Positions 1-64,000 of a DNA stretch of 64,000 bases are shown here, in pieces; positions within the stretch are counted from its first letter, which is position 1; each line of letters opens with the position of its first letter. Source of the DNA: an uncultured Gammaproteobacteria bacterium (GTDB lineage Bacteria; Patescibacteriota; Microgenomatia; Levybacterales; GWA1-39-11); assembly GCA_964448725.1 (NCBI GenBank), contig CAYVAJ010000001.1, positions 71,525 through 135,524 on the forward strand, written 5' to 3'. The position numbers and the translations under genes were made by a program. The notes under the pieces are model-generated. The model was not told the origin of the DNA and did not search any database. It was given only the letters and a program-made list of their open reading frames with translations.

Positions 1-1091
1 TACCGGCATATTCTCCACAACAAGAAAGTGATGGGCTTAAAAGGTTATCCCTACTACTAAGCTACATTTATCACCCTAAATGTATTTTTTTATCAATAGA
101 TGAACCTGAACTATTTTTACACCCCGATATGGCATCATTCCTACTTCAAGAAGTACACGAAGAAGTCAAATTTGGAAAACAGTTTGCTTTTGCTACCCAT
201 AGTCCAGAGATGATACAAATTGGAAGTGGTAACCTTTATTCCTATCTCTATTTCAATCTCCAAGACACCTTGGCCAAAACCCATATAGTTCAAGCTAGTA
301 GGGTTGGTGCAAACGAAATTATCGAAGAGTTGGGTTATTTACTGGATGTAAATCGACGAGCATTCCTATTTGCTCCAATTACACTGTTTGTCGAAGGTTT
401 GGCAGACGAAGTTGTGTATAACGAACTAAAACACCTTCGTAAAGTCGAGTGGAATAGGCGAATTTTCATGGTAAATACTGGCGGTGCAAGCTCAATGTTC
501 AACTTTTGGAGTTTATGGAAAAAATTTGACAAAGAAAGCCGAGTTTTATTGGATTTACCCAAACAGATGGACGAAAACGATTCAGTATTTAATGTTATTA
601 ACCAGTTTTGTGATGCTTTGGGTATAGACAAGTCATTACCATTTGATCAGAAGAAACTAAGATTAGGAGAACACCAAGTGTTCGTTGCTCCCTATACGGA
701 CGTATTAAATTTTAAGGATAAAACCATTGAATTCAAAGATGTTCATGGTGCGATGGCTAGTGGGAATCTTGATGTGACAGATCACACAAATACATTAAAT
801 TTAGCAATCGCTGTGCCATCTACCGGAAGAAAACAAGTCCGAAAAGAGGAAGAGGAATGGTTAAAAAGTATTATTCAGGAAGTAGTGGCGGAAGCTACAG
901 GCGTATCGGATAAATCTAAGGCCTTGGGAAATGTCGTTGAAAAGTTAAAAGAACAACATCCAAATTTACATATAGAACTATCCCAAGCATCTGGAGAAAT
1001 AATGAAGATACGATTCGAAGTAAGTAGGGATCGAACATTATTTATAGATATATCAGAGAAAACTCTTGATTCAAAGTATGGTGCTATATAA
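1..1091 (+). CDS. OLD-family / GajA-like ATP-dependent endonuclease (ABC-type ATPase + Toprim), 5' partial
   Basis: Reading frame is open to base 3 upstream of the listed Met. The translated upstream part gives ...LSIDEPELFLHPDM (ABC/AAA_21 Walker B/D-loop), followed by FAFATHSPEMI (ATHSP H-loop-like) and a C-terminal LFVEGLADEVV Toprim-like glutamate motif. Confidence 0.5.
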   Translation, partial: PAYSPQQESDGLKRLSLLLSYIYHPKCIFLSIDEPELFLHPDMASFLLQEVHEEVKFGKQFAFATHSPEMIQIGSGNLYSYLYFNLQDTLAKTHIVQASRVGANEIIEELGYLLDVNRRAFLFAPITLFVEGLADEVVYNELKHLRKVEWNRRIFMVNTGGASSMFNFWSLWKKFDKESRVLLDLPKQMDENDSVFNVINQFCDALGIDKSLPFDQKKLRLGEHQVFVAPYTDVLNFKDKTIEFKDVHGAMASGNLDVTDHTNTLNLAIAVPSTGRKQVRKEEEEWLKSIIQEVVAEATGVSDKSKALGNVVEKLKEQHPNLHIELSQASGEIMKIRFEVSRDRTLFIDISEKTLDSKYGAI

Positions 1092-1104
1092 TAACAAATA
1101 AATT

Positions 1105-1251
1105 ATGAAACGAATTGTTGTTGCAACTAATCTAGACAATGCCACACCAGAAGAGTGGGAAAGATTTATGAAGAATCTAGTGGATGCACACAGAATTCTA
1201 TATAGAACCGTATTAGAACGGGAAGCTAAAAAAATCCTCAAGTTGAAATAG
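1105..1251 (+). CDS. small hypothetical ORF (48 aa) immediately downstream of the OLD-like gene
   Basis: ATG at 1105 to TAG at 1249-1251, translated by hand; no similarity recognised. Confidence 0.15.
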   Translation: MKRIVVATNLDNATPEEWERFMKNLVDAHRILYRTVLEREAKKILKLK

Positions 1252-1378
1252 CAATAGTGGGACGTACTTTGTCCATCTCTTCCCGTAATTGACTAATGAA
1301 CCTAAAATCCTCAAAAATCTTGAATATGCGCACGAATTGGGTGGTTATATTAACATCACGATCCTCGAGCATGAAAAA

Positions 1379-1401
1379 GCCACCATAGAGGTGGTTTTTT
1401 T
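1379..1401. terminator. intrinsic terminator hairpin (possibly bidirectional)
   Basis: aaaaaGCCACCatagaGGTGGttttttt: 5-6 bp GC stem, 5-nt loop, A-run on the left and T-run on the right. Confidence 0.45.
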
Positions 1402-1544
1402 ATGTTCTGACAGAGAATGATTTGCCTCGAATCTAGGAGCGAAGCGGGTATCCTCGAAAGAGGACTAGTCGCGGAGCACCATCTATTTAGCCTCTTTTTT
1501 GTTATACCTAAATTGGACTGACAAACCTTTGATATAATTATCCA

Positions 1545-1982
1545 ATGAAGATAGATCCAAAGGCTCCATTAATTGCGAGAAAGAGTGAACTCATTAAGGC
1601 TCCTATAGATCATGTTTGGCAAATTCAATCTGACATAAATAATTGGCCCAAGTGGCAAAAAGAAGTCTCCCACGCAAAGCTTCAAGGAAAATTAGAAAAA
1701 GGCACAGTTTTTACTTGGAAAGCAATGGGAATGAATATCTACTCAGAATTACAAGAAGTCATTGAAAATAAAATAATTGGATGGTCAGGAAAATCGTTTG
1801 GAATGAATGCCGTTCATATTTGGACATTTATCAAAGAGGGTAACAACACAAGAGTTACAACAGAAGAATCATTATCTGGTTGGTTTCCAACTCTAATTAA
1901 AATCTTCAAGCCAAACTTTCTCGACAAATCTCTTGCAAATGCGCTAAATACTTTAAAAACCTATTCAGAAGCAACAAAATAA
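1545..1982 (+). CDS. SRPBCC (START/Bet v1/polyketide-cyclase-like) family protein
   Basis: 145 aa; pattern IKAPIDHVWQIQSDINNWPKWQ typical of the SRPBCC N-terminus. Confidence 0.55.
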   Translation: MKIDPKAPLIARKSELIKAPIDHVWQIQSDINNWPKWQKEVSHAKLQGKLEKGTVFTWKAMGMNIYSELQEVIENKIIGWSGKSFGMNAVHIWTFIKEGNNTRVTTEESLSGWFPTLIKIFKPNFLDKSLANALNTLKTYSEATK

Positions 1983-2007
1983 ACTTTAGACATTTTTATC
2001 AAAAAGT

Positions 2008-2400
2008 ATGAAGAAGTACAAGACACTTGAAGAATTCTTTGCAGATCAGGATCCGAACAAGCTTGAGCAAGTAATGCTCGTCAGGGAAATAATACTTACA
2101 GCAGAGCCAAATCTGCATGAAAATCTTAAGTGGAATGCCCCCAACTACGTTTACAATGGAGAAGACAGAATCACTCTCAATCTTCTGAATAAGGATAAGA
2201 AAGTAAAATTACTTGTTCATATGGGGGCAAAGATCAAAGAAGATAAAGCAGCTAGCCCACTATTGCAACAGGATTCAGGTATTGTTGAGTGGCAATCTGA
2301 TATAAGAGGAGTTGTCAATTTTAAAGATATGAATGATATAGAGTCTAAGAGAGAAGCTCTAACAAACCTTATTAGAGCTTGGCTTTTACTTAAGGTATGA
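2008..2400 (+). CDS. DUF1801 (YdhG-like) domain protein
   Basis: 130 aa; LEEFFADQDPNKLEQVMLVREIILTAEPNLHENLKWNAPNYVYNG matches the DUF1801 signature. A paralog lies at 2819..3202. Confidence 0.5.
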   Translation: MKKYKTLEEFFADQDPNKLEQVMLVREIILTAEPNLHENLKWNAPNYVYNGEDRITLNLLNKDKKVKLLVHMGAKIKEDKAASPLLQQDSGIVEWQSDIRGVVNFKDMNDIESKREALTNLIRAWLLLKV

Positions 2401-2518
2401 CCCCAAGATTTATAATAGAAATAATGAATCAAAAAAAATTATTTACATATACCATTAAACTGTAAATAACAAGAGAGGAAAGGTAATGTCATGCCCAGCA
2501 TTCCAATACCCAAAATAA

Positions 2519-2692
2519 CTACATATATTCCATTAATAACTGCTTTTTTTCTTCATAGTAATTAATCCCTCCACCAATATTTGGAACACCTATTTTCCTT
2601 CTACGTATCCCATTTACTCCCCAATATAAAAATACTATACCTATACTAGCTATTAGTATATTTCCCAAAGGCTCGTGAATTAATTCATCCAT
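2519..2692 (-). CDS. small hypothetical membrane protein (57 aa)
   Basis: Hand translation MDELIHEPLGNILIASIGIVFLYWGVNGIRRRKIG...; one hydrophobic helix; below the ORF-track size cutoff. Confidence 0.2.
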   Translation of the reverse strand: MDELIHEPLGNILIASIGIVFLYWGVNGIRRRKIGVPNIGGGINYYEEKKQLLMEYM

Positions 2693-2818
2693 ACATAGAT
2701 ATTATCATTTATATAGATCACGTAAGTCGTATTTAGATACAAAGATTCAAGGTTTTAAAATCAGTAAGAGTTCCTAGCATTTTCTATTAGAAGAAACACC
2801 TTATGTTAAAATAACTTA

Positions 2819-3202
2819 ATGGCAAATAAAAATATTTCCAGTGAGACAACATATAAACTACCTGATGATTGGCGCGGAAAGGTAATGTCAAACATTCGAA
2901 GCCTTATTAAGCAAGCAGATCCAGAGGTAATAGAGGATGTGAAGTGGAAAACACCTTCAAACCCAAATGGAGTTCTCGTTTGGTACCACGATGGAATGAT
3001 TTTAACCGGTGAAGTCTATAAAAAACATCTAAGGTTATCTTTCGCTAAGGGGCCAACTCTTAAAAACAATGATCCCAAAAATCTCATTAACTCATTTCGC
3101 GCTATTATTATTCATGAAGAAGATGCGCTTGATGAGAATGCTTTTAAAGATCTCATCCGTGCTGCAGTAGCGCTTAATCAAAAAGGCAAAAAGACATCAT
3201 AA
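2819..3202 (+). CDS. DUF1801 (YdhG-like) domain protein, paralog
   Basis: 127 aa; VIEDVKWKTPSNPNGVLVWYHDGMIL pattern as in 2008..2400. Confidence 0.5.
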   Translation: MANKNISSETTYKLPDDWRGKVMSNIRSLIKQADPEVIEDVKWKTPSNPNGVLVWYHDGMILTGEVYKKHLRLSFAKGPTLKNNDPKNLINSFRAIIIHEEDALDENAFKDLIRAAVALNQKGKKTS

Positions 3203-3372
3203 CAAAACCTCATGTCTATACCACTGGTGAGCTTCTCAAGTGTTTATCCCTGAAACCGAGTGTTTTAAATGACAAATACTGCCGTATTTATGACAGATAT
3301 CTCATAAAAATTTTACAGAACTCCTGTACTGTAGTGTATACAAAAATATATGTGAGGAGGTGAAAGATATTT

Positions 3373-3642
3373 ATGAGTATAATTTTATGGATTGTTTTTG
3401 GAGCCATAGCAGGATTTATTGCGGATTTTCTTGATAGATCAGTATCGCTCAGTTGGATTGAAAGAATCGTTGTGGGCATAGTTGGAGCCTTCGTTGGTGG
3501 AATAATTGCCACTTTACTTACAACAGGAGAACTTAGCCTCACTGCGTCAGCAGATTTTAATATTATTTCTCTAATCATTGCGGTGCTTGGTGCACTTCTG
3601 GCATTATTTGCTTGGAAGAAACTCAAACCACAGAACGTATAA
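3373..3642 (+). CDS. GlsB/YeaQ/YmgE family transglycosylase-associated membrane protein
   Basis: 89 aa; WIVFGAIAGFIADFL...IVGAFVGG; strong SD GAGGAGGTGA 8 nt upstream. Confidence 0.8.
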   Translation: MSIILWIVFGAIAGFIADFLDRSVSLSWIERIVVGIVGAFVGGIIATLLTTGELSLTASADFNIISLIIAVLGALLALFAWKKLKPQNV

Positions 3643-3658
3643 AAAATGTTTTTTAATA

Positions 3659-3695
3659 AAATACGCTGTCCTATACGTAGACAGCGTATTTTACT
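3659..3695 (+). terminator. rho-independent terminator of the glsB-like gene
   Basis: ATACGCTGTCctatacgtaGACAGCGTATttttact: perfect 10-bp stem followed by a T-run. Confidence 0.55.
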
Positions 3696-3700
3696 ACCTC

Positions 3701-3731
3701 TTGACCTTCACGTAACGTAATAGTTTATACT
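3701..3731 (+). promoter_or_regulatory. MerR-type promoter (19-bp spacer), leaderless
   Basis: TTGACC (3701-3706), then a 19-nt spacer ttcacgtaacgtaatagtt, then TATACT (3726-3731); ATG at 3738, i.e. 7 nt after the -10. Confidence 0.45.
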
Positions 3732-3737
3732 TGATTT

Positions 3738-4505
3738 ATGGACTATACTGTTAAACAATTGGCAAAACTAGCAGGAATCAGTGTGCGTACACTACATTAC
3801 TATGATGAAATAGGTCTGCTTAAACCTTCATTTATTAAAGAAAATGGTTATAGATATTATCAAGAAAAAGAATTAACAACTTTACAACAAATTCTTTTTT
3901 TTAGAGAATTAGACTTCTCGCTAGAAAAAATAAAGCAAGTGATGTTTTCTCCTCAGTTTGATCATATAGCAGCCTTAGAAGATCAAAAAAAACTTTTAGA
4001 GCTTAAAAAACAAAGGGTGAATAAAATGATCAAAACAATCACTAAGACAATTGATTCTTTAAAAGGAGGTGAACATATGAGTAATAATGATAAATATTCA
4101 GTATTTTCTGATCCTACTTACCAAAAATATAAAGATGAAGTAGAGCAACGGTGGGGGAATACTGATGCATACAAACAATCAATGGAGCGTGTCAGTAAAA
4201 TGAGCAGAGAAAGACTAGAAGAGATAAAGAAAGAAGCAGGTGAAATTACAGACTCAATAGCTCATCTCATGAAGAATGATTACCCTATAGATAGTCAGGA
4301 AGTACAAACACAAATAGGCCTTTTCTACCAGTATCTTCATCATTTCTATGACCCTAATTATGAAATGTTTAAAAACCTGGGAAAGATGTATGTTGATGAT
4401 CCGCGTTTCACCGAAACATATGAAAATATAGCATCTGGGCTTGCTTACTTTATGAGAGATGCTATGGCTTATTATAGTGATGTACATGAAAAGAAACGTA
4501 TGTAG
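3738..4505 (+). CDS. MerR-family transcriptional regulator with TipAS/Mta-like C-terminal effector domain
   Basis: N-terminal MerR HTH (QLAKLAGISVRTLHYYDEIGLL), a coiled coil, and C-terminal TipAS-like motifs (YEMFKNLGKMYVDDPRFTETYE). Confidence 0.8.
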   Translation: MDYTVKQLAKLAGISVRTLHYYDEIGLLKPSFIKENGYRYYQEKELTTLQQILFFRELDFSLEKIKQVMFSPQFDHIAALEDQKKLLELKKQRVNKMIKTITKTIDSLKGGEHMSNNDKYSVFSDPTYQKYKDEVEQRWGNTDAYKQSMERVSKMSRERLEEIKKEAGEITDSIAHLMKNDYPIDSQEVQTQIGLFYQYLHHFYDPNYEMFKNLGKMYVDDPRFTETYENIASGLAYFMRDAMAYYSDVHEKKRM

Positions 4506-4963
4506 TCAACCATTAGAATTTTAAAATTACTTTTGGTTGATATCTTTAATTGTTCTTTTCTTTGCGACAATAATAGATATATATTAGTAGTATTAGTAGG
4601 GGATGTTGATAAGTGGAATAAAGCACGTGCATGTGCCTGAAAATATGGGGATAAGTAGTGTAAAACATTGTGTATTGTTTGTTGAAAAAAAAATTAAAAT
4701 AATTAAATGATGATAACTTGAAATCTATACACGTATTGAGAACAAAAGATCCCCATAAATTTTATGCGTGTATTCCACATGATTTCCACAAAATAAAATA
4801 ATAAAATCAGAAAACGAAAATTAGCTATAGGTTGTTTAACTACTTGAAGAGTATGTCCTTTTACAAATATTAATTTTATAGAAAAATCTACTTTTTTAAT
4901 ATAGTTTTGTCTATAGATTTGTTGTACTATAGAATTATATTCTATCTTAATTATTTATAAAAA

Positions 4964-7900
4964 GTGCAAAGAAACAAAAAAAACACCAGGATACGAAATG
5001 GTCGTTCTTCTTTAGGACAAGATAGAAATTATTGGGATTATCTTGAGAAGCAAGGAAAACGCTTCCGTGTAGCGTTTTCTTTATCAGCTTTAGGTATTAT
5101 TTTATTTATAGCTCTTGCTATCACTCTTCCTTTTGAAGACAAATTATATAATTTTCTTTTTCCTAAAGCACCAACTCAAGCAGCAGTACCAACGGTTATT
5201 CAATCCTCAACAGCAAATAACGGAGATGCTGCGTCTTCTATTTCTGCAGCCTGGTCAGCCCCTACTACCAATGGGAATTTCCTCATAGCTGTGCTTTCAG
5301 CAAATGGAGCTACTGCTTCCACATCTGCCATTGCTCCAGACGGATGGACAGTGGTGTCAGAACAATCTAGTTCAAGCGGATTGAAGCAATGGGTATACTA
5401 CTATAATAATGCTCCCCAACAGACAGAACCAGTTTCATTTACTATTGAACCAGCGGTAAAATCTGCACTGGTATTAGCAGAATATAAAGATGTTGAATTG
5501 GCAAATCCCATAGAAAATCATAGTAATTCCATGGGGGATGATACGAATCCCACACATACTTTTACTCCTACTAGCACAGATCGTCTTCTCATTGGCGCAA
5601 TTAGCACAGCAACTGGAGCAACAGTAGACACATCAAATGCAGGATTTTCTCTCATTGCACAAACAGCTACAAGTACTGGAGAAGACTTATCAAATGCGGG
5701 CGCATCACTTCTTTTTACTCATTCGACTACTACAGAACCTGTTACTAATAATGTGGAATTAAGTACAGCTGCTCCATGGATTAATACTGTCATCGCTGTG
5801 AAAGCAGTACAAACAGCACCTACACCAACCTTAGTCCCTGGTGATTTAACAATTGCAGGGTTTACTTTGATGAATGCAGATACTGGAGAAGAAATTGGTG
5901 CTTTAATAAATAACCAAACACTTGATCTTGCTACTCTTCCAACACGCAATCTCAGTGTGGTTATAAATACCTCACCATCTCCAGTTGGTAGTGTACAAAT
6001 TGGTTATGATGAGGACAGTTCATATAGATCTGAAAGCGGATTACCATACTCGTTCAATGGAGAAACAGACTCTCATTTTAATCCATGGACCCCCTCAATC
6101 GGATCACACACCATTACTGCTACTCCCTACAGCGGAAAAAGTTTATCTGGTACACCAGGTACTCCAAGCAGTGTAACCTTTACGGTAATTGATTCATCTG
6201 TAACGCAGACAGAACTTCTTGCATTTCCTGGTGCTGAAGGTTTTGGGCGTTTCGCAGTGGGTGGACGTGGAGGACAAGTAATTAAAGTTACTAATTTAAA
6301 TGATTCAGGACCGGGGAGTTTTCGAGCTGCTGTTGATACAACAGGTCCTCGTATTGTGGTTTTTGAAGTGGGAGGAACAATAAATTTAACAAGCGATAAT
6401 ATTGATATTAAAAATCCTTATATTACGATTGCTGGTCAAACTGCACCTGGTGGGGGAATACAAATAAAAAATGGAATGGTAGCAGTCTCAACCCATAATG
6501 TTATTATAAGAGGGTTACGTATAAGAGTAGGAGATCAAGCAGGTCCGCCGCTTGAGTCTCGTGATGGAATTAAAGCATCAATAACAGGAGCAACAACAGA
6601 TGTAACCGATGTTATTTTTGATCATAATTCTATCTCCTGGGCTGTTGATGAAAGTGCTTCAACGTATCAAGGAGGCTCTGCACTTAAACTTTCTGATATT
6701 ACTTTTCAGTGGAATGTTTTCTCTGAGACTTTGCAGTACAGCAATCATCCGGATATTACTGGAGGAGGGCACCACAGTATGGGACCACTCATTGCTAATG
6801 AATCTAAAAACATATCATTTCATCATAATCTCATGGCTCATAACAGAGACCGAAATCCGTATATTCAAGGGGGCGTTACTGCAGAAATAATAAATAACGT
6901 AACGTACAATTACAGCTGTGGAGGAGCAATAAAAATTGGGAAGAATGTATCAAACAACCCATCTTTTGTAAATGTTATTGGAAACTATATAAAAAGAGGT
7001 CCTGTAGGAGTGGGTGCACAAACGTGTAAAGGAATTCGGGTGGAAACAGGAAATGTTGCGGGAACAAAAGTATATGTAAAAAGCAATATTGGTTATGGAA
7101 GACTAACTGATAGTGGGGATGACTGGCTCGCAGTCGAGAGTGATACCGAAGGAATCTTTCGGTCACTTACCCCAGCTATCACAGGAACAGGAATTACTAC
7201 ACATTCTCCCACTGAGGCATATGATTTAGTTTTAGAAAATGCAGGAGCAGTAGCTCCTGCTAGAGATTCTGTTGATGCAAGAGTTGTTAATGATGTAAAA
7301 AATACAACAGGAACATTTGTTGATTCACCAACTGATGTCGGAGGATGGCCCTCTCTTGCTAGTGGAACAGCACCAGTAGATAATGATGATGATGGTATAC
7401 CTGATACATGGGAAACGTCTAACGGCCTAAATCCTGCAAATGTTGCTGATGCTAATTCCACTGCTCCATCTGGATACACCTGGATTGAGGAATATATTAA
7501 CTCACTTATAGTGATAGCTCCTGCAGAAGAATCCACCCCAACTCCAACTGTTACTCCTACTCCTTCAGTAACGCAAACGCCTTACTTAGGAGAAACGATA
7601 GCAATTCCTGGACGATTTGAAGCTGAAAACTATGATAAAGGAGGACAAGGTGTTTCATATTCTGATACAGAGACAGCAAATCGTGGAGGTGAATATCGCA
7701 CGACAGAAGGAGTGGATATTGAGACCACTACGGATGTTGGAGGTGGTTATGCAGTTGGATATATTAGAGCTGGTGAATGGATGGAATATACAGTAAATAT
7801 TGCAAAAGCAGGTAAATATAACATAGACACTCGTGTTGCATCTAATGGACAAGGAGGAACATTTCATATAGAAATAGATGGGGCAGATGTAACAGGCCCT

Positions 7901-10900
7901 ATTACTATTCCTACGACTGGTGGTTGGCAAAACTGGATCACTCTTTCTACTGAGGAAATAGATCTTCCTTCTGGCACTCATATACTGCGGATAGCTATGG
8001 ATTCAGTAGGGACAAATGGTGGAGTTGGTAATATAAATTATCTGGAGATATCACCGTATCAGGCTCCATATAATGAAACTCCAGTCTCAATTCCAGGAAC
8101 TATACAGATGGAAGATTATGACCTCGGTGGAGAAGAAGTTGCCTATTTAGATACTGCATCAGATAATCCTTCAAATCGTGGTCGTCAGTATCGCACGACA
8201 GAAGGAGTGGATATTGAGACCACTACGGATGTTGGAGGTGGTTATGCAGTTGGGTATACAAAAGCAGGAGAATGGCTTGAGTATACAGTAAATGTGACAC
8301 AGTCAGCAACATATATAGTAAAGACACGCATAGCTTCTCAAGGAGAAGGAGGAATTTTCCATTTAGAAGTGGATGGTGTTGACATCTCAGGTCCATTACA
8401 GGTGCCAAGTACTGGAGGTTGGCAAAACTGGGAAGATATTACCATTACTGATGTGTCTATTAGCGAAGGGAAGCATGTAATCCGTGTAGTTATGGATTCT
8501 CAAAATTCTTCAGGTAATGTGGGAAATTTTAATTATCTCTCTTTTTCTACAGATGCAGGAGAGATAACTCCAACTGTGATTCCCACGTATACCTTGTCAG
8601 GTACTGTGTATGTGGACACAAATAGTAATGGAGTTAAAGATCTGGATGAGGACGGTAGCAGTGGAGTAACAGTAAGCATAGATACGGGGCAGAGTGTAAC
8701 AACAGATACTGAGGGAGAATATTTGTTTTCTGATCTTGTGGCAGGAACGTATACGGTTACCGTTACGGTGCCTGAGGGGTATAGTGTAACGACTACTAAT
8801 CCAACAACAGTAGCTGTGAGTACCAATACAAGCCAACATTTTGGGATTGTAATTCTAGCTCCGCCGACCGCAACTCCAGTGCCTACCGTTACTTCTACTC
8901 CGGTTCCGCCCACAGCTACTCCAACACCTACGCCAAACACACCCATTTACTATACCTTGTCAGGAACTGTGTATGTGGACACAAATAGTAATGGAGTTAA
9001 AGATCTTGACGAAGATGGACTGAATGGGGTGACTGTTAGTACAGATGGTGGGCACAGCACGACAACAAATAGTGAAGGAGTATATACAATTTCAGATTTA
9101 GCTGTAGGGACGTATAGTGTGACTGTTACGCCACCTGAAGGATATACAACTACTACTACCAATCCTGCTTCGATTGCTTTAAGTGATGATACAACTCAAC
9201 ATTTTGGTATTGCAAGCTTAGCAACTCCACTAGCAACAATTGTTGCTACAGTAAATGGAGACGATTGGCATTTGCCCAGTGATGTCCCAACGAGTAAGAC
9301 TTCTGGTGTGTATGGCTATAATAATAATGCATTGGTAACTGATAAAGCACCACAATACACCTGGGCACAGTTACATAGTGGTGGCTCAATAAATAATCCA
9401 ACTTTGACTACTTCAGGATTACATAATGAAGTTAAGACCCGTCGTACGGTATTAAGGATGAATAATAATGCAGAAGATGAAATTCCACTTCATGTCAGAC
9501 AACGCAATAACTGGCAATCGTATGTTATGAGAAACAATATCAGAGTTTATCCACTCTGGCAGGATAATTGGTTAACAGAATATAAGGCATTTTTAGACAA
9601 ATTACTGAATGAAACAGTAGCAGGAACACAATATAAGCTAAAAGATCATCCAAATTTTGTGGGAATTCAAATACAGATGAGTGGAAGTGGGAAGGGAGAA
9701 CCGTTTTATAGTGGGGGAGATTTGGAGAAAGAAGAAGCGATGGGACTTACCCCAACAAAATGGGAAAATTTCCTTTGGGAGTACAATCATGCATATCTTG
9801 ATTACCTTGGATCAGGTAATGAATGGAAGGCTTTTACTGTTGCTAAACCCAATTTTATAGGCAATTATAATGGAAGCTTTACCAAAGCGCAGTATGCTGA
9901 GGCGGTTAGATATGGGACTATTCTTTCAAGAACCTCAGCGCTTTCTCCTGGTGAACGGGGGATGGGGGTTCGTGTTGCAGGAGACTATGAAGGTTATCGA
10001 GGTTCTCCTTCGTGGGAAGAAATGGCAACAATTCCTGCAAATGGTATTATGCAAATACATGACTTTGGTCAATTTGCTTTTCCTCCTTTTGAACAAGAAA
10101 GTCATATCGATAATCAGATAGAAAATTGGTATGGTGGCAATAATAATACTCAGGGGCTTTCAAATACAGATCCTAACGATCAGAAGAAAATTGCTAATGG
10201 TATTCGTCATTCAATTATCCGTCTTCTAACAGAACGTCATACATTCACTTGGCTTGACGGTGAAGACGCTGATTTTATAGAAGACAGATATCCAGGAATC
10301 GTGACATATATGAAAAAATCATTCGGGAAGCTTGCAAATACCAGTCCTGACGCATGGGTGTATCTCGGAAAGTTAGGATCAATCACTGCGATGCCTCGTT
10401 GGATTACTCCGTTGTCTGTTGCCAATCCTGATGGAGGTGTGGCTTTTGATATGGGGAATAATCAATTTGCGAATGGAGTAGAAAGGCATGGATGGGCAAT
10501 CCCTTCAGCACTCAAATTTGATATTGATGATAGATTTATCATTCCTGGATCAAGTAATACAGTAGAGGCAGTAGTTACCTATTATGATAACAATAGCAAA
10601 TGGCATCTTGATTATGACTCAACCGCTGGAAATTTGTCTGCGCCTATCATTCAAGGTGCTGGCTCAAATCAGTGGAAATCAGTTACTATTAAGCTTGCTG
10701 GAGCAGATTTTGATGGAGGTATCTCTGGTGGAGATGTGCAAATCATAGCAGATAATGGTACTCCTATTATCGAGATGCTCAGGATTATTAAAACATCTAC
10801 TCCTTTACTTACCCCTACGCCTACAGAGGTTATTCAACATACTACCACTCCGACACCCACGGCAACATTGACTCCAACAGCTACTCCTTCACCAACAGAG

Positions 10901-13900
10901 ATACCGATTGGGGGAGGAAGTTTCTTAATAACAAGTCCGGAAGAAGGATCAGAATTAAGTGGAACAGTATTACTTCAAGCAGAGAATCCACCTGCTGATG
11001 CCACTATTGTTAATTTTCACCAACGACTAAAAGGAACTACTGAATGGTTCTTTATTGGTGCTGATAGTAATCCTGGAGGGGGATGGAACGTTAATTTTGA
11101 CACTACAGCGCTTCCTGACGGTATATATGAAATTGAGTTGCGTTCTAAAACCAGCTCCAGCGCTACACCAATAGCTGTACCCACACTTTTAACTGTTACC
11201 CTTAACAATGGAAATCAAATAACACCAACGGTAACTCCAACCCCAGTGCCGGTGTATACCTTGTCAGGAAGCGTGTATGAAGATACAAATAGTAATGGAG
11301 TTAAAGACTTGAGTGAAAACGGGTATGGTGATGTGGTAGTGAGCACTAACACTGGACAAAGTACCACAACAGACAATGACGGGATATATGTGTTCTCTAA
11401 TCTTGTGGCAGGAACCTATGTGGTGACAGTGACAGTACCTGAAGGGTATAGCGCGACAACAACAAATCCTGTATCAGTAGCCGTAAGTGTTAATACTAGT
11501 CAACACTTTGGAATTGTTCTTCCCACCCCACCAACACCAACTATAACGATAATGCCTACTGTTACGCCCACACCTCCTACACCAACATCGATATCTGGTG
11601 TGTTGTGGTTTGCAGGACATGAGACAGGAAATATGAATGAGTGGTATGAGGAAAGTTGTGGAGGAGAGTTCAATAATGGTGAGGCTACATCTGCGGTTAG
11701 TACCGATGTTGCAAAATCAGGACTTTATTCATCAAAACTTACCATTAATGCAACAGGGGCAGATACTGGCACACGTCTTTTTCGATGGTGCGAATCTAGA
11801 GACCCAAGTGAAGAGCTTTATTATGGTGCATGGTTCTATCTTCCTGAGAAAGTGCAGGCAGTAGGTGGTTGGTGGAATATCTTCCAATATAAAAATAAAT
11901 ATCCACAAGGAGGAAACGATCCGTATTGGATTATAAATATAGGGAACAGGAGCAATGGTGATATGTATTTATATTTATATGATTGGGTTAAACAAAAAAG
12001 CTATTCGCAAACTCTTAAGGATATACCTGTAGGGCAATGGTTTCATATAGAAACATATTTGAAAGAAGCTACTGGAAATACGGGGATAATCAAAGTATGG
12101 CAGGATGGTCAAGAAATATTTAACATTCCTAATGTTGCAACGACAATAGCAGGAACTGAGCTTCAGTGGAGTGTCAATAACTATAGTAGTCAATTAAATC
12201 CGTCAAATGTAACTCTTTATATTGATGACGCATCTATTAGTGAATCAAGAATATGGGAAAATCCTGTAATACCATCTAATACAGCAACACCAGTTTCTCC
12301 AACCCCAACAGTAAGTCAGGTGTATACCTTGTCAGGAACTGTGTATGAAGATACAAATAGTAATGGAGTTAAAGACTTAAATGAGGTGGGAAAAAGCGGA
12401 GTAACTGTAAATACAGATACGGGGGAAAGTGTAACAACGGATGGTGAGGGAATGTATGTGTTTTCAAATCTTATGGCGGGGACCTATTCAGTTACTGTCG
12501 CGTTACCTGAAGGGTATAGCGCGACAACAACAAATCCTGTTACTGTGGCTATCAATACTAATACTACTCAGCATTTTGGAATTGTCCTTCCAGTTCCGCC
12601 GACCGCAACTCCAACTCCAGTTCCTCCTACAGCTACCCTAACACCAATTCCTCCGACAGCAACGCCAATTCCTGCTATGCCTACTCCTACACCAACGTCA
12701 ACACCAACACCCACACCAATATCACCCACAGCGACACCTATGGCTACCGCAACTCCAACAACAATTCCTTCCTATACTTTATCAGGAACTGTATATGTGG
12801 ACACAAACAGTAATGGGGTAAAAGATCCCACAGAGACTGGATATTCTGGTACTACGGTGAGTGTTAGCACAGGACAAAATGCTATAACTGATCAAAACGG
12901 CAAGTATACTTTCACTAATCTTCCCACAGGGATATATTCACTCACCCTTACTGTACCTACAGGATATCAACTAACTACTGTTAATCCTGCATCAGTTGTA
13001 ATGAATACTGATACCACTCAGCACTTTGGGATTGCTCCAATTCCTAGTAATACACCAACTCCCACACTTACACCTACTGCAATTCCAACTCTGGCAGTAA
13101 CAGTTACAGATTCTCCGTCTCCGACTTCAATACCGACTGCTACTCCTACTCCTGTACAGACATACTCCCTTACGGGAGTGGTATTTATTGACTCCAATGA
13201 AAACGGAGTAAAAGATACTGATGAGATGCCTGCAGCAGGAATAAGTGTTTCTTCTGTGGAACTAGGTGAAAAAACCAGTAATGGTGCTGGAGTTTATACA
13301 TTTAGCAATATTGTCCCAGCAATGTATCAGTTATCTCTCTCATTACCCACAGGGTATTATTCAACAACAACAAATACTGTTACTGTGGTCATAAATGCCA
13401 ACACTACTCAAAATTTTGGTATTGCGCCTATTCCCACAGCTACACCTACAGTTGAGCTTACTAATACACCAATTCCAACCGTAGCACCAGTTCCTTGTAC
13501 AGTAACTCAAGCTCAATGGAGTACTGATACCTTCACAGTTGATGAAGGAACTATTATTTCTCTGATGGTTTCAACAGATGGAGATTGCGAAGGCCAAGAA
13601 GTTACATTTGAAGTGAGAGAAGATGATCCAGTGGGGGATGATGCCGTGGAGAAAAATCCTCTCAACGCAATGATCCAAAATGGACAGGCAACTACTACCT
13701 GGCTTGTTGAATGGCAAGAAGATTGTTTGGGGTTTGGACTTTGTGCAAATCCTGAGTATTTCTTTACTGTCACTTTAGTTGAGAGTCAAGCTTCAGTTCG
13801 TTCATCAAACCCATTGCTTACGGTAAATAGAACTAATTTGCCTCAGTTTACTTTGCAACCTGAAGCTATCGTTAATACCACAACAGCTCAGATTAGATGG

Positions 13901-14869
13901 GGGACAAGCCACGAAATGTCTTCAGAGGTTATTCTAGGTTTAAGTGACCAATATCTTATTAATAAAAAGGATGAAGATGAGCAAAAACGCGTTATCTCTC
14001 ATAATATATCTCTTTCTGATCTTGTTCCTTGTACAACATATCAATATATGGTTCGTTCACTTGATATGACCGGATTTAAGATAGAGAGTCCCAAACTTAC
14101 GTTTACTACAAAAGGTTGTCTGGGTGATGCGCAAATACTGAATGAAACAGAGAAAAAGGTCGCAGTATCTACCGGAGGCTCTCTGAGTTTCCAAAATAAT
14201 AATAGCGTACTAGCTAAAATAGAGATACCTGCTCAATATAGCTCTCGTGATTTGTATTTTCAGATGAAAAAGATGTTGATCACAGATGTCCAAAATAGTA
14301 TTGGGGTACCTGAACAAAAAAGTGCGGTTGGTAACTTTATTTATAATCTTTCAGCACTTTCTACCGTTTCATCGGAATCTGCTGAATTTGATGAGCCTGT
14401 TTTAGTATCACTCTCTTATGATCCTGCTGACGTTGAGGAATACGATTCAGATTCATTATCAATTTATCGCTATGATGGTAGTAGCTGGAATATTCTCTCG
14501 GAGTGTTCTTATTTAAATGATGTATATACATTAACCTGTCAGACCACTCAGTTCTCACTTGTTGGAATTTATGGAGATCTAAAGGAAGTTGCTTCTATAC
14601 CAAGTCCAACAGATGCGCCAATTCGCACGGGAGGAGGTACGTCCCATAACTCTTCATCAAACGAAGGAGGAAATTCATCTGGCGGATCATCCAGCGGTGA
14701 TGTTTCCTCGCCAAGAGGGGCTGACATCAATAGTGATGGAAAAGTAAATATACTTGATCTTAGTGTCTTACTTTCTCAGTGGAATAAGTCAGGAACAGCT
14801 GATATTAATGGAGATGGACGGGTAAATATAGTAGATCTTTCCATACTCTTATCTCAGTGGAGTAGGTAA
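4964..14869 (+). CDS. giant (3301 aa) modular cell-surface protein: N-terminal TM anchor, pectate-lyase-like beta-helix, 2x CBM6/35-like, 6x Cna-B/SdrD-B-like, unknown core domain, jelly-roll (lyase/LamG-like) domain, FN3-like, C-terminal double dockerin
   Basis: GTG start. TM helix at aa 37-56. PL1-like motifs VIIRGLRIRVGD and HHNLMAHNRDRNPYI. CBM6-like repeats (RTTEGVDIETTTDVGGGYAVGY ... GWQNW) appear twice. YTLSGTVYVDTNSNGVKD...GTY.VTVT.PEGY modules appear six times, separated by P/T-rich linkers. The C-terminus has DINSDGKVNILDLSVLLSQW twice (dockerin). Confidence 0.85.
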   Translation: MQRNKKNTRIRNGRSSLGQDRNYWDYLEKQGKRFRVAFSLSALGIILFIALAITLPFEDKLYNFLFPKAPTQAAVPTVIQSSTANNGDAASSISAAWSAPTTNGNFLIAVLSANGATASTSAIAPDGWTVVSEQSSSSGLKQWVYYYNNAPQQTEPVSFTIEPAVKSALVLAEYKDVELANPIENHSNSMGDDTNPTHTFTPTSTDRLLIGAISTATGATVDTSNAGFSLIAQTATSTGEDLSNAGASLLFTHSTTTEPVTNNVELSTAAPWINTVIAVKAVQTAPTPTLVPGDLTIAGFTLMNADTGEEIGALINNQTLDLATLPTRNLSVVINTSPSPVGSVQIGYDEDSSYRSESGLPYSFNGETDSHFNPWTPSIGSHTITATPYSGKSLSGTPGTPSSVTFTVIDSSVTQTELLAFPGAEGFGRFAVGGRGGQVIKVTNLNDSGPGSFRAAVDTTGPRIVVFEVGGTINLTSDNIDIKNPYITIAGQTAPGGGIQIKNGMVAVSTHNVIIRGLRIRVGDQAGPPLESRDGIKASITGATTDVTDVIFDHNSISWAVDESASTYQGGSALKLSDITFQWNVFSETLQYSNHPDITGGGHHSMGPLIANESKNISFHHNLMAHNRDRNPYIQGGVTAEIINNVTYNYSCGGAIKIGKNVSNNPSFVNVIGNYIKRGPVGVGAQTCKGIRVETGNVAGTKVYVKSNIGYGRLTDSGDDWLAVESDTEGIFRSLTPAITGTGITTHSPTEAYDLVLENAGAVAPARDSVDARVVNDVKNTTGTFVDSPTDVGGWPSLASGTAPVDNDDDGIPDTWETSNGLNPANVADANSTAPSGYTWIEEYINSLIVIAPAEESTPTPTVTPTPSVTQTPYLGETIAIPGRFEAENYDKGGQGVSYSDTETANRGGEYRTTEGVDIETTTDVGGGYAVGYIRAGEWMEYTVNIAKAGKYNIDTRVASNGQGGTFHIEIDGADVTGPITIPTTGGWQNWITLSTEEIDLPSGTHILRIAMDSVGTNGGVGNINYLEISPYQAPYNETPVSIPGTIQMEDYDLGGEEVAYLDTASDNPSNRGRQYRTTEGVDIETTTDVGGGYAVGYTKAGEWLEYTVNVTQSATYIVKTRIASQGEGGIFHLEVDGVDISGPLQVPSTGGWQNWEDITITDVSISEGKHVIRVVMDSQNSSGNVGNFNYLSFSTDAGEITPTVIPTYTLSGTVYVDTNSNGVKDLDEDGSSGVTVSIDTGQSVTTDTEGEYLFSDLVAGTYTVTVTVPEGYSVTTTNPTTVAVSTNTSQHFGIVILAPPTATPVPTVTSTPVPPTATPTPTPNTPIYYTLSGTVYVDTNSNGVKDLDEDGLNGVTVSTDGGHSTTTNSEGVYTISDLAVGTYSVTVTPPEGYTTTTTNPASIALSDDTTQHFGIASLATPLATIVATVNGDDWHLPSDVPTSKTSGVYGYNNNALVTDKAPQYTWAQLHSGGSINNPTLTTSGLHNEVKTRRTVLRMNNNAEDEIPLHVRQRNNWQSYVMRNNIRVYPLWQDNWLTEYKAFLDKLLNETVAGTQYKLKDHPNFVGIQIQMSGSGKGEPFYSGGDLEKEEAMGLTPTKWENFLWEYNHAYLDYLGSGNEWKAFTVAKPNFIGNYNGSFTKAQYAEAVRYGTILSRTSALSPGERGMGVRVAGDYEGYRGSPSWEEMATIPANGIMQIHDFGQFAFPPFEQESHIDNQIENWYGGNNNTQGLSNTDPNDQKKIANGIRHSIIRLLTERHTFTWLDGEDADFIEDRYPGIVTYMKKSFGKLANTSPDAWVYLGKLGSITAMPRWITPLSVANPDGGVAFDMGNNQFANGVERHGWAIPSALKFDIDDRFIIPGSSNTVEAVVTYYDNNSKWHLDYDSTAGNLSAPIIQGAGSNQWKSVTIKLAGADFDGGISGGDVQIIADNGTPIIEMLRIIKTSTPLLTPTPTEVIQHTTTPTPTATLTPTATPSPTEIPIGGGSFLITSPEEGSELSGTVLLQAENPPADATIVNFHQRLKGTTEWFFIGADSNPGGGWNVNFDTTALPDGIYEIELRSKTSSSATPIAVPTLLTVTLNNGNQITPTVTPTPVPVYTLSGSVYEDTNSNGVKDLSENGYGDVVVSTNTGQSTTTDNDGIYVFSNLVAGTYVVTVTVPEGYSATTTNPVSVAVSVNTSQHFGIVLPTPPTPTITIMPTVTPTPPTPTSISGVLWFAGHETGNMNEWYEESCGGEFNNGEATSAVSTDVAKSGLYSSKLTINATGADTGTRLFRWCESRDPSEELYYGAWFYLPEKVQAVGGWWNIFQYKNKYPQGGNDPYWIINIGNRSNGDMYLYLYDWVKQKSYSQTLKDIPVGQWFHIETYLKEATGNTGIIKVWQDGQEIFNIPNVATTIAGTELQWSVNNYSSQLNPSNVTLYIDDASISESRIWENPVIPSNTATPVSPTPTVSQVYTLSGTVYEDTNSNGVKDLNEVGKSGVTVNTDTGESVTTDGEGMYVFSNLMAGTYSVTVALPEGYSATTTNPVTVAINTNTTQHFGIVLPVPPTATPTPVPPTATLTPIPPTATPIPAMPTPTPTSTPTPTPISPTATPMATATPTTIPSYTLSGTVYVDTNSNGVKDPTETGYSGTTVSVSTGQNAITDQNGKYTFTNLPTGIYSLTLTVPTGYQLTTVNPASVVMNTDTTQHFGIAPIPSNTPTPTLTPTAIPTLAVTVTDSPSPTSIPTATPTPVQTYSLTGVVFIDSNENGVKDTDEMPAAGISVSSVELGEKTSNGAGVYTFSNIVPAMYQLSLSLPTGYYSTTTNTVTVVINANTTQNFGIAPIPTATPTVELTNTPIPTVAPVPCTVTQAQWSTDTFTVDEGTIISLMVSTDGDCEGQEVTFEVREDDPVGDDAVEKNPLNAMIQNGQATTTWLVEWQEDCLGFGLCANPEYFFTVTLVESQASVRSSNPLLTVNRTNLPQFTLQPEAIVNTTTAQIRWGTSHEMSSEVILGLSDQYLINKKDEDEQKRVISHNISLSDLVPCTTYQYMVRSLDMTGFKIESPKLTFTTKGCLGDAQILNETEKKVAVSTGGSLSFQNNNSVLAKIEIPAQYSSRDLYFQMKKMLITDVQNSIGVPEQKSAVGNFIYNLSALSTVSSESAEFDEPVLVSLSYDPADVEEYDSDSLSIYRYDGSSWNILSECSYLNDVYTLTCQTTQFSLVGIYGDLKEVASIPSPTDAPIRTGGGTSHNSSSNEGGNSSGGSSSGDVSSPRGADINSDGKVNILDLSVLLSQWNKSGTADINGDGRVNIVDLSILLSQWSR
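7576..8545 (+). repeat. tandem duplication of a CBM6/35-like module inside the giant gene (two ~480-bp units; identical 65-mers at 7694..7758 and 8189..8253)
   Basis: Direct read: tatcgcacgacagaaggagtggatattgagaccactacggatgttggaggtggttatgcagttgg occurs identically twice. Confidence 0.8.
8577..9200 (+). repeat. tandem Cna-B/SdrD-B-like module repeats (56-mer 8588..8643 repeated at 8951..9006 with 1 mismatch). Four further diverged copies lie at about 11245, 12315, 12765 and 13155
   Basis: tataccttgtcagg[t/a]actgtgtatgtggacacaaatagtaatggagttaaagatct repeated; protein-level modules YTLSGTVY.DTNSNGVKD. Confidence 0.8.
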
Positions 14870-14959
14870 CATGCAAGAGCGGACAATCCTTTTGTTGCTT
14901 GGCAGGAAAATGCTTGAAAAAACGTACCGAGTTGAATTAACAAAAAAAGTGAATGGAAT

Positions 14960-15403
14960 TTATTTAACAATGATTGTTCCTTTTCTCTCAGGATGAAAGT
15001 AATCGTGGTAGGTATAAGTACCAGAGTTCTCAAAAATATGAACTACTGTTGAACCTTGGGGAATTTCCCCAAGATTCAACTCAGGATATTTTTTATTCGT
15101 AGGATGATCATCTGAATTTACTGAAGCATGTTCATCATTTGTCTTGTTTGTCCATCGGACTGCGGCGCCTTTTTGTATGGTTATTTCACTTGGATTAAAT
15201 CCATCATTGGTTAACTCTACTGAAATTTCTGTAGGAAGAGCAGCAGGTTGGCTTTCATTCTTACCTCTTATTATAAACACTACTCCTATCACAAGGATCA
15301 CCAAAGCAATTACTCCCACTAAAATAAGTATTCTCAACAAAGTATTCTTCTGTGCAGAGAGTGATTGAGGGGAACCTTCTTTTTGATAGGATACTGATTC
15401 CAT
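14960..15403 (-). CDS. membrane-anchored cupredoxin-like domain protein (Cys ligand absent)
   Basis: N-terminal TM segment; ITIQKGAAVRWTNKTNDEHASV ... GTYTYHDYFHPERKGTIIVK resembles the plastocyanin/cupredoxin fold, with the Cys replaced. Confidence 0.4.
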   Translation of the reverse strand: MESVSYQKEGSPQSLSAQKNTLLRILILVGVIALVILVIGVVFIIRGKNESQPAALPTEISVELTNDGFNPSEITIQKGAAVRWTNKTNDEHASVNSDDHPTNKKYPELNLGEIPQGSTVVHIFENSGTYTYHDYFHPERKGTIIVK

Positions 15404-15497
15404 AAACTGTTTTTAGTATATGAACTCAGCTATGCAAATGTAAATAACCAATTGTGTATAACTCTGTAAAATGAATAGAGTTTTGAAACAGAAAAAA

Positions 15498-16091
15498 TTA
15501 TATGAATTGTTTCAGGCTTTGTACGTCATCAAGCAATGTTTTTTTACTGCTTCCCGAATACAGGGCAACTGCTGGATGGTAGAGCGGGACAATATGGATT
15601 GGTCCATACGCAGCATTTGTTTTGATTACTTTTCCATGCAGAGTTGTAATGGTTTGTGTCTGTTCGGCAGCGTTAAACTTTTCCAATATATATTTCATAG
15701 AAAATCGGCCGAGTGTCGCTATAACTTTTGGTTGAATTATATTTATCTGTGCATCAAGAAAAGGTGAATAGAGAGCAATCTCGGCAGGTAAAGGGTCTCT
15801 GTTTTCAGGAGGGCGGTCTTTTACAATATTGGTAATATAAACATTTTCTCGGGAGAGACCTATTGAGGTGATTATCTCGGTTAATATCCTGCCAGATGCA
15901 CCACAGAAAGGTTTGCCTTGCTCTGCCTCATTCTTTCCAGGTGCCTCACCAATAAAGACAATATTTGCATTATGACTTCCTTCTCCAATAACAGGAAAGT
16001 ATTTATTCTTTGTTCTGTATTCGTACAGTGGAGATTGGGTAAGGTTCCAAATGCTATCTCTGATTTCCCGCATTTGATCCTTTTTGCTCAT
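15498..16091 (-). CDS. uracil-DNA glycosylase, family 4
   Basis: GEAPGKNEAEQGKPFCGASGRIL and the HPAVALY motif; start re-placed at the ATG at 16091 (the track uses an upstream TTG). Confidence 0.8.
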   Translation of the reverse strand: MSKKDQMREIRDSIWNLTQSPLYEYRTKNKYFPVIGEGSHNANIVFIGEAPGKNEAEQGKPFCGASGRILTEIITSIGLSRENVYITNIVKDRPPENRDPLPAEIALYSPFLDAQINIIQPKVIATLGRFSMKYILEKFNAAEQTQTITTLHGKVIKTNAAYGPIHIVPLYHPAVALYSGSSKKTLLDDVQSLKQFI

Positions 16092-16097
16092 ATTTGT

Positions 16098-16125
16098 ATT
16101 ATACAAAACACTTGCTCATTGTAAA
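16098..16125 (-). promoter_or_regulatory. sigma70-like promoter, leaderless transcript for the UDG gene
   Basis: Minus strand: TTTACA, 16-nt spacer, TATAAT, then 6 nt, then ATG. Confidence 0.4.
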
Positions 16126-16161
16126 TCTTTTTGTCTATAATTAAAAACTTGCAAAGACAGT

Positions 16162-16770
16162 ATGATAGAAGTGTTTTTTGATATTGAAACAAAAAAGTTA
16201 TTTCACGAAGTAGAGAATCGTGATGTAACAAAACTAGGTGTCTCCATAGTATCAGTATATCAGCGTGAGATTGATTCAAATTTCAGAGAGGTAAGTGGAC
16301 ACATGCGAAGTTATTGGGAGAAAGACTTTCCTGAGCTTTGGAAAGTGCTTCATGACGCAGACCGGATCATTGGATTTAATTCAGTAAGCTTTGATGCAGC
16401 TGTACTCCAGCCATATGCTCCATTTGCATTACAAAAGCTTGCTCATTTTGATATGTTGGCAGAAGTGCGTAAGGTGCTGGGACACAGACTTAGTCTTAAT
16501 GCACTTGCCTCACAAACATTGGGATCAGTAAAAACTGATGTTGGAACAAATGCTGTTGTATATTTTGCGAATGGAGATCCTGAGAGTTTGCAGAAACTTC
16601 AATCATATTGTGAAGCAGACGTTGCAATAACACGCGACTTATATGATTATGGGGTGAAAAATAAACATCTTAAATATTTAGATAAATGGAACACTCCTCG
16701 AATTGTTGAAATTGATTTTTCTTACCCTGAACATGCAACAGAGTCTGGAAAACAGACAAGTCTTTTCTAG
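16162..16770 (+). CDS. RNase H-like DEDDy 3'-5' exonuclease (YprB-like)
   Basis: FFDIETKK (Exo I), FNSVSFDAAVL (Exo II) and YCEADVAITRDLYDY (Exo III, Y-x3-D). Confidence 0.55.
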   Translation: MIEVFFDIETKKLFHEVENRDVTKLGVSIVSVYQREIDSNFREVSGHMRSYWEKDFPELWKVLHDADRIIGFNSVSFDAAVLQPYAPFALQKLAHFDMLAEVRKVLGHRLSLNALASQTLGSVKTDVGTNAVVYFANGDPESLQKLQSYCEADVAITRDLYDYGVKNKHLKYLDKWNTPRIVEIDFSYPEHATESGKQTSLF

Positions 16771-17032
16771 TAATCAGATCTATTTCCGCCCAGCTTTATA
16801 CCTAACACTTACACAATCTTGCATTTCTTCATGTATCTTTTTCCTACAATAGGATTATATGGATTCAATATTACTTGCAACAATCTCAGTTGGCATTGTG
16901 TACTACATGAAAAGTTCATTACTATTATGAAATTTAGAATGTTTAAAAAACATCAAAAAAGCGCTGATAAGAAAAAGGATCAAGTACTGCAAATTGGTAG
17001 AAAACAATTTGAGAAATTAGCAAAAAAAGGAA

Positions 17033-17821
17033 TCATGATACAGCTGGTACAGGTATAGTAAAAGCCTCATTGCTCTGATACTCTCCAATTGTTAGTCTTT
17101 TTATTGAAAGAGCAAGTGCTGGTATACCTACTCTTGCTCCAATTTCATGAGCTAAAGATCTCATATATGCTCCTTGGGTAGCGTCTACTTGTATTGTTAA
17201 CACAGGAAAATCTTTTGGTGCGTGGGAAAGTTCCTTTTTCCATTGTCTCAGAATTTCATCTTGCCTGAAGTCTCCAGAGATATGAGCTATGATCGGGGTA
17301 ATTGAAGAGAGCAGTTCATGAGACGAATAGGTCTTTGAGGAGATGAGAGAGACCTCTTTTATTTCTATGTTTTTTGTAGGGATTGTAATAGTATCAAGTA
17401 ATCCTTTTCGTGCCCAGTAAAAAAGTGGTTTTCCATTTACTCTGGCAGATGAATATGGAGGATACGCTTGGTCATGTTTTCCAACAAACTCTGGCAGAAC
17501 TGTAGAGACTTTATGTGAAATATCAGCTGGGATACTCTCTGTGCGGTGAGTGATCAGCCCTAACATATCATAGGTATCTGTTGCAAAGCCAAACAGTATT
17601 GTTACCTCATATGTTTTTGGAAGCATTTGATAATGTTCACGTTTTTTACATTCATCTCCAACAAGTACTAATAAAAGTCCTTCAGCCATTGGATCAAGTC
17701 TACCCGCATATGCAAGCGTCTCATCCTGCAAAGAAGGATTTGCTTTTCGAAGACTATGAAGTGCTTGGAGTGGGGTTATTCCTAAGGGTTTATATACTGG
17801 AATGACAGATTGAGAAGGCAT
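17033..17821 (-). CDS. truB: tRNA pseudouridine(55) synthase TruB
   Basis: YKPLGITPLQALHSLRK...AYAGRLDPMAEGLLLVLVGDECKK. Start moved to the ATG at 17821 (MPSQSV...) so the gene does not overlap the sod gene. Confidence 0.8.
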   Translation of the reverse strand: MPSQSVIPVYKPLGITPLQALHSLRKANPSLQDETLAYAGRLDPMAEGLLLVLVGDECKKREHYQMLPKTYEVTILFGFATDTYDMLGLITHRTESIPADISHKVSTVLPEFVGKHDQAYPPYSSARVNGKPLFYWARKGLLDTITIPTKNIEIKEVSLISSKTYSSHELLSSITPIIAHISGDFRQDEILRQWKKELSHAPKDFPVLTIQVDATQGAYMRSLAHEIGARVGIPALALSIKRLTIGEYQSNEAFTIPVPAVS

Positions 17822-17828
17822 GAGTGGA

Positions 17829-18434
17829 TTAACGACTTTCTGCAAAGCGACGTGATACTTCTTCCCAATTGACAACACTCCACCATGCATCAATATATTC
17901 CGGTCGTTTGTTTTGATAGCGCAGATAATAGGCGTGTTCCCACACATCCAGTCCGAGTAGTGGCGTTGCGCCATTCATGAGAGGATTATCCTGATTTGGA
18001 GTACTTGTGACAGACAGCTCACCATCTTTTATGGTAAGCCATGCCCATCCACTGCCAAATACGCCGGTTGCGCTTTGTGTAAATTCTTCTTTAAAAGACT
18101 GTACATCCCCAAATGATGTTTGTATTGCTTCTTGGAGATCATCGGACATACTGCTTCCTTCATGAGGTGTCATGATTGTCCAGAAAAGTGTGTGATTTGC
18201 GTGTCCTCCAGCATTATTACGAACTTTTGTTCGGATATCTTCAGGTACTCGGTCAAGACTTTGAATAAGTTCTTCTATTGGGAGTGCTGCAAGATCTTCA
18301 TGAGCAGTGAGTGCATCATTGACGTTTTTTATATATGTTGCATGATGCTTGTCGTGATGCAATCGCATTGTTTCTTCATCAACTGCACGATCAAGTGCGT
18401 TATAGTCGTAAGGAAGATCAGGAAGTGTATACAT
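17829..18434 (-). CDS. sodA: Fe/Mn superoxide dismutase
   Basis: LPYDYNALDRAVDEETMRLHHDKHHATY, FGSGWAWL and DVWEHAYYLRYQNKRPEY hallmark motifs. Confidence 0.9.
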   Translation of the reverse strand: MYTLPDLPYDYNALDRAVDEETMRLHHDKHHATYIKNVNDALTAHEDLAALPIEELIQSLDRVPEDIRTKVRNNAGGHANHTLFWTIMTPHEGSSMSDDLQEAIQTSFGDVQSFKEEFTQSATGVFGSGWAWLTIKDGELSVTSTPNQDNPLMNGATPLLGLDVWEHAYYLRYQNKRPEYIDAWWSVVNWEEVSRRFAESR

Positions 18435-18503
18435 GATATAAGAGTATATCTATGATAAAACAATTATTCAAGATATGGGTAAGAGTTCTGTAACAGTTAT
18501 CTT

Positions 18504-19631
18504 TTATTTTTCTCGCCATTTTGTTGCAGCCCACGCAGACAAAATAGTTGCAATAGGTACTGCAAGCACCAACCCAATGCTTCCGGCAAGGGTACGGACT
18601 GCTTCCTCAACAATAATTTGACTATTTAGGATCACCCAGTAAGGTTGATGAGAAGGATTGAGAACAAAGATGATAAATAAGCTGAGTGATGCTCCTGCAT
18701 ACGCAAGAACTAAGGTATTCACGAGAGAGGCAATGTGTTCTTTTCCAACAGTATATCCGCGAATAACAAGATCCATAAATTCTAATTTTTTGTTTGCTCT
18801 TGCAATCTCAAACACTGCTGCTGCCTGTGATGTAGTAATATCATCAAGTACTCCTAGTGCGCCAATAATTATGCCACCAAGCAATAACCCTTTTAGATTT
18901 ATTGATGTTGGGCCAAATTGCAGGAGGTATGCATCCTCACTGCCAAGACCAGTAAGATCTGTAATATTGACAAAGAAGTAGGCAAGGATACCAGTTGCAA
19001 ACAGTGATATCGCAGTTGCTCCAAGCGCAATTGTTGTTCGTCTAGATATTCCATGTGCAAGGTAAATTGTTAACAACATAATGACTAGAGATCCAACAAT
19101 GCTTATAAGAAGAGGGTCTTTTCCTTGGAGTATTTGGGGAACAATAAACTGCAAAATGACGAATATGCTCACAATCATACCGATGATTGATCCAACCCCT
19201 TTTTTTCCAGCAATGAGTATAACGAGTATGAAAAATCCAATGATAATATAAATCAGAGTATCTAATCGATATCTATCCTGGACAGAGTAGGTAATGGTAT
19301 CTGCTTGAATTGTTTTTATAAGTATTACTGTTTCTCCTGGGATAAGTTTTTGTGATGAAGCAGACTGGAGGACTCCACCATGTTCTAAATTGACAATATT
19401 TCCTTTTTCTTCTCCTTCCATAATCTTGAGTTGTGCAGTCTGAACAAAATTAGTATATCCAGCAACCTCTTTTTGATCTTCTGCAGTAATTTCAACAACA
19501 GTTGCCTTGTAATAGTGTTCCTCAGGAGGCTCAGGTGGAAGAACTCCTTGTTGGGCAAAGCTTGATTTAGCAAAAAATGAAAGAAATAGTAAAAAAACAA
19601 AAAATGCGCGTAGTACCGTATTCACAAACAT
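18504..19631 (-). CDS. YibE/F-family polytopic membrane protein
   Basis: Signal peptide plus an extracytoplasmic N-terminal domain, then 7-8 TM helices; the GALGVLDDITTSQAAAVFE pattern is typical of YibE/F. Confidence 0.55.
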   Translation of the reverse strand: MFVNTVLRAFFVFLLFLSFFAKSSFAQQGVLPPEPPEEHYYKATVVEITAEDQKEVAGYTNFVQTAQLKIMEGEEKGNIVNLEHGGVLQSASSQKLIPGETVILIKTIQADTITYSVQDRYRLDTLIYIIIGFFILVILIAGKKGVGSIIGMIVSIFVILQFIVPQILQGKDPLLISIVGSLVIMLLTIYLAHGISRRTTIALGATAISLFATGILAYFFVNITDLTGLGSEDAYLLQFGPTSINLKGLLLGGIIIGALGVLDDITTSQAAAVFEIARANKKLEFMDLVIRGYTVGKEHIASLVNTLVLAYAGASLSLFIIFVLNPSHQPYWVILNSQIIVEEAVRTLAGSIGLVLAVPIATILSAWAATKWREK

Positions 19632-19709
19632 ACCGATAGTATACCAGGCAGTATCTCTTTATTGTAGAATGCTTCTTAGATAGTGTATAATCATTATCAC
19701 TATAAGACT

Positions 19710-20702
19710 ATGATTAACAGATCTCTGCTTGAATATCTTTTCAAAAACCAAATTATTGTTGCGCTTGTGGTGCTTGCATTTGCCTGGATATTACTCGAGC
19801 TCATAGGAGTTGTTATTGCTGGTTTTATTGCGTATATTATTATGGCTGCAATCGCACCAGTTGTGGATACACTCACAAGCAGAGGTGTCCCAAAAGCACT
19901 TGCGGCAGCAGCAGTATACTTGCTAATTGTAGCTATTTTAGTGCTCCTTATTTTCCCTCTTATTCCATTCTTCTCAACCCAAATAACCCAATTATTTAAA
20001 GGACTTCCTGTATACATTCATAATGCAACAGAAGTTCTTGGTGTTGAGGCAAATCAAGGAGAAATACAAAATATTATTTCTTCACAATTGGGCTCACTTG
20101 GGAGCAATGCAGTTCAACTTACTTCTCAATTATTTGGCGGTATTTTTAATGTTTTGACAATTGTTGTACTGAGTTTTTACCTATTGCTTGATCATAATCG
20201 GGTACAAGGTAGTATTGCTTCACTCTTTGCTCCAAATGTGCGAAAAAAAGCTCAACAAACGATAGAAAAAGTAGAGGATAAATTGGGCGCATGGCTACGC
20301 GGCCAAATATTTTTATCATTTGTCATAGGATTTGTAACATGGGTGGGTCTCTCAATTATTGGTGTTGAGTACGCTTTGCCATTAGCATTACTTGCCGGTA
20401 TGCTTGAGATCGTTCCAACACTTGGACCTATTCTTGCTGCAATTCCAGCAATCATTATTGCGCTTAGTATCTCGCCTACGATGGCTATTTTTGTTGCAGG
20501 TTTGTATGGACTTATCCAGGTCCTTGAAAACAACTTTTTAGTTCCTCGTATTATGCAGCGGGCAGTTGGTATCCATCCGATTGTGGTAATTTTAGGAATT
20601 ATTATTGGCGGACGCTTATTAGGAGTACTTGGTGCGTTACTCGCTGTTCCGTTCATCTCATTATTTATCGTTATTGTTTCTGAAATTCGTCGAAACGAGT
20701 GA
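19710..20702 (+). CDS. AI-2E family transporter (PerM-like permease)
   Basis: LVPRIMQRAVGIHPIVVILGIIIGGRLLGVLGALLAVP C-terminal signature. ATG at 19710 preferred over the GTG at 19683, which overlaps a TATAAT box. Confidence 0.75.
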   Translation: MINRSLLEYLFKNQIIVALVVLAFAWILLELIGVVIAGFIAYIIMAAIAPVVDTLTSRGVPKALAAAAVYLLIVAILVLLIFPLIPFFSTQITQLFKGLPVYIHNATEVLGVEANQGEIQNIISSQLGSLGSNAVQLTSQLFGGIFNVLTIVVLSFYLLLDHNRVQGSIASLFAPNVRKKAQQTIEKVEDKLGAWLRGQIFLSFVIGFVTWVGLSIIGVEYALPLALLAGMLEIVPTLGPILAAIPAIIIALSISPTMAIFVAGLYGLIQVLENNFLVPRIMQRAVGIHPIVVILGIIIGGRLLGVLGALLAVPFISLFIVIVSEIRRNE

Positions 20703-20714
20703 TACAATTGCCCC

Positions 20715-22034
20715 ATGATTTCAACATTTAACCAAGCGCAGAAGTATCTTTTTGCCCATATTCCAGATAGTAACGAGAGGAAGTTTCCTGGTGAGCAGGG
20801 GTTAGCACGTATGCGTGCATTAGTCTCTGTTCTTGGAAATCCGCAGGAAAAGTACCCCGTAATTCATATTGCAGGGACTTCTGGGAAAGGATCAACAGCA
20901 ACTCTTATAAGTACGATGATTGCAAGCCAGGGATTTAAAGTAGGACTGCATCTTTCTCCTCATCTGCTTGATATTCGTGAGCGAATACAAATTAATAACA
21001 CACTTTTAAGTAAGGAAAAGTTTGTTGCATATCTTAATGAAATTATTCCTGCTGTTGAAAAAGTATCAAGCGGAGAGTATGGAGCTGTAACATACTTTGA
21101 GATTCTTGTAGCACTTGCATATTACACATTTTGGAAAGAAAAAGTACAGTATGCGGTAATTGAGACTGGAATGGGTGGGAGGTTTGATGGAACCAATATC
21201 GTACAGAATCCTGAAAAATTATCAGTTATTACCAAAATCGGGTATGATCACACAACAGTATTAGGAAAGACTCTTTCTGCAATTGCATGGCAAAAGGCAG
21301 GTATTATTCATTATGATAACCGAGTAATCACCGTGGATCAGCCAAAGTCTGTCTCTAAAATAATTAAAGATGCAGCAGATACGCACAAGGGAGTTCTTAT
21401 TATTGTAAATAAAAAATCTTTTTCCATTAACTCAATAACTGAACAGGGAACAATCTATTATGATAATAAGCGTAAGCAAGAAGCACATTTAGGGTTGATT
21501 GGTGCTCACCAAGCAGAAAATGCAATGGTTGCACGCGAAGTTATTTCTCAGTTATCAAAGAGAGAGAAATGGGAAATAAACGAAGAGAGTTTGGTAAATG
21601 CAGTGCAAAATCTTCATCTTCCCGGAAGGATGGATATAGTGCATGACAATAAAAGTAAGCTCATAATAGATGGAGCACATAACAAACAAAAAATGAATGC
21701 ATTTTTGTCTGCTCTCACCACGCTATATCCAGGAGAAAAGTTCACATTTTTAGTTGCATTTAAGCATGGTAAAGACAGTAAACAGATGATAGAACTCTTA
21801 GAAGAATATGCAAAAGAGATTATAGTGACTGATTTCTGGGTAGACAGCCAAGATATGCTCAATATCTCAGAATCGATAGATACAGTTGTCTCATATGTGA
21901 AAAATATTCCGGTAACTGCGATAACCGGTCCGAAGAATGCACTTGCGTATGCCCAAACTCGTGACTCTCGCATCGTAATTACAGGATCACTGTATTTCTC
22001 TGCAGAAATATATGAAGCCTTAAGAACTGGTTAG
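20715..22034 (+). CDS. folC: folylpolyglutamate synthase / dihydrofolate synthase (Mur-ligase family)
   Basis: IHIAGTSGKGSTATLI P-loop, VIETGMGGRFDGTNIV and DGAHN motifs. Confidence 0.8.
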   Translation: MISTFNQAQKYLFAHIPDSNERKFPGEQGLARMRALVSVLGNPQEKYPVIHIAGTSGKGSTATLISTMIASQGFKVGLHLSPHLLDIRERIQINNTLLSKEKFVAYLNEIIPAVEKVSSGEYGAVTYFEILVALAYYTFWKEKVQYAVIETGMGGRFDGTNIVQNPEKLSVITKIGYDHTTVLGKTLSAIAWQKAGIIHYDNRVITVDQPKSVSKIIKDAADTHKGVLIIVNKKSFSINSITEQGTIYYDNKRKQEAHLGLIGAHQAENAMVAREVISQLSKREKWEINEESLVNAVQNLHLPGRMDIVHDNKSKLIIDGAHNKQKMNAFLSALTTLYPGEKFTFLVAFKHGKDSKQMIELLEEYAKEIIVTDFWVDSQDMLNISESIDTVVSYVKNIPVTAITGPKNALAYAQTRDSRIVITGSLYFSAEIYEALRTG

Positions 22035-22060
22035 CAGTCTATTGACACGACTGATAAAAA
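22032..22060 (+). promoter_or_regulatory. sigma70-like promoter for clpB
   Basis: TTGACA (22032-22037), 17-nt spacer, TACAAT (22055-22060); ATG at 22077 gives a very short leader. Confidence 0.45.
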
Positions 22061-22076
22061 CAGCTACAATATTTGC

Positions 22077-24236
22077 ATGGATAATGATGCAGTGCAAGAC
22101 TTTCTCAAGCCAGTAAGCCCTGAGGAAGCACTCAAAAAATTTACCATTAACCTTACTGAAATTGCCCGAGAGGGGAAAATAGATCCTGTGGTAGGACGAG
22201 AAAATGAAATTCGGCGTATTATGCAAATTTTGTCTCGTCGTACGAAGAACAATCCCATTTTGATCGGTGATCCTGGTGTTGGAAAAACAGCAATTGTTGA
22301 GGGATTAGCACAAAAGATTATCAACAATGAAGTACCGACAACACTCAAAGATAAAGAATTACTCTCACTTGATTTTGCACAGCTTTTAGCAGGAGCTAAA
22401 TTCCGAGGAGAATTTGAAGAACGGCTTAAAGCAGTCGTAAAAGGAGTTGAAGAAGGTGAGGGAAAGTATGTGGTTTTTATTGACGAGCTCCATACTATTG
22501 TTGGTGGAGGGGCCTCAGAAGGTGCGGTTGATGCGGCAAATATTCTTAAACCCTCACTTGCGAGAGGAACCCTTCGGTTGATTGGAGCAACAACTATTCA
22601 GGAATACCGAAAGTACATAGAGCGTGATCAAGCACTTGCACGAAGATTCCAGCCAGTACATGTTGATGAACCAAGTAGAGAAGATGCTGTTTCAATATTG
22701 CGGGGTATTAAAGAACGGTATGAACTGCATCATGGTATTAGAATTACCGATAATGCACTGATTGCAGCGGTTAAGCTATCTGCTCAGTATATTTCACATC
22801 GCTATTTGCCGGATAAAGCAATTGATCTGATAGATGAAGCTGCGTCAGGTATAAAAATTGAGACAGAAAGTATGCCAACAGAGCTTGAAGAGTTGAGGCG
22901 CAAGATCACGCAAATTGAGATTGAACAAGCAGCGCTTAAGAAAGAGAATACCCCTGTGGCGAAAAAGAAATTAGATGAAGGAAAAGAGCAGTTAGCAGAG
23001 TTGAAAACAAAAGAACAAGAGCTTGAAAAACAGTGGAATGAGCAAAAAGAGATAATGCAGCAGATGCAGACAGTAAGAGCTCAGATTGATGCACTAAAAA
23101 TTGAGCTTGAGAGAGCGGAACGATCAGTAAGTCTTGAAAAAGCGGCTGAGATAAAGTACGGAAAACTTCCTGAGCTTGAAAAAAAGCTTACCCAACTGCA
23201 TGCAGAATGGGATAAGATCCCGCGTGAAAAGCGGATTTTACGCGAAGAAGTTGATGAGGAAGACATAGCACGGGTTGTAGCTCGATGGACCGGTATTCCG
23301 GTGAATGCTATTCTTGAATCAGAGACAGAAAAACTCGTGCATCTTGAGCAAAAAATGCATGAGTTGGTGGTTGGACAGACAGATGCACTATCAGCGATTG
23401 CCAAAGCAATTCGGAGAAATCGTTCTGGAATTTCTGATATGACCCGTCCTATTGGCAGTTTTCTATTTTTAGGACCTACAGGTGTTGGGAAAACAGAAAC
23501 CGCACGAGCTCTTGCCCGCTTACTTTTTAACGATGAGCACGCAATGATCAGAATTGATATGTCTGAATATCAGGAGTCTCACACTGTTGCACGGCTTATA
23601 GGTTCTCCTCCGGGGTATGTAGGATTTGATGAAGGAGGACAGCTTACTGAAGCAGTTCGACGCAAGCCATACTCAGTAATTCTTTTTGATGAAATAGAAA
23701 AAGCACACCCACAAGTTTTCAATCTGTTTTTACAGTTACTTGATGATGGTCGTTTGACTGATAGTAAGGGTGTAACAGTTGATTTTCGCAACACTATTAT
23801 TATTATGACCTCAAATCTAGGGAGTGAGATGATCTATGAGTATGCTGGTAAAAATGAAAAAGAATTAGAATTAAAACTTTGGCAAGTGCTGCGTGCACAT
23901 TTTAAACCAGAATTTTTAAATAGACTGGATCGCGTTATTATGTATCATCCGCTTACAAAAGATGAAATATTGAAGATTAGTAGACAGCAGCTTGAGCGAG
24001 TGCAAAATAGGCTTGCTGAAAACAATATTCAATTAAAAATTACTGATGAACTTGTAAAATACTTCGCAGCTGCTGGATTTGATGAAACATTTGGTGCACG
24101 GCCACTGAAACGCTTGATTGATGAAAAATTGCTTGATGAACTTGCCTTACAAATTATTGAAGGTAAAATTGTGCCAGGAGATGCAGTCATTCCTCACGTG
24201 AAAAACGACAAGATAGAGTTTTCACTTCCGTCATAA
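22077..24236 (+). CDS. clpB: ClpB disaggregase (AAA+ chaperone), N-domain-less form
   Basis: Two AAA+ modules ([15 protein letters not shown]; [15 protein letters not shown]), a long coiled-coil M-domain between them, and GARPLKRLI at the C-terminus. At 719 aa it starts directly at NBD1. Confidence 0.9.
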
Positions 24237-24366
24237 CTATTAGTAAATCCCAATATACACATAACAATCTCCAAATAAATTCTAAATTAAAATAAGCCAA
24301 GTGAGTATTTGATTATTGGAGTTTAAGTGCTTTTGTAATAAAAGTAGGGATAGACTTGACAGGGAG

Positions 24367-24395
24367 TTATCCACATTCGTATACTGTTATCCACA
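24367..24395 (+). promoter_or_regulatory. two perfect DnaA boxes (TTATCCACA) upstream of dnaA
   Basis: TTATCCACA at 24367-24375 and 24387-24395, direct orientation, 11 bp apart. Confidence 0.6.
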
Positions 24396-24484
24396 ATGAA
24401 GAGTATATATAGCGTTTAATCATTAGTTTTCACACTATTTTAAGTATTTAAACGCGTGAAAATACTACCTCATCTAGCATTTTT

Positions 24485-25825
24485 ATGGACGATTTGTGGA
24501 AATCAGTACTTGCTGAAATTGAAATTACTGTATCAAAACCTACTTTTCACATGTTCTTTCGTGGTACTCATCTTGAAAGTCTCGAAAATAATGTCGCGAC
24601 TATTTCAGCTCCCACTATTATGATTGCTGATTACATAGAAAAACGATATTACGGCATGATAAAACAGAGTATTGATAAAAAAACAAATCAAGATGTGAGT
24701 CTGGTCTTTTTGACTAATACGAGTGCAAAGAGACGGGAACAGAACGGAAATGCCGGGCCGCTTTTTTCAGAACTTCCAACGCTTAATAAACCTCGTCCTC
24801 ATAGAATTAAGAAAGAATACACATTTGAGTCATTTGCGGTGTCTGAAACAAATCAACTTGCATATACCGCGGCTCAAGCAGTGGCGGCGAATCCAGGTGA
24901 CAGATATAATCCTGTTTTTCTATACGGAACAGTAGGGGTGGGAAAAACACATTTAATGCATGCAATTGCAAACTTCATTTTTGAAAAAAACAATGATGTT
25001 CATGTGTTGTATCTGACAACAGAAGAATTTACCAATGAGGTAGTAGAGTCAATTCGGGGTAAAACAACCACGCAAATGCGTAAGAAATTTCGTAATGTTG
25101 ATTTGCTACTGCTTGATGATATTCAATTTTTGAGTGGGAAAGAAAAAGTACAGGAAGAGTTGTTTCACACGTTTAATAGTTTAATTGAAAAAGGTGCACA
25201 AATTGTCTTTACATCAGATCGTCCGCCTGATGAAATCCCGAAGATAGAAGCACGTCTTGCTTCTCGTTTTGAAGGAGGTCTGACTGTGGATATTGAACCA
25301 CCTGATTTTGAATTGAGAACGGCAATTTTACTCATGAAATCTGAAAATTATGCGCTAGATTTTTCCATGGAAATGGCAAAACTTGTTGCAGAAAGAATTA
25401 CAGATACAAGAGCACTTGAGGGTTTCTTAAAAAAACTTTCTTCACTGATGAATGCAAATCCAGAAAAACATATTAGCGAGCAAGCGATACTGCGTCTGCT
25501 TGGGAAAAAGGCAGAAGTACCTCACACCATTAAACCAGATCAGATTATTGAATCAATTTGTGATTATTACACGATTAAAGCAACGCAGTTGAAAGGAAAA
25601 AAAAGAGATGCTCATTTGGTGAGACCTCGGCACGTTTGTATGTACCTTTTAAAAGAAGTGGGAGGGCTTACGTATGCTGAAATAGGTAATTTATTAGGGG
25701 GAAGAGATCATACGACTGTTATGCACGCAGTTGAAAAAATAAGCAAGCTTATGGCAGACTCGGGAGTTACGCAAGAAGAAGTTGGAAGTATAAAACAGAA
25801 AATGCGTGAGGATTACCTTCAATAA
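24485..25825 (+). CDS. dnaA: chromosomal replication initiator DnaA
   Basis: NPVFLYGTVGVGKTHLMHAI Walker A, LLLDDIQFL, and the C-terminal DnaA box-binding helix-turn-helix (HTTVMHAVEKI). Confidence 0.95.
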   Translation: MDDLWKSVLAEIEITVSKPTFHMFFRGTHLESLENNVATISAPTIMIADYIEKRYYGMIKQSIDKKTNQDVSLVFLTNTSAKRREQNGNAGPLFSELPTLNKPRPHRIKKEYTFESFAVSETNQLAYTAAQAVAANPGDRYNPVFLYGTVGVGKTHLMHAIANFIFEKNNDVHVLYLTTEEFTNEVVESIRGKTTTQMRKKFRNVDLLLLDDIQFLSGKEKVQEELFHTFNSLIEKGAQIVFTSDRPPDEIPKIEARLASRFEGGLTVDIEPPDFELRTAILLMKSENYALDFSMEMAKLVAERITDTRALEGFLKKLSSLMNANPEKHISEQAILRLLGKKAEVPHTIKPDQIIESICDYYTIKATQLKGKKRDAHLVRPRHVCMYLLKEVGGLTYAEIGNLLGGRDHTTVMHAVEKISKLMADSGVTQEEVGSIKQKMREDYLQ

Positions 25826-25854
25826 GTAACTGTTTTTCACACGTTTTCCTCTTT

Positions 25855-25874
25855 TTATCCACAACTTATCCACA
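25855..25874 (+). promoter_or_regulatory. two perfect DnaA boxes between dnaA and dnaN (oriC candidate)
   Basis: TTATCCACA at 25855-25863 and 25866-25874; a degenerate box TTTCCACAT at ~25902 and an AT-rich stretch follow. Confidence 0.6.
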
Positions 25875-26025
25875 AATTTTTATGTGTATAACCATGCTTC
25901 TTTCCACATATCCCCAAAAGGAAAGTATTCTTGTTTTTTCAATTCCTGACTACTTCAAATAATTATCTTGATGTGGTACTATTGCTGGACTGTAAGTAAT
26001 TTAGTAATCTTGCAGTACTTAAGAT

Positions 26026-27126
26026 ATGAAAGCACAGCTGCTAATTGAAAATATAGAGCCTTTTTTATCATCACTTGCTAAAGCACTCCCCAACCATTCA
26101 CCTGTTCCTGTGCTTTTAAATATCTTAATCGAAGCAACACACAAAGGAATATACATCTCTGCAACCGACTTAGAACTGGGGATAAAAGTAAAAGTTAATG
26201 GCAAAATAGATGAAGAAGGTTCTGTAACTGTGCCAGGAAAACAATTTATAGAAATTATTAACTCTCTTCCCAAAGGTAAAGTTACATTAACATACGAAAA
26301 AGAAGCGGTAACCCTTGAATCATCTGGTGGAAAAATAGTCTTGCAAACTATTCCAAAAGAAGAGTTCCCAAATCTTTTTGAAGAAAAAGGTGAAAAAGTC
26401 TACAGCTTTTCAAAGGCAGAGCTTAAAGATATTTTTACAAAAATTATATTTGCAGCATCAACAGACGACTCAAGGCCTGAGCTTACAGGGGTATATATTT
26501 CCCAAAAAGAAGATCACATAGACTTTGTTGCTACTGATGGGTATCGTCTTTCACTAAAGAGGGTTTCTGGTAAGCAAATATTAGAGACTGATAATGGAAT
26601 TATTGTCTCGTCTAAATTTATTGCCGAAGCGTTAACACTCAATAGTGATACCATGGATTTTTATGTGTATTCAGAGGGGAATCAGGTGCTTTTAGAAGCA
26701 GATAATACTATTTTAGTCGGTAGACTTATTCAAGGTAACTTTCCTAACTATGAGCGTGTTATTCCTCAAGAGGGCTCTACCAGTGCAGTGATTGATATTG
26801 AAGAGTTCTCAAAATCAATAAAGCTTGCAGCAGTTTTTGCTCGTGAAAGTGCAAATATTGTGCGGATTAGAATTGCAGATAAACAACTAAGCCTCTTTTC
26901 TCGTTCATCAGGAATTGGAGAAGGGGATATTCAAATTGCCGTTGAACAGACAGGTGAGGACAATGAAATTGCATTTAATGTAAAATTCTTAAGCGATCTA
27001 CTGAGAGTGGCTGGTGAGAAAAGAATTACACTTGCTATTAACGGCCCTCTTGAGTCTGCGCTTTTTACCCTTGAAAAAGATACCGACTTTCTGCACGTTA
27101 TCATGCCTGTTCGAGTGCAAGAGTAA
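26026..27126 (+). CDS. dnaN: DNA polymerase III beta sliding clamp
   Basis: 366 aa; three-domain clamp pattern (LLNILIEATHKGIYISATDLELGIKV ... VRVQE). Confidence 0.9.
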   Translation: MKAQLLIENIEPFLSSLAKALPNHSPVPVLLNILIEATHKGIYISATDLELGIKVKVNGKIDEEGSVTVPGKQFIEIINSLPKGKVTLTYEKEAVTLESSGGKIVLQTIPKEEFPNLFEEKGEKVYSFSKAELKDIFTKIIFAASTDDSRPELTGVYISQKEDHIDFVATDGYRLSLKRVSGKQILETDNGIIVSSKFIAEALTLNSDTMDFYVYSEGNQVLLEADNTILVGRLIQGNFPNYERVIPQEGSTSAVIDIEEFSKSIKLAAVFARESANIVRIRIADKQLSLFSRSSGIGEGDIQIAVEQTGEDNEIAFNVKFLSDLLRVAGEKRITLAINGPLESALFTLEKDTDFLHVIMPVRVQE

Positions 27127-27133
27127 CTATTCT

Positions 27134-27844
27134 CTACCTCTTTTGCTCGGTTGTCCAATGAATTTGGAATTCTAGAGTGTTTACTCCGAGTGACTCAAGG
27201 GTGGTGATTGTTTCATCTTTATACTGTTGGATTTGCTCTGGAGTAGGAGTACTGATGTCCTGAATATATATCTTTCCCTCAAATTTTTTCTGATCTAAAT
27301 CAAAGTAGACAAAGTAATTATCAGTCATGAGTGGAAGCTTATCATACCAGGGATAGTTAGTATAAATATCTGACACCCACTTTCCAAATTCTTCATCTGC
27401 TTTTGCCTGATTTTTAATTTGGTCATCTACAGGTACTTCCTCAGGATTTTCAGGAGTTGAGAAGCTCCAAGAATATAGAGGATTTGAGAAATAGGTAACA
27501 GTAAGCGAATATGAGTTTTGCATCCATAATGGAGCTGTTGGGGTGAATGTGAGAGAATTATCTGTTTGCCATTCATAGTTTCCGGTGATTCCCGGTTGTG
27601 CAACTATTTGTATGTGAGATTGTTCAGAATTAGAAAGTGATCTGGAGAAGGTAATAGAAATCGGTTCATAAAGACTTACTACTTGTGTCTGATTTGATGG
27701 GGTTACCGATGTAACAGAAAATGATGCAGAAGGCTCACTGGTATTATTAAAAATATATAAAATTGAGAACAATATCAGGAAGCTACCTGCAAGCACAGAG
27801 AGTATAATAATGATAAATTTTTTATATGTACTAAAGATATGCAT
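27134..27844 (-). CDS. hypothetical membrane-anchored protein with predicted beta-sandwich ectodomain (last gene of the T4SS-like operon)
   Basis: TM helix followed by a S/T-rich beta-strand region. Start moved to the internal ATG (MHIFSTYKK...) to remove overlap with the upstream gene. Confidence 0.4.
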   Translation of the reverse strand: MHIFSTYKKFIIIILSVLAGSFLILFSILYIFNNTSEPSASFSVTSVTPSNQTQVVSLYEPISITFSRSLSNSEQSHIQIVAQPGITGNYEWQTDNSLTFTPTAPLWMQNSYSLTVTYFSNPLYSWSFSTPENPEEVPVDDQIKNQAKADEEFGKWVSDIYTNYPWYDKLPLMTDNYFVYFDLDQKKFEGKIYIQDISTPTPEQIQQYKDETITTLESLGVNTLEFQIHWTTEQKR

Positions 27845-27861
27845 AAGTAAGTAGTAAAATA

Positions 27862-28551
27862 CTATCCACCAAAGCCTCTTGCCGGGTATGGAACACCTTG
27901 AATATTCCAATTTACCACCGTATATCTATGTCCATGGCGAGATGAGTTTGAGTCTATGGTGTCGATATATCCGTCTCCGTTACTATTTAAAGATATGCCG
28001 CTAACCATCGCAACATGTTCACTCCCTGTATGGGTACCTGAGACTTTTTCAAAAAAAATTGCATACCCTGGTTTTATCTGCTGAAGAGCTTGTTTTCGGT
28101 CAGCAGTGTCATATTCTACATAATGATAGCCTGATGCTTTTTTCCAATAGCTTCTCATTGATACTACTGCCTGATGGTCAAAATTTAAGCCTGATCTCCC
28201 TGAAAGATTATAAGCGTCTATAATTGAATTAGTACACCAATACAGTCCGTTTGAACTAGTACTTACTTCATGTCCTTGTCTGATAACTGCTGTGTGCGAT
28301 CCGTTTGTAATGTTTGAAACCATACGATTATAATATCCCCAAACTCCTGTTTGTAGCTCTGCATTAATTCTTTTGTTCCATTCAAGTGCTTGATTTGAAT
28401 CGATAGAGATCGTATTTGGTCTTTCTGCAGGGTTTCCCACACGAGTCGATGTCTCATTGCTTTCTTGTGCGTAAAGAGGAAAAGGGTAAAAAAGCACAGA
28501 CATTAAAAGGAGAGGAAAAAAATATAAGGTTGTTTTATTAATTATTTTCAT
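27862..28551 (-). CDS. secreted CHAP-domain peptidoglycan hydrolase
   Basis: Signal peptide MKIINKTTLYFFPLLLMSVLFYPFPLYAQ. CHAP-like Cys (LYWCTNSIIDAYN) and His (GSEHVAMVSGI) in the typical order. Confidence 0.65.
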   Translation of the reverse strand: MKIINKTTLYFFPLLLMSVLFYPFPLYAQESNETSTRVGNPAERPNTISIDSNQALEWNKRINAELQTGVWGYYNRMVSNITNGSHTAVIRQGHEVSTSSNGLYWCTNSIIDAYNLSGRSGLNFDHQAVVSMRSYWKKASGYHYVEYDTADRKQALQQIKPGYAIFFEKVSGTHTGSEHVAMVSGISLNSNGDGYIDTIDSNSSRHGHRYTVVNWNIQGVPYPARGFGG

Positions 28552-28572
28552 TAGAGGATTTTGGTTTAGTTT

Positions 28573-29733
28573 CTAGAAATTGAATTGATAAAGTTGTCCG
28601 CTAATAGTGAATAATATTGTGCGTGGCTGGTTAGTAGTAAGCAGTGAATTTGCGTCTATATCATTTGCATCAACTCCTTTTGGTAATGAAATCATCTCTC
28701 TTTCAAGTGTTGTAGGGTCAATAAGTACGAGTGAATTACCAAGAAGGGTGTAAATTTTCTCATCTGTTCCCCACGCAGATTTTTCAAGATAGAGATTTTC
28801 TCCTGCACTTCTTATCTCCTGGGTCTTGCTATTTACGACATATAATTCATAGGTAGCATTTGTTTTTAACCGGTCTGTAGTATGTTGAGAAAGAAAGAAA
28901 TTACCATTAGGTGAGGGAAGAGCACCAAATACTCTCCCATCGGTATTTAGTTGTGAGGATGATCCTGCGGAAAGGTCGTTGAGGAAAAATGTAATATCTT
29001 GAATAAAAGGTTCAGCAGGTGCAAGATACGTTGCAACAAGAGTATCAGTTATGTAATTCATTGCAGTTTGATTTCGAGTAAATGAAATATTTGTTCTCTG
29101 AGGACTGGAACCGTCAGGATCTGAATTAAACAGTACAAGCTGTGGGTTTTCAGGCTGTGATTCATCGAGTAATAAGTAGCTCAGACGTGAACCATCAGGA
29201 GAAAAGTTAATTGTCCGAATATTTTCATCAAGTTTGGTCAAGGTATTTGTTGCAACAGTATATCTCCATTTTTCTTCTGCAAAAGTATCTGTGCGGAGAA
29301 TAATGATTGCAGAAGCAAGTGTAGGTGACCATATAATATTTTCAACATCACCTTGAATAGGAGCAGATAATGCTTGTCTAGCATTTGTTGTTAAATTAAG
29401 GGAGTACAAACGGGAATCTGTTCCTGAAAAATAGTAGACTGATTGGTCTTTGTAGATAGGAAAGAAGATTTTTTTATCCTCTTCATACACAGGTATTGTT
29501 TTTGCTTCTTCAACAGGAAGCGAATGCCCAACGGGAGATAAATTTGAAGGAGTATTAGTAGGCGCAGGTACGTTGTTATCTGGGCCTTGGATGCGTGCCA
29601 TAAGCAGTGCACCAAGAACTATTAAAACAACAATAATGGCGAGTACAGAGGAAATGAGCACAATGTGTTTTTTAATGATCGATATCATACCTTCTGATTG
29701 TGGTGTGTAGTGTTGTTGTATTTGTTCGTCCAT
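28573..29733 (-). CDS. membrane-anchored PD40/TolB-like beta-propeller repeat protein
   Basis: N-terminal TM; repeats such as INFSPDGSRLSYLL and LPSPNGNFFLSQ are typical of PD40 propellers. Confidence 0.5.
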   Translation of the reverse strand: MDEQIQQHYTPQSEGMISIIKKHIVLISSVLAIIVVLIVLGALLMARIQGPDNNVPAPTNTPSNLSPVGHSLPVEEAKTIPVYEEDKKIFFPIYKDQSVYYFSGTDSRLYSLNLTTNARQALSAPIQGDVENIIWSPTLASAIIILRTDTFAEEKWRYTVATNTLTKLDENIRTINFSPDGSRLSYLLLDESQPENPQLVLFNSDPDGSSPQRTNISFTRNQTAMNYITDTLVATYLAPAEPFIQDITFFLNDLSAGSSSQLNTDGRVFGALPSPNGNFFLSQHTTDRLKTNATYELYVVNSKTQEIRSAGENLYLEKSAWGTDEKIYTLLGNSLVLIDPTTLEREMISLPKGVDANDIDANSLLTTNQPRTILFTISGQLYQFNF

Positions 29734-29753
29734 AATATTATCTTAACAAATAT

Positions 29754-30659
29754 TTATCCGCAGATATTGTGTTCTCGAGGAAATACTGCGCCTGGGGAAA
29801 GCTCATAATGGAGATGGACTCCTGTACTATACCCAGTATTACCCATTCCTCCGAGATAATCACCTTTTTTTACTGTCTGCCCTTGTCGCAGATGAGAAAC
29901 GCTATTTGAAAGAAGATGACCATACAATGCCCATGTTCCATTTCCTTCAATGATTATATGGGTTCCGTACCCATTTCCGGAACAGAGATTGTAGTAGGTA
30001 TTACATCCGGTAACAGTAAGAGTAGTGATCACTCCATCAAGAGTTGCATAAATAGGTGTCCCTTCAGCCATTACAATATCAACTGCGTTTAATGACCCAT
30101 GAGTAAATCCTCCTGAGTAGGGACATTGTGCAATATCAAATCTTCCGTTAACTGGCCATCCCCCCAGTGTATTAGGATCAATACTTCCTATAGGAGAAGA
30201 GTTTGGTTGTTCTGTAGTAGGATTACCAACTCGTACTCTTACTCTTTCACTTGCCTGTCTTTCGGGAGACGAAGGAGGGAGTCCTTCTTGACAGCTTACT
30301 GTTTCACACCAGCCTGTTGTCTGATTACATACTACATTTCCTCCTCCACCAGAAGTGCAGCTCGGAGAAAGAGTCTCACAATATCCAGGTGCTTGACGGC
30401 AGTCTGGACCTCCTGAATTAAGGGTTATGTTTTGTGATTGACAATCTGTATTTGCAGAGCATACTCCTTCCCCTGCAGGTCCTAGATTGCCACAGAAATA
30501 GGGATGAGTTGTAGGGCAGTTGTTGGTAGTTTGCGCAAAACTCGGTTGACTGGTACCAAAATACGCTCCTATAAAGAGTAGGAGAATAGGAAGAATATAC
30601 ATCCAAGAAGAAGATAAGAGGGTTTTGGATAGAAAGGAGCCTATAACTTTACCAACCAT
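29754..30659 (-). CDS. secreted M23/LytM-family metallopeptidase with Cys-rich N-terminal domain
   Basis: C-terminal GYGTHIIIE...ALYGHL...GVHLHYEL (HxxxD / HxH M23 motifs); more than 15 Cys in the N-terminal 120 aa; signal peptide ending in AQ. Confidence 0.75.
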   Translation of the reverse strand: MVGKVIGSFLSKTLLSSSWMYILPILLLFIGAYFGTSQPSFAQTTNNCPTTHPYFCGNLGPAGEGVCSANTDCQSQNITLNSGGPDCRQAPGYCETLSPSCTSGGGGNVVCNQTTGWCETVSCQEGLPPSSPERQASERVRVRVGNPTTEQPNSSPIGSIDPNTLGGWPVNGRFDIAQCPYSGGFTHGSLNAVDIVMAEGTPIYATLDGVITTLTVTGCNTYYNLCSGNGYGTHIIIEGNGTWALYGHLLSNSVSHLRQGQTVKKGDYLGGMGNTGYSTGVHLHYELSPGAVFPREHNICG

Positions 30660-30734
30660 TATTTCATCATAGCAAAATAAAAGACATTCGCACAATTATT
30701 ATAAAAATGAGAAAAATGTTTTTTTGTCTCACAA

Positions 30735-31271
30735 TTAACACCCAAGGGGTAATGGGCTAAACTCTGTATTTGTCTCGCGCAGTGATCGTGAAACAGAATA
30801 ATTTAAGTAGAACGTCAATGGTAAATAGCAAATATCAGTGCGCGAGAATCCTTCTTGCAATAAGAAAGTCTCAACGTCCTTCTTTGCTTGCTCAATATCG
30901 GTAGTCAGAATTTCTGACATAAATGTATCAGGAGATTCAATATATTCAAGTCGATACGTAGAGGTCTCACTCACAATACCACTGATATTATTCAGGCGGG
31001 CAAGGAGATTCTGCCGGACTATTTTACCCTGATCTGAGAGTTCAGGGCGTTGTTGTATTATGTCTATAAGTTTTCTTTTTGCATCATCATTGTATGGGAC
31101 GTTTTCTCTGAGTATCTTTCCTTGGGAGACAGGATAGGGTGTGGGAGTAATAGAAATTTCTTCGTTTTGGGAGCGTCTTTGGTCAGTATTATAAAGCAAT
31201 ATAAGCGTCAAGCTTATTACTGCTACAACGAGCCCTATTGTAATTGTAATAATAAAAAGTTTTTTATTCAT
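30735..31271 (-). CDS. hypothetical bitopic membrane protein (candidate VirB8-like scaffold)
   Basis: MNKKLFIITITIGLVVAVISLTLILL TM, then a ~150-aa extracytoplasmic domain. Start placed at the internal ATG at 31271 to avoid overlap. Confidence 0.35.
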   Translation of the reverse strand: MNKKLFIITITIGLVVAVISLTLILLYNTDQRRSQNEEISITPTPYPVSQGKILRENVPYNDDAKRKLIDIIQQRPELSDQGKIVRQNLLARLNNISGIVSETSTYRLEYIESPDTFMSEILTTDIEQAKKDVETFLLQEGFSRTDICYLPLTFYLNYSVSRSLRETNTEFSPLPLGC

Positions 31272-31281
31272 ATTATGCAAT

Positions 31282-33213
31282 TTATTCCGGTATTGTTCCC
31301 CACAGATGATCCGCACACGCCCAGTACTCAAAGGGCCCAGCGTTTCCTGGTTCAAATAATAGTTTATTATAATTTATTGCATTAGATGTCTGCTTTCTCC
31401 AGTCTACATCTCCATGGTCAAACTCGTTTGCTCTCCCTCTTCCCATTTGATATAGCCCCCATGCTCCTGCGGGGTCAGGGGTTCCGATACTCTCCTGAGA
31501 TGCATAGGCATTTGGATTAAAACCTGATTCACACGGAATAATATTATTAAACCATTCATCGGCATATTGTGGGTCAAGCTCTTTGAGTAGTGTATAGAGT
31601 TTGCTTTTGTCGCTTGGACGTCGGGCAGCAAGCAATGTACATGCAGGATCACCGAAATTCGCTCCAGTATCATCATCATAATAAGGATTATTGAGTGCGT
31701 AGTCTCCCGTATAGTAACCGTCGCAGGTTTCGGCATTGGCAGGTGTTTCTTCTCCTGAGCTAATAGGGGAAGCGCTTCCTCCAACCTCTTCTGCAGTTGC
31801 TTGATTATCTACATAAATATCATTTTGTGTTGGCTTTACGGTTAACAAAAATGTTTGATTAACAGTCTGAGGAGAAGAAGTACTTGAACTACCAGTATAT
31901 ACTTGTGCAAGTGCACTCATTCGATTAGAGAATCTTTGCATGTTTTCTCTATACCAGCTCCCCCAACCTTGCATTGTTGCACTCCAATTATCACGTGCTG
32001 CAATATCACCTGCGATCTCAAGAGAATTAGCTATAGCATTGATAGCTGGGTCCATAAGGAGAATAGCAATTAACTGTCGTGCTTGTGCTTGCTGTGGTGA
32101 TCCGTCTGGTGTTCCTGGAGATCCAGCTTCTTGCACGATTTGCTCTATTGATTTTGCAGGAAATGTGACTGGATTTGTTATCCCGCCTTCATCAATTACT
32201 TTCTGTCCAACTCTTTGGACTGTTGCTGCGTCACCTGATCCATATACAGCAATAAAGTCATCAACCAAATGATCACTTACCTGGGCAACTTGGACTCCCC
32301 CTACTTGCCAACCACCAGAATAGAATCCTCCTGCACAGCCCATGTTAATATTTATGTCTTTCATGTCTCTACAGTTCCAGGCGTAGGGATTTGCGGCTGA
32401 ACCTTCGATTGCGACTGTCCATATAACAGAAAGGAAGGGGTCTGCGTATTTAGGATCGTTATTGTGGACTTTTGATAAAATATAATTTTGATATTGATTG
32501 ACTAGACTCCCGAGTCTATTTGCCCGCTCAATCGTCTCAGGCGCGAAAGCAATATCTGATTCGCCATTGGGTACTGGGAGATTATAAGGTGCTTGGGTAT
32601 ATTTTGTAACATCTATCTGCGTTGTCTGCGCAGGAGGAACAGTTGGTCCGACAATGGTTAGATTATCATTAAGTGACCATTTGACACGTGTTACTTTCCC
32701 TGATGAATCTTTTTCTGCAGTGTAATTTCCTGATGCACTCACAAACTCTGTGTTAGCAGGGATAGGATCATATACCATGACATTTCCGGTTCCGGAATAG
32801 GAAACATTGATGGTATAGGTGATATTTTCTCCGTTACCAATTGCTTCAGGACCAGACTTCTGGAGTGTTACATTTGAAGGCGTTCCATCGCCTGAAACAG
32901 GAGAAGGAGTTGGTTGAGTAGTAAAATAGCTGTCATAATCTGCATCGTCTCCAAGAAGGATAAATATAAGTAGCAGTATGATAATAACAATAATAAGAAT
33001 AACCCAAAACCAAGGATTTGCAGCCATTGCTCCAGTACGTACGACTGTCATGGCAGTTCTAAGTCTTCTAATGTTTCTTGAGGCGTTTTTTATTGATTGA
33101 GCTCGTGCACGTAATCGTCTTGCATTAGAAACTGCATTATTTGCACGATCTATAATACCTTTTCTCTCATCACTTTGTTGTGGCCTTTGTAGAGGGTTTT
33201 CTCCGTTATCCAT
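31282..33213 (-). CDS. VirB1-like lytic transglycosylase (SLT domain) with TM anchor and Ig-like/DUF11-like region
   Basis: C-terminal IIPCESGFNPNAYAS...GAWGLYQM (SLT catalytic Glu and the GLMQ-type motif); N-terminal TM WFWVILIIVIIILLLIFILL; start overlaps the VirB4 stop by 8 nt. Confidence 0.65.
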   Translation of the reverse strand: MDNGENPLQRPQQSDERKGIIDRANNAVSNARRLRARAQSIKNASRNIRRLRTAMTVVRTGAMAANPWFWVILIIVIIILLLIFILLGDDADYDSYFTTQPTPSPVSGDGTPSNVTLQKSGPEAIGNGENITYTINVSYSGTGNVMVYDPIPANTEFVSASGNYTAEKDSSGKVTRVKWSLNDNLTIVGPTVPPAQTTQIDVTKYTQAPYNLPVPNGESDIAFAPETIERANRLGSLVNQYQNYILSKVHNNDPKYADPFLSVIWTVAIEGSAANPYAWNCRDMKDININMGCAGGFYSGGWQVGGVQVAQVSDHLVDDFIAVYGSGDAATVQRVGQKVIDEGGITNPVTFPAKSIEQIVQEAGSPGTPDGSPQQAQARQLIAILLMDPAINAIANSLEIAGDIAARDNWSATMQGWGSWYRENMQRFSNRMSALAQVYTGSSSTSSPQTVNQTFLLTVKPTQNDIYVDNQATAEEVGGSASPISSGEETPANAETCDGYYTGDYALNNPYYDDDTGANFGDPACTLLAARRPSDKSKLYTLLKELDPQYADEWFNNIIPCESGFNPNAYASQESIGTPDPAGAWGLYQMGRGRANEFDHGDVDWRKQTSNAINYNKLLFEPGNAGPFEYWACADHLWGTIPE

Positions 33214-35629
33214 GGTTTAGTGGACTGGTATTTGGTTCTGTACCAGATGCTGACGGAGCAGGAGGTGTTCCAGAGGGCTGTGGAGGGGTGGCTTGCTGGA
33301 CAGTAGCATCTTGAGCAGAAGGTGCGGTATTTTGTGGAACAGATTGTGCAGGGCTACTTTGTGGAGCACCAAATGAGAGTGGAGCCGCAACTGGTTCTGT
33401 TTGCGGTATAGCTGCTGTGTTTTCTAAAGGAGGTGGTGGTGTTTGTTGAGTATTTTCAGGCATAGGAGCAGGAGCGGGAGTGTTTTGTTGGACAGGCTGA
33501 GTTTGAGGAGCGACATTTGGAGTCTCTGATTCCGCAAGAGCTTCTGTAATAGTATCAGGAAGCTTTTCTTCCATTCCTTCATCAGAGGGAGCAGGGCTTG
33601 GTGGTGTTTCTTGTTCTTGTTGATTTAATAAATCTTGTGGTTTTGAAGTAATTAAATCATATTCAAATTGTGACGCAATAAATTGAGCTGAAATATGATT
33701 TTGGCCAGCAAAGAGTAGTCCTTCTCCAACTTGCGCGGTAAGTAGAAATTGTTTTTCTCCCTCAGAAAGGAAAAATGTTTTTGCTAAGGCCTCAACTTCT
33801 GCAGTTCCTTGTTTGAGTAATATTTGAATAGATGAGTTAGACACGATTGCTTTACCGTATTCATTGTTAATAAAATCACCAATATCCTGAGTCAGGGTTG
33901 TCATTCCTAAGTAGTATTTGCGGGCACGTTTTGCGATTCCTTGCAAGAAGCTAGCAGAATCTGGGTATTTCATCATATACCATGCTTCATCGACGATAAG
34001 CAAGCGTTTTTTCAGCTTATTACGAACACGGCTCCAGATAAAGTCTAAAATAACATGCATAGCAATAGGGCGAAGCGAGTCTTCTAACTGCTTGATAGAA
34101 AAGACCGTTAACTGACTGCGAATATCATAGTTTGTCTGGGCATTAAGCAGTCCTGCAAATCCTCCTTTAACAAATTTTTCAAGTCGGAATGCAAGTTCTT
34201 TTGCTTCTGCTTCCTCCATGTTAAGGAGTGTTTTATAGAGGTCTTCTAAAATCGGCGGTTCTTTATCATAGGTTGATGGGTCAGGAGTAATTCCTTTCTG
34301 TTTGTAGACGAGTACGAGAGAGCGATCCAGAATTGCTTCCTGAGTTGGAGTCATATCCCCAAGCATTGTTTTGAGTAATCCATGTAAGGAGAGAATTTTA
34401 ATTCCTAACTGAGCTTCAGTTCTGTCTTCAGACAAAAGTGCAAAAGGATTTATTTTTACTGCTGAAGTTTTTGAAAAATCTATGTACTCACCCTCAAGTG
34501 AATCGCAGAGTGTTCGGTACTCGTCTTCAGGGTCAATAATCAAAATCTCTGCATCAAACATCATCTGTCTCAATACTTCAAGCTTAACCAAGAAAGATTT
34601 ACCAGAACCTGATTTACCAAAAACGACTTCATTGGCATTTTCAAATGAAAATCGGTCTACAATGACCAGAGAGTTATTGAGGGTATTTACTCCATAAAGA
34701 ATCCCATCTGGTTGAGAAATTTCATATGAAGTAAAAGGAAATGTTGACGCCACAGAGGTTGTATCCATATTACGGGTAACAAAAAGCTTGTCTGAACCAT
34801 ATGGCATAGTAGTTTTAAAACCTTCTTCCATTTGCAGTGTCGCAGCTTTGAGCAACAACATGTTTGAAGCCAACAGAGTCTGAAGTTGTTTTGATTTTTC
34901 ATTGAGTTCAGGAATGGTGTCAGCGCTAATTGTGACATAGAGACCAAATTGGAAGAAACGTTCTAGTCCTCGTGCAAGTTCTTCTCGCAAAGCAATAGCA
35001 TCTTCTAAGGAAGCCTGAACTTTTGGATCAGGTTCAAGCCCAGCTTTATGATCTGCATCAATTGTTGCTTCCATTTCAGCAATTTTTCGTCTGAGGTTTG
35101 CAAGCACATCTTTACTTTCAATAGGATAGATAAACATCGAAATATTCATCGTCTCTTTATGATCAATTAAAATAGAAAGCCAATTAGGAGATACCTCACG
35201 AGGATAATCAGCCACAAAAAAGGTGCGGAAAAATCGGTCACCAACTCGTACATGCTTAAAATCTATTTCAGCAGAAGCTGGTGCAATGACATCTGCAAGA
35301 GATACAGATCCTTGACGTAGTGCTTCAAGTGTTGCGTGTTGTGCTGCTGCTGATTGTTGGGGTGTAGCACCTTTTGGCATAGCAGCTGCTTGAGGCTGAG
35401 GGTTCTGCTGCATTGTCTGTGGTTGTCCGTTTGCTTGTGGAATAGGTTGAGGAATCTGAGAAGCTGCACCTGCTTGAAGAACAGGCTGTTGCATTTGTGG
35501 AGCAGGAGGATTTCCAGGCATTTGCTGTGTTCCTGGTTGTATAGGCGGCACTCCTGGAGCAGATGCAGGCATGCCCGTCTGGGCAACGGGTTGTGATTGT
35601 GTAGGCTTTTTTTTAAATAAGTCAAACAT
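33206..35629 (-). CDS. VirB4/TrbE/CagE-family T4SS ATPase (ATPase portion) with PQ-rich N- and C-terminal low-complexity extensions
   Basis: Walker A VVFGKSGSGKSFLV, Walker B RLLIVDEAWYMM, and the IAPASAEIDFKHVRVGDRFFRTFFVADYPREV region typical of VirB4; about 100 aa of P/Q-rich sequence at the N-terminus and about 140 aa at the C-terminus. Confidence 0.85.
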   Translation of the reverse strand: MFDLFKKKPTQSQPVAQTGMPASAPGVPPIQPGTQQMPGNPPAPQMQQPVLQAGAASQIPQPIPQANGQPQTMQQNPQPQAAAMPKGATPQQSAAAQHATLEALRQGSVSLADVIAPASAEIDFKHVRVGDRFFRTFFVADYPREVSPNWLSILIDHKETMNISMFIYPIESKDVLANLRRKIAEMEATIDADHKAGLEPDPKVQASLEDAIALREELARGLERFFQFGLYVTISADTIPELNEKSKQLQTLLASNMLLLKAATLQMEEGFKTTMPYGSDKLFVTRNMDTTSVASTFPFTSYEISQPDGILYGVNTLNNSLVIVDRFSFENANEVVFGKSGSGKSFLVKLEVLRQMMFDAEILIIDPEDEYRTLCDSLEGEYIDFSKTSAVKINPFALLSEDRTEAQLGIKILSLHGLLKTMLGDMTPTQEAILDRSLVLVYKQKGITPDPSTYDKEPPILEDLYKTLLNMEEAEAKELAFRLEKFVKGGFAGLLNAQTNYDIRSQLTVFSIKQLEDSLRPIAMHVILDFIWSRVRNKLKKRLLIVDEAWYMMKYPDSASFLQGIAKRARKYYLGMTTLTQDIGDFINNEYGKAIVSNSSIQILLKQGTAEVEALAKTFFLSEGEKQFLLTAQVGEGLLFAGQNHISAQFIASQFEYDLITSKPQDLLNQQEQETPPSPAPSDEGMEEKLPDTITEALAESETPNVAPQTQPVQQNTPAPAPMPENTQQTPPPPLENTAAIPQTEPVAAPLSFGAPQSSPAQSVPQNTAPSAQDATVQQATPPQPSGTPPAPSASGTEPNTSPLNHG

Positions 35630-35723
35630 GGGCAGTAAATTTAAACTTAAAATATAAAATTAAAAAACAAAAATGCTATCAATACTTAGGATCATTTTAA
35701 GCTCTCAGTTTTACATTTTACAT

Positions 35724-36347
35724 TTACAATATAATATTTGTTACATCTTCAGATTGAAAATCGAGTGAAACTGTTTCCTGGTTATAGAGTTCATACAGTA
35801 CCTTTGCTACTTCGCTTGATTCAAGTGGTCGTGCAGTAAGTCCCATACGTTGAATCTGACTAATTACTCCATTTTGCTTACTTATAACTCCATCACGAAT
35901 TCGTTCCTGTAGTGTTTGTTTCTTGTTATTTGGAGCAGTAGGACCAAGTTCTAAAGAAGAAAAAGGAATAACAACATAGATTTTTTTGTTCAGTAAATTT
36001 TCTCCTTTAACCAGTTCCTGAATAAACTGCTTATACATAACTAAATGCTCTGATATACGGGGATCTTGTGCTTTTTCTACTTTAGCTTCAATCATCTCTA
36101 AATAATCAGTCATATCTACTTTTTTAGAAACAATAAAAATTTGTACTGCAGATGAGAGTGAGTTAAGAAATGACATAAATCCATAAATGCGGGCATTTTG
36201 TTCATCTGCTGAGAGAAGGAAGAAGTTAACAGACGATACCTCTAAAATTGAAGAGGCATTATTTCCTTTGAGGAAAAGAATTCCGTCTTTAATATCTTCT
36301 ACTTCTGTAAACTGTTGAGTTGTTGAGTTGATCTTTGCTTTTGCCAT
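35724..36347 (-). CDS. VirB4 N-terminal-domain-like protein (separate ORF; split VirB4)
   Basis: IKDGILFLKGNNASSILEVSSVNFFLLSADEQNARIYGFMSFLNSLSSAVQIFIVSKKVDMTDYL resembles the N-terminus of Gram-positive VirB4 homologs (TraE/PrgJ/TcpF-like). A 94-bp gap and a different frame separate it from the ATPase ORF. Confidence 0.5.
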   Translation of the reverse strand: MAKAKINSTTQQFTEVEDIKDGILFLKGNNASSILEVSSVNFFLLSADEQNARIYGFMSFLNSLSSAVQIFIVSKKVDMTDYLEMIEAKVEKAQDPRISEHLVMYKQFIQELVKGENLLNKKIYVVIPFSSLELGPTAPNNKKQTLQERIRDGVISKQNGVISQIQRMGLTARPLESSEVAKVLYELYNQETVSLDFQSEDVTNIIL

Positions 36348-36404
36348 AGTTCTAATAATATCAGTATACCGTATTCTGGATGCAGTTATTAAGAATTTTT
36401 ACTG

Positions 36405-37724
36405 TCATACCGTAGATACAGGACTTTGTGTTGGTGCTGGCATATTTCCAAACAAGTCTCTTCGTAATTTTTCCCTTTGGTCAATTGAAGTTATCTCAAG
36501 CGGGTTAAATATTTCTCCTTTCATCTCAACTTGTACTGTCTCAAATTCATGATTTTTTCCAGGATCGTCAAAATATATTTTATATGTACCATTAGGAAGC
36601 GGAGTAGCAGAGATAAATTGACCTAAAGCATTTGTTTTAAATGCTCTTACTGGTATCTCATTTGTATCAACTACTTCAACAAGAATGTTTTGAAGCACTT
36701 TTCCACGTGGATCTTTAATTATTCCTAGTACAATATTAGGAATATCAGGAAGAGAGGGGAATCCTGAAGTAAGATTGGATTGTGGGGTGATAGTTTTTAC
36801 AGTATTTGCTTTTGGCGCTTCTTTCTGTGTTGGGGTAACTGGTGTGGCTTGGGAAACTTGCTTTGCTTGCTGTAATACTTTTTGCTGATAAGATGCTGTT
36901 TGCCCTAATGATTCTGCTAATTTTTGCTCTAGATCTCGGACTTTTTGTTCAAGCTCGGCAGTGTATCCTGCTGTTTGTTCGTATGTCCGAATATCTTGAA
37001 TCTCTTTTTTAATCTCTGCAACTTCATCTGCTGCTTTTGGCGCAGGAGAAGCAACTGGTTTTACTACTTCTGTTTGTGCCATTTTTTGGTTAATTTCTTC
37101 TTCTGATACCTGAGGTAATACAGGTTTAACAGGATTGACTACTTCCTGTTCTTTTATAACTGGCTGGACTCTTACTGGCATAACTTTTTTCGTTTCGTTT
37201 GCAAGTGGGGTTGGTGTAACAATAGCTGTTCCAGGATTATCAAAGGAAGCTTTTAAGCTTGCAAAGTACTGCATCTCCTGATTGTCAGGTCTGAAATATG
37301 AGTTGCGCAGTGCACTTGCCAATGCTTGTCTTTTTGCAGTATCTTTTGACTGTTGTGGCGCTTGTTTCGGTTGCTGCGGTTGTTGCACTGTTTTTGGAGG
37401 TTTTAAAAATTCATACTGTGAGAGATCAATTCCTTTTTTGCGATAAATAAACTGATTTTCTCGTGGTACTGACCGGGCAAAATAAATAAGCATTTTATCA
37501 AGTGGTCTACCACCTACTGGTACAAAAGCAAGTGCTACACCAATAAGACCAAAAATTATCATAAGTGGGTACTTGAGCAAGAAGTGGAGAGGAGAGACAA
37601 AGGTAATGGTACAAAAAATTCCCGCTGCAACAACATATGCAAATTGCTTAACAGTCATTGAACCGATAATTTTAAATTTAAACCCAGTAACGTCTTGAGG
37701 AATTGGATGATTCTCCATATACAT
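36405..37724 (-). CDS. PrgI/VirB3-like membrane protein with long C-terminal extension (PQ linker, coiled coil, beta-sandwich domain)
   Basis: N-terminal HPIPQDVTGFKFKIIGSMTVKQFAYVVAAGIF matches the PrgI-family opening motif and is followed by a TM hairpin. The ORF track starts at a TTG; ATG 37724 is chosen. Confidence 0.5.
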   Translation of the reverse strand: MYMENHPIPQDVTGFKFKIIGSMTVKQFAYVVAAGIFCTITFVSPLHFLLKYPLMIIFGLIGVALAFVPVGGRPLDKMLIYFARSVPRENQFIYRKKGIDLSQYEFLKPPKTVQQPQQPKQAPQQSKDTAKRQALASALRNSYFRPDNQEMQYFASLKASFDNPGTAIVTPTPLANETKKVMPVRVQPVIKEQEVVNPVKPVLPQVSEEEINQKMAQTEVVKPVASPAPKAADEVAEIKKEIQDIRTYEQTAGYTAELEQKVRDLEQKLAESLGQTASYQQKVLQQAKQVSQATPVTPTQKEAPKANTVKTITPQSNLTSGFPSLPDIPNIVLGIIKDPRGKVLQNILVEVVDTNEIPVRAFKTNALGQFISATPLPNGTYKIYFDDPGKNHEFETVQVEMKGEIFNPLEITSIDQREKLRRDLFGNMPAPTQSPVSTV

Positions 37725-38039
37725 CAGCGTATAACGTGAAAATTTTAGATTCAAGCATCTCAAACTGTGTCAAAGGACAACAAAAGGTGTGAAAAGGAGA
37801 TAAAAAGCCTTAAAGTGGGCAGAGAAGAGATGGATTGTAGGTATTATGTAATGTCTGTCACTAAAAAATACAATGGAGTATGTTAACATCTGGGTAACTG
37901 AATAGAATTGCTGCCCATCGCGAGAGTTTAATTGTTGTGGCGTGATAGTACAACTGTCCTGGCTCTTTTTTACTGATATATAAGTAATTGCTTATAAAAA
38001 TCAGAATCTTTTTCCTATGCTCATAACATACAAAAAATA

Positions 38040-38933
38040 TTATTTTGTAGCGCTCGAGACAATGCTGAAAGTGCCTGCAATAAGCATCAATAATAATAAC
38101 CCAGCAAGCTGTGTATTGTCAGATTCAATAAGTTTTTTCAAACGGTTAGCTTCTTCAGGGTTATCATTACTAAGTTCAATAATAATTTCTTCCATTCGGT
38201 TTTGACGAAATAAATTTAACATTTCTTGGGCACGGGGATTCTTTTCTGCAAGAGATTCAATCTTTTCTTTATAGATTGTGCTTAAGTTAGTTATAGATTC
38301 TTGCAGGTTTTCTGGTAAATCTTGTACTGCCGTCTCTCCATTTTGGAGAATATCAATATATGTTTGAAATATTACTTGCTCATCGTCAGTAAACTGTGAT
38401 GCAATTACATCTCTTTCTGCTACGAGATAGGCAAATGCAACTTCTTTACGAGGAAGGACTTGAGTGATTAAGTTGCCATCAGGCATTTTAATGGTACAGG
38501 TAAGTGTACTCTCATCTCCGTTAGTGATTCCTTGGATTTCACCATTCTGCCCATTTATGGGAATCTGCATTGGGTTCTCACCAACCATTTTATATTTTTG
38601 GTCACTGTAACCCAACAAAAGTTCAGTCCCTTGTTTCAGTTTTTTCTGCGCTGGATCATCAATTTCCTCAAGCTGCTTTCCGTTAAATTCTTCAGATGCG
38701 GTAATTATCATAAGTGCACCAATTTCTTGAATTTGTTGAGCATATATAGCAGTTCTTGATTGCTCATCCTCTATACTTTCCTCCATAGTATCGGTATCAT
38801 TGGGTATATTTTCTTGAGGTTCTGAGTTATCAGTATTATCGTTTTGCTCTACATTTCCCGACAATGTACCAGCTTCTGAAGAGTCATTCGTATTAATCTC
38901 AGCTTCAGTCGGATGTGGTGACTGTTCTTCCAT
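38040..38933 (-). CDS. hypothetical acidic protein with C-terminal TM anchor
   Basis: About 300 aa, D/E/N-rich N-terminus, C-terminal LAGLLLLMLIAGTFSIVSSATK helix. Start at ATG 38933 (the track uses a TTG). Confidence 0.4.
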   Translation of the reverse strand: MEEQSPHPTEAEINTNDSSEAGTLSGNVEQNDNTDNSEPQENIPNDTDTMEESIEDEQSRTAIYAQQIQEIGALMIITASEEFNGKQLEEIDDPAQKKLKQGTELLLGYSDQKYKMVGENPMQIPINGQNGEIQGITNGDESTLTCTIKMPDGNLITQVLPRKEVAFAYLVAERDVIASQFTDDEQVIFQTYIDILQNGETAVQDLPENLQESITNLSTIYKEKIESLAEKNPRAQEMLNLFRQNRMEEIIIELSNDNPEEANRLKKLIESDNTQLAGLLLLMLIAGTFSIVSSATK

Positions 38934-38984
38934 ATAATAAGCATACTTGAAAACACTTACAGTAATCAACTAAGATTTAAGTAT

Positions 38985-41801
38985 ATGCCAGACATAATCC
39001 CAGAGCAGCAACCTGTTCAATCTTCATCAAGCGGAGTTTCTACTATGGAGAATCGTTTCCGTGCTGTTACATTAAAGCGAAATGATTTTATTAAGGAAAT
39101 AGATACGGGATTGATAATAAACGATAAAAATAAAGAGGTGGGGAGAAAAAATGAACATGTAACGTTTAGTGAGGATCTTCGCCAGCAATACTCAACATTT
39201 CTCGATAATTATGTTCGCAACCTTATTGAAATTCAGAACAAGGACAGAACGTTTTTGGAGACAAAAAGTAGAATACAAGACAAATTAATGCTTAATCTTT
39301 TATCTTCAGAAGAAAAGGACCCCCAAGGAAGAGCAATTACTACTCAAGAGGGATGGTCTCTAAGAAAGGTAGATGAGGCGAAAATCCAACAGTTTTTAGA
39401 AACTCAACAGGGATGGACGCTTGCAAATATGGCGCTTGAACAATATACCTCAATGATGATGTTTGCACTCTCACTCGAAGCATCTATTGTGCCTGAAGGA
39501 GATAGGGATAAGTTATTAAGAAATTTTAAGATTGATAATGGTATCAATCAAGGAGCGTTCTGGAAATGGGCAGCAAACAGACGTCCCCCGATCTATCCTG
39601 AAAAACCTGGTTTTTTTAAGAGAGGTAAAAGGACGGAAATTAAGCCTAACCCTGACGTACTGTTGGCGATGAAAAATAACCCTGAAGAAGCAAAGTTTAT
39701 TTGGGAGCTTACTGGAATTGATGTTGATGATTTTACCATTGATCCAGTAACTGGAGAGGTTATAGCAAATGCCGGTGTTAAGATAACTGACGCAGTTGAG
39801 GAGAAACAAAAAAGTATTATTGGAAATTTGAAGTCAAGACAGCAATTTTACGAGTCTTTAGGAATACCTTCAAAACAGTTGGACGCAATGGATTCTCAAT
39901 TTATATATAGCTATGTAAATGGAAGCTCTGAAGAAATTCCAACCCATGTACACCAAAGGATTATTGACCGTTTCAAACCAAACAGAACAATAGTTGATGC
40001 AGCAGGATTACACCCCGGTGAACCTGGTTTTGATCCTAACACCGTTAATGTAGAAGAAGTATTGCAAAAATACTTAAAGGTAAAACGAGATATATTTGTG
40101 CGGCTTGCTCAGGAAGCTGTTGCGCGGCAAGTACAAGGTACTGAAGACTTAAGTAAATCACTTACTGTAATTCGTACTGCGTTGGAAGATGTAAGAAAGG
40201 GTAGAGAGGGAACTATTGCACAGCGAAGAAATAAGGAAGCACAGGAAAGAATTGGGGTACTAGAAAAAGAAAAGCATGAGATTAGTGAAAAGAGAAGACC
40301 GTTGGAAGAGTTCGCTGAAAAACAAAAAGCAGTTCAGCAAACAGTCAAAGAACTTTCCGAATCATATGGTGTAAATATCCCTGCAGGAAGCGATTTTGAG
40401 ACAACGGTAACTACTGAACTTAATACTATTCAAAACCAGATTGAAGGAGTGACTCCTCCCGGTGGCGGAGCACGTGCAGGGGGTATTGAGCAGCAAATTG
40501 AGCAAGAAAGGCTTGCAATGCAAAATTGGATCGATACTCAAACAAATGCAGCTATTGCAGCACGTGTTGGTGCGTTGGGAGGAAGGGGAAGTCTACCTCA
40601 AAGTGAGATAACTAATATTGTAACTGGATATAGGGAGACTGCTGAGAGTTCATATGGAGCTCGTATTCAACGGTTAGAGGCGCAAAAAAGACAACTAGAA
40701 GAACGGCGGAATAATCTTAATACTCTTTTGTCTCGAAATAGAAACGCAGTTAGAGAAGAACGAGAATCTGAACAAAAAATTGTTAACCAAGCTCCAAAGG
40801 AGCTTGATGCTATGAGAGCATCGTATGAATTAGTTGTAAATTCTGCCGGGGCAACAATTACCGCAGACATGCTTGAAAACAGGAATGTTGACCAATTAAT
40901 TCCGCTATTAACTGCAGCGCCATATAATCAACCGAATACGACTCCTGAACAACAAGCTGCACTGCGTGAATTAGTTATCAGAGCAAAAACTGAACTGAAG
41001 GGAGAAAGACAAGAAGGATTTGAGCCAAGTCCAGCAAACCAGACACAAGAGTACAACGATATTATTAATCAAGCAGGTGCAACTATTACATCAAATGATC
41101 TTCTTTCTCTCTCAGATCAAGAGATTGAAAATAGGCTTACGCAACCTCCATATAATTTTCCTGCTGCAGGTATTCATGATCGTATAAATCTTGCCCGTGC
41201 AGAAGCACAAAAGAAACTGCGAATTCGTTATGCGGTACTGCTTGATGAACGGGAATCAGACCTAGGCAACCAAATCAAACAATTGGAAGATAAAATGAAA
41301 TCACAGACAAGCTTTGATAGAGAAGAGAAAATTCTACAAACAGCAGAAAGAGCGATAAGCAGGCAAGAAGAGGTATTTACTAATGCGATTGATATTGTTA
41401 GTGACATTGGTCGGTATACAAAGGTTGATCATGTGACAAATGCCGATACTACATACTCAGAGTCAGAAAGAGCAGCAGGTTATTCTAAAGGGTATTATGA
41501 ACTAATGGATTATCTTTTTTCTTATCAAGAAAACCCCGATATATCTGATAGAAATGAGTATTTTCAGGCCATTCAAGAATCACTTCCTCCTGAAAAACTT
41601 GCTGTAATTCTTAATGAGCGATTAAATCTTCGGCTAATTCCTGTTCCGCCTGGTTTTGTTGGTCCACTAGGAGCAAATATGATCAATCTTGAAAATGTAT
41701 TTCAACGAATGAGTAGAAAGAAATTATCTCCACGTGACATGCAAAGGACATTGTCAGATGTTATTATAAGATTGAAAGACGAAGCGATAGCAATAGTATG
41801 A
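38985..41801 (+). CDS. large hypothetical coiled-coil protein (938 aa)
   Basis: Long ORF with consistent codon usage and heptad-like E/K/Q-rich segments; no recognised catalytic motif. Confidence 0.5.
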   Translation: MPDIIPEQQPVQSSSSGVSTMENRFRAVTLKRNDFIKEIDTGLIINDKNKEVGRKNEHVTFSEDLRQQYSTFLDNYVRNLIEIQNKDRTFLETKSRIQDKLMLNLLSSEEKDPQGRAITTQEGWSLRKVDEAKIQQFLETQQGWTLANMALEQYTSMMMFALSLEASIVPEGDRDKLLRNFKIDNGINQGAFWKWAANRRPPIYPEKPGFFKRGKRTEIKPNPDVLLAMKNNPEEAKFIWELTGIDVDDFTIDPVTGEVIANAGVKITDAVEEKQKSIIGNLKSRQQFYESLGIPSKQLDAMDSQFIYSYVNGSSEEIPTHVHQRIIDRFKPNRTIVDAAGLHPGEPGFDPNTVNVEEVLQKYLKVKRDIFVRLAQEAVARQVQGTEDLSKSLTVIRTALEDVRKGREGTIAQRRNKEAQERIGVLEKEKHEISEKRRPLEEFAEKQKAVQQTVKELSESYGVNIPAGSDFETTVTTELNTIQNQIEGVTPPGGGARAGGIEQQIEQERLAMQNWIDTQTNAAIAARVGALGGRGSLPQSEITNIVTGYRETAESSYGARIQRLEAQKRQLEERRNNLNTLLSRNRNAVREERESEQKIVNQAPKELDAMRASYELVVNSAGATITADMLENRNVDQLIPLLTAAPYNQPNTTPEQQAALRELVIRAKTELKGERQEGFEPSPANQTQEYNDIINQAGATITSNDLLSLSDQEIENRLTQPPYNFPAAGIHDRINLARAEAQKKLRIRYAVLLDERESDLGNQIKQLEDKMKSQTSFDREEKILQTAERAISRQEEVFTNAIDIVSDIGRYTKVDHVTNADTTYSESERAAGYSKGYYELMDYLFSYQENPDISDRNEYFQAIQESLPPEKLAVILNERLNLRLIPVPPGFVGPLGANMINLENVFQRMSRKKLSPRDMQRTLSDVIIRLKDEAIAIV

Positions 41802-42160
41802 AATTAGGGACAAAGGATTTAATAAAAATATTACCGTTTGATGATCAGTTCAAGAAAGATATACTTGAACGATATGATTTTCTTGATGAAGATCAGAAGT
41901 TCAATATTCAAAATGTGGTCTGGGATACGTATAACCTCTTATTTGATATGAAACTGCAGGAAAATATTGACCTTGCACTTCAGATGGCTGCTCAAAATCA
42001 AGAAAAGTTGGATAAAGATTTTTATGATCGTGTTAAAGAGGTGACAGAGCAAGAGTTTTCGAGTGGAAGTTTTAAGTCAGTTGAACAAATGGATTTAGCG
42101 CAAACTAGAGAAAAGCTTCAAGAAATTTTACAAAAGATCGAAAGTGATGATTCCAATTAA
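41798..42160 (+). CDS. hypothetical acidic protein (120 aa), translationally coupled (ATGA overlap) to the 938-aa gene
   Basis: 4-nt overlap with the upstream stop; no recognised domain. Confidence 0.45.
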   Translation: MKLGTKDLIKILPFDDQFKKDILERYDFLDEDQKFNIQNVVWDTYNLLFDMKLQENIDLALQMAAQNQEKLDKDFYDRVKEVTEQEFSSGSFKSVEQMDLAQTREKLQEILQKIESDDSN

Positions 42161-42168
42161 CTGTTTCA

Positions 42169-42870
42169 ATGCATATACTCTTACTCATTGCTGAGTTAAT
42201 TTTCCTTTTTATAACCTCACGTTTTATTTCCAAATACCTTTTCATGCTTTTTTATAATCTCTTTAGAAAAGAGAGTGTTGCTGCGCGAGTAGTTGCATTT
42301 ATCTTTTTCCCAGGTACTCTTATCCACGAGCTTGCGCATTTTCTGATGGCAAAAACTTTATTCGTTCGTACAGGAAATATAGAATTGATGCCTGAAATAC
42401 AAGGAGATACTCTAAAATTAGGAAGCGTTCAAATTGCAAAAACTGATATTTTGAGACGTTTTTTAATTGGTGTTGCACCTCTTTTGATCGGGTCTATTCT
42501 TCTTATCATTATAATTTACTCATTTTTTAATTTTTTCCCTTTAACGAGCTTTGAATGGAGCTGGCAATATGTTTTATCAGTTCTGGTCGTGTTGTATGGA
42601 ATTTTTGTGATAACAAATACCATGTTTTCAAGTAAAAAAGATATGGAAGGAGCATTAGGCTTATTTATACTGTTAGTATTTTCTCTTTTAGTAATTTTTG
42701 TAGCTGGGAGAGGAGAGTGGGTAGTGAGAGTCATGGAAAATATTATTAACAATCCAACTATTCAGCAATATGTCAATAAAATAACTATATTCTTGTTTTT
42801 CCCAGTCATTATTAACGGTGTCGTGCTTCTCACCTACAATGGATTGAGGAAATTGAGAAAAAGGAATTAA
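42169..42870 (+). CDS. polytopic membrane protein with intramembrane HExxH motif (putative zincin-like membrane peptidase)
   Basis: FFPGTLIHELAHFLMAK within a hydrophobic helix; 5-6 predicted TM helices. Confidence 0.4.
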   Translation: MHILLLIAELIFLFITSRFISKYLFMLFYNLFRKESVAARVVAFIFFPGTLIHELAHFLMAKTLFVRTGNIELMPEIQGDTLKLGSVQIAKTDILRRFLIGVAPLLIGSILLIIIIYSFFNFFPLTSFEWSWQYVLSVLVVLYGIFVITNTMFSSKKDMEGALGLFILLVFSLLVIFVAGRGEWVVRVMENIINNPTIQQYVNKITIFLFFPVIINGVVLLTYNGLRKLRKRN

Positions 42871-43220
42871 AAACCTGGATCAATTATTATTCCTCCATCT
42901 GGATTTCCGCCAACTACATTTTGGTTAACACCTAATATTTCAAAAAAACCATTAAAAAATGCAAATGATAAGAGTATAAAAATAAGACCTATTATTGCAA
43001 ATGTTAATGTTTTTTTTGCAGAGCTGATTGCTTCAGGATCTCCTTGAGATGTAACAAATCTAATACCTGATATGATAATAAAATATAGAGCAACAATTGA
43101 TGACAGTATTATTGCAGCATTAATTAGATTTGAAAAAAGAGGCCAGATACAGCGAAGTGTCGCTACTTGTGCTTCACCCCCCTCTAAGCATCCTTCCCAT
43201 GGTCGTGTAAACAAATCCAT
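42867..43220 (-). CDS. T4SS pilin-like protein (CPR-type VirB2/TrbC-like), paralog 1
   Basis: Shared C-terminal motif IISGIRFVTSQGDPEAISSAKKTLTFAIIGLIFILLSF. Its stop overlaps the stop of the convergent gene (TTAA). Confidence 0.5.
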   Translation of the reverse strand: MDLFTRPWEGCLEGGEAQVATLRCIWPLFSNLINAAIILSSIVALYFIIISGIRFVTSQGDPEAISSAKKTLTFAIIGLIFILLSFAFFNGFFEILGVNQNVVGGNPDGGIIIDPGF

Positions 43221-43284
43221 AAAATAATTATAGTAACTTGCTCGGAAAAAATCTATTTATAATCGAAAGGTAAAAGGATAAAAA

Positions 43285-43719
43285 TTAATCAGTAATTTCA
43301 ACTTGATTTGGTATTAACTTTGGAATTTCAAGTGTATTAATTGATCCTAGCCCAAATATTTCAAGCACAAAATTTAAAATAACATACGCAAGAATCACAA
43401 GGATAAGGCCAATAATAGCAGCAATAATTTGTCCTCGTGCCTCAGAAACTTTTTCTTTATCTCCGCCTGAGACAATCCATTTAATACCACCCCAAATAAG
43501 CCAAATGAGTGCAGCAAGTATTGCAATAAAGAAAAGAGCATTGATTGCAAATCGTACTACTGTATTAATATCCAAATCTATCCCAAACATACCAGGTGGG
43601 CGTAGGTCTACCTTCTCATTACCATCAATTACTGGTTGAGCAAATGCAGGGACTACTGTTTGAAGGTAGACTGCGCTGGAAAGAGTAAGTGCGCCTAGTG
43701 GTCTGAATAATTTTTTCAT
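43285..43719 (-). CDS. T4SS pilin-like protein, paralog 2 (with signal peptide)
   Basis: MKKLFRPLGALTLSSAVYLQTVVPAFAQ signal peptide, then WGGIKWIVSGGDKEKVSEARGQIIAAIIGLILVILAY. Confidence 0.6.
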   Translation of the reverse strand: MKKLFRPLGALTLSSAVYLQTVVPAFAQPVIDGNEKVDLRPPGMFGIDLDINTVVRFAINALFFIAILAALIWLIWGGIKWIVSGGDKEKVSEARGQIIAAIIGLILVILAYVILNFVLEIFGLGSINTLEIPKLIPNQVEITD

Positions 43720-43810
43720 GTCTATATTTATTAGAGCAGTTTTTAAAATGCTTGTCAATAGAGTAATTTATTATCTGTTAGGAAAGGTTAACTCTTAAGT
43801 AATTAAATCC

Positions 43811-44182
43811 CTAGTCAGTACGTGTAAACGGGAATATGCTAATGCCCATAATGCTCCCGACTGTGCTTACTATAACAAACGAGAGAAGGATAACAATAAT
43901 TCCAATGATCGCATAGATGATTGTTTTACGGGCTTTATCAAGTTTTTCTTTGTCGCCACCAGATGTGATCCAGATAATGCCTCCCCTAATGAGGAAAACT
44001 AATGTAACAATTATACCGATAAAGAAAAGAGCGGATATGCCAAAGTTAATAATATCACTTAGCCCAAGCTGATCTTCTAGACTCAAAGGATCTTGAATTG
44101 GTTGATCCTGTCCTGGTAATTTGAGGGCGAGTAATTTTTCTTTCATACTATCTAGTAAAGCCTGGATAGAAAAAAATGTCAA
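43811..44182 (-). CDS. T4SS pilin-like protein, paralog 3
   Basis: IRGGIIWITSGGDKEKLDKARKTIIYAIIGIIVILLSF. TTG start at 44182, or ATG at 44146. Confidence 0.55.
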   Translation of the reverse strand: MTFFSIQALLDSMKEKLLALKLPGQDQPIQDPLSLEDQLGLSDIINFGISALFFIGIIVTLVFLIRGGIIWITSGGDKEKLDKARKTIIYAIIGIIVILLSFVIVSTVGSIMGISIFPFTRTD

Positions 44183-44214
44183 TATAGATGTATGAAAATG
44201 ATAGATAATATTTG

Positions 44215-44237
44215 ACGCCTGCGATTAGCAGGCGTCT
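44215..44237 (-). terminator. perfect hairpin downstream of the lipoprotein gene
   Basis: GACGCCTGCgattaGCAGGCGTC: 9-bp stem, 5-nt loop. The flanking U-run is weak. Confidence 0.35.
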
Positions 44238-44242
44238 GAAAG

Positions 44243-44809
44243 TTACCGATCTGGTAGTGCTTGAAAAGAGGCAAGCATCCTGGGAATTATCCCATTTTCA
44301 GTATATTTCTCAATACTGCCTGGTATTCCTTGGAATCTTACCTCGACTGCTCCATGCGTGCCTTGAGGATCTGTTCCTGTAATTATTGCGATTAAGAACT
44401 CATCCCCTTCGCTTGTTATCCCTTCTAGGATCTGAATATCTCCGTTTTGTTCTTCTCGGATAACATCAATGCGGCTAGAACTTGGACTTCTGAGATAGTA
44501 TGCTATATAACAGTCTCTCCAATCTTTTAAAGTTCCACCATCTGCTTCAATGTCATCAAGCTTACAATGACTTGTAGTTGCAGAGCCGAATCCAACCCTA
44601 AAGACCGATTTGTCACTGTCTGGAGGGATGATGTATGTATATCGACCTTGAGATTCCTCTTTCCAGGATAGAGGCCTATCAAGGGTTACCCTATAGAACA
44701 TCATTGTATACCACTCTTCCTTGGAGGTACTGTTATTCACAGCGCCTTCTGCGTTACTACCACACGCAGCAAGTAGAAGTATGGACAGAACAGCAAAAAA
44801 CCGTACCAT
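44243..44809 (-). CDS. lipoprotein, hypothetical
   Basis: MVRFFAVLSILLLAACGSN lipobox. Own promoter TTGACT-16-TATACT, a ~100-nt leader and a good SD (AAGGAGA). GC looks higher than neighbouring genes. Confidence 0.55.
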   Translation of the reverse strand: MVRFFAVLSILLLAACGSNAEGAVNNSTSKEEWYTMMFYRVTLDRPLSWKEESQGRYTYIIPPDSDKSVFRVGFGSATTSHCKLDDIEADGGTLKDWRDCYIAYYLRSPSSSRIDVIREEQNGDIQILEGITSEGDEFLIAIITGTDPQGTHGAVEVRFQGIPGSIEKYTENGIIPRMLASFQALPDR

Positions 44810-44959
44810 CGTCTGTCTCCTTTCTGAAGAAGTCGTACAATGTGGCGAAAGGTACAACCGACACGGTGTTAACGAGCAAGATAGGAAGAATTTGTTGCCT
44901 CTCTTCCAAATCTTTGTGATAGTATAACAGAAATCTACAACAAGTCAATACTATAGGTT

Positions 44960-46675
44960 TTATCTTGAGAAGCCTGGAAGAGCTAGAATATCGACACCGA
45001 TTATTTCCAGTATAGAGATAGAGAGTATAAGGAAAATAAGTCCAGTTACAGCAGATATAAGAATTTCACGTGCATGACCAATCTTTTCTTTATCTCCTCG
45101 TGAAGTCATAAGGATATATCCTGAATATATAGCGAAGATAAAAGCTGCTACAGTAGCTACACCTAGTAACCATTTTCCCAATGTTGCAATAAATTCTATT
45201 GGTTTTGTGCCAAATGGCCCAATTGCAGTAGCAAATGAAGCACAACGATAAAATTGGGTAGGATCATCAGTTCCCTTATCATTTATATCTACCCATTGAT
45301 TACATGGAAGTGGGCTGTTTTTATCCTCGTCTAGTGCATATATTAACTCTGATTGATTGGGATCAGCTTCTATCTCGTTCGTTTTTATATACGCATTTAG
45401 TACTCCTTGACTATTTTCTCCATGCTCAAGTACGACAAGAATTGGAATATGATAGTATGTAAATCCACCCTGACAATTATCCGTCCTCCAGAAAGAAGTG
45501 TCATTTATCTGTTCATTAATTTTTAGTAGGTAATTTCCGGCCAGAAGCGGTTGTCCATTTGGCTCATTACGTGAAATAATTGTTGAGTTATTATTGAAGT
45601 GGGTCATGAGGGAACCTGTTACTTGGTCTCCAGTTAAGTCACCGCAAAACTCATTTTTGTAATTATTTCCTATACCCTCAAGAACAATTTGAAAATTATT
45701 TACTTTGTTGCCTCCTACTTTAATTTTTTGGCTCAGTCCTATTATTAAAGGATTCTGAGCAGGAATATTTTCGGAAGCATTTTTTTGTTCTTGTCCGTTA
45801 ATAAACAACTTTCCTTTACTAACTGATAATTGTGTTCCAGTAAATATGTTGACTGTAGGATAATTTCTTCTTACATAAAATTCAGCTACTTGAATTGGTG
45901 AGCTCGTGTCTTTATCAAATAAGCTAACCCTATAGATACTTCCTTCATGAAAATAATCTTTTTTTGTATCACAATTTTCTCCAGAAGGCTCTTTTACGGC
46001 ATCAGGTCCATCCCCACACAATGCCGGTAAATCAAGGATATTATTTGTAGTGGACTTTGTTTTTTTCTTTTGACTGCGCTCACATTTTTCTATATCTGAT
46101 TCAAAGCAAACTTCATATTCGCTACTAGAAAGTCCAAAAAAACTTACTGAAACTTCCGGAGTGTATCCATTAATTTCTTCTGGAGGAGGGAGAATTTCAT
46201 ATCCAAAATCGGCAGGATTTGTTGATCTTGCTGGAAGAGGAGTAGGATTGACAATATCTGATGAAGTACTTGGTAATACTTGGATACTGGCTTTACAACC
46301 TTCATGTGTTGTTACTCCACCTCGTTGATTTATAGAGCCTTCTGATACATATACAAAAAGATCATAGCTCCCTGGTCCCAATTGCTCAGAAAATTCATAA
46401 TTAGATTGATTTGTGTACTCATTCTCGAAGTCGACATTTTTACCTTTTATTGTTAATGGGAATGTTGGAAGCTGATTTGTCCCTCTTCCGATATTGGAGC
46501 TTTGGGGTAAAATTGAGATATTATAAGGTTTTCCAAATTCAACTTGACTAGGAGCCTGAATTGTGCAAGTATGATCTGCATCTGTATGAGGAATATGATA
46601 AAAAAGGAAAAAGCTAGTAACTACTAGAAATATGGGTATAATAATAAAAGTTATTTTAGAATATACACGCCTCAT
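44960..46675 (-). CDS. large (571 aa) protein with N-terminal TM, ~480-aa extracellular region and C-terminal T4SS-pilin-like domain (paralog 4)
   Basis: C-terminal YSGYILMTSRGDKEKIGHAREILISAVTGLIFLILSI matches the motif of the three small paralogs. Confidence 0.6.
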   Translation of the reverse strand: MRRVYSKITFIIIPIFLVVTSFFLFYHIPHTDADHTCTIQAPSQVEFGKPYNISILPQSSNIGRGTNQLPTFPLTIKGKNVDFENEYTNQSNYEFSEQLGPGSYDLFVYVSEGSINQRGGVTTHEGCKASIQVLPSTSSDIVNPTPLPARSTNPADFGYEILPPPEEINGYTPEVSVSFFGLSSSEYEVCFESDIEKCERSQKKKTKSTTNNILDLPALCGDGPDAVKEPSGENCDTKKDYFHEGSIYRVSLFDKDTSSPIQVAEFYVRRNYPTVNIFTGTQLSVSKGKLFINGQEQKNASENIPAQNPLIIGLSQKIKVGGNKVNNFQIVLEGIGNNYKNEFCGDLTGDQVTGSLMTHFNNNSTIISRNEPNGQPLLAGNYLLKINEQINDTSFWRTDNCQGGFTYYHIPILVVLEHGENSQGVLNAYIKTNEIEADPNQSELIYALDEDKNSPLPCNQWVDINDKGTDDPTQFYRCASFATAIGPFGTKPIEFIATLGKWLLGVATVAAFIFAIYSGYILMTSRGDKEKIGHAREILISAVTGLIFLILSISILEIIGVDILALPGFSR

Positions 46676-46722
46676 CCTTATTATTGTATAGGGATTTTTA
46701 GTACAAATGCAATAAATTAAAC

Positions 46723-48033
46723 TTATTCAGCAAATTTTATACCTTTTCCTTTCACTGTGAGGATATATTGAGGATTATTTGGATCTGATTCTATTTTTTT
46801 GCGTAGCCTATAGACTATCTGATCGAGTGCTTGGTCTGTTACCCCTGCTTGAGTTTTTGAATCAGTCCAAACAGCATTAATAATCTCTTCTTTCTCAGAG
46901 GTCCTTCCTTTATGTATCAATAGATGCTTAAGGAGACGGAATTCAGATGGTGTAAGCGTATCGGTAATATTGACAGACCCTTTGTAAATTTCATTTTGTT
47001 CTTCTTGAAAAGAAAACGGTTCTTTTTCCTCTTTTATAGTTGCTATATATGCTTCAAAAAGTGGAATAGTGATTTCTCCATCGGCAATAAGTCCGACAAG
47101 TTCGAGAAATTTCAATTCATCGTTATGATTATGTAAATGTTTTACTCCGTGTTGTTCCTCAGGTGTGAGATAGTTCCAGATTTCCGTAAGTGCACCACGC
47201 ATTTGTCGGTGTCCAAGTAAATATTTCTCAAAATCCTGAGGAGATTCATTCTCTGAAAGAATGGCTTCATAAGCAATTTTAACGAGCTTGCCATGGCCGC
47301 CAGTGAGTTGTATGAGCTTCTCTCGTGCTTTTTCGTTTTTCTTTCCAGCTACTGTCTCAATATAATTGAGTCTGAAATCAGGCTCATTAGGATGTGCGAT
47401 TTGCATAAATACTGAGTTTCCGATTAAAAATTCATAGAATTCTGAAAGAGTAGAGAGGTCGATAAGTAAATCTATCGGACGTGAGAGTGCAAAAATACAC
47501 GCAAATTTGTATTTTGCCCTGTTCCGTAGTATTTTCAGATTGACAAAAAATTGCTCAGTAAGATCTTGTGTGTATTGATCAAGTCTGTCTATGAGGAATA
47601 TAACAGACATGCCTTTTTCAAGCGCAAGATAATCTATTGATTTTTTTAGGGCTTGAAAGAGGATCAGTTCGTCATTGAACTCAAGTGCCTCTTTTAAAAA
47701 ACTATTGACCTGAGTACTTTCAGTAATCATTCCTCGCTCACTTAACGAGTATGCAAGAGAAATGAGTATAAATTTTGTAACATCTGATAATGGACGATTG
47801 CGGACTTCTGAAAAATCCATATATACAAAATGGTATTTTTCCTGAGCATCTTTTAAATGAAATTCTCGTACTTTACGGTTATAGGCAAGTAGCCTGAGAA
47901 GGCGACTTTTACCTACACCAGGAAGGCCAAGAATTTGGCACGACGCACCTTTTGTAATAAAGCCAATGGTTTTATTGATCTCTTCATGCAAGGAATTTTC
48001 AGGATAGAGTGATTCAAAATATTTAGGGTCCAT
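46723..48033 (-). CDS. P-loop ATPase (AAA/NACHT-like) fused to a C-terminal OmpR/PhoB-type winged-helix DNA-binding domain
   Basis: Walker A ILGLPGVGKSRLLRLLA and Walker B VIFLIDRLDQ. C-terminus TDQALDQIVYRLRKKIESDPNNPQYILTVKGKGIKF matches trans_reg_C. Confidence 0.6.
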   Translation of the reverse strand: MDPKYFESLYPENSLHEEINKTIGFITKGASCQILGLPGVGKSRLLRLLAYNRKVREFHLKDAQEKYHFVYMDFSEVRNRPLSDVTKFILISLAYSLSERGMITESTQVNSFLKEALEFNDELILFQALKKSIDYLALEKGMSVIFLIDRLDQYTQDLTEQFFVNLKILRNRAKYKFACIFALSRPIDLLIDLSTLSEFYEFLIGNSVFMQIAHPNEPDFRLNYIETVAGKKNEKAREKLIQLTGGHGKLVKIAYEAILSENESPQDFEKYLLGHRQMRGALTEIWNYLTPEEQHGVKHLHNHNDELKFLELVGLIADGEITIPLFEAYIATIKEEKEPFSFQEEQNEIYKGSVNITDTLTPSEFRLLKHLLIHKGRTSEKEEIINAVWTDSKTQAGVTDQALDQIVYRLRKKIESDPNNPQYILTVKGKGIKFAE

Positions 48034-48094
48034 AAGTTAATTTGAAGTTTTCAATTTTTAATTTTAAACAAAACTTAAATCATTAAATTTGAAA

Positions 48095-48451
48095 TTATTT
48101 AGTATTAATTGCTATTTTTGAAAAAATAAGAGTAAGTTCTTGAGCTTCTTTCCAATGTATATTGCATTGCTTAGTTAGTTCTGGAACTGCTCTGATAAGT
48201 ATACGTAACCAGTATTTTGTCTCTTTTGCCTCCTTTTTACAAATAAATATTTTATTTTTAAAATCCTTCTTGCTACTTGCCCCGTTTGCTTCACAATAAT
48301 TTGCTCCTATACTTGTCCCAGATCGTACTAGTTGATTAATAATTGGCGTTACAATTACATTCTTTGGTGCTATTTTACATAAATCTATAATATTTTCAGC
48401 AAAACAGGCTGTTCTTTCTTCTAAGTCATAATTATTTGATATTTTACTCAT
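48095..48451 (-). CDS. four-helix-bundle protein (23S rRNA IVS protein / Avd-like family)
   Basis: VRSGTSIGANYCEANGASSKKDFKNKIFICKKEAKETKYWLRI is the family signature. Confidence 0.75.
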   Translation of the reverse strand: MSKISNNYDLEERTACFAENIIDLCKIAPKNVIVTPIINQLVRSGTSIGANYCEANGASSKKDFKNKIFICKKEAKETKYWLRILIRAVPELTKQCNIHWKEAQELTLIFSKIAINTK

Positions 48452-48577
48452 TGAAAATTCATTTCAAATATTAAATTTCAAATTAAAAATTTATCTATAT
48501 TCTACCTCATTTTTATAAGGAAGTTGTGAAGATTGTATCAAGTATGAATATTAGACACATCTTACAATAGCAATACT

Positions 48578-51500
48578 ATGAAAGATCGATTGACACGTGT
48601 GGGTAAATCAGGCCATACTAATAATATGGAAGACAGAGGGGAAAGTCCTGTTTTAACAGAAGTAGGAAAGGCTTTAAAAGAAGCTGATGCATTTGCAGAT
48701 AAGTTCGCAAATGCTATGAAAGAACATGTACATAAAGAAGCAAAACAGCGTGCAGAGGCTGAAGCTGAAAAGAAACGCCAAAAAGATTCAGAAGAACGAA
48801 GAAAAGAAGAAGATAGAATCAGAAATGAGCTTAAAAACACAAAACATCCAGAAAGAGCAGTATCTCCAGAAGATCAAGAAAGAGAATTCAATGATCTAGT
48901 CTCTCAATTACCCAAAAAAGAGCAAGCTGCTTATCGCCAATTAATGAATGGTATGGCAGATACAACACAAAGATCAAGTTTTTTAAATTCAATTCGTGCA
49001 TTAGTAAAAGGTGAAGCATCAGGAGATGATGTTCAGGCACCAGAAGACACGCTCAAGATGAAAATTGAAGATGTAGTAGGAAATAGCTCTCTTGAGAGAT
49101 TCTTTACAAAGAGGGTAACTCCAAAAGTAGAGGAGGTAAGTAAGAAAATTTTACAACATGTAGAAGAACAAGGTGCTGATCAAGAACAGATTATTACATT
49201 ACAACGTCAAATAAAATCCGCTGTAGAGAAGGATACTTTTGAGATTAAACAGAAAGCAAAAAAAGGAGAGTGGGATAAAATACAAAAACGTCTTTCTCAA
49301 ATGCTGCAAGACCTTGAGCAAAGAGAAAAAGAATTAGTACAAGAGACAAAAGACTCTCAATCAAACGATTTAGAAACTAAAAAACACGAGAAATTGTTAC
49401 CAGAGCAAGAAAAATCTGTTGAGGTTCAGCATAAGATACAAGAGGCAACTAATCGCTTTAAAGATGGTGAAGAGAAACTTACCCAAGGTTTGCAAAATAC
49501 AGTATCAAAGTCAAAAGATCCAATAAATAGAATTTCAGAGCAAAATGTGCTGAAGAATAAAACTCCAGAAACGGTCGTTACAGAGGCAAAAGAAAGATTT
49601 AAAAATGCAGTAGGTCAAAGTGATGAGGACCGCGTATCAAAGGGAAAGCTGGAAGTATTAAGACAAGAGGTTGAGAAGAATGCAATGTTATCACCTGAAG
49701 ATCGTATTAGAAAAGCAACAGAGATTTTACGGCAAGCAAAATTACTAAATAGAGAATTACATGAAAAAGAAGCAAATGCAATTCTTGATGCACATAAAGT
49801 CGGAGAAGGAGAGACTGGACTTGATGGGAGGAAAGCAGAAATTGAGAATTTTACTTTAAGTCAGTTGCTGAGAAAAGGAAGAATTTTACGTGGTGAAGGT
49901 GGATTTGATGATTCACAGATTCGTTTGCTTATGGAACATGGGATTACAGGACCAAGAGCTTCTTCAGTGATAGAAGATCGAGCTGTTATTTCTGGAACAG
50001 AAGCTTCTTCTGCAAGTAACAGTCACACTCCAACAGCAGATGCAGTAGAAGAATATATACGTTCAATTTCAAATTCAAAAGTAGATGCGGAAGAAAAATA
50101 TACACTGTCAGTTCCAAATAAAGACGAAAAGGGATATTGGGATCCTGATACTTTACAAGATCAGAATGCTCAACTGGTAAAAGAAGTAGTGGGTAAAACG
50201 GTGCTTGATGATGTTGAAGAATGGGAAGAAGATCTGGAAACAGACAATATAAGTGAATCATATTCAGGTTACTTACATGCATCTCTTGCTGATACAGATA
50301 CCTTTAGTATCAAAAGATTTAATAACTCAATTACAAGCGAACTCTTTCGACTGCATACACTCTCTCAGAATCTTCCAATTGATATGCAACAAAATGTAGA
50401 AGACGTGATTTCAAAGCTTGGTACAAAACTCAATTCCCTAAGTATGTATCAAAATCAGCATGAGCAAATTGAACAAGAACTTTCACATTTGAAAGACGAA
50501 TATTGGATGACTGACGGATCACGTGAGGCAAAACAAAAGATTCAAGATGCAGAAAAAAGACTAAAAGAGTTGGAAACAAGATTTAAATCTAATGTCCGTC
50601 CACTTATTAATGAACTGGAGAATGTAAGTAATCAAGCACATCAACAAGTAACGCAGCGAGAGAACAGTGGTAGTGGGGATGAAAGAAATCTTGATTCCGG
50701 TAGACCAGTTGTTCCTCCTGGTGGTGGAGTTGGCCGAGGAGGGGGCGGTGGTGGAGGCCCTGAAGGAGGAGAAAATGGTGGACATTTTGGGGGTAGAAGG
50801 GAAAGAAGAATACGTGGCGGGGGTGGTGAGGCACCACCACCTCCGCCAGAGCTCGGATTACGGGGACGAGGAGAGGGAGATGAGGCTGAGGAAGATCCTC
50901 TTGGTCGATCAGTTAGATCAATTGAAGATCTAGGGCATTTTATGGAACTTGTTACGGCAGAATTTAGAGGAAAAATTATGGCCTCTCTTTATCGGGGTGA
51001 AGATGGAAGTATTATTACAGAAGAAGACTTATTAAGCGATGTAACAGATCTCAATCAACAAGAAGAAATGAAATCAAAAAATAGACTTTATGCTTTTAAA
51101 GTTGGGCAAGGAGAATATGCAATGGATTATCTAGATACAAAAGTGCCTAATAATTATAAAGTGCCAGATGATGAACGTGGAAATAGAGTGTTGATGTTAA
51201 CTGCTGAGGAAATAAAACAAATTGATTCTCGAATGATTGATCCTCAAACTGGAAGACCATGGGCGAGACATGGTGGACAAAATGCTAAAGATTATTGGGA
51301 AGCCGTTCGGATTGTACGACCTGATCAATTTATGAATTGGGTCAGAAGCTATTGGACTCTGATTCATGGTGATGATCCTGATAATCCAGTTAACTTTTTT
51401 CAAGAGATCATTGTAAATCATCCTGATCAAAGAGGTGCAGTTAATGTAGGTGTTATGCATAAAAATGCAGGGACTTATTTACGCAGCAGATTTTTAACAG

Positions 51501-53776
51501 ATCCTTCCACTGGTGAGTTACGAGTATTTAATCAGTTAAGAAATCAGATTATTAATGAGGTCTGGGTACCGTCTGGTGAACGTAATAAAGAAGTACTTTA
51601 TAAAAAAATCATGCACGCAGATGAGGAATTGCCAAAAGTGATGCGTGATCAAATCACTGCAGATAATTTGGCTGCAAAAATCTCCGCAAATGGGAAGAAT
51701 ACACTAGCAATGTTTTTCACTCTGCCAGAACATTTCCAGGACGATTTTGATTGGAGAACAGGTAAGGAAAAAACACAATCTGAACGAGCAGAGGATATTA
51801 AATTTGGAGCGGGGATACTGTTAGCATATGAAATGTACTATAACATCAGTGATATAGAAGGTATGAAGCGATTGATTGGAAATAATGCCTCATTCTTTAC
51901 TCGGGATGCCATAACAAGAGCAGTCTTAGAAGTAGCAGGTGAAGAAATGCCTGAAAAGCTTGATAAATCCCACTATGAATTTGCCACTCAATATTTAATT
52001 CAACTAAAAGATCCTGGAGCAGGGACAGTAATTGATGCAAGCTTATATGATGAAAAAGGAAAAGTGGATGAATCGAACAAAAAAAATCTTAATAAGTGGC
52101 TACAATTTATGAATCCTTATTATCCAGTTCAAAAAGATGTCAAGATGCTTGGTGTAATTCGAAAAGTAGTTGAGAATCAATTGCAGGAGATCATTGGAAT
52201 TGAAAAAGGAGCATCTGGATCAGAGCTTGCAGAGCTTCATGCATATATGCGTACCTTCCATGATGGTGTTGCAGCGCGCCACGATGTACGAATGGGCAAT
52301 CGTAATTCACAAACAAAATATGAATTTGTTGGTGCGCCAGGAGGTTATCAAGATAAACAGTTCGGTCGAGATAGAGCTGGAAATTTATATAATAAAGGAC
52401 TACTTTGGAGAACTACAGTTGGTATGTTACATGCTATGCCTACAAGAAACGGTGAAGCCGTACAAGATATATTGCATCATGCAATATCTATACAGATGAA
52501 TGCATTGCACCCATACAGAGATTTGCTGGATAGGATTAAGCGGGGAGAAGTTCCTGATTCAAGGTATGAAGAAATTAAAGAACAGATCGCAAGACGGGAA
52601 GATTTTGAAGATGATCCAGAAGCAAATGCACTGCTTGCTCAAATAAGAAAAATTGATAAAGATTATAAAAAATTGAAAGAGGACGGATTTATAAAAGATG
52701 CACAGGCAAAGAGCCATGCACGATACCGACTCATAAATGAAACACTTGAATTGCATTTACGTAAGAAGTATGAACCGTTGGCAACTGCATGGGAAACATA
52801 TAACAAAAATATTCCTAAAACAAATTCTGATTTTAATTCAGTTCTGGGAAGACTTGAATTTGATGAAGCTCAGTATACGCAGTATGGAGGAATGCATTAC
52901 TCAAATAGCACGGGACTTTTTCATATGGAAATGGAATCACAAGATCTTCCTCTTGATAAATTGAGCGGAAGAGATTATCAGGGTAGACTATTCTTTAAAA
53001 CAGAAGAATTTGGAGGATGGCTTGAGGGAATGGAAAAACGAATGAGGTACACAATTGAAACATGGCCATTACCACTGGGAGCAACTGAAAGAAGGTTAGT
53101 AAATCCTCGTACCTCAGAGCCTCCTAAGTTTGTTGAGATGCCGCTAGTTGAGTCAATATTTGGATCTTATGATTATACGGGTGCGCGGAATGGTGGAGTA
53201 ATGGAAATGGCGCAGCGTATGATTAATCGTAAGTTGAAAGATCCTATTAATTTTACTGATGGAAAAGGAAATATTGTAACGGTTATTCCAAAAGAAGAAA
53301 ATGGACAAATCGAACGAGACAAACTTGGAAATCCTATTATGATTCCTGATTATGAGTCTCCGCAGGCATTAGAACGTAGAGAAGCACTTCGTAAAATTGT
53401 GGGATATGTTGATTATGATAAAGATGAAAATGGAAGAATTATTGGTATAAATGATATTGTAAAACCTTTAGTAAATGATCCAGCAAGTTTTTTTACGAAA
53501 GCATATGTAAAAGTACGTATTGCAAATTTTATCCTAGCTCATACAGACAAATACTCACCATATGAGAAATGGACGATAAGACAACGTGAAGATTTCTTTC
53601 ATTCATTAATGTTGTCAAGTTATTTTTCAGAGATAGACATTGATGATATCAGAGAATTCTCAGATAACAAATTTTGGAAAAATTTCAGAAGAGAGGCATT
53701 GAGAGAAACCGGGTTAGGTGCAATGCAAGGAATCTTAGATGCTTTTAAGACCTTTTTTAAAGGGGCTGTGTCTTAA
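48578..53776 (+). CDS. giant hypothetical protein (1732 aa): K/E-rich coiled-coil N-terminus, Gly/Arg/Pro-rich disordered linker, large uncharacterised C-terminal region
   Basis: Uninterrupted 5.2-kb ORF. GGGVGRGGGGGGGPEGGENGG...APPPPPE linker at 50690-50900. No recognisable catalytic motif. Confidence 0.7.
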   Translation: MKDRLTRVGKSGHTNNMEDRGESPVLTEVGKALKEADAFADKFANAMKEHVHKEAKQRAEAEAEKKRQKDSEERRKEEDRIRNELKNTKHPERAVSPEDQEREFNDLVSQLPKKEQAAYRQLMNGMADTTQRSSFLNSIRALVKGEASGDDVQAPEDTLKMKIEDVVGNSSLERFFTKRVTPKVEEVSKKILQHVEEQGADQEQIITLQRQIKSAVEKDTFEIKQKAKKGEWDKIQKRLSQMLQDLEQREKELVQETKDSQSNDLETKKHEKLLPEQEKSVEVQHKIQEATNRFKDGEEKLTQGLQNTVSKSKDPINRISEQNVLKNKTPETVVTEAKERFKNAVGQSDEDRVSKGKLEVLRQEVEKNAMLSPEDRIRKATEILRQAKLLNRELHEKEANAILDAHKVGEGETGLDGRKAEIENFTLSQLLRKGRILRGEGGFDDSQIRLLMEHGITGPRASSVIEDRAVISGTEASSASNSHTPTADAVEEYIRSISNSKVDAEEKYTLSVPNKDEKGYWDPDTLQDQNAQLVKEVVGKTVLDDVEEWEEDLETDNISESYSGYLHASLADTDTFSIKRFNNSITSELFRLHTLSQNLPIDMQQNVEDVISKLGTKLNSLSMYQNQHEQIEQELSHLKDEYWMTDGSREAKQKIQDAEKRLKELETRFKSNVRPLINELENVSNQAHQQVTQRENSGSGDERNLDSGRPVVPPGGGVGRGGGGGGGPEGGENGGHFGGRRERRIRGGGGEAPPPPPELGLRGRGEGDEAEEDPLGRSVRSIEDLGHFMELVTAEFRGKIMASLYRGEDGSIITEEDLLSDVTDLNQQEEMKSKNRLYAFKVGQGEYAMDYLDTKVPNNYKVPDDERGNRVLMLTAEEIKQIDSRMIDPQTGRPWARHGGQNAKDYWEAVRIVRPDQFMNWVRSYWTLIHGDDPDNPVNFFQEIIVNHPDQRGAVNVGVMHKNAGTYLRSRFLTDPSTGELRVFNQLRNQIINEVWVPSGERNKEVLYKKIMHADEELPKVMRDQITADNLAAKISANGKNTLAMFFTLPEHFQDDFDWRTGKEKTQSERAEDIKFGAGILLAYEMYYNISDIEGMKRLIGNNASFFTRDAITRAVLEVAGEEMPEKLDKSHYEFATQYLIQLKDPGAGTVIDASLYDEKGKVDESNKKNLNKWLQFMNPYYPVQKDVKMLGVIRKVVENQLQEIIGIEKGASGSELAELHAYMRTFHDGVAARHDVRMGNRNSQTKYEFVGAPGGYQDKQFGRDRAGNLYNKGLLWRTTVGMLHAMPTRNGEAVQDILHHAISIQMNALHPYRDLLDRIKRGEVPDSRYEEIKEQIARREDFEDDPEANALLAQIRKIDKDYKKLKEDGFIKDAQAKSHARYRLINETLELHLRKKYEPLATAWETYNKNIPKTNSDFNSVLGRLEFDEAQYTQYGGMHYSNSTGLFHMEMESQDLPLDKLSGRDYQGRLFFKTEEFGGWLEGMEKRMRYTIETWPLPLGATERRLVNPRTSEPPKFVEMPLVESIFGSYDYTGARNGGVMEMAQRMINRKLKDPINFTDGKGNIVTVIPKEENGQIERDKLGNPIMIPDYESPQALERREALRKIVGYVDYDKDENGRIIGINDIVKPLVNDPASFFTKAYVKVRIANFILAHTDKYSPYEKWTIRQREDFFHSLMLSSYFSEIDIDDIREFSDNKFWKNFRREALRETGLGAMQGILDAFKTFFKGAVS

Positions 53777-53815
53777 TGTGGCAGTATGGATATTATTGCC
53801 TGTGTCTTGATTGAT

Positions 53816-55465
53816 TTAACTTCTGGGACTAGGATTTCGGAAGAGAAAGTTTCTGGCTCTTGACGTCCATTGTCCGCGTATTATATTTCCATTATTATCT
53901 CTTTGAATACGTTGATCCATACGCCGTCTTATAGGATCAGCTATAAACCCTTTACTTTCTCCAGTTCGAGGATCTCGTTCCCATGCTCGTGATGTAATAG
54001 GACTGACAGATTTGCTTACTACACTTGAACCCATGCCGAAAGCCTGTCCAATTGCTGCTTGATATTTTACTGTAGGAGCATGTAGAGCATCTTTTACGAT
54101 GTTTACAACCTCAGGAGTCATGAGAATAATTGCCAGACCAATAAGAGCACCAAAATGCGTTGGATTGATAGGATTACCGATAAGCGGCGGTGTGAAGTAA
54201 TTTGTACCACCCTGGCTGAATACTTGAACGAAAACAGACCCAAGCAAGAACATAAAAAGAGTAACAGGAAAGACTGCTATATATGAAAAAATATGTTTAA
54301 ACCAGCTTCCTGCACTGAGAGGAGAACCAGGTATGAGGCTTCCTGCGATCCAAATAGGAGCAAGCACGGTATCAATAAGAATGAAAAGATATGCTTTAAG
54401 TAATAATATCCATAATCTAAAAAGAGAGAAAAGAATTGCGACCATAATTATAAAAAAGGCAATAAATGAACCGATGTAACCCATAATGTTATTGCCAAAT
54501 AAGCCTCCAAGAGCAAGTCCTAAAGATGATCCTATAACGCCTCCTAAAATATTTCCTCCTACGGGTACTACTGATCCTAATCCGGCTCCTATAACTCCGA
54601 GAACAATAGTTGCAATTGTTTGACCAGCATTCCCTTCAAATACAGTTGCAATAATATCACCTATACTTGAAGCAGAATGTTTTGCTATACTACCAATTCC
54701 GCCTAATCCTCCAGCGGCACCAAATGGAGTAGATCCTTGGAGATTGGTGGGGTTAAGTCCTGCTATGTGGACTCCAGGTATTCCTGCAATTATTTCATAA
54801 AACATGTACATAATAAGATACATTAAATCAATCAGAAAACCTGAAATAGCAAAAGAGAATGTTACAAGTACTAAAACAATGATCGCTCGGGGAATAGCAT
54901 TTTGAATAGTCATGACAGTACGAGGATCTACTTTAAAGCGGAAAATAATACCAAATCCGATGAGCATAAAGATAATGACAAATAGTACATAAACAATATT
55001 CCGGAAAGCTACCCAGGTATTTAAGAGTGGATTGAGGCTGTTAAAGCCTATTCCAGCTTCTTGAGCATAGGTGCCTTTCGCAATACCAAAATTGGACGCA
55101 GTATATTTGATATAGCTGTCAGAATTAATCGGAATATTAAAGCTACCAGCAATCATTGCACTCATTACTCCGATTGCACCGCCTCCATTTTCTACGTAAC
55201 CAATTTTGTTAGTTTCGGGGTCTACTCCTAGACATTTGCCAGTAGGGTTAATCGGGTCTATGCCAGCAAGATGACAGGTCATGGCTGCCATGATTTCAAT
55301 GAGGACAATTTGCGTGCGTGTTCCCATATCTAAAGGAACATCTGCATTTGTCCGTGCAGGGATTTGTGGAGGAGGCTGTGTTGCAGGTGTCTGAGCAAAT
55401 GCAGAGTATGCGGTAAAATTCAGAAAAATAGCGACGAAGAATAGGACAGAAAACAGGCGTTTCAT
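53816..55465 (-). CDS. polytopic Gly-rich membrane protein with signal peptide (VirB6/TrbL-like candidate)
   Basis: MKRLFSVLFFVAIFLNFTAYSAFAQ signal peptide; 8 or more predicted TM helices with G-rich loops. Confidence 0.45.
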   Translation of the reverse strand: MKRLFSVLFFVAIFLNFTAYSAFAQTPATQPPPQIPARTNADVPLDMGTRTQIVLIEIMAAMTCHLAGIDPINPTGKCLGVDPETNKIGYVENGGGAIGVMSAMIAGSFNIPINSDSYIKYTASNFGIAKGTYAQEAGIGFNSLNPLLNTWVAFRNIVYVLFVIIFMLIGFGIIFRFKVDPRTVMTIQNAIPRAIIVLVLVTFSFAISGFLIDLMYLIMYMFYEIIAGIPGVHIAGLNPTNLQGSTPFGAAGGLGGIGSIAKHSASSIGDIIATVFEGNAGQTIATIVLGVIGAGLGSVVPVGGNILGGVIGSSLGLALGGLFGNNIMGYIGSFIAFFIIMVAILFSLFRLWILLLKAYLFILIDTVLAPIWIAGSLIPGSPLSAGSWFKHIFSYIAVFPVTLFMFLLGSVFVQVFSQGGTNYFTPPLIGNPINPTHFGALIGLAIILMTPEVVNIVKDALHAPTVKYQAAIGQAFGMGSSVVSKSVSPITSRAWERDPRTGESKGFIADPIRRRMDQRIQRDNNGNIIRGQWTSRARNFLFRNPSPRS

Positions 55466-55529
55466 AGGTAATTTTAGTATGGCGTAAAGTTTGACAAAAA
55501 GTCAAACAAAGCGTTTAGTAAATAAGTGT

Positions 55530-55895
55530 TTAGCGTTTAGATTTAAGCTTAAGAATAATTGAATGGAGCATTTTTGACGTTTCATCTATAAGACCTTCTA
55601 GTTTTTTTGTGTCATTTGGAGTAATAAATACAAGCCTCTTAGCAATGATTAAATGTGTCTCTAATTCTAAAGCAGATCCATATGCTATTGAGTAAAACTG
55701 ATGATATTCTTTGACAGATTTTCTGCCATATCCTTCAGCAATATTGGCTGGGATTGATATTGCTGCTCTTCGCATTTGACTTACTAAATTATATAATTCT
55801 GTTTTCGGAAATCTACTTGTTACCTTATATACTTCTTCAACTAGTTCAATTGCTCTTTGCCATACAATCAGTTCTTTATATGTGTTTATTTGCAT
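55530..55895 (-). CDS. four-helix-bundle protein (23S rRNA IVS protein / Avd-like family), paralog
   Basis: MRRAAISIPANIAEGYGRKSVKEYHQFYSIAYGSALELETHL is the family signature. Confidence 0.75.
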   Translation of the reverse strand: MQINTYKELIVWQRAIELVEEVYKVTSRFPKTELYNLVSQMRRAAISIPANIAEGYGRKSVKEYHQFYSIAYGSALELETHLIIAKRLVFITPNDTKKLEGLIDETSKMLHSIILKLKSKR

Positions 55896-55998
55896 TGTAT
55901 TACTAAACGCTAGGTTCTTATTTTTACTATACGCTTTGCATAGATTGTTGACAACAATCTATGCTCTCGGTATGATTAGGCAAAGCGATGCAAGGAGT

Positions 55999-56568
55999 AT
56001 GAAAGGATTTATTGGACTGGTATTATTAATGTGTCTCCTCTTTACTACTGTATCTGTCTCTGCTCAAACAATTACTCTCCCTGCAACTGATAGTGCTGCT
56101 ATGGCAAGTGCTCCTGCACAGATCCACTATGACTTACCGTATCCAGGAATTCTACCTGATCATCCTCTGTACTTTTTAAAAGTTATGCGTGATAGGTTAG
56201 TTGGTTTTTTGATAAGTGACCCAGTGAAAAAAGCTGAGTTTAATCTACTGCAATCTGACAAAAAGCTTTTTGCTGCGCGTATGCTGTTTGAAGATGATAA
56301 GGATGAACTGGCTTTAGAAACATTATCGAAAAGTAATAACTATATGCATAATGCTATCTCTGCTGCCAATCGGGCAGAAGAAGCTGGTCGTGATCCAAGT
56401 AGTGTAGTGCAGAAAATTAAAACATCAATTGCAAAACATAAGCAAGCAATTGAAGAAGTTATTAATACAGACACTCCAGTTACCAATCAGCTCACCGGTG
56501 AACTAAAGCGACTAAAAGAAATAGAGAAATTTTACTTCCAACATTTTCCTCAAAAAAGTAACGAGTAG
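55999..56568 (+). CDS. DUF5667-like secreted protein
   Basis: Signal peptide MKGFIGLVLLMCLLFTTVSVSAQ; the DLPYPGILPDHPLYFLK motif is typical of DUF5667. Start re-placed at ATG 55999. Confidence 0.45.
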   Translation: MKGFIGLVLLMCLLFTTVSVSAQTITLPATDSAAMASAPAQIHYDLPYPGILPDHPLYFLKVMRDRLVGFLISDPVKKAEFNLLQSDKKLFAARMLFEDDKDELALETLSKSNNYMHNAISAANRAEEAGRDPSSVVQKIKTSIAKHKQAIEEVINTDTPVTNQLTGELKRLKEIEKFYFQHFPQKSNE

Positions 56569-56873
56569 TACACAATACAACTTATTTTCACGTCATAAGT
56601 TTTTCTTACAAATCTATTTGAAGCTAAGACGTTTTCCTATAGTAAAATGATATAGTTTGATCAATTGACACTGGGAGATATAGTGGTCTATATTGATATC
56701 TGCCACTAGATGTGGAGGAGAATTGAAGCTTACGACATAAATCTTGTAAGTTCTTCAAATTGCACATTTATACTTTTCAGTTTGAAGTTTTAAGTTTTCA
56801 ATATTATTTCATTAAATCGTAAATCATTGAGAATTTATTAAAAATCGAGAATTGAAAATTGAAATTTGTAACC

Positions 56874-57329
56874 ATGCGCTGTCCGTATTGCAATCATACC
56901 GGTTCTGAAGTAGTTGAGACTCGGGTAGGAGAAGAAGGATCAAATATCCGCAGAAGACGGTTATGTTCTGATTGTAATAAGCGATTTACAACATATGAGC
57001 GAATTGAGGGAGTTACCCTTATCGTTCGTAAACGTGATGGAAAGCGTGAGCAATTTAGTCGTGACAAATTAAAAATTGGATTGATTAAATCCTGTGAGAA
57101 AACAACTGTATCATTGCAGGAAATAGAAGAGGTTGTTGCCAGTATTGAAAGAGAGTTGCGTTGTGGAGATTCTTTAGAGGTAGAAAGTGAAAGAATCGGT
57201 AAAATGGTTGCTGATCAACTAAAGGAAAAGAATAAGCTTGCGTATATTCGATTTGCTAGTGTATTTAAGCATTTTGTAGATATTGAGGATGTAGCTCAAG
57301 AATTAAAAGTGCTAAATAAGAAAAATTAA
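56874..57329 (+). CDS. nrdR: transcriptional repressor NrdR
   Basis: MRCPYCN...CSDCNKRFTTYERIE zinc ribbon plus an ATP-cone domain. The track starts at an upstream TTG; ATG 56874 is chosen. Confidence 0.9.
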   Translation: MRCPYCNHTGSEVVETRVGEEGSNIRRRRLCSDCNKRFTTYERIEGVTLIVRKRDGKREQFSRDKLKIGLIKSCEKTTVSLQEIEEVVASIERELRCGDSLEVESERIGKMVADQLKEKNKLAYIRFASVFKHFVDIEDVAQELKVLNKKN

Positions 57330-57337
57330 AAATTACT

Positions 57338-59767
57338 ATGAAACTTGATGGAATTCGACAAAAAGTATTTTTAGACCGCTACGCTTTAAAAGATAAAGAC
57401 GGTTCTTTGCTTGAACATACTCCTGAGGAAATGTGGAAACGTGTTGCTCGCGGTGTTGCCCAGACAGAAGACAAAGAAGTACGATATCACTGGAAAAAAG
57501 AGTTTTACCGTGTGATGGAAGACTTTAAATTTGTCCCAGCAGGGCGAATTTTATCAGGTGCAGGAACAGGCTATCAAGTAACCTACTTTAACTGCTTTGT
57601 AATTCCTTCTCCAAACGATTCCCGACATGGAATTTTGCAAGCACTTGGTCAACTCGTTGAGATTCAAGCGCGTTCTGGTGGAGTAGGTCTTAATCTCTCT
57701 TCACTCAGACCAAAAGGTGCTCGTGTCAAAAAAGTAAATGGAACTTCTTCTGGTCCGGTTAACTGGGCAACATTATTCTCTGTTGCAACACATGATATTG
57801 TACAGCAAGGCGGATCACGCCGTGGTGCAACAATGCTTATGTTATGGGATTGGCATCCTGATGTTGAAGAGTTTATTACTGTAAAAGAGGATCTGACAAA
57901 AATTAATGGTGCAAATCTCTCTGTGTGTATATCTGATGCTTTCATGGAAGCAGTTAAAAATGATGCTGATTGGGATCTTGTTTATCCTGATCTTGACGAT
58001 CCAAAATATGATTCTCATTGGAATGGTGATATAGAGGAATGGAGAAAGCTTGGTGGAAAAGTAAATGTCCACAAGACTGTGAAAGCTCGAGAACAGTGGA
58101 ATCTCATCTGTAAAGCTGCATGGCAATCAGCTGAACCGGGGCTTCACTTTATGGACCGTTCTAATAAAAGATCAAACACCTGGTATTTTGAACGATTGAT
58201 TGCAACTAATCCATGCGGAGAGCAACCGCTTGGAGGATGGGCTGTCTGTAATTTAGGTGCAATGAACCTCTCTGCATATATAACTGGCTATACTGCTGAT
58301 ACTCCAGGAAAATTTGACTATAAATCATTTGCAGCAGATGTAAAAGTTGCAATGAGACTGCTTGATAACGTAATTGATCAGACGTACTACTTCTTCCCAG
58401 AAAATGAAAAATGTGCAAAAGAAATTCGCCGCACAGGACTTGGTATTATGGGGCTTGGTGATGCGCTCATCAAGATGAACCTCCCTTATGGGTCAGAAGA
58501 ATCACTGCCTGTTATTGAAAAAATCTTTAAGACATTGCGTGATAGTGCGTATGATGCATCAAGTGATATTGCAAAAGAAAAAGGATCATTCCCTAAATTT
58601 GATAAAGAACAATATCTGAAAGGGTATCACATCAAAGAATTGCCAAAAGAGTTACAGAAAAAAATTGAAAAGCAGGGTATTCGCAATGCAGTACTTTTAA
58701 CCATTGCACCAACCGGTACGACATCACTTGTATCAGGAGTAAGCTCAGGAGTAGAACCTGTCTATGAATTTGCATTCAAGAGACGCTGGCGCGGAGGAGA
58801 GGATATGATGTACCACCCGCTGTATGAGGAATGGCTAAAAGCACATCCAGGCGAAGAAAGACCTAAGTACTTTGTTTCTGCAAATGATCTTACTCCTGAA
58901 GAGCATGTAAAAGTACAAGCTGTTGCGCAAAAATATATTGACTCTTCAATTTCAAAGACTGTGAATGCGCCAAAAACACACAGTGTAGAAGATGTAAAAC
59001 GGTTATATATGATGGCGTATGATCAAGGTCTAAAAGGTATTACCTATATGCGGGATGGGTCACGACAAGGAGTGCTTGAACGGGTTGAGGAAAAGAAAGA
59101 AGAGAAAAAAGACACGCCAGTAATGAAACTGCAAAAACGACCACCAGTTATGGTAGGTGCAACATATGAGACAGAGACACCATTTGGTCATTCCTTTATT
59201 ACGATTAATAGCGATAAAGATGGGAATCCTTTTGAAGTATTTATTAATTCAGGTAAATCAGGATCAGATGTAATGGCAATGTCTGAGGCGCTAGGCCGTA
59301 TTATCTCCATGATTCTTCGGATGCAGAGCCCAATTGCGCATAGAGAACGAATTCGCCAAATTGTAAGCCAATTATCAGGAATTGGTGGCGCGCGGACTGT
59401 CGGATTTGGCATGAATAAAGTCCGTTCCATGCCTGATGCGTTAGCAAAAGTCTTAGCAGAACACTTTAGTTTTAAAGTAAATGGACGAGTTGTTGATGCA
59501 GCAAAGACACACTCTGCAGGCTCAGGGCAAGCAAGCACAACAAATGGTAATGGTGCAACAAATGGAAATGGTCATGGCTTAGCATTGAGCACACATACTC
59601 CTGTTCCAGCAGATGCTACACCGCAGACAACTGTTCTGCAACAATTAACACTGCCACAAGAAGAATCACGACAACTCTTTGATATCTGCCCCGACTGTGG
59701 TGGCGCATCCCTTGCACGCGAAGAAGGCTGTAAGAAATGCTACGCCTGCGGATATGCAGAGTGTTAA
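57338..59767 (+). CDS. nrdJ: class II (adenosylcobalamin-dependent) ribonucleotide reductase NrdJ
   Basis: N-terminal LDRYALKDKDG...EMWKRVARGVA, active-site NPCGEQPL, C-terminal CPDCGG...CKKCYACGYAEC zinc ribbon. No nrdB/nrdF present. Confidence 0.85.
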   Translation: MKLDGIRQKVFLDRYALKDKDGSLLEHTPEEMWKRVARGVAQTEDKEVRYHWKKEFYRVMEDFKFVPAGRILSGAGTGYQVTYFNCFVIPSPNDSRHGILQALGQLVEIQARSGGVGLNLSSLRPKGARVKKVNGTSSGPVNWATLFSVATHDIVQQGGSRRGATMLMLWDWHPDVEEFITVKEDLTKINGANLSVCISDAFMEAVKNDADWDLVYPDLDDPKYDSHWNGDIEEWRKLGGKVNVHKTVKAREQWNLICKAAWQSAEPGLHFMDRSNKRSNTWYFERLIATNPCGEQPLGGWAVCNLGAMNLSAYITGYTADTPGKFDYKSFAADVKVAMRLLDNVIDQTYYFFPENEKCAKEIRRTGLGIMGLGDALIKMNLPYGSEESLPVIEKIFKTLRDSAYDASSDIAKEKGSFPKFDKEQYLKGYHIKELPKELQKKIEKQGIRNAVLLTIAPTGTTSLVSGVSSGVEPVYEFAFKRRWRGGEDMMYHPLYEEWLKAHPGEERPKYFVSANDLTPEEHVKVQAVAQKYIDSSISKTVNAPKTHSVEDVKRLYMMAYDQGLKGITYMRDGSRQGVLERVEEKKEEKKDTPVMKLQKRPPVMVGATYETETPFGHSFITINSDKDGNPFEVFINSGKSGSDVMAMSEALGRIISMILRMQSPIAHRERIRQIVSQLSGIGGARTVGFGMNKVRSMPDALAKVLAEHFSFKVNGRVVDAAKTHSAGSGQASTTNGNGATNGNGHGLALSTHTPVPADATPQTTVLQQLTLPQEESRQLFDICPDCGGASLAREEGCKKCYACGYAEC

Positions 59768-59854
59768 GCTGAGAACGGAGAGTGTAGAGTGTAAAACAAA
59801 ATTTAAAACTTTACACTTTTAGTTCTAAGCTTTAATTTAAAAATATAATGTGTA

Positions 59855-60030
59855 GGTAAGAAGGTCCCGATGGTAGTTTCCATTCGGGATCCCCGATTTA
59901 ATCGGGGGGTGTAATTCCCTCTCAGTGCCGCTACTGTCCTTCGATAAACTCAGGATCCTGAGCCCGCCGAAGGGATAAAGACAGAAAACTACTCATTATT
60001 CATCATCCCGAGCCAGGAATTTTTTTATAT
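59855..60030 (+). promoter_or_regulatory. cobalamin (B12) riboswitch upstream of the adenosyltransferase gene
   Basis: AAGGTCCCGATGG ... GGTGTAATTCC ... GCCGCTACTGT ... ACTCAGGATCCTGAGCC (B12-box-like) ... CGAAGGGA, in consensus order on the + strand; T-run at 60019-60027. Confidence 0.6.
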
Positions 60031-60054
60031 CCAACTCGAGAATTCTATAATAGT

Positions 60055-60606
60055 ATGCCGATTTACACAAAAACCGGGGATAAAGGGAAGACTTCCTTGC
60101 GAAGCGGAGTGCGGGTGTGGAAAGACTCAACTCGGGTTGATACGTATGGCACGATTGATGAACTTAACTCATATCTTGGTATCATAGCTGCAGAAATTAG
60201 TGATGTACAAAGAGGCTGGAAAAAATACGTATTAGATATAGTTCTGACTATCCAACACGATTTATTTTACATAGGTTCCTCACTTGCTCAGAGCGAAGTG
60301 ATGCTTGACCGACTTGATCCACATACGCAAAACTTTGAACAAGAAATTGATGCAATGACAAAACAATTACCAGAATTGAGTAATTTTATTTTACCTGGAG
60401 GAGGGAAAATTGGTGCGCATTTTCAGTATGCCAGAACACTTGCAAGAAGATCAGAACGGCGTGTCGTAGCACTTGCACGTGCAGAAGAAGTAGATGAAGC
60501 ATTAATTCGGTATGTAAATAGACTTTCTGACTTATTTTTCACGATGAGCCGTTTTGCAAATTATAAAGAAAAAGTTGCAGAGACCATCTGGAAGCCGAAA
60601 TCTTAA
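60055..60606 (+). CDS. ATP:cob(I)alamin adenosyltransferase, PduO-type
   Basis: MPIYTKTGDKGKTSL...RVDTYGTIDELNSYLG opening signature of PduO/MMAB-type adenosyltransferases. Confidence 0.85.
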   Translation: MPIYTKTGDKGKTSLRSGVRVWKDSTRVDTYGTIDELNSYLGIIAAEISDVQRGWKKYVLDIVLTIQHDLFYIGSSLAQSEVMLDRLDPHTQNFEQEIDAMTKQLPELSNFILPGGGKIGAHFQYARTLARRSERRVVALARAEEVDEALIRYVNRLSDLFFTMSRFANYKEKVAETIWKPKS

Positions 60607-60674
60607 AAAGATATCCACCTAAACTAATCGAGATTCGAAAGTCTCTCTGGCAGATTAGGATAAAATGAAGTTTT

Positions 60675-61931
60675 ATGGAAAATAGAGCATATATACCAGA
60701 AGAAGCATATCAACAATATATTCATCCAGTACCTACAGAGAGAGAGTTAGAGCAGAGTGGAATAACAAATTTTGAACAAAAAAGATTTGGAGTATCAACA
60801 CGGAAAGTAGTACAGTACGAGCTAGATTTTGATCGTCAGCAAGCACGTGATTTGCTGAGGAATCATGATCAGACAGCGTATGATGACCAGGTTGCTAACT
60901 TTAAATCATTTACTGAGATGCAGCTGGTCACAGCACTTGGTGAACGATTTAATAGAGGATTGAGCCGTTATTCATATCGAAATATCGATGGCACGTTGTA
61001 TGGAGAACATAGTGATGAGCCATTCCTTAATGTGTTGGAGCGTGGAAGAGCGTATCGGGAGATACATGGAAATCCTATAGATCATGCACGGGAGAAAGCA
61101 GAAGTTGATGGTTTTAACAAAGTACAAGAAATACTTGGTGATGAGCAAACACCTAGTGGTACCATTATGCTTTCCATATCTCCACCGGGAGGAAAAGAAT
61201 CGATATATACGCATAACTTTTACGATGGATTCAGGAAAAAAGAGGATGGGGATATTGAAGTAGTGCGGTTTAGTAATGCACTTGATGCCTGTGAAACAAT
61301 TGAGAAGTTGCGGGAATTAGACCCCAATATTAGTATTCCAGAACAATTAGATGATGTTTCTTTGCTTTCCAATCCAATTATTATTTCACCAGATACTACT
61401 GCAAACCTTACATTGGATACTCTTCATACTCACCTTCATCAAGATCACGAAATAATGAGTGAAGAAGATTTTGAGAAAGTTAGAGAAATGTGTGCATTTC
61501 TCATAGTAAGTTATATTAACTCCTTATTAGATGATCCTGATGATACATATACTCATGCACGGCTTTATAATGCATTGTTGAATAAAGCTGATGAAATCGC
61601 AGATGCACTAAAAGGAAAATCAAAAGATATCTCATATATACAATCTTCTGCTGATATGACCGAACAGGAAATATATTATTTAGGGAGTATGCCAGTACGT
61701 GAAGTTGATACAGGATGTGGTTTTTCAGGTGGAGCAGAGAATGATATGGGAATACAGAAGAGTGCAATGGGTCCATACTCTGTAGCTTCATTTGGGGTTG
61801 AGGATCGATACGGTTCATTGACCTTTAAATGTCCGCATTGTAACTATGAGAATAAGCGTCCGTATGGAAAGCTCATTGAGAACTGTGGTGATGGACAATC
61901 AGGTGGTTGTAAAAAAAATGTCCGGTGTTAA
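60675..61931 (+). CDS. hypothetical protein with C-terminal zinc ribbon
   Basis: 418 aa; C-terminal CPHCNYENKRP...CGDGQSGGCKK. Confidence 0.45.
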   Translation: MENRAYIPEEAYQQYIHPVPTERELEQSGITNFEQKRFGVSTRKVVQYELDFDRQQARDLLRNHDQTAYDDQVANFKSFTEMQLVTALGERFNRGLSRYSYRNIDGTLYGEHSDEPFLNVLERGRAYREIHGNPIDHAREKAEVDGFNKVQEILGDEQTPSGTIMLSISPPGGKESIYTHNFYDGFRKKEDGDIEVVRFSNALDACETIEKLRELDPNISIPEQLDDVSLLSNPIIISPDTTANLTLDTLHTHLHQDHEIMSEEDFEKVREMCAFLIVSYINSLLDDPDDTYTHARLYNALLNKADEIADALKGKSKDISYIQSSADMTEQEIYYLGSMPVREVDTGCGFSGGAENDMGIQKSAMGPYSVASFGVEDRYGSLTFKCPHCNYENKRPYGKLIENCGDGQSGGCKKNVRC

Positions 61932-61941
61932 TCTCCATATT

Positions 61942-62100
61942 ATGAATAAAACAAAACTTTCTGATACAAATTGTGAGGTTTGTTTTAAAATTATTTGCAA
62001 ATCATGCGGGTGGGAGCCAAATAAAAAAGAAGTAGAGGCGATACAGAGTGGAGTACTTTCCAATTGTCCTGAGTGTGGGTGGAGTCCTAGAGTATCGTGA
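61942..62100 (+). CDS. small zinc-ribbon protein (52 aa)
   Basis: CEVCFKIICKSCGW...CPECGW: two CxxC pairs. Start re-placed at ATG 61942. Confidence 0.3.
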   Translation: MNKTKLSDTNCEVCFKIICKSCGWEPNKKEVEAIQSGVLSNCPECGWSPRVS

Positions 62101-62226
62101 AACATGTGTGGATAACTTTTCACAGAATAACTATATCAAACTGGTACATGTGTATCAAACTGTATCATTTAGCCTTGAAAAGTAGATATTGAAAAAAAGT
62201 CGAAACTGTGTATACACTAGAGCCAC

Positions 62227-62955
62227 ATGTGGAAAACTCTAGTAAACCTTATATTCCCTAAATACTGTGTTGCATGCCACCGAGTAGGAAATTATATCTG
62301 TGATGCGTGTTTTTCTTACATTCGCTTTGATCCTACTCCTATCTGTCCAGTCTGTAATAAGCACTCAATAGAAGGAGCAACCCATCCAAAATGTCAAACG
62401 TCTTATAGCATTGATGGCCTTGTTTCAGCAGTTGTATATGCTGGAGTGATAAAACGTTTAGTGTACCAATATAAATACGCACCATATGTGTCAGATTTGA
62501 AAGATGATATAGGAAAGCTAATGTGCGAAAGCTTAGAACAAAATGAAATATTCCATATGGTATTAAATGATAATCCATTGTTAGTACCTGTTCCACTCCA
62601 CCAGAGGAGACTTTCTGCAAGAGGGTATAATCATGCATTACTCCTCTGCTCTTATGTCGCACAATATTTTGAGTTGAAAACTGTTGATGATCTTATTGTT
62701 AGAAATCGTGCTACAAAGCCGCAGTTTAAACTCTCAAAAAAACAGCGCTACTCTAACGTAAAGAATGCATTTTCAGTAACTGAAAAACAACACATTGCGA
62801 TAGCAGGAAAAACAATAGTACTGGTTGACGATGTGGCAACCACCTGCTCTACTCTCAGTGAGGTTGCAAAGGTTTTAAAAAGACAAGGAGCAAAAGAAGT
62901 ATGGGGAGTTGTGTTTGCGCGGGAAGATACATTTGGTGGAGATGGGGGGCAATGA
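62227..62955 (+). CDS. comFC: ComF-family competence protein (double zinc ribbon + phosphoribosyltransferase domain)
   Basis: N-terminal CVACHRVGNYICDACF...CPVCNK; C-terminal PRTase motif IVLVDDVATTCSTL. The 3' end overlaps the ssrA 3' end on the opposite strand. Confidence 0.7.
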   Translation: MWKTLVNLIFPKYCVACHRVGNYICDACFSYIRFDPTPICPVCNKHSIEGATHPKCQTSYSIDGLVSAVVYAGVIKRLVYQYKYAPYVSDLKDDIGKLMCESLEQNEIFHMVLNDNPLLVPVPLHQRRLSARGYNHALLLCSYVAQYFELKTVDDLIVRNRATKPQFKLSKKQRYSNVKNAFSVTEKQHIAIAGKTIVLVDDVATTCSTLSEVAKVLKRQGAKEVWGVVFAREDTFGGDGGQ

Positions 62956-63347
62956 ACCCCCGTCCAATGAATGTGCATTAAAAACATCTACAAGCGTAGT
63001 CGATTATTGAAATTCATTATACCCGAACGAGAATCGACACCCGAAGATATAACTAAGGTCAAAGTTAGGATAAAAAGAAGACCAGCCTCTTTACCTTTTT
63101 CTCAACTAAATTTTTGCCTGAAACGCCCCGTTGAGAAAAGGCGTAGCAGACAGCTCGTGCCTATTAAGCAGCGAATGCCATAGCAGGTGCGAAACCTGTA
63201 TTTGGCATAAGGTCAGCAGCGAACCGCTGAACCTTGCGGCGGATGGTTGTTCCATCAGCATGTATGTTTTGAACCTGTTTTGCGACTATGATTCAAAGTC
63301 GGCTTGCAGTTTTTAAAGAACGATTCTTGTCGATACAATACATCCCC
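62934..63347 (-). ncRNA. ssrA: tmRNA (ssrA)
   Basis: Minus strand: 5' GGGGATG...ATCGACAAG; tag-reading frame ends ...GCT ATG GCA TTC GCT GCT TAA TAG (AMAFAA**); 3' tRNA-like end GGACGGGGGTTCATTGCCCCCCATCTCCACCA. Seven acceptor base pairs form with the 5' end; located directly downstream of smpB. Confidence 0.7.
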
Positions 63348-63509
63348 CCTCACTCTCCAATTTAATTACATTAAATTGGAAGCCTCATTTCCTGCCAACT
63401 AGTCAGCGCGGATGTTTACAACCAAAATTATTGATCGTAAAATTCTAAATTGAATAATTAAGAACGATTGTATAACACTTATTGCTAAGTTGTCCTATAT
63501 TATAGCATT

Positions 63510-63950
63510 TTATGCCCATTTTTTCAATTCTCTCTCAACATCTCTATCAATTGCTTTTCTACGTAACTCGCTGCGTTTTTCATGCTGCGCTTTGCCTTTC
63601 ACAAGTGCAATTTCAAGCTTAATGCGGTTATTTTTAAGATATAATGCAACTGGTACAAGCGTGAAGTTCCCCTGGTCTAATCGTGATTTAAGCGCAGTTA
63701 ATTCTTTTTTATGGATTAGTAACTTACGGCTGCGTGATTCATCATAATTTTCAACACGAGAAAATTTATACGGAAATATTTTTGCATTTACTAAATATGC
63801 CTCACCGTCTAAGATGCGTACATGTGCACCGTCAAGATTTACATGATTTGATCGAATTGCTTTTACTTCAGACCCAAGCAAGACAATACCAGTCTCAAGT
63901 CTTTCTACAATGGTATAATTCCGATTTAATTGTTTGTTAATAATTTTCAT
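63510..63950 (-). CDS. smpB: SsrA-binding protein SmpB
   Basis: 146 aa; LLGSEVKAIRSNHVNLDGAHVRI...YLVNAKIFPY...LLIHKKELTALKSRL. Confidence 0.9.
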   Translation of the reverse strand: MKIINKQLNRNYTIVERLETGIVLLGSEVKAIRSNHVNLDGAHVRILDGEAYLVNAKIFPYKFSRVENYDESRSRKLLIHKKELTALKSRLDQGNFTLVPVALYLKNNRIKLEIALVKGKAQHEKRSELRRKAIDRDVERELKKWA

Positions 63951-64000
63951 GCCTTCATTATAGCATTTCAGAAATATACCTATATGAGCATGAAGCGAAT

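Follow-up and report, generated by a model that had tools for sequence, protein, structure and literature searches.

A chromosomal T4SS cluster beside dnaA and dnaN in a Levybacteria genome, with a shuffled gene set of wall-cutting enzymes

What purpose does a T4SS-like operon with several peptidoglycan hydrolases serve next to dnaA and dnaN in Candidatus Levybacteria (Microgenomates)? An earlier note on this DNA had argued from the number of hydrolases that the machine is partner-directed and non-conjugative. We analysed the whole 64-kb stretch (the window) and compared its locus with the 80 closest VirB4 loci, all from Levybacteria or Patescibacteria MAGs, and locus counts are given out of 81. 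Many of the comparison records were submitted under the generic title 'uncultured Gammaproteobacteria', yet they have the same synteny. We find that the region is the chromosomal T4SS cluster known from ultra-small candidate-phyla-radiation bacteria, here in Levybacteria and beside dnaA/dnaN. The system is real but largely known: a Patescibacteria-type, MPF-FATA-derived gene cluster was published before, as were the absent relaxase, the proposal that import or export is directed at a host, and the position beside dnaA/dnaN (Wang 2023; Quinonero-Coronel 2025; PMC10633639, PMC12102498). The chief new detail is the shuffled gene set of wall-cutting enzymes.

A Gram-positive-type core

We found nine co-oriented ORFs, g1 to g9, on the minus strand at 27134-37763, as the earlier note had described:

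36405..37763, minus: g1, PrgI/VirB3-like (PF12666 35.9 bits, cutoff 27; PF13620 E 6e-6)
35724..36347, minus: g2, TrsD-like, a free-standing VirB4 N-terminal domain (NCBIfam TrsD 5.7e-9)
33206..35629, minus: g3, VirB4 ATPase of MPF-FATA (CD1110) type (NF045971 401.7 bits, cutoff 325)
31282..33213, minus: g4, anchored modular wall hydrolase, VirB1/PrgK/TraG equivalent, overlapping g3 by 8 nt (letters ATGGATAA)
30735..31271, minus: g5, bitopic membrane protein, about 178 aa from the ATG at 31271 (TM 35-53, long-ORF numbering)
29754..30659, minus: g6, M23 metallopeptidase with a Cys-rich region (PF01551 70.8 bits; PDB 9gy1 4e-11)
28573..29733, minus: g7, bitopic protein, possible PD40/TolB-like beta-propeller ectodomain (TM 24-42)
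27862..28551, minus: g8, apparently secreted peptidoglycan hydrolase with a papain fold, NlpC/P60-CHAP superfamily (from relatives and predicted structure)
27134..27844, minus: g9, Big_5 Ig-like protein with a TM anchor, closing the putative operon (PF13205 3.7e-8)

With ATG starts, the spacings from g1 to g9 are 57, 94, -8, 10, 75, 20, 21 and 17 bp; the overlap had been noted correctly, while one gap, of 94 bp, exceeds the 7-75 bp range given earlier. Profile searches bear out the PrgI, VirB4 N-domain and VirB4 ATPase calls (PF12666, TrsD and NF045971), and these matches, together with the gene order of a Brevibacillus plasmid, agree with the reading as a T4SS core of Gram-positive (MPF-FATA) type accompanied by wall hydrolases. 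The start of g1 is likely the ATG at 37724 or 37718; its two TM helices (38-56 and 67-85) are followed by an extension of ~365 aa with a coiled-coil region and a C-terminal CarboxypepD_reg beta-sandwich. VirB4 is split, with g2 covering positions 11-180 of the CD1110 profile and g3, the intact ATPase, positions 174-732, complementary parts of one profile, and g2 also carries a precomputed PF26593 TraC-like match. In g3, Walker A (GKSGSGKS) lies at 338, the P/Q-rich tails at the N- and C-terminus are not conserved, and there is a P-loop_TraG match (1.5e-33). Plasmids of Firmicutes and Actinobacteria encode CD1110-family VirB4 proteins that are 30-36% identical to g3; the match of g3 to CedB is weak (E 2e-11, far below cutoff). 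The PrgI family occurs in 78/81 loci, directly upstream of TrsD-VirB4, and the TrsD family in 79/81.

The locus continues beyond the nine genes up to 48033, into an upstream half (42.9-48.0 kb) that the earlier delimitation had missed and that holds a regulator and four VirB2-like pilin genes:

37834..37861, minus: -35/-10 pair resembling a promoter, GTGACA-16-TACAAT, within the gap of 276 bp upstream of g1 (consensus match only)
38040-38969, minus: u1, spacer gene
38985-41801, plus: u2, spacer gene, 938 aa, coiled-coil
41798-42160, plus: u3, spacer gene
42169-42870, plus: u4, spacer gene, 6 TM, HELAH motif
42867..46675, minus: VirB2-like pilin array (four PF18895 T4SS_pilin matches)
42867-43220, minus: pil1 (PF18895 E 1.8e-8)
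43285-43758, minus: pil2 (PF18895 E 3.9e-10)
43811-44182, minus: pil3 (PF18895 E 7.4e-9)
44243-44857, minus: lipoprotein-like ORF within the pilin array
44960-46675, minus: pil4, C-terminal pilin domain joined to a large ectodomain (PF18895 E 1.4e-5)
46723..48033, minus: putative regulator heading the pilin array (Trans_reg_C 2.1e-19; NPHP3_N 2.5e-4)

Each of pil1-pil4 has two TM helices, and the pilins have a GGDKEK motif in common; pilin arrays lie upstream of PrgI in 48/81 loci. The regulator combines a P-loop STAND-like NTPase (Walker A at residue 36) with an OmpR/PhoB winged helix and is syntenic in 25 loci. The spacer genes u1-u4, between the pilin array and PrgI, gave no significant Pfam or NCBIfam match, and we infer their membership in the system from synteny only: u2 and u3 adjoin pilins or PrgI in 11-12 loci, and in L031, L036 and L080 they are co-oriented and directly upstream of PrgI. 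A VirB6-like channel subunit and a VirB8-like protein were not found in the window, which counts against the main reading given below; g5 and a 9-TM protein at 53816-55465 are at most candidates for such roles. Across the region, the counts of -35/-10-like sites and of terminators did not rise above chance.

A modular cassette of wall hydrolases

The calls for g4 (lysozyme/SLT-like), g5 (TM), g6 (PF01551) and g9 (Big_5) agree with the VirB1-like, bitopic, M23 and TM/beta-sandwich proteins named earlier, and most domain calls stood, except that the propeller of g7 has sub-threshold matches only. The g4 gene is translationally coupled to virB4. In its product, a cytoplasmic tail and a TM helix (67-87) are followed by three domains: a DUF11 Ig-like one (113-184), a conserved helical one of lysozyme-like type (199-442, E270) and, at the C-terminus, an SLT-like one (531-639, E562-S563). 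The VirB1 role is filled here by a divergent family that combines DUF11-Ig and lysozyme-like parts with exchangeable enzymes at the C-terminus, and that the usual VirB1 profiles would largely overlook. As the partner of g4 we regard g5, whose family (F0) is found in 24 loci, normally straight after the large hydrolase; its ectodomain has two invariant Cys, C148 and C178, in a 12-sequence alignment, it has no sequence match in the PDB, and a VirB8-like role is only a guess.

Behind g4, g6 contains 17 Cys, 13 of them at residues 60-135; the HLH motif and catalytic His are present, and the first motif is H-x6-D, not HxxxD. For g7, the propeller matches in Pfam reach E 0.008-0.08, with SPDG/SPNG motifs seen by eye. 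It is nearly orphan, since a search of 5.8 billion proteins returned g7 alone, and relatives at 25-27% occur in loci L035 and L059. The CHAP label given earlier to g8 was right about a papain-fold hydrolase, and NlpC/P60-CHAP superfamily is the better term; g8 itself has no Pfam match. The only Cys in g8, C106, is predicted to serve as nucleophile, alongside H179 and N202; full HMMER returned 217 relatives with conserved YWCT, EH and DSN motifs, and CHAP Pfam appears in 7/73 relatives, with cell-wall co-domains. The AF2 model (pLDDT 90.7) matches RipA, RipB, CD630_03720, S. aureus CHAP amidase and Tse1 in Foldseek (prob 0.9-1.0, E 2e-3 to 0.1). Finally, hhalign links the g9 family (F8) to F6 (99%) and F5 (95%), which hold g9's last position in about 26 loci.

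When comparing the 61 Levybacteria loci with dnaN, the constant part is PrgI-TrsD-VirB4 only, and the stretch from virB4 to dnaN holds 0-6 genes of swappable modules. As a set, the nine genes do not form a conserved unit. The first gene after virB4 is a large hydrolase in 59/61 loci, and L074 and L075 have zero cassette genes. Homologues of g6-g9 are missing from most related loci, and even L002, with an 80% identical VirB4, has its cassette genes swapped. Moreover, g8-like or M23 domains are fused to the first post-virB4 protein in P0017, L041, L052, L065, L069, L072, L077 and L078 (in P0017 and L041 a g8-type domain on a g4-like protein). The hydrolase cassette is the fast-evolving modular portion of the locus.

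Chromosomal setting

The replication landmarks of the window are:

24485-25825, plus: dnaA
26026-27126, plus: dnaN (stop 7 bp from the g9 stop)
24367, 24387, 25855 and 25866: perfect DnaA boxes
25883: DnaA box with one mismatch

The window has five perfect DnaA boxes, and four of them lie on either side of dnaA, by which an oriC close by is plausible. The operon had been placed immediately beside oriC; dnaN, however, lies between, and the GC skew keeps its sign across dnaA. Where dnaN is present (61/81 loci), it converges with virB4 from the downstream side in 61/61, and VirB4 identity rises and falls with that of DnaA and DnaN (Spearman 0.78), which together indicate chromosomal, vertical inheritance. 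The flanks are housekeeping genes (clpB, Mur ligase, sodA, truB, nrdR, RNR, smpB). As the earlier note had reported, a VirD4 coupling protein (T4CP) and relaxase are absent from the window, where no ORF of 100 aa or more gave a Pfam match to either. An adjacent pair of these, which the note had named as refuting its reading, was likewise not found within 5 kb past the right edge, and integrase and Rep were absent from both.

What the locus is for

We consider it probable that the nine genes are the downstream two-thirds of a chromosomal, vertically inherited Patescibacteria-type T4SS of MPF-FATA conjugation descent, with a host-directed, non-conjugative role. VirB4, docked to the membrane via PrgI, would drive the building of a channel and a VirB2-type pilus. 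The cassette behind g4 consists of two-gene modules, one of M23 enzyme and possible propeller and one of NlpC/P60-CHAP enzyme and Big_5 protein. Anchored and secreted hydrolases would locally open the symbiont's own peptidoglycan and let the structure pass, as is done for pCF10 by PrgK, a single protein with LytM, SLT and CHAP domains, in which the SLT domain alone is active and the others regulate it (PMC11323569). The pilus or channel may then touch a host bacterium and move protein, DNA or other macromolecules, serving host-dependent growth rather than plasmid conjugation. The epibiotic growth of Southlakia requires T4SS genes, among them the pilin array and the peptidase/lysozyme genes downstream, and most favoured in the literature is a host-directed role without conjugation (PMC10633639, PMC12102498). 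In Southlakia, comEC-dependent competence is separable from T4SS essentiality (PMC12102498, PMC12857230). The partner-directed, non-conjugative reading of the earlier note agrees with that view; its hydrolase-count argument fails, since PrgK of an ordinary conjugative T4SS carries all three enzyme classes, and neither their number nor their diversity is evidence of a foreign target.

It is possible, though we think it rather unlikely, that the hydrolases are aimed mainly at the partner, the secreted M23 and NlpC/P60-CHAP enzymes and the muramidase breaching host peptidoglycan for DNA or nutrient uptake. This reading overlaps with the preferred one, the sole difference being the enzyme target. 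The N-termini of g6 (..SFA/QTT) and g8 look by eye like cleavable signal peptides, with no other TM; both enzymes would then be soluble and nearer to secreted bacteriolysins than to PrgK with its membrane anchor. That would suit enzymes working at a distance from the membrane of the producer, and it counts against own-wall opening. Additionally, the g8 fold also matches the T6SS amidase effectors Tse1/Tae1, Southlakia cannot do without the peptidase and lysozyme homologues encoded downstream of virB4 (PMC12102498), and the variability of the cassette among species with near-identical cores is the pattern expected of diversifying host-directed factors. Besides the PrgK precedent, the loci without any cassette (L074, L075) speak against it.

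That g6-g9, perhaps with g4-g5, serve a reduced genome as housekeeping autolysins or in cell separation, and are not T4SS parts, seems improbable. M23 and NlpC/P60 are typical division hydrolases, g6 weakly matches MepM, NlpD and DipM in NCBIfam, the absence of g6-g9 homologues from most loci speaks for it, and the 75- and 94-bp gaps could house internal promoters. Against this stand the g4-virB4 overlap, the near-constant large hydrolase after virB4, in the position of the hydrolase gene of Gram-positive conjugative operons, and the fusions of g8-like and M23 domains to that protein; autolysins are also not expected to swap between species with VirB4 as close as in L002. Lastly, an ordinary conjugative system (ICE or remnant) with its coupling protein and relaxase beyond the window is very improbable: VirB4 belongs to the CD1110 conjugative family and VirD4-like genes lie far from virB4 in many Patescibacteria genomes, but integrase, Rep, relaxase and T4CP are absent from the window and from 5 kb past its right edge, the chromosomal place is fixed among housekeeping flanks, divergence follows DnaA/DnaN, relaxases occur in just 103 Patescibacteria genomes, and t4cp is dispensable in Southlakia (PMC12102498).

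Comparison with known systems

Like the T4SS-derived DNA uptake systems (Helicobacter pylori ComB; archaeal Ced), the locus has a VirB4-family ATPase without a relaxase, and import has been proposed for it as a direction of transport. There is no specific sequence kinship beyond the common VirB4/HerA fold, and ComB is a diderm VirB2-10 set, unlike the Levybacteria locus. The Gram-positive MPF-FATA systems (pCF10 Prg/Pcf, pIP501 Tra, pGO1 Trs, CTn2) have the order PrgI-(TrsD)-VirB4-large hydrolase in common with it, its VirB4 exceeds the CD1110 family cutoff, and its LytM/M23, SLT and CHAP repertoire equals the PrgK domain set (PMC11323569). Brevibacillus plasmid NZ_CP144923.1 has an equal PrgI-VirB4-large hydrolase order, plus MobC, relaxase and VirD4 within 8 kb, whereas the Levybacteria locus, within the window, is without relaxase, VirD4/TcpA coupling protein, oriT or mobile-element genes, and is chromosomal and vertically inherited. 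It also has VirB2-like pilins, which the Gram-positive systems lack, the long PrgI extension, and hydrolase domains spread over three genes, two apparently secreted, in place of one anchored protein.

To our knowledge, neither a host nor a culture exists for Levybacteria. The closest likeness is to the Patescibacteria-clade T4SS (Southlakia epibionticum SEML1_0006-0019; Quinonero-Coronel et al. 2025), with PrgI/VirB3, TrsD, MPF-FATA-type VirB4, a divergent VirB2-like pilin array and wall hydrolases downstream of virB4 in common (PMC10633639; PMC12102498), as well as a chromosomal cluster without relaxase or coupling protein beside dnaA/dnaN, a position common in Microgenomatia (PMC12102498). 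The survey of Quinonero-Coronel et al. 2025 likewise reports no VirB6 homologue for Microgenomatia, and gives only 22.6% association of PrgI and virB4 there, compared with adjacency in 78/81 loci here. The present locus is a Levybacteria instance of this clade, in which the VirB1 role lies with a divergent DUF11-Ig/lysozyme-like family.

The type IV secretion locus and its core genes

We found that nine ORFs (g1 to g9) lie in one orientation on the minus strand at 27134-37763 in the window. The nine co-oriented genes claimed in the earlier note are thus real and for the most part correctly annotated, but the note missed an upstream pilin array and regulator, and the true bounds of the locus are about 27.1-48.0 kb. 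These wider bounds are an incremental result. Housekeeping genes make up the flanks. The principal elements are the following:

24485-25825, dnaA, just past dnaN
26026-27126, dnaN, convergent with g9, with 7 bp between the two stops
27134-33213, minus strand, g4 to g9, the cassette between virB4 and dnaN
33206-35629, minus strand, g3, predicted VirB4 ATPase
36405-37763, minus strand, g1, PrgI
38985-42870, plus strand, trio of spacer genes u2 to u4
42867-46675, minus strand, four VirB2-like PF18895 (T4SS_pilin) genes
46723-48033, minus strand, regulator

The first ORF, g1, matches PrgI at 35.9 bits (Pfam cutoff 27) and has two TM helices, followed by about 365 residues that form a coiled-coil region and a CarboxypepD_reg beta-sandwich. 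The second and third, g2 and g3, cover positions 11-180 and 174-732 of the CD1110-family VirB4 profile, and together make up one VirB4; g2 is also a TrsD match (5.7e-9). By its sequence g3 is a VirB4 ATPase with affinity to MPF-FATA systems: it reaches 401.7 bits with NF045971 (CD1110 family, curated cutoff 325), has an intact Walker A motif and is 30-36% identical to VirB4 of Firmicutes and Actinobacteria plasmids. The spacings from g1 to g9, counted from the first plausible ATG of each gene, are 57, 94, -8, 10, 75, 20, 21 and 17 bp, with virB4 and g4 joined by the 8-nt overlap ATGGATAA. A scan for promoters and terminators performed at chance level and does not settle the operon structure.

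Several further features of these genes were observed. The g1 extension (residues ~90-452: P/Q-rich linker, coiled-coil, CarboxypepD_reg) is conserved across Levybacteria and would be cytoplasmic under the accepted VirB3 topology, which is odd for a CarboxypepD_reg fold. Both ends of g3 (residues 1-100 and 665-807) are proline/glutamine-rich low-complexity tails, and relatives align to it over residues ~100-680 only. No Shine-Dalgarno-like motif was seen upstream of the likely start of u1 or of any of g1-g9, the ten genes on the minus strand at 27134-38969.

Pilin array, regulator and neighbouring genes

The four pilin genes share the strand of g1-g9 and lie 5-9 kb upstream of PrgI, separated from it by u1 and the plus-strand trio. 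One of them (44960-46675, minus strand) encodes a 571-aa fusion of an ectodomain of ~470 residues with a VirB2-like pilin domain at the C-terminus; this protein weakly matches the Mycoplasma ICE pilin-like family Mbov_0395 and may be a tip or adhesin pilin. The regulator joins an OmpR/PhoB winged helix to a STAND-like P-loop NTPase (GLPGVGKS), and stands at the head of the pilins in 25 related loci. The trio begins with a 938-aa coiled-coil protein that has neither TM helix nor P-loop, followed by an acidic protein of 120 aa; these two are co-oriented and directly upstream of PrgI in three related loci (L031, L036, L080). The third is a 6-TM protein carrying a HELAH motif.

A search for a VirB6-like protein gave no Pfam, NCBIfam or PDB match, and the only polytopic proteins are u6 (53816-55465, ~9 TM) and u4 (6 TM). 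We considered u6 as VirB6 and g5 as VirB8, and claim neither, no test lending support. The u6 gene (549 aa, minus strand) and a gene for a 1732-aa protein (48578-53776, plus strand; no Pfam match) are bracketed by two 23S_rRNA_IVP/bAvd-like four-helix-bundle genes (48095-48451 and 55530-55895, both minus strand), and both keep synteny with the T4SS locus in L008, L049, L063, L078 and L079. We dropped the idea of a diversity-generating retroelement by the Avd-like pair, as 47-57 kb holds no direct repeats of at least 40 nt. A candidate giant for host attachment or glycan degradation is encoded at 4964-14869 (plus strand): a predicted surface protein of 3301 aa that combines six SdrD_B repeats and CBM6/CBM35 modules with a polysaccharide-lyase domain, CarboxypepD_reg repeats and, at its C-terminus, a dockerin.

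A modular cassette between virB4 and dnaN

Next, we compared the locus with the 80 closest VirB4 loci of a one-genome-per-species collection, counts being over 81 loci. All 80 belong to Levybacteria or Patescibacteria MAGs, and NCBI places Levyibacteriota in the Microgenomates group. When window proteins were mapped onto these loci, the backbone order was regulator, pilin array, variable spacer genes, PrgI, TrsD, VirB4 and a variable cassette, then convergent dnaN and dnaA. TrsD-like and PrgI/VirB3-like proteins adjoin virB4 as they do in 78-79 of 81 relatives (PrgI in 78/81 loci, TrsD in 79/81), and dnaN is downstream of and convergent with virB4 in 61/61 loci that reach dnaN.

Across these 61 loci, the virB4-dnaN distance ranges from 0 to 6.25 kb and holds 0-6 genes; the window cassette, with six genes over ~6.07 kb, lies at the upper end. 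The hydrolase cassette is absent altogether from two more distant relatives, where virB4 directly adjoins or overlaps dnaN (L074 at 7865-7872, L075 at 10733-10752). The first gene after virB4 encodes a large protein (roughly 105-1243 aa) in 59/61 loci, often with the Ig-like domain of g4 (29 loci), and its C-terminal enzyme changes between g4-type lysozyme-like, SLT, g8-like, M23, amidase and M74. Clustering divides the window cassette into three two-gene modules, g4-g5, g6-g7 and g8-g9, each of which is also found on its own in other loci (g6-g7-like genes in L035, g8-g9-like genes in L018), and in other species alternative gene pairs fill the same slots. Profile-profile comparison linked two last-gene families to the g9 family (F6 at 99%, F5 at 95%) and F7, weakly, to the g8 domain (78%). 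The idea that every penultimate cassette gene is CHAP-like was rejected, as hhalign linked neither F4 nor F10 to the g8 domain.

Already in the closest relative, L002 (80% identity in VirB4), g6-g9 are missing, so the nine genes are not a conserved unit; the synteny check proposed in the earlier note went against the set it had described. That Levybacteria share an invariant core beside a cassette of modules is likewise an incremental result.

Predicted wall hydrolases and their partners

The gene following virB4, g4, encodes a putative anchored modular wall hydrolase, a candidate for a PrgK/TraG-type VirB1 enzyme. As a third incremental result, a divergent lysozyme-like family probably fills the VirB1 role. 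Its neighbour g5 is bitopic, with two invariant ectodomain cysteines and no fold recognisable by sequence. We identified g6 as an M23 peptidase (PF01551, 70.8 bits against a cutoff of 28.7) with a Cys-rich region. Its HLH (HxH) motif and catalytic His are present, whereas the first zinc motif reads H-x6-D instead of HxxxD, a 3-residue insertion relative to 9gy1, which leaves its activity uncertain. For g7, several propeller families gave sub-threshold matches (E 0.008-0.08) and a few motifs of the SPDG type are present, with no PDB match and no homologue by word-indexed search; it is almost an orphan, and the PD40/TolB-like beta-propeller of the earlier note stays a putative, unverified call. 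The last gene, g9, encodes a TM-anchored Big_5 protein. Neither PDB sequence searches (g8, g4, g7, u6, g1) nor profile searches with the families of g4 and g5 returned anything usable.

Although g8 has no Pfam match, exhaustive HMMER recovered 217 relatives (word-indexed search only 3), many of them C-terminal domains beside SLT, amidase, beta-lactamase-fold or S11 domains. Only 7/73 g8 relatives match CHAP (PF05257), the best at E 4.8e-4. The family keeps YWC(106)T, EH(179) and DSN(202), with C106, the sole cysteine of g8, nearly invariant and H179 invariant. A structural model (pLDDT 90.7) matches NlpC/P60 (RipA, RipB) and CHAP (5t1q, 2k3a) structures with probability 0.9-1.0 and E-values of 2e-3 or weaker, as well as T6SS amidase effectors (high probability, modest E-values). 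Given the conserved family motifs, the lone C106 and fold matches to both classes, we therefore file g8, on its modelled fold, under the NlpC/P60-CHAP superfamily and not strictly as CHAP. The predicted papain-like fold with conserved Cys and His is compatible with the label of CHAP hydrolase, but Pfam CHAP finds no match, and the superfamily fits better.

The N-terminal sequences of g6 and g8, judged by eye, look secreted and not anchored. It had been argued that transglycosylase, endopeptidase and CHAP enzyme together exceed the needs of the cell's own apparatus; this fails, since in the conjugative plasmid pCF10 one anchored protein, PrgK, combines LytM, SLT and CHAP domains (PMC11323569). 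Compared with PrgK, the hydrolase domains of the window are split over separate genes, two of them seemingly secreted, and for these two reasons action of the cassette hydrolases on the host wall stays alive as a minority reading. We consider unlikely the fuller proposal that a fast-shuffling virB4-dnaN cassette of two-gene modules (an enzyme with an anchored beta-rich partner), present in the window as an unusually full set of three, supplies secreted M23 and NlpC/P60-CHAP enzymes whose possible action on the wall of the host would determine host range, with the central domain of g4 as a previously unrecognised lysozyme-like family and the missing VirB1 of Microgenomates T4SSs.

Chromosomal inheritance and a plausible replication origin

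VirB4 identity correlates with DnaA/DnaN identity (Spearman 0.78), which argues for vertical inheritance of the T4SS locus on the chromosome, not as a mobile element. The earlier statement that the window holds no VirD4 or relaxase was borne out by a Pfam search of ORFs of at least 100 aa; among these ORFs in the 64-kb window, no coupling protein, relaxase, integrase or plasmid replication protein was matched. The 5 kb past the right edge of the window contain SpoIID and unknowns without T4CP, and the only nearby P-loop proteins are VirB4 and the regulator. A conjugative MPF-FATA system or ICE would carry a relaxase and VirD4/TcpA by its mating-pair genes, and the window has neither. A mobile element, marked by an integrase or Rep and a variable insertion site, is contradicted by synteny with dnaN and dnaA that is fixed in 61/61 loci. 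The lack of relaxase and coupling protein within the window and the chromosomal site near dnaA/dnaN are those of the Patescibacteria type.

The 64 kb contain five perfect TTATCCACA boxes, of which four sit around dnaA, in the stretch 24230-27133. One pair overlaps the TTGACA/TATACT promoter that precedes dnaA, and the other pair, with a one-mismatch box, occupies the dnaA-dnaN spacer, as would suit an oriC at dnaA. GC skew, however, keeps its positive sign across dnaA and does not inflect anywhere in the window, so an oriC at dnaA is plausible, not shown; the claim that the locus flanks oriC is thus backed by the clustered boxes and not by the skew. If oriC is at dnaA, the T4SS operon would run head-on to the rightward fork, an orientation kept in 61/61 relatives.

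Comparison with known systems

The T4SS of Southlakia is essential and resembles Gram-positive systems in composition; its pilin array is essential too, and neither a coupling protein nor a relaxase could be recognised (Wang et al., PMC10633639); the need for a T4SS in host-dependent growth is established there only, by Tn-seq (PMC10633639). A survey of Patescibacteria found a monophyletic VirB4 clade related to MPF-FATA (Quinonero-Coronel et al., PMC12102498), with TrsD, PrgI and VirB2-like arrays widespread, above all in Microgenomatia and Saccharimonadia, relaxases rare and the T4SS often beside dnaA/dnaN, and proposed import of DNA or macromolecules from hosts (PMC12102498). A 2025 review restates the points of both (PMC12857230). 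The interpretation in the earlier note is essentially this published one.

The component inventory, gene order, intact ATPase motif, conserved g8 catalytic residues, conservation and vertical inheritance were observed, and a mechanism can be proposed by analogy with MPF-FATA systems and Southlakia. VirB4, docked via PrgI, would energise assembly of a channel and a VirB2-type pilus. By the same analogy the hydrolases would cut the producer's wall open locally, possibly the host's too, and the apparatus would serve host-dependent exchange, not conjugation.

Patescibacteria T4SSs are the best current genetic lead on host exploitation by ultra-small bacteria, being essential in the sole tractable species. 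The present locus is a well-resolved Levybacteria example, and the 61-relative comparison separates a core (regulator, pilin array and PrgI-TrsD-VirB4, always convergent with dnaN) from an exchangeable hydrolase cassette. The cassette is a natural place to search for host-specificity factors, and gives candidates for a VirB1 function missed by profile searches in Microgenomates.

Among conjugative systems, a Brevibacillus plasmid with a related VirB4 has the order PrgI-VirB4-NlpC/P60 hydrolase, as in the window. In contrast to the window, it adds MobC, relaxase and VirD4, with relaxase and coupling protein within 8 kb. Overall, the locus is a further case of the already described Patescibacteria T4SS.

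Follow-up and report, generated by a model that had tools for sequence, protein, structure and literature searches.

A two-gene VirB4 motor with long P/Q-rich tails in a type IV secretion locus of Candidatus Levybacteria

The virB4 locus in the 64,000-nucleotide stretch of DNA analysed here (the window) very probably encodes an intact and ordinary two-gene VirB4 motor of a Candidatus Levybacteria type IV secretion system (T4SS), the ATPase of which would carry disordered tethering tails. The division of VirB4 into two genes adds nothing new to the published TrsD + VirB4 organisation, and the window shows it in a form typical of Levybacteria. The only feature for which we found no description is the long, fast-evolving P/Q-rich tails with short conserved motifs on the ATPase.

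Results and Discussion

The locus and its genomic setting

The window contains a chromosomal T4SS of the Patescibacteria type, in which virB4, trsD, prgI/virB3 and pilin genes are found near dnaA and dnaN (Table 1). An M23 peptidase gene is also part of this setting, and the homologues of the locus proteins belong to Candidatus Levybacteria. Besides its two membrane helices, the PrgI-like protein has a linker rich in P and Q and, at the C-terminus, a CarboxypepD_reg-like domain (Pfam E 5.9e-6). Its start, the ATG at 37718, agrees with the homologues (MxxHP[IV]PQ) as well as with the 437-aa gene call in the locus L053. On the other side, the gene of the 643-aa protein overlaps the virB4 stop by 8 nt and stands where a cell-wall hydrolase (VirB1-like) gene would; its product has a single hydrophobic segment (residues 60–94). 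By eye, this protein resembles a lytic transglycosylase, an identity for which the searches of Pfam (SLT) and the PDB gave 0 matches each.

The preliminary description of this DNA reported a VirB4 split between a 207-aa and an 807-aa ORF that lie in different frames with a gap of 94 bp, and both the coordinates and the frames were borne out. The Logan assembly of the run SRR7082966 matches the window at 100% over positions 32976–36629 and spans both ORFs and the spacer. Recoding or read-through across the spacer was considered and rejected, as stops are present in all three of its frames and the gaps and frames vary in the orthologues. A promoter and terminator scan of positions 33000–38100 detected no signal above the shuffled background, and the Rfam and tRNA searches of the region gave 0 families and 0 tRNAs.

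Table 1. Features of the T4SS locus and its surroundings (positions of the window).
Feature	Position	Strand	Basis or remark
dnaA	24485-25825		
dnaN	26026-27126		
Membrane-anchored 643-aa protein with DUF11 repeat, downstream	31282..33213	-	ORF + DUF11 match
VirB4 ATPase gene, 807 aa	33206..35629	-	ATG start, MFDLFKKK...
C-tail end ...SPLNHG	33209-33226	-	close-orthologue alignment
P/A/Q/T-rich C-terminal tail, residues 666-807	33209..33634	-	P 22, A 13, Q 12, T 11%
C-tail conserved island PLSFG	33368-33382	-	close-orthologue alignment
C-tail conserved island EGMEEKLPDTITEALAES	33527-33580	-	close-orthologue alignment
Conserved VirB4 core, residues 98-665	33635..35338	-	91.5% identity, 0 gaps against 10 closest orthologues
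Walker B LLIVDEAW, residues 543-550	33980-34003	-	motif coordinates in 807-aa ORF
Walker A GKSGSGKS, residues 338-345	34595-34618	-	motif coordinates in 807-aa ORF
Pre-core segment, residues 83-117, AMPKGATPQQSAAAQHATLEALRQGSVSLADVIAP	35279..35383	-	conserved among close orthologues
P/Q/A-rich low-complexity N linker, residues 9-83	35381..35605	-	Q 25, P 24, A 15%
N-terminal motif MFDLFKKK, family pattern M-[FL]-x(0-4)-K-K	35606..35629	-	orthologue starts
AT-rich intergenic spacer, 94 bp	35630..35723	.	between 207-aa and 807-aa ORFs
TrsD-like/TraC-like 207-aa ORF	35724..36347	-	ATG start
PrgI (VirB3-like) protein, 437 aa, upstream	36405..37718	-	Pfam PrgI, E 1.1e-8
Four PF18895 T4SS_pilin ORFs	42867-46675		pilin array

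The 207-aa ORF encodes the first subdomain of VirB4

The 207-aa ORF, situated between the PrgI (VirB3-like) gene and the N-terminally short VirB4 gene, encodes a free-standing homologue of the first subdomain (the first ~180–200 residues) in the N-terminal domain of VirB4. One NCBIfam VirB4 model (CD1110, 752 positions) is shared out between the two ORFs, with positions 11–180 matched by the 207-aa ORF and positions 174–732 by the 807-aa ORF. This profile alignment puts the breakpoint at about positions 174–180 of the model, in keeping with the earlier description, and upholds the earlier assignment of the two ORFs to the N-terminal part of VirB4 and to the rest of the protein, in which both Walker motifs were located. 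The 207-aa ORF also matches positions 101–281 of another NCBIfam VirB4 model, Mbov_0397, as well as the TrsD/TraD family NF041427 (E 5.7e-9), with a score of 36.1 bits that lies far below the 200-bit cut-off. It is 37% identical (E 1e-39) to residues 6–203 of the fused VirB4 protein P0259.

In the precomputed annotation, the protein P0001, identical to the 207-aa protein, is assigned to PF26593 (TraC-like), and so is the gene in L053, while the Pfam profile search with the 207-aa ORF gave no match. A Foldseek search with the AF2 model of the 207-aa protein (of moderate quality, pLDDT 67) returned R388 TrwK/VirB4 as all of the best 14 PDB matches, with a probability of 0.95–1.0 and TM scores of 0.37–0.45; the PDB sequence search with the TrsD profile gave nothing meaningful. 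The protein is soluble (no hydrophobic segment) and has no tail, ending in ...DVTNIIL. Since the predicted secondary-structure orders of TrsD and of residues 100–300 of the ATPase look similar, an internal duplication was tested, but hhalign gave nothing significant and this possibility was set aside.

The 807-aa ORF encodes the ATPase part of VirB4

The order of parts in the 807-aa protein is as follows: the N-terminal motif, the PQ linker, the second half of the N-terminal domain, the ATPase domain and the PQ/T tail. The ORF matches the NCBIfam model NF045971 (conju_CD1110) with 401.7 bits (cut-off 325; E 6e-120) and the Pfam families P-loop_TraG (E 1.5e-33), AAA_10 and DUF87. Its residues 305–661 match the structure of the VirB4 C-terminal domain, 4AG5 (E 5.8e-44), and its identity to residues 213–774 of P0259 is 57%. 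A complete VirB4 N-terminal domain is missing from this polypeptide, the match of which begins only at position 174 of the 752 in the model. The homology to VirB4 resumes at the pre-core segment, where a helix is predicted at residues 92–106, and the alignment with the fused P0259 begins at residue 115. Neither a hydrophobic segment nor a signal-like N-terminus was found in the 807-aa protein. In the R388 structure, VirB4 is the ATPase on the cytoplasmic side of the T4SS (PMC9259494).

The division of VirB4 is conserved

The two-gene form was present in all 39 complete Levybacteria species loci, with a gap of −35 to +121 nt and in any relative frame. Each of these loci also has the conserved stop after ...KN[VI]I[LVI] and the conserved ATPase start motif. 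Among the metagenome loci, TrsD was found upstream in 69 of 80 and the fused form in 0; in 10 of the 11 loci without an upstream TrsD, VirB4 lies at the contig end. The contig scan made use of the TrsD alignment, the patterns of which are lineage-specific, and its matches were confined to Levybacteria. Free-standing homologues of the 207-aa protein, ~205–235 aa long, number 635. The split form also occurs in other Patescibacteria, and the same gene order is seen on the Geobacillus, C. botulinum, Priestia, Bt407 and pSK41 plasmids. Some Patescibacteria and Firmicutes have fused single-chain forms (P0259, Carboxydocella).

These results bear on the suggestion that the locus is a recently inactivated pseudogene, or that an assembly or sequencing frameshift has cut virB4 in two. 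The distance of 94 bp and the differing frames of the ORFs speak for it, as does the existence of the fused forms. However, the spacer has stops in every frame, which is not the result of one indel; the break, the stop and the start motif are shared by the 39 species loci; the core is 91.5% identical without gaps and its Walker motifs are intact; and the second public assembly is identical. Together with the 635 free-standing homologues and the already published two-gene organisation, this makes an inactivated or artificially broken gene hardly credible. A single intact ORF in close relatives, which the preliminary description had named as the contrary outcome, was looked for in the Levybacteria loci and is not the case there; the orthologues are split at the same position. 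Nor can the split be called unusual, being the same in the 39 Levybacteria loci and on the Firmicutes plasmids and corresponding to the published TrsD + VirB4 organisation (PMC12102498).

Comparison with known systems

In a 2025 survey (Quinonero-Coronel et al., PMC12102498), TrsD is described as remotely homologous to the N-terminus of VirB4 and as the commonest T4SS component in Patescibacteria, with 1,664 copies adjoining virB4; it is essential in S. epibionticum ML1. It should be noted that the statement of TrsD–VirB4 homology rests on the citation in that survey, because the term "TrsD" is absent from the main text of Guglielmini 2014. That the T4SS is required for epibiotic growth on a bacterial host is known from S. 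epibionticum ML1 alone (PMC10633639, PMC12102498). The organisation of the window does not differ from that of the published chromosomal T4SS of Patescibacteria (PMC12102498; Wang et al. 2023, PMC10633639), in which TrsD likewise lies by virB4 with PrgI/VirB3 upstream, VirB2-like pilin arrays are present, dnaA and dnaN are close and no relaxase is nearby. Long P/Q-rich tails with motifs are mentioned in neither of these two papers, and the word "disordered" occurs 0 times in each.

The staphylococcal TrsC–TrsD–TrsE genes of pSK41/pGO1 (TraC–TraD–TraE; MPF_FATA) follow the same order, namely a VirB3-like protein, TrsD of ~200 aa and VirB4. The pSK41 TrsD is homologous to the 207-aa ORF of the window (25% identity over 178 aa, E 1e-5), and TrsE, a DUF87 VirB4 of ~670 aa, lacks the TrsD-equivalent region like the ATPase of the window. 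Unlike the window system, that of pSK41 is a conjugative one on a plasmid and includes a relaxase as well as a coupling protein of the VirD4 type, and its TrsE has an N extension of ~20 aa and an acidic C tail of ~40 aa without P/Q-rich low complexity. The single-chain VirB4 proteins (R388 TrwK, the CD1110 family, P0259 and Carboxydocella pCCELLA01) have the domain content of the two window ORFs summed, with a junction of ~9 residues in place of the stop, 94 bp and ~100-aa linker of the window. The long tails are absent from them; P0259 has no PQ linker and its C tail is 22 aa long.

Few genes have been shown to be essential to the epibiotic life of Patescibacteria, and those of the T4SS are among them. 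A two-polypeptide motor that combines disordered tethers with terminal peptides specific to the lineage could offer cheap and concrete handles on the assembly of the machine. Meanwhile, annotation pipelines ought not to flag TrsD + VirB4 pairs as a frameshifted virB4.

The P/Q-rich tails of the ATPase and their motifs

PQ-rich tails had been described on the ATPase, and the composition of residues 9–83 and 666–807 agrees with that description. Both tails are present in all 120 best orthologues and are rich in P/Q/A/T, with a length of 20–108 aa (median 44) at the N-terminus and 57–267 aa (median 97) at the C-terminus. Compared with the 10 closest orthologues, the N linker shows ~36% identity with 29% gapped positions and the C tail 34% with 27%. 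The composition of the tails is thus conserved and their sequence is not (~35% identity vs 91.5% in the core). Conserved islands are nevertheless kept among the close orthologues, among them the acidic EEKLPDTITxALE.

The orthologues start with M[FL] in 114 cases out of 120, and KK begins at positions 4–7 in 112. For the N-motif scan, ORFs of at least 150 aa were taken from 42 sequences (41 Levybacteria loci and the window); the strict motif was found in 35 of the 359 ORFs, all 35 being the VirB4 ATPase gene. Motif-like starts of the ATPase are also seen in other Patescibacteria and further afield: in pSK41 TrsE (MIMAFLKKKK, resembling MFDLFKKK of the window), Geobacillus (MFKFKKEK), C. botulinum (MKLFNKREK) and Bt407 (MSFFKKKK). 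As a hydrophobic + KK start is present on pSK41 TrsD (MMMFKKK) and the fused Carboxydocella protein (MSLLGKK) too, the motif is not exclusive to the separate ATPase half. At the other end, NG or HG closes 30 of the 120 orthologues (background N 5%, G 3%).

No secondary structure is predicted in the tails, and the N linker has a pLDDT of 36–48, which is weak evidence of disorder alone because the whole AF2 model of the 807-aa protein is poor (mean pLDDT 54.5). DNA tandem repeats underlying the tails were searched for and none were found. Within the window, PQ-rich low complexity is restricted to the T4SS genes and one giant surface protein. The VirB4 tails of other Patescibacteria are far shorter (the medians are 20 aa for the N extension and 36 aa for the C tail); long VirB4 tails are mainly a Levybacteria trait, and those of the window copy are among the longer ones. 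In other lineages similar tails are borne by TrsD and have the conserved terminal peptides LPPLPEI and PFVVEELxDDYG. The C-terminal peptides of VirB4 are HSIDDY or N-H-G. In our literature searches, we found no papers that treat tails of low complexity or disorder in VirB4 or in the secretion proteins of Patescibacteria.

Possible role of the tails

We infer that the TrsD and ATPase halves reassemble non-covalently on a PrgI/VirB3 platform at the membrane's cytoplasmic face. The P/Q segments are specific to the lineage and evolve fast, and as intrinsically disordered extensions of a protein of the cytoplasm they are most likely flexible tethers. As spacers, they may hold the short motifs (M-[FL]-x-KK, EEKLPDTITxALE, PLSFG and the final N-H/N-G) away from the core and offer them to partners such as TrsD, PrgI, the membrane or substrates. 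A variable disordered spacer with a short conserved peptide is also found in FtsZ (C-terminal linker and peptide) and SSB (linker and acidic tip), and the tether might work in the same manner. The window tails resemble those of FtsZ and SSB in having a biased spacer of variable length with a short peptide; the proteins are unrelated and the likeness is an analogy only. Among the roles proposed in the preliminary description, that of interaction modules appears to be the most plausible, because short conserved motifs lie inside the tails.

A more specific form of the tether reading is put forward tentatively, as a possibility. In it, the tails would be a working part of the secretion motors of Patescibacteria. 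After the split of VirB4, peptide-tipped tethers could hold the ATPase (in other lineages, also TrsD) to the TrsD/PrgI platform or catch substrates. They would partly replace the coupling protein, which is missing from these loci. The peptides would be M-[FL]-x-KK at the N-terminus, LPPLPEI/PFVVEELxDDYG at the TrsD C-termini and HSIDDY/N-H-G at the VirB4 C-termini, and the tethers would have been greatly lengthened in Levybacteria.

The tails could also be neutral low-complexity growth tolerated at the termini made by the split, with the motifs reflecting residual conservation or a translation-initiation preference. The extreme variation in tail length and sequence is what such growth would produce, the fused P0259 manages with a 9-aa junction and its short C tail, and other Patescibacteria have much shorter VirB4 tails. 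We nevertheless regard neutral growth as unlikely, since the tails are kept in all 120 + 39 orthologues of a small-genome lineage, with a conserved composition and discrete conserved islands within variable sequence. Moreover, the N motif is found in 0 other ORFs of the same loci, yet it is common to the distant TrsE-type ATPases of Firmicutes, and other lineages carry similar tails with conserved peptides on TrsD.

Disordered regions rich in Q and P can be multivalent, and the tails might drive the clustering of secretion machines or the formation of condensates, for example at the site of host contact. By the stoichiometry of R388 VirB4, there would be 6–12 tail copies per machine (PMC9259494), and several of the T4SS proteins encoded here have segments rich in P and Q. 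An extended spacer would account equally well or better for the high proline content and the few aromatics, and we consider condensates improbable.

The preliminary description also offered spacers that bridge a thick envelope, which would place the tails outside the cell or across the wall; P/T/Q-rich linkers are typical of the wall-spanning regions of Gram-positive surface proteins, and the neighbouring PrgI-like and 643-aa envelope proteins have PQ-rich stretches as well. Such a spacer is very improbable here because both the ATPase and TrsD lack membrane segments and signal-like N-termini, VirB4 ATPases lie at the membrane on its cytoplasmic side (PMC9259494), and the tails are located at both ends of one soluble ATPase.

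Layout of the Split virB4 Locus

In the preliminary description, virB4 was divided into two ORFs lying in different frames and separated by 94 bp, the larger one having the N-terminus MFDLFKKK, Walker motifs, and PQ-rich stretches at both ends. All of these features were present as described. The gap between the 207-aa and 807-aa ORFs (35630–35723) is AT-rich and has stops in all three frames. In the 807-aa ORF, residues 9–83 are Q/P/A-rich (25% Q, 24% P, 15% A) and residues 666–807 are P/A/Q/T-rich; the Walker A and B motifs occupy residues 338–345 and 543–550.

Features of the locus and its surroundings (window coordinates unless residues are indicated)
Feature	Position	Strand	Basis or content
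TrsD-like protein, 207 aa	35724–36347	−	ORF call
VirB4 ATPase, 807 aa	33206–35629	−	ORF call
Conserved pre-core segment of ATPase	residues 83–117	−	close-orthologue alignment
Acidic island EGMEEKLPDTITEALAES of ATPase	residues 684–701	−	close-orthologue alignment
Island PLSFG of ATPase	residues 750–754	−	close-orthologue alignment
C-terminal end ...P-x-N-H-G of ATPase		−	close-orthologue alignment
PrgI (VirB3-like), 437 aa	36405–37718	−	two membrane helices, PQ-rich linker, C-terminal CarboxypepD_reg-like beta-sandwich domain
643-aa protein	31282–33213	−	one membrane helix, DUF11 repeat; start overlaps VirB4 stop by 8 nt
Four T4SS_pilin (PF18895) ORFs	42867–46675	−	117, 157, 123 aa and a 571-aa protein
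3,301-aa protein	4964–14869	+	SdrD_B, CBM6/CBM35, CarboxypepD_reg, polysaccharide lyase, dockerin domains
tmRNA gene	62934–63347	−	Rfam RF00023, 122.8 bits

Identity of the Two ORFs and Position of the Break

In the NCBIfam alignments, the 207-aa ORF covered positions 11–180 of the CD1110 VirB4 model (NF045971, 752 positions) and the 807-aa ORF covered positions 174–732 with 401.7 bits against a cut-off of 325; judged by this profile, the ATPase passes the curated VirB4 cut-off. Its residues 305–661 also matched 4AG5, a solved structure of the VirB4 C-terminal domain (E 5.8e-44). The small ORF matched the NCBIfam TrsD/TraD family (NF041427; E 5.7e-9) and is homologous to both TrsD and the VirB4 N-terminus, yet it falls below the TrsD subfamily cut-off. 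When its AlphaFold model (pLDDT 67) was compared with PDB folds, the 14 best matches were R388 TrwK/VirB4 chains (probability 0.95–1.0, TM 0.37–0.45).

The break was defined most cleanly by alignment to P0259, a fused 787-aa VirB4 of another Patescibacteria lineage present in several assemblies. Residues 6–203 of P0259 aligned with the 207-aa ORF (37% identity, E 1e-39) and residues 213–774 with residues 115–674 of the 807-aa ORF (57% identity), just ~9 residues separating the two blocks. These alignments and the complementary CD1110 positions bear out the proposal that the small ORF is the first ~200 residues of VirB4 and the large one the remainder. As the R388 VirB4 N-terminal domain comprises residues 15–400 (PMC9259494), the alignments place the break inside that domain, past its initial ~200 residues, rather than at the boundary of the N- and C-terminal domains.

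The predicted secondary-structure order of the TrsD-like protein (35724–36347; three strands, helix, strand, two helices, strand, helix, strand) recurs in ATPase residues 120–262 (34844–35272). There are hints that the VirB4 N-terminal domain may be an internal duplication, split between the two copies; an hhalign comparison of the TrsD-like protein with ATPase residues 100–300 gave no significant similarity.

Conservation of the Split

The small protein had 635 detected homologues. All of the 120 listed were free-standing (~200–235 aa) with the common C-terminal end ...KN[VI]I[LVI], and their source names, where given, were Candidatus Levybacteria. The ATPase gene directly followed the TrsD-like gene in 39/39 complete loci from different Levybacteria species, with gaps of −35 to +121 nt and all three relative frames. 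None of the 80 metagenome loci selected via the ATPase core had a fused VirB4; an upstream TrsD-like ORF was present in 69, and in 10 of the other 11 VirB4 lay at most 460 nt from the contig end. In all 39 species loci the split is at the same place. In loci from other Patescibacteria, PrgI, TrsD-like, and VirB4 genes adjoin dnaA/dnaN, and the same three genes occur on Firmicutes plasmids (Geobacillus, C. botulinum, Priestia, B. thuringiensis, and pSK41, where they are TrsC, TrsD, and TrsE); a fused version was found among these plasmids in Carboxydocella.

The TrsD and virB4 split is stated directly in a survey that describes TrsD as remotely homologous to the VirB4 N-terminus and as the most abundant T4SS component in Patescibacteria; 1,664 of 2,272 TrsD homologues adjoin virB4, and S. 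epibionticum ML1 has an essential TrsD copy (PMC12102498). An old and conserved arrangement with a published description, the split is not new in itself; the window locus belongs both to the pSK41/pGO1 TrsD + TrsE type and to the Patescibacteria chromosomal T4SS described in 2023–2025. A pseudogene, raised earlier as an alternative, or an assembly error cutting one virB4 is refuted, since the two-gene form is conserved across relatives, widespread, and published, and the sequence of 32976–36629 recurs without any difference in a second public assembly (Logan, SRR7082966).

Many GTDB-representative records with clear Levybacteria T4SS loci (L001, L004–L007, L010, and others) are titled 'uncultured Gammaproteobacteria bacterium' in GenBank headers, a label that is evidently a placeholder or wrong.

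Tails of the ATPase

The long PQ-rich tails reported for the ATPase were found in all of its best 120 homologues. In these the N extension is P/Q/A-rich, with a median of 44 aa and a maximum of 108, and the C tail is P/Q/T-rich, with a median of 97 aa and a range of 57–267. Those of the window ATPase (97 and 142 aa) are near the long end of the range. Relative to the ten closest orthologues, the core showed 91.5% identity with no gaps and the tails ~35% identity with ~28% gapped positions; conserved islands, the N-terminal motif among them, stand within the variable tail sequence. No DNA tandem repeats building the tails were found under them. Only four proteins of the window have PQ-rich low complexity: VirB4, its PrgI-like and 643-aa neighbors (the latter downstream), and a single giant surface protein.

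Median N extension and C tail were 48 and 82 aa in Levybacteria-type metagenome loci and 20 and 36 aa in other Patescibacteria of that sample; Firmicutes VirB4 has ~20–28 and 3–40 aa, and the fused P0259 lacks a linker, its C tail being 22 aa long. It is mainly Levybacteria that carry long tails on VirB4. In other Patescibacteria (loci L042–L046, proteins P0241–P0389), the TrsD-like protein has a P/Q/T/S-rich C tail of 60–500 aa, often with a conserved peptide at its end: 28 representatives have LPPLPEI/LPPIAEIK there and 17 have PFVVEELxDDYG. Two VirB4 proteins of these lineages have C tails ending in ...HSIDDY...

Among the best 120 ATPase orthologues, 114 start with M[FL] and 112 have KK beginning at positions 4–7. 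In the window and 41 Levybacteria loci, 35 of the 359 ORFs with 150 aa or more match the pattern ^M[FL]x(0-4)KK, all of them copies of the ATPase gene; therefore, it is not a general start-of-gene bias. Like starts were seen on TrsE-type ATPases (pSK41 MIMAFLKKKK, Geobacillus MFKFKKEK, C. botulinum MKLFNKREK, Bt407 MSFFKKKK) as well as in other Patescibacteria, e.g., MKLNLPFLKPKK; in pSK41 TrsD and in the fused protein of Carboxydocella, a like motif also forms the start.

Proposed Role of the Tails

No hydrophobic segment was found in the TrsD-like protein or the ATPase; the PrgI-like protein has two. In R388, VirB4 lies on the cytoplasmic side, VirB3 wraps round its N-terminal domain, and this domain mediates VirB4–VirB4 dimer contacts (PMC9259494). 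From these data we infer that TrsD and the ATPase would rejoin through non-covalent contacts on PrgI, on the inner side of the membrane, and that the tails are probably disordered tethers in the cytoplasm that offer short motifs to partners.

A variable spacer combined with a conserved terminal peptide is also known from FtsZ (its C-terminal linker) and from SSB (its linker and acidic tip), the likeness being an analogy only. Neutral low-complexity expansion would agree with the extreme variability of the tails and with a fused relative devoid of them, but the tails are retained in every orthologue, contain conserved islands, and include an N motif specific to this gene, all of which speaks against it and makes it the less likely reading. 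The earlier idea of spacers spanning a thick envelope is unlikely for a soluble cytoplasmic ATPase tailed at both ends, and we consider it improbable that the tails drive condensate formation. Our literature search for VirB4 tails or their motifs found no paper mentioning them; they amount to a detail of a known system and do not make it a new kind of system.

Neighboring Genes

The dnaA and dnaN genes (24485–27126, +) are ~6 kb away from the T4SS genes, with an M23 peptidase and Big_5 protein in between (29754–30695, −); this proximity agrees with reports that the T4SS of Patescibacteria lies close to the origin of replication. PrgI of Firmicutes plasmids is ~100 aa, whereas that of the window is far longer; its fusion to a CarboxypepD_reg-like domain also occurs in the Patescibacteria loci L042, L043, and L046. 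The mechanical ORF call probably starts PrgI at the wrong codon (TTG, 37763); homologues agree with an ATG start at 37718.

The C-terminal ...CESGFNPNAY...GAWGLYQM of the 643-aa protein resembles lytic transglycosylases by eye, and no match supporting this was found in Pfam or PDB. The pilin array, in which the 571-aa protein has its T4SS_pilin domain at the C-terminus and a further, unassigned 204-aa ORF is interspersed, corresponds to the arrays of VirB2-like pilins that have been reported in Microgenomatia. Two large ORFs beside the T4SS genes, of 938 aa (38985–41801, +) and 1,732 aa (48578–53776, +), had no Pfam match. The 3,301-aa protein, which has a 188-aa PQ-rich stretch, probably serves as an adhesin at the cell surface or degrades glycans. 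The tmRNA gene was not reported by ARAGORN; the ORF directly upstream of it (63510–63950, −) may be a putative smpB.

Follow-up and report, generated by a model that had tools for sequence, protein, structure and literature searches.

Four tandem genes on the minus strand of the window (the whole 64,000-nt stretch of DNA that was analyzed) probably encode a heteromeric set of T4SS pilins, P1 to P4, in which P4 is predicted to be a pilin-anchored, adhesin-like minor or tip subunit. The fused pilin family of P4, the fixed set of pilin classes, and an inserted lipoprotein cassette go beyond the known pilin arrays, and the outer domain of P4 may touch the host cell. All four open reading frames were present where the sequence-only reading had placed them, and there is no further pilin-domain ORF in the 64-kb window. 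The array genes are as follows.

44960..46675, minus strand: P4, the fused pilin, an ORF of 571 aa; PF18895 25.5 bits at aa 494-555
46577-46675, minus strand: P4 signal peptide, aa 1-33
45206-46576, minus strand: P4 beta-sandwich ectodomain, aa 34-490, about 457 aa, predicted to be extracellular in the mature protein
44963-45205, minus strand: P4 VirB2-like helical hairpin, aa 491-571
43811..44182, minus strand: P3-class small pilin, an ORF of 123 aa; PF18895 36.0 bits
43285..43758, minus strand: P2-class small pilin, an ORF of 157 aa; PF18895 40.1 bits
42867..43220, minus strand: P1 (terminal-class) small pilin, 117 aa; PF18895 34.8 bits

The small pilins differ in their N-termini. Their lengths had been given as 117-157 aa, which is true of the ORFs, but internal ATG starts are likelier for two of them. 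Gene calls on an identical public contig place the start of P2 at 43719 (144 aa, MKKLF...) and that of P3 at 44146 (111 aa, MKEKLL...). P2 has a canonical Sec signal peptide (...VPAFA/QP), kept in all eight orthologs, followed by two predicted TM helices, and its layout is the most VirB2-like of the array members. P3 has no signal peptide and keeps an N-terminal MKEKLLxxLxhPG motif (12 orthologs). P1 also has no signal peptide; it ends in PGF and has a cysteine pair before TM1 (FTRPW..C...ATLxC) that is kept in eight of eight orthologs. It is the most conserved paralog, with 66-69% identity to its positional orthologs, and the neighbor-joining tree places its clade next to the fused class, as sister group.

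Domain matches and gene linkage support the view that all four proteins are VirB2/TrbC-like T4SS pilin paralogs of the CPR type. This assignment, which the sequence-only reading had also made, is favored because the proteins match PF18895 (T4SS_pilin) and are linked to VirB4, TrsD, and PrgI. The three small pilins exceed the PF18895 gathering cutoff of 26.6 bits, and P4 is slightly under it (25.5 bits, E 1.4e-5). Three window proteins out of four and 17 of the 20 relatives tested have PF18895 as their top and sole above-cutoff match. Ten of ten distant members of the fused family have the match at the C-terminus, eight of them above the cutoff, and the ten orthologous small pilins tested match as well. 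The four C-termini align with invariant G..S.GD.E...A......A..G, the loop motif S-x-G-D/N-x-E-K is conserved across about 170 sequences, and the paralogs are 30-40% identical to one another. Published pilin arrays of Patescibacteria agree with the pilin assignment (PMC12102498, PMC10633639).

The shared domain could instead be a generic two-TM hairpin, such as a holin-like or small membrane-protein family, with no pilin role and an incidental location beside the T4SS. Two-TM hairpins draw spurious weak matches, for example to Phage_holin_1, DltX, and OSTC, and direct comparison with VirB2 is weak. The best match of an ortholog to TrbC/VirB2 PF04956 is 19.6 bits (E 0.0011), hhalign of the pilin profile with A. 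fabrum VirB2 is colinear (P = 0.0027) with a probability of only 11%, and PDB sequence searches found no pilin. However, the standing of PF18895 as the only above-cutoff match, the retention of the loop motif, and the conserved synteny with VirB4, TrsD, and PrgI make a generic hairpin very unlikely. In Southlakia, moreover, the array within the T4SS locus is essential. Also against it, the only NCBIfam family matched by all four proteins is NF045849, the 'pilin-like conjugal transfer protein' of Mycoplasma ICEs. At 22-28 bits they fall under its cutoff of 40 bits and are not members, but these matches hint at VirB2-like proteins within a monoderm-type T4SS; Mbov_0395 and MMCAP2_0565 of this family come from an MPF-FATA-type ICE of a wall-less monoderm.

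The array is part of a chromosomal locus with other T4SS genes, a regulator, and two membrane proteins.

29754..30695, minus strand: M23 peptidase, PF01551 70.8 bits; candidate cell-wall hydrolase (VirB1 analog)
33206..35629, minus strand: VirB4-like ATPase, TraG P-loop 116.5 bits
35724..36347, minus strand: TrsD-like protein similar to the N-terminal region of VirB4; NCBIfam TrsD at 36.1 bits, under its cutoff
36405..37763, minus strand: PrgI (VirB3-like) fused to a CarboxypepD_reg beta-sandwich; PF12666 35.9 bits
42169..42870, plus strand: polytopic membrane protein, 233 aa, about 6 TM segments, FFPGTxIHELxH invariant; oriented convergently toward the array's 3' end
46723..48033, minus strand: regulator, 436 aa, with an N-terminal P-loop/STAND-like NTPase and a C-terminal OmpR-type winged helix; directly upstream of P4
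53816..55465, minus strand: membrane protein of 549 aa that has a signal peptide plus about 7-8 TM segments; synteny is kept in L002, L003, and L004

The array lies outside the core operon, with about 5 kb between it and the PrgI gene and 7 kb between it and VirB4. In locus L004 the homologous T4SS genes adjoin the pilin array, with only the HExxH membrane-protein gene between them. The L005 ortholog of the TrsD-like protein carries a PF26593 TraC-like annotation, and the 549-aa protein, which has no Pfam match, may be a divergent VirB6-like channel subunit. A Big_5 protein in the locus is another carrier of beta-sandwiches. Among the ORFs of the window that were scanned against Pfam, none showed a relaxase or coupling-protein domain. 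The locus adjoins dnaA/dnaN, a location reported for the T4SS of Microgenomatia (PMC12102498), and of the named relatives a Ca. Levyibacteriota genome is the nearest. The best explanation is that the host is an ultrasmall Patescibacteria bacterium of the Microgenomates group (Levyibacteriota-like), with a chromosomal, conjugation-derived T4SS of the monoderm (MPF-FATA-like) type.

The paralogs belong to four old orthologous classes that occur in a fixed order. The neighbor-joining tree has four orthogroups, and the N-termini are class-specific across 8-12 loci. In the 13 related loci the regulator precedes the fused pilin wherever the upstream flank is present, and three or four small pilins follow it wherever the downstream flank is. 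The regulator gene (Trans_reg_C 69.8 bits; AAA_16/NPHP3_N weak) is immediately upstream in ten loci (L001-L006, L008, L011, L013, L014), and a fragment of it likewise precedes the fused pilin in L010. The paralogs had been thought to suggest antigenic or functional variation, and functional specialization agrees with the class structure. An antigenic or phase-variation system, in which alternative pilins are swapped by recombination or differential expression, is hardly credible here. The genes are tandem and divergent, some P3-class genes have undergone lineage-specific duplication according to the tree, and the idea has been raised for Patescibacteria arrays (PMC12102498). However, the classes are old, only 30-40% identical, and in the same order across loci, and each has its own N-terminus. 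The longest DNA tract common to the paralogs is 68 nt at 66-71% identity, the window contains no DGR-like template/variable repeat pair, and no reverse-transcriptase domain was found among its ORFs scanned against Pfam. The essential array of Southlakia also argues against swapping. A heteromeric set fits better, because the classes are old and ordered and there are no DNA tracts suited to recombination. Bartonella and Anaplasma likewise have several tandem virB2-like genes in host-associated T4SSs, but antigenic variation or a wider range of hosts is the function ascribed to those arrays, in contrast to the old, ordered, class-specific paralogs of the window with their lack of recombination tracts.

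Fusion of the ectodomain to a pilin is obligate within the P4 family. A profile of the ectodomain only matches 184 clusters, and 147 of 153 retrieved family proteins have the C-terminal pilin domain; the remaining six have just 87-293 aa and could be fragments. No description of this family was found in the literature searched on Patescibacteria pilin arrays. The AF2 model of P4, from a 143-sequence alignment, has a pLDDT of 83.7, with helices at 4-24, 492-524, and 529-563 and an all-beta region at 37-489. The model and fold matches indicate that the ectodomain is a string of Ig/FN3/macroglobulin-like beta-sandwiches with conserved cysteines, in agreement with the proposal of a pilin-like domain behind a large Cys-containing extracellular region. 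The extension had been put at 480 aa, and the extracellular part of mature P4 would be somewhat shorter, about 457 aa (34-490). Ala33 is conserved in 89% of the fused family, consistent with a signal-peptidase site. A pilus-associated enzyme had been suggested as one role for P4; this is not supported, as the confident model shows a string of beta-sandwiches with no catalytic fold. Beta-sandwich strings are typical of envelope-spanning stalks as well as adhesins.

The conservation of P4 falls off toward its distal end. Conservation is highest in the pilin hairpin, which has the same loop motif as the small pilins; it is also good in the neck and in the membrane-proximal domains D2-D4, which are held by near-invariant cysteines. 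The membrane-distal domain is the most variable part. Its alignment occupancy is only about 20% across the family, most members being without it, and in the close pair P0003 and P0004 it is 30% identical while the neck and pilin hairpin are 96-98% identical. Orthologs of P4 are 39-41% identical, while those of the regulator reach 75-82% and those of VirB4 80%. This fast divergence, the distal skew, and the low distal occupancy suggest adhesin-like evolution, so that the tip adhesin proposed earlier is a plausible candidate.

The four pilin classes would be produced together, downstream of the dedicated NTPase/winged-helix regulator. All four would be inserted like VirB2, the two ends facing outward and the short basic loop (S-x-G-D-K-E-K...R) facing inward, and a VirB4-driven machine would then draw them out to build an extracellular tube or stalk. 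To our knowledge, a T4SS pilus has not been demonstrated in any Patescibacterium. P2, with its normal cleaved signal peptide, is our best guess for the bulk subunit, and P1 and P3, with no signal peptides and class-specific N-termini, would be minor subunits. The mature N-terminus of P4 would bear about 457 residues of disulfide-braced beta-sandwiches, conserved near the membrane and variable or absent in relatives at the outermost end. P4 is probably a low-copy initiator or tip subunit that would be anchored in the filament by its hairpin and present an adhesin-like stalk to the host cell. It would stand in for the VirB5/PrgB-type adhesins, which are absent from these systems; no PrgB-type adhesin has been found in Patescibacteria (PMC12102498). 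Cryo-ET of a Patescibacterium with its host has shown a tube about 8.6 nm wide between the two cells (PMC11880426). A 457-residue domain on helix 1 could clash with VirB2-type helical packing, and P4 may therefore stay in the membrane.

Two other arrangements of P4 were considered. It is possible, though unlikely, that P4 is an envelope-spanning stalk or base, its hairpin docked on the T4SS membrane platform and its beta-sandwiches crossing the wall and S-layer of a monoderm in a VirB8/VirB9/VirB10-like role. A filament of small pilins would be possible but not required in this case. The conserved D2-D4 and neck with their cysteines would suit a structural component, the fold matches are stalk-like FN3 and macroglobulin strings, most family members lack the variable distal domain, and other locus proteins have beta-sandwich modules (the PrgI-CarboxypepD_reg fusion and the Big_5 protein). 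However, P4 diverges far faster than the core machine and mostly at its distal end, and it is always encoded with the pilins and regulator rather than with VirB4, VirB3, and TrsD. Both termini face outside in VirB2-type pili, as in the F- and T-pilus structures. P4 could accordingly be placed along the whole filament, or form its own sheath, with radial beta-sandwich spikes on all or many subunits of a 'bottle-brush' pilus. Both termini tolerate additions, namely the P4 ectodomain and the Cys-rich C-terminal extensions of about 110 aa on the P3-class pilins of L002 and L006. Such a pilus is quite improbable, since a 457-aa domain on every subunit would presumably be crowded and every locus has three conserved undecorated pilins beside P4, as would suit a single specialized subunit amid many plain ones.

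The window array resembles published arrays and differs from them in its fused pilin and fixed order. Canonical VirB2/TrbC proteins (A. tumefaciens VirB2, RP4 TrbC; PF04956) are likewise small, with two hydrophobic helices and a short basic loop, and the long cleavable signal peptide of P2, the co-encoded VirB3 and VirB4 homologs, and the colinear alignment add to the likeness. They differ in that the similarity is sub-threshold, the host is a monoderm, no VirB5 is found here, and four or five classes are co-encoded rather than one major pilin. P1 and P3 are without signal peptides, contrary to classical VirB2, which counts against the best explanation. We know of no large globular domain on a canonical VirB2. 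Bulky minor pilins of type IV pili and T2SS (TcpB/CofB, GspK) prime assembly and sit at the tip. They share the logic of P4, a filament-fitting pilin module with a large extra domain, encoded with other pilins, at low copy, and with proposed roles in assembly initiation and binding. Their pilin fold and machinery are unrelated (type IV pilin N-terminal helix, PilB-type ATPase), and the analogy is functional only. The tip proteins VirB5/TraC/CagL and the adhesin PrgB are functional analogs with the same proposed role in target-cell contact at the distal end; they are fast-evolving surface proteins like P4 but have no homology to it. VirB5 is a helical soluble protein and not a pilin, and PrgB is a wall-anchored LPXTG adhesin, while P4 would be anchored by its pilin hairpin.

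Pilin arrays are already published for Patescibacteria, with 441 arrays of 2-11 genes in 383 assemblies, and they are abundant in Microgenomatia (PMC12102498). Like the window array, those of Southlakia and TM7x ('Sec-secreted array') belong to the PF18895 family and to chromosomal T4SSs of MPF-FATA ancestry near dnaA. They consist of tandem divergent paralogs (mean identity 25% reported, 30-40% here) and are sometimes interrupted by a non-pilin gene (PMC12102498, PMC10633639). The predicted pilin subunits of the Southlakia epibionticum array, SEML1_0014-0019, were called essential (PMC10633639). In its supplement, the array pilins SEML1_0017-0019 are scored essential, and Southlakia pilins match PF18895 and PF04956 as well as TrbC/VirB2 and DUF4134 structures. 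In contrast to the 571-aa fusion with which the window array starts, the Southlakia pilins compared here are short, with genes of 381-417 bp and PF18895 domains that extend no further than about residue 180. The order of regulator, fused pilin, and three or four class-specific small pilins is not described for the published arrays in these two papers.

The 233-aa membrane protein is a candidate intramembrane zinc protease, and its link to the pilins is speculative. It has no match in Pfam or NCBIfam. HELxH and NTMFSSKKDMEG are invariant in four orthologs; the gene is syntenic in L002, L004, and L005 and was not found in more distant loci.

Comparison with related loci supports the insertion of a lineage-specific orphan lipoprotein cassette into the array.

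44243..44809, minus strand: orphan gene for a lipoprotein, between P4 and P3; ATG at 44809, 188 aa, with the ORF reaching 44857
44921..44948, minus strand: promoter-like site of the cassette, TTGACT, 16-nt spacer, TATACT, with an upstream TG; 10/12 matches, a consensus match only
44214..44236, minus strand: GC-rich hairpin of 9 bp that immediately follows the stop codon of the lipoprotein gene and marks the cassette's 3' edge

The gene is absent from this slot in L002, L003, L005, L006, L009, L011, L012, and L014, where the fused and next pilin genes abut, as expected if it was inserted between paralogs 3 and 4 as had been claimed. In a search of 5.8 billion proteins its sole match was itself, and L004 has an unrelated lipoprotein in the same slot (shuffle z = 1.2 against the window lipoprotein). 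The protein has the lipobox LLAAC. Of the strong promoter and Shine-Dalgarno sequence attributed to it, the latter is present (AGGAG, 8 nt before the ATG), and the promoter is a match to consensus. The 3' hairpin is terminator-like without a T tract (-20 kcal/mol, z = -7.06), and none of 200 shuffles folds equally well. The gene does have a higher GC content than its pilin neighbors, 0.429 compared with 0.33-0.38, but the excess is modest beside the 0.416 of VirB4 in the same locus.

The pilin-type reading made from the sequence alone is upheld: the four minus-strand genes encode paralogous T4SS pilins of the PF18895 family. All four open reading frames were confirmed:

42867-43220, minus strand: P1, small pilin, 117 aa
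43285-43758, minus strand: P2, small pilin, 157 aa
43811-44182, minus strand: P3, small pilin, 123 aa
44960-46675, minus strand: P4, ectodomain-pilin fusion, 571 aa

In the gene calls of an identical public contig, P2 and P3 start at internal ATGs and are 144 and 111 aa long. The C-terminal parts of the four proteins have 30-40% pairwise identity, and their alignment bears out a common motif with the invariant pattern G..S.GD.E...A......A..G. Hydropathy segments show two hydrophobic helices and a short charged loop, as expected of PF18895, and the loop motif S-x-G-D/N-x-E-K is conserved between the helices. P1 (34.8 bits), P2 (40.1 bits), and P3 (36.0 bits) score above the Pfam gathering cutoff of 26.6 bits for PF18895 (T4SS_pilin), and P4 alone is slightly below it at 25.5 bits. 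The cutoff is passed by nine of ten orthologous small pilins and by eight of ten distant members of the P4 family (27-48 bits). A local HMM search found no fifth pilin copy within the window.

The pilin genes lie in a chromosomal T4SS locus, the setting expected of PF18895. The window contains dnaA and dnaN (24485-27126), tmRNA, SmpB, NrdR with ribonucleotide reductase, and DUF5667. A minus-strand T4SS block starts immediately past dnaN, and a candidate for a further component is found beyond the array:

minus strand: M23 peptidase
33206-35629, minus strand: VirB4-like ATPase
minus strand: TrsD-like protein
minus strand: PrgI (VirB3-like) fused to a beta-sandwich domain
53816-55465, minus strand: candidate divergent VirB6, 549 aa; signal peptide; about 7-8 TM segments; synteny in the related loci L002-L004

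VirB4, TrsD, and PrgI are 5-13 kb from the pilin array. In L004, homologous T4SS genes adjoin the array with only the gene of an HExxH membrane protein between them, and synteny is conserved. No relaxase or coupling-protein domain was found among the window ORFs scanned against Pfam. The nearest named genome locus is that of a Candidatus Levyibacteriota MAG (Microgenomates group, Patescibacteria). The layout agrees with the published description of Patescibacteria T4SS, which have MPF-FATA ancestry and TrsD, PrgI, and VirB2-like genes, and which in Microgenomatia are often beside dnaA/dnaN (PMC12102498). The 549-aa protein has no Pfam match and may be the highly divergent VirB6 that the same study notes as 'missing' from Microgenomatia.

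The array itself is an ordinary instance of a published phenomenon. A total of 441 VirB2-like arrays of 2-11 genes have been described from 383 assemblies, especially of Microgenomatia and Saccharimonadia; their genes follow each other in tandem or are broken up by a non-pilin gene, and average 25% identity (PMC12102498). The pilin array of Southlakia epibionticum is essential, judging by the supplement entries for array pilins, which are scored essential (PMC10633639). Among Gram-positive-type T4SS, a 2025 review points to the Southlakia array as the only case in which pili are possible (PMC12857230). Clustered, divergent pilin paralogues in a CPR T4SS have thus been seen before.

Direct sequence evidence for a tie to canonical VirB2 is weak. 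P1-P4 have no match to PF04956 (TrbC/VirB2) in Pfam at E <= 1, and orthologues score 19.6 (E 0.0011), 14.0, and 11.7 bits, below the 27.9-bit cutoff. Alignment of the pilin profile with VirB2 of A. fabrum pTiC58 by hhalign is colinear (P = 0.0027), with a probability of only 11%. The gap is bridged by the Southlakia pilins, for which matches to both PF18895 and PF04956 and structural matches to TrbC/VirB2 and DUF4134 models are among the results reported (PMC10633639). The sole NCBIfam match is a Mycoplasma ICE 'pilin-like conjugal transfer protein' at 22-28 bits, below cutoff. This hints that VirB2-like proteins occur in monoderm-type T4SS, and it bears on a question raised in PMC12102498, whether the pilins of Patescibacteria were taken over from diderm systems. 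A tblastn search with P2 against 72,556 plasmids gave no match. Canonical VirB2/TrbC pilins polymerise into an extracellular pilus, and some are cyclised. They have a cleavable signal peptide that gives an N-out/C-out topology. Here Sec-type signal peptides with AxA-like sites are found on P2 and P4, and on neither P1 nor P3.

The classes of pilin are distinct and make up a fixed set, which argues for a heteromeric structure rather than antigenic variation. The comparison set was 13 related loci, gathered in part by a metagenome scan with an 8-sequence alignment. In every locus with upstream flank the fused pilin is preceded by the regulator, a 436-aa NTPase/winged-helix protein, and in every locus with downstream flank it is followed by three or four small pilins. 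The pilin-domain tree contains four orthogroups, common to 6-13 loci. All complete arrays include the fused class and its sister in the tree, the terminal (P1) class; P2 and P3 are the middle classes. The classes also have their own N-termini: the P1 class has a conserved Cys pair (FTRPW..C...ATLxC) and no signal peptide, the P2 class has a canonical Sec signal peptide, and the P3 class has a conserved MKEKLLxxLxhPG start and no signal peptide. Antigenic variation of the filament, which the sequence-only reading had offered beside functional variation, is opposed by the old orthogroups and the class-specific N-termini. The longest DNA tract common to pilin copies is 68 nt at 66-71% identity; near-identical tracts for recombination between copies were not found. 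Nor were recent lineage-specific duplicates among the four orthogroups, only the P3 class having local duplications. The fixed classes with their own N-termini favor the functional alternative, and together with the scant common DNA and the essentiality of the Southlakia array they point to a heteromeric assembly of specialised subunits.

Additional features are found at the C-termini. In some P3-class members the C-terminus is extended by a Cys-rich stretch of about 110 aa. It is seen on the first small P3-class pilin in L002 (11233-11895) and L006 (6866-7501), with the sequence CPDGSxNYxCG..., showing that both predicted extracellular pilin termini can bear displayed modules. The P1 class ends in PGF or NPxF (42867-42885 in the window). 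The fused class has a near-invariant (I/L)PGF just after TM2 (44960-44978), with P567 in 91% and G568 in 87% of members. This C-terminal PGF motif may be a processing or recognition signal.

P4 represents a family, defined here, in which the ectodomain is obligately fused to the pilin hairpin. A word-indexed homology search recovered only 8 relatives of P4. When a profile of the ectodomain alone was searched exhaustively against 1.84 billion representatives, 184 clusters matched at E <= 1e-3 and 149 at the stricter E <= 1e-10. The pilin domain is at the C-terminus in 147 of 153 retrieved ectodomain proteins, a median of 1 residue separating its end from that of the protein, and the other six are shorter (87-293 aa) and may be fragments; it is this distribution that indicates obligate fusion. 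Ten of ten distant members match PF18895 C-terminally and none has another Pfam domain. Family members have a signal peptide, a Cys-braced beta-sandwich core with the motifs NN[FY]Q, CxGGFTYY, DP, and LPC...C, and the C-terminal PF18895 hairpin; P4 falls within this definition and matches the full-length family profile. Eight cysteines are kept in 92-100% of members, and the signal-peptidase -1 Ala in 89%. The hairpin is the best-conserved region (occupancy 0.99), while the first ectodomain module (P4 residues 36-135) has an alignment occupancy of about 20%.

The predicted structure of P4 is an all-beta ectodomain followed by a helical hairpin, in agreement with the fusion proposed from the sequence. 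From the single sequence, AF2 gave a pLDDT of 39.6 and an unusable ectodomain. This was remedied by a 143-sequence alignment, which raised the mean pLDDT to 83.7, with values mostly >90 over residues 160-560. The model has a signal helix (4-24), an all-beta region (37-489) of apparently about four modules, and long helices at 492-524 and 529-563 (pLDDT 90-96). PDB sequence searches with the pilin profile and the full family profile gave nothing meaningful. The suggestion that the 571-aa protein might be a pilus-associated enzyme was rejected: no catalytic fold was found, and neither the P4 ectodomain nor those of ten relatives contain a Pfam domain.

P4 is the least conserved protein of the locus among those compared, and its divergence rises outward from the membrane.

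Amino acid identity of window proteins to their nearest syntenic relatives
Regulator (46723-48033, minus strand, directly upstream of P4): 75-82%
VirB4: 80%
P1: 66-69%
P3: 55-60%
P2: 49-52%
P4: 39-41%

In P0003 and P0004, a close pair of fused-family proteins, identity is 96-98% in the pilin hairpin and adjacent neck, 70-74% in the membrane-proximal modules D2-D4, and 30% in the distal module D1. Such a gradient usually marks a surface protein with a variable partner at its tip. DGR hypermutation of P4 was also considered and rejected, with no template/variable-like repeat involving P4 and no reverse-transcriptase domain among the window ORFs scanned against Pfam. Two genes for 23S-rRNA-intervening-sequence/bAvd-like four-helix-bundle proteins are present on the minus strand (48095-48451 and 55530-55895), one of them directly upstream of the regulator; given these two negative results, they do not amount to a recognisable DGR. 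No description of the fused family or of a fixed four-class architecture was found in the literature searched, including supplement look-ups, and this family and the architecture headed by P4 are what is new here. To our knowledge, P4 would be the first VirB2-fold pilin with a large displayed domain.

P4 most probably acts at low copy number, as an initiator or at the tip, and would display an adhesin-like stalk. We infer the functions of the array and of P4 as follows. All four pilins would insert N-out/C-out with the basic loop inside, like VirB2. P2 and P4 would be inserted via Sec, and P1 and P3, since they lack a signal peptide, would need YidC-type insertion of the short N-tail and would enter as short-tailed hairpins. 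The VirB4 machine would extract the pilins into an extracellular tube or stalk, of which P2, the most VirB2-like, may be the bulk subunit. P4 would be hard to fit as a stoichiometric subunit. The tip adhesin suggested in the sequence-only reading is plausible, and the distal divergence of P4 is of an adhesin-like kind. P4 would supply the function of VirB5/PrgB-type adhesins, which were not detected in Patescibacteria (PMC12102498). The main rival explanation places P4 in the T4SS machine itself, as a base or stalk component that spans the wall; a beta-sandwich stalk may be read in either way, and the outward gradient counts against such a component. We know of no Patescibacteria T4SS for which a filament has been demonstrated to date. 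A tube width of about 8.6 nm agrees with the widths of conjugative pili. A tube of this width, 61 nm in length, was seen by cryo-ET to join the Patescibacterium M. amalyticus to its host (PMC11880426). A bolder and rather doubtful proposal is that the fused family is a Patescibacteria T4SS host-recognition device, a VirB2-fold tip pilin that would prime a heteromeric pilus or conduit. The variable D1 would then decide which host cells the epibiont can connect to, the four-class set would be the T4SS equivalent of the minor-pilin priming complexes of type IV pili, and the lipoprotein slot, with its exchangeable orphan genes, could encode strain-specific self-exclusion.

A host-contact role for P4 would have practical uses. 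Patescibacteria account for a large part of bacterial diversity and spend their lives attached to other microbes; in the only species examined so far, the T4SS and its pilin array are essential. Two points that can be tested come from the comparison of loci: the fixed pilin classes, and the P4 stalk that heads the set in this lineage. Here the set always opens with a beta-sandwich-stalk pilin whose outer end evolves fastest, making P4 a concrete candidate for the host-contact element of an essential system. If P4 is the host contact point, it would be a target for host-range prediction, for antibodies or labelling in enrichment cultures, and for the interpretation of cryo-ET.

Between P4 and P3, the lipoprotein gene has the appearance of an inserted cassette complete in itself:

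44243-44809, minus strand: lipoprotein gene
44214-44236: hairpin after its stop codon (-20 kcal/mol, z = -7.1)

Besides the terminal hairpin, it has a promoter-like TTGACT-16-TATACT site and an AGGAG ribosome-binding site, and its GC content is 0.429 versus 0.33-0.38 in the pilin genes, in line with the separate expression signals and higher GC noted earlier. The lipobox LLAAC follows a hydrophobic signal segment and conforms to L-[AS]-[GA]-C (MVRFFAVLSILLLAAC|GSN), a predicted lipidation site. The protein is an ORFan, matching only itself among 5.8 billion proteins. The same slot is without a lipoprotein in L002, L003, L005, L006, L009, L011, L012, and L014, where the fused and next pilin genes abut, and some of the loci without it have a fourth small pilin in the array instead. 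L004 has a different lipoprotein in this slot, with no significant similarity to that of the window. To assign it a VirB7-like accessory function or a role in exclusion would be pure speculation.

A putative protease gene converges on the 3' end of the array:

42169-42870, plus strand: HExxH membrane protein, 233 aa, polytopic

Its stop codon overlaps that of P1. The FFPGTxIHELxH and NTMFSSKKDMEG motifs are invariant in four orthologues, and there is no Pfam or NCBIfam match. The protein resembles an intramembrane zinc metalloprotease, as yet uncharacterised, for which pilin leaders could be substrates. A role as universal pilin peptidase was rejected because linkage to the array is confined to the closest relatives (L002, L004, and L005).

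Several large plus-strand genes are also present. A 1732-aa protein with a Gly/Pro-rich low-complexity stretch (48578-53776) and a 938-aa protein of coiled-coil-rich appearance (38985-41801) flank the array, both without signal peptide, TM segment, or Pfam domain, and a 120-aa protein (41798-42160) is beside the latter. The three have positional counterparts in relatives (1698, 937, and 119 aa in L005) and are possible T4SS substrates or cytoplasmic accessories. A 3301-aa surface protein (4964-14869) has SdrD_B/SpaA/CarboxypepD_reg repeats, two CBM6/CBM35 modules, a polysaccharide-lyase domain, and a C-terminal dockerin. It is probably a giant host- or glycan-binding adhesin or enzyme, and the 300-nt DNA repeats inside its gene are the sole long repeats of the window.

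Two of the related records, CAYYLC010000002.1 (L003) and CAZIAP010000002.1 (L004), are public MAG contigs titled 'uncultured Gammaproteobacteria'. Their T4SS and pilin locus is of the Patescibacteria type found here, and their VirB4 proteins have 71-80% identity to that of the window. These labels are very likely wrong.

The small pilin genes may be transcribed separately. Shine-Dalgarno sequences are weak or unrecognisable upstream of P2 (43719-43800), P3 (44146-44200), and P1 (43221-43260). TTGACA-like and TATAAT-like hexamers, not called by the consensus scan, are very near the small-pilin ATGs, with TTGACAAGC...TCTAAT about 10 nt before that of P2 and TATAAT 7 nt before that of P1. This arrangement of motifs hints at separate, near-leaderless transcripts.
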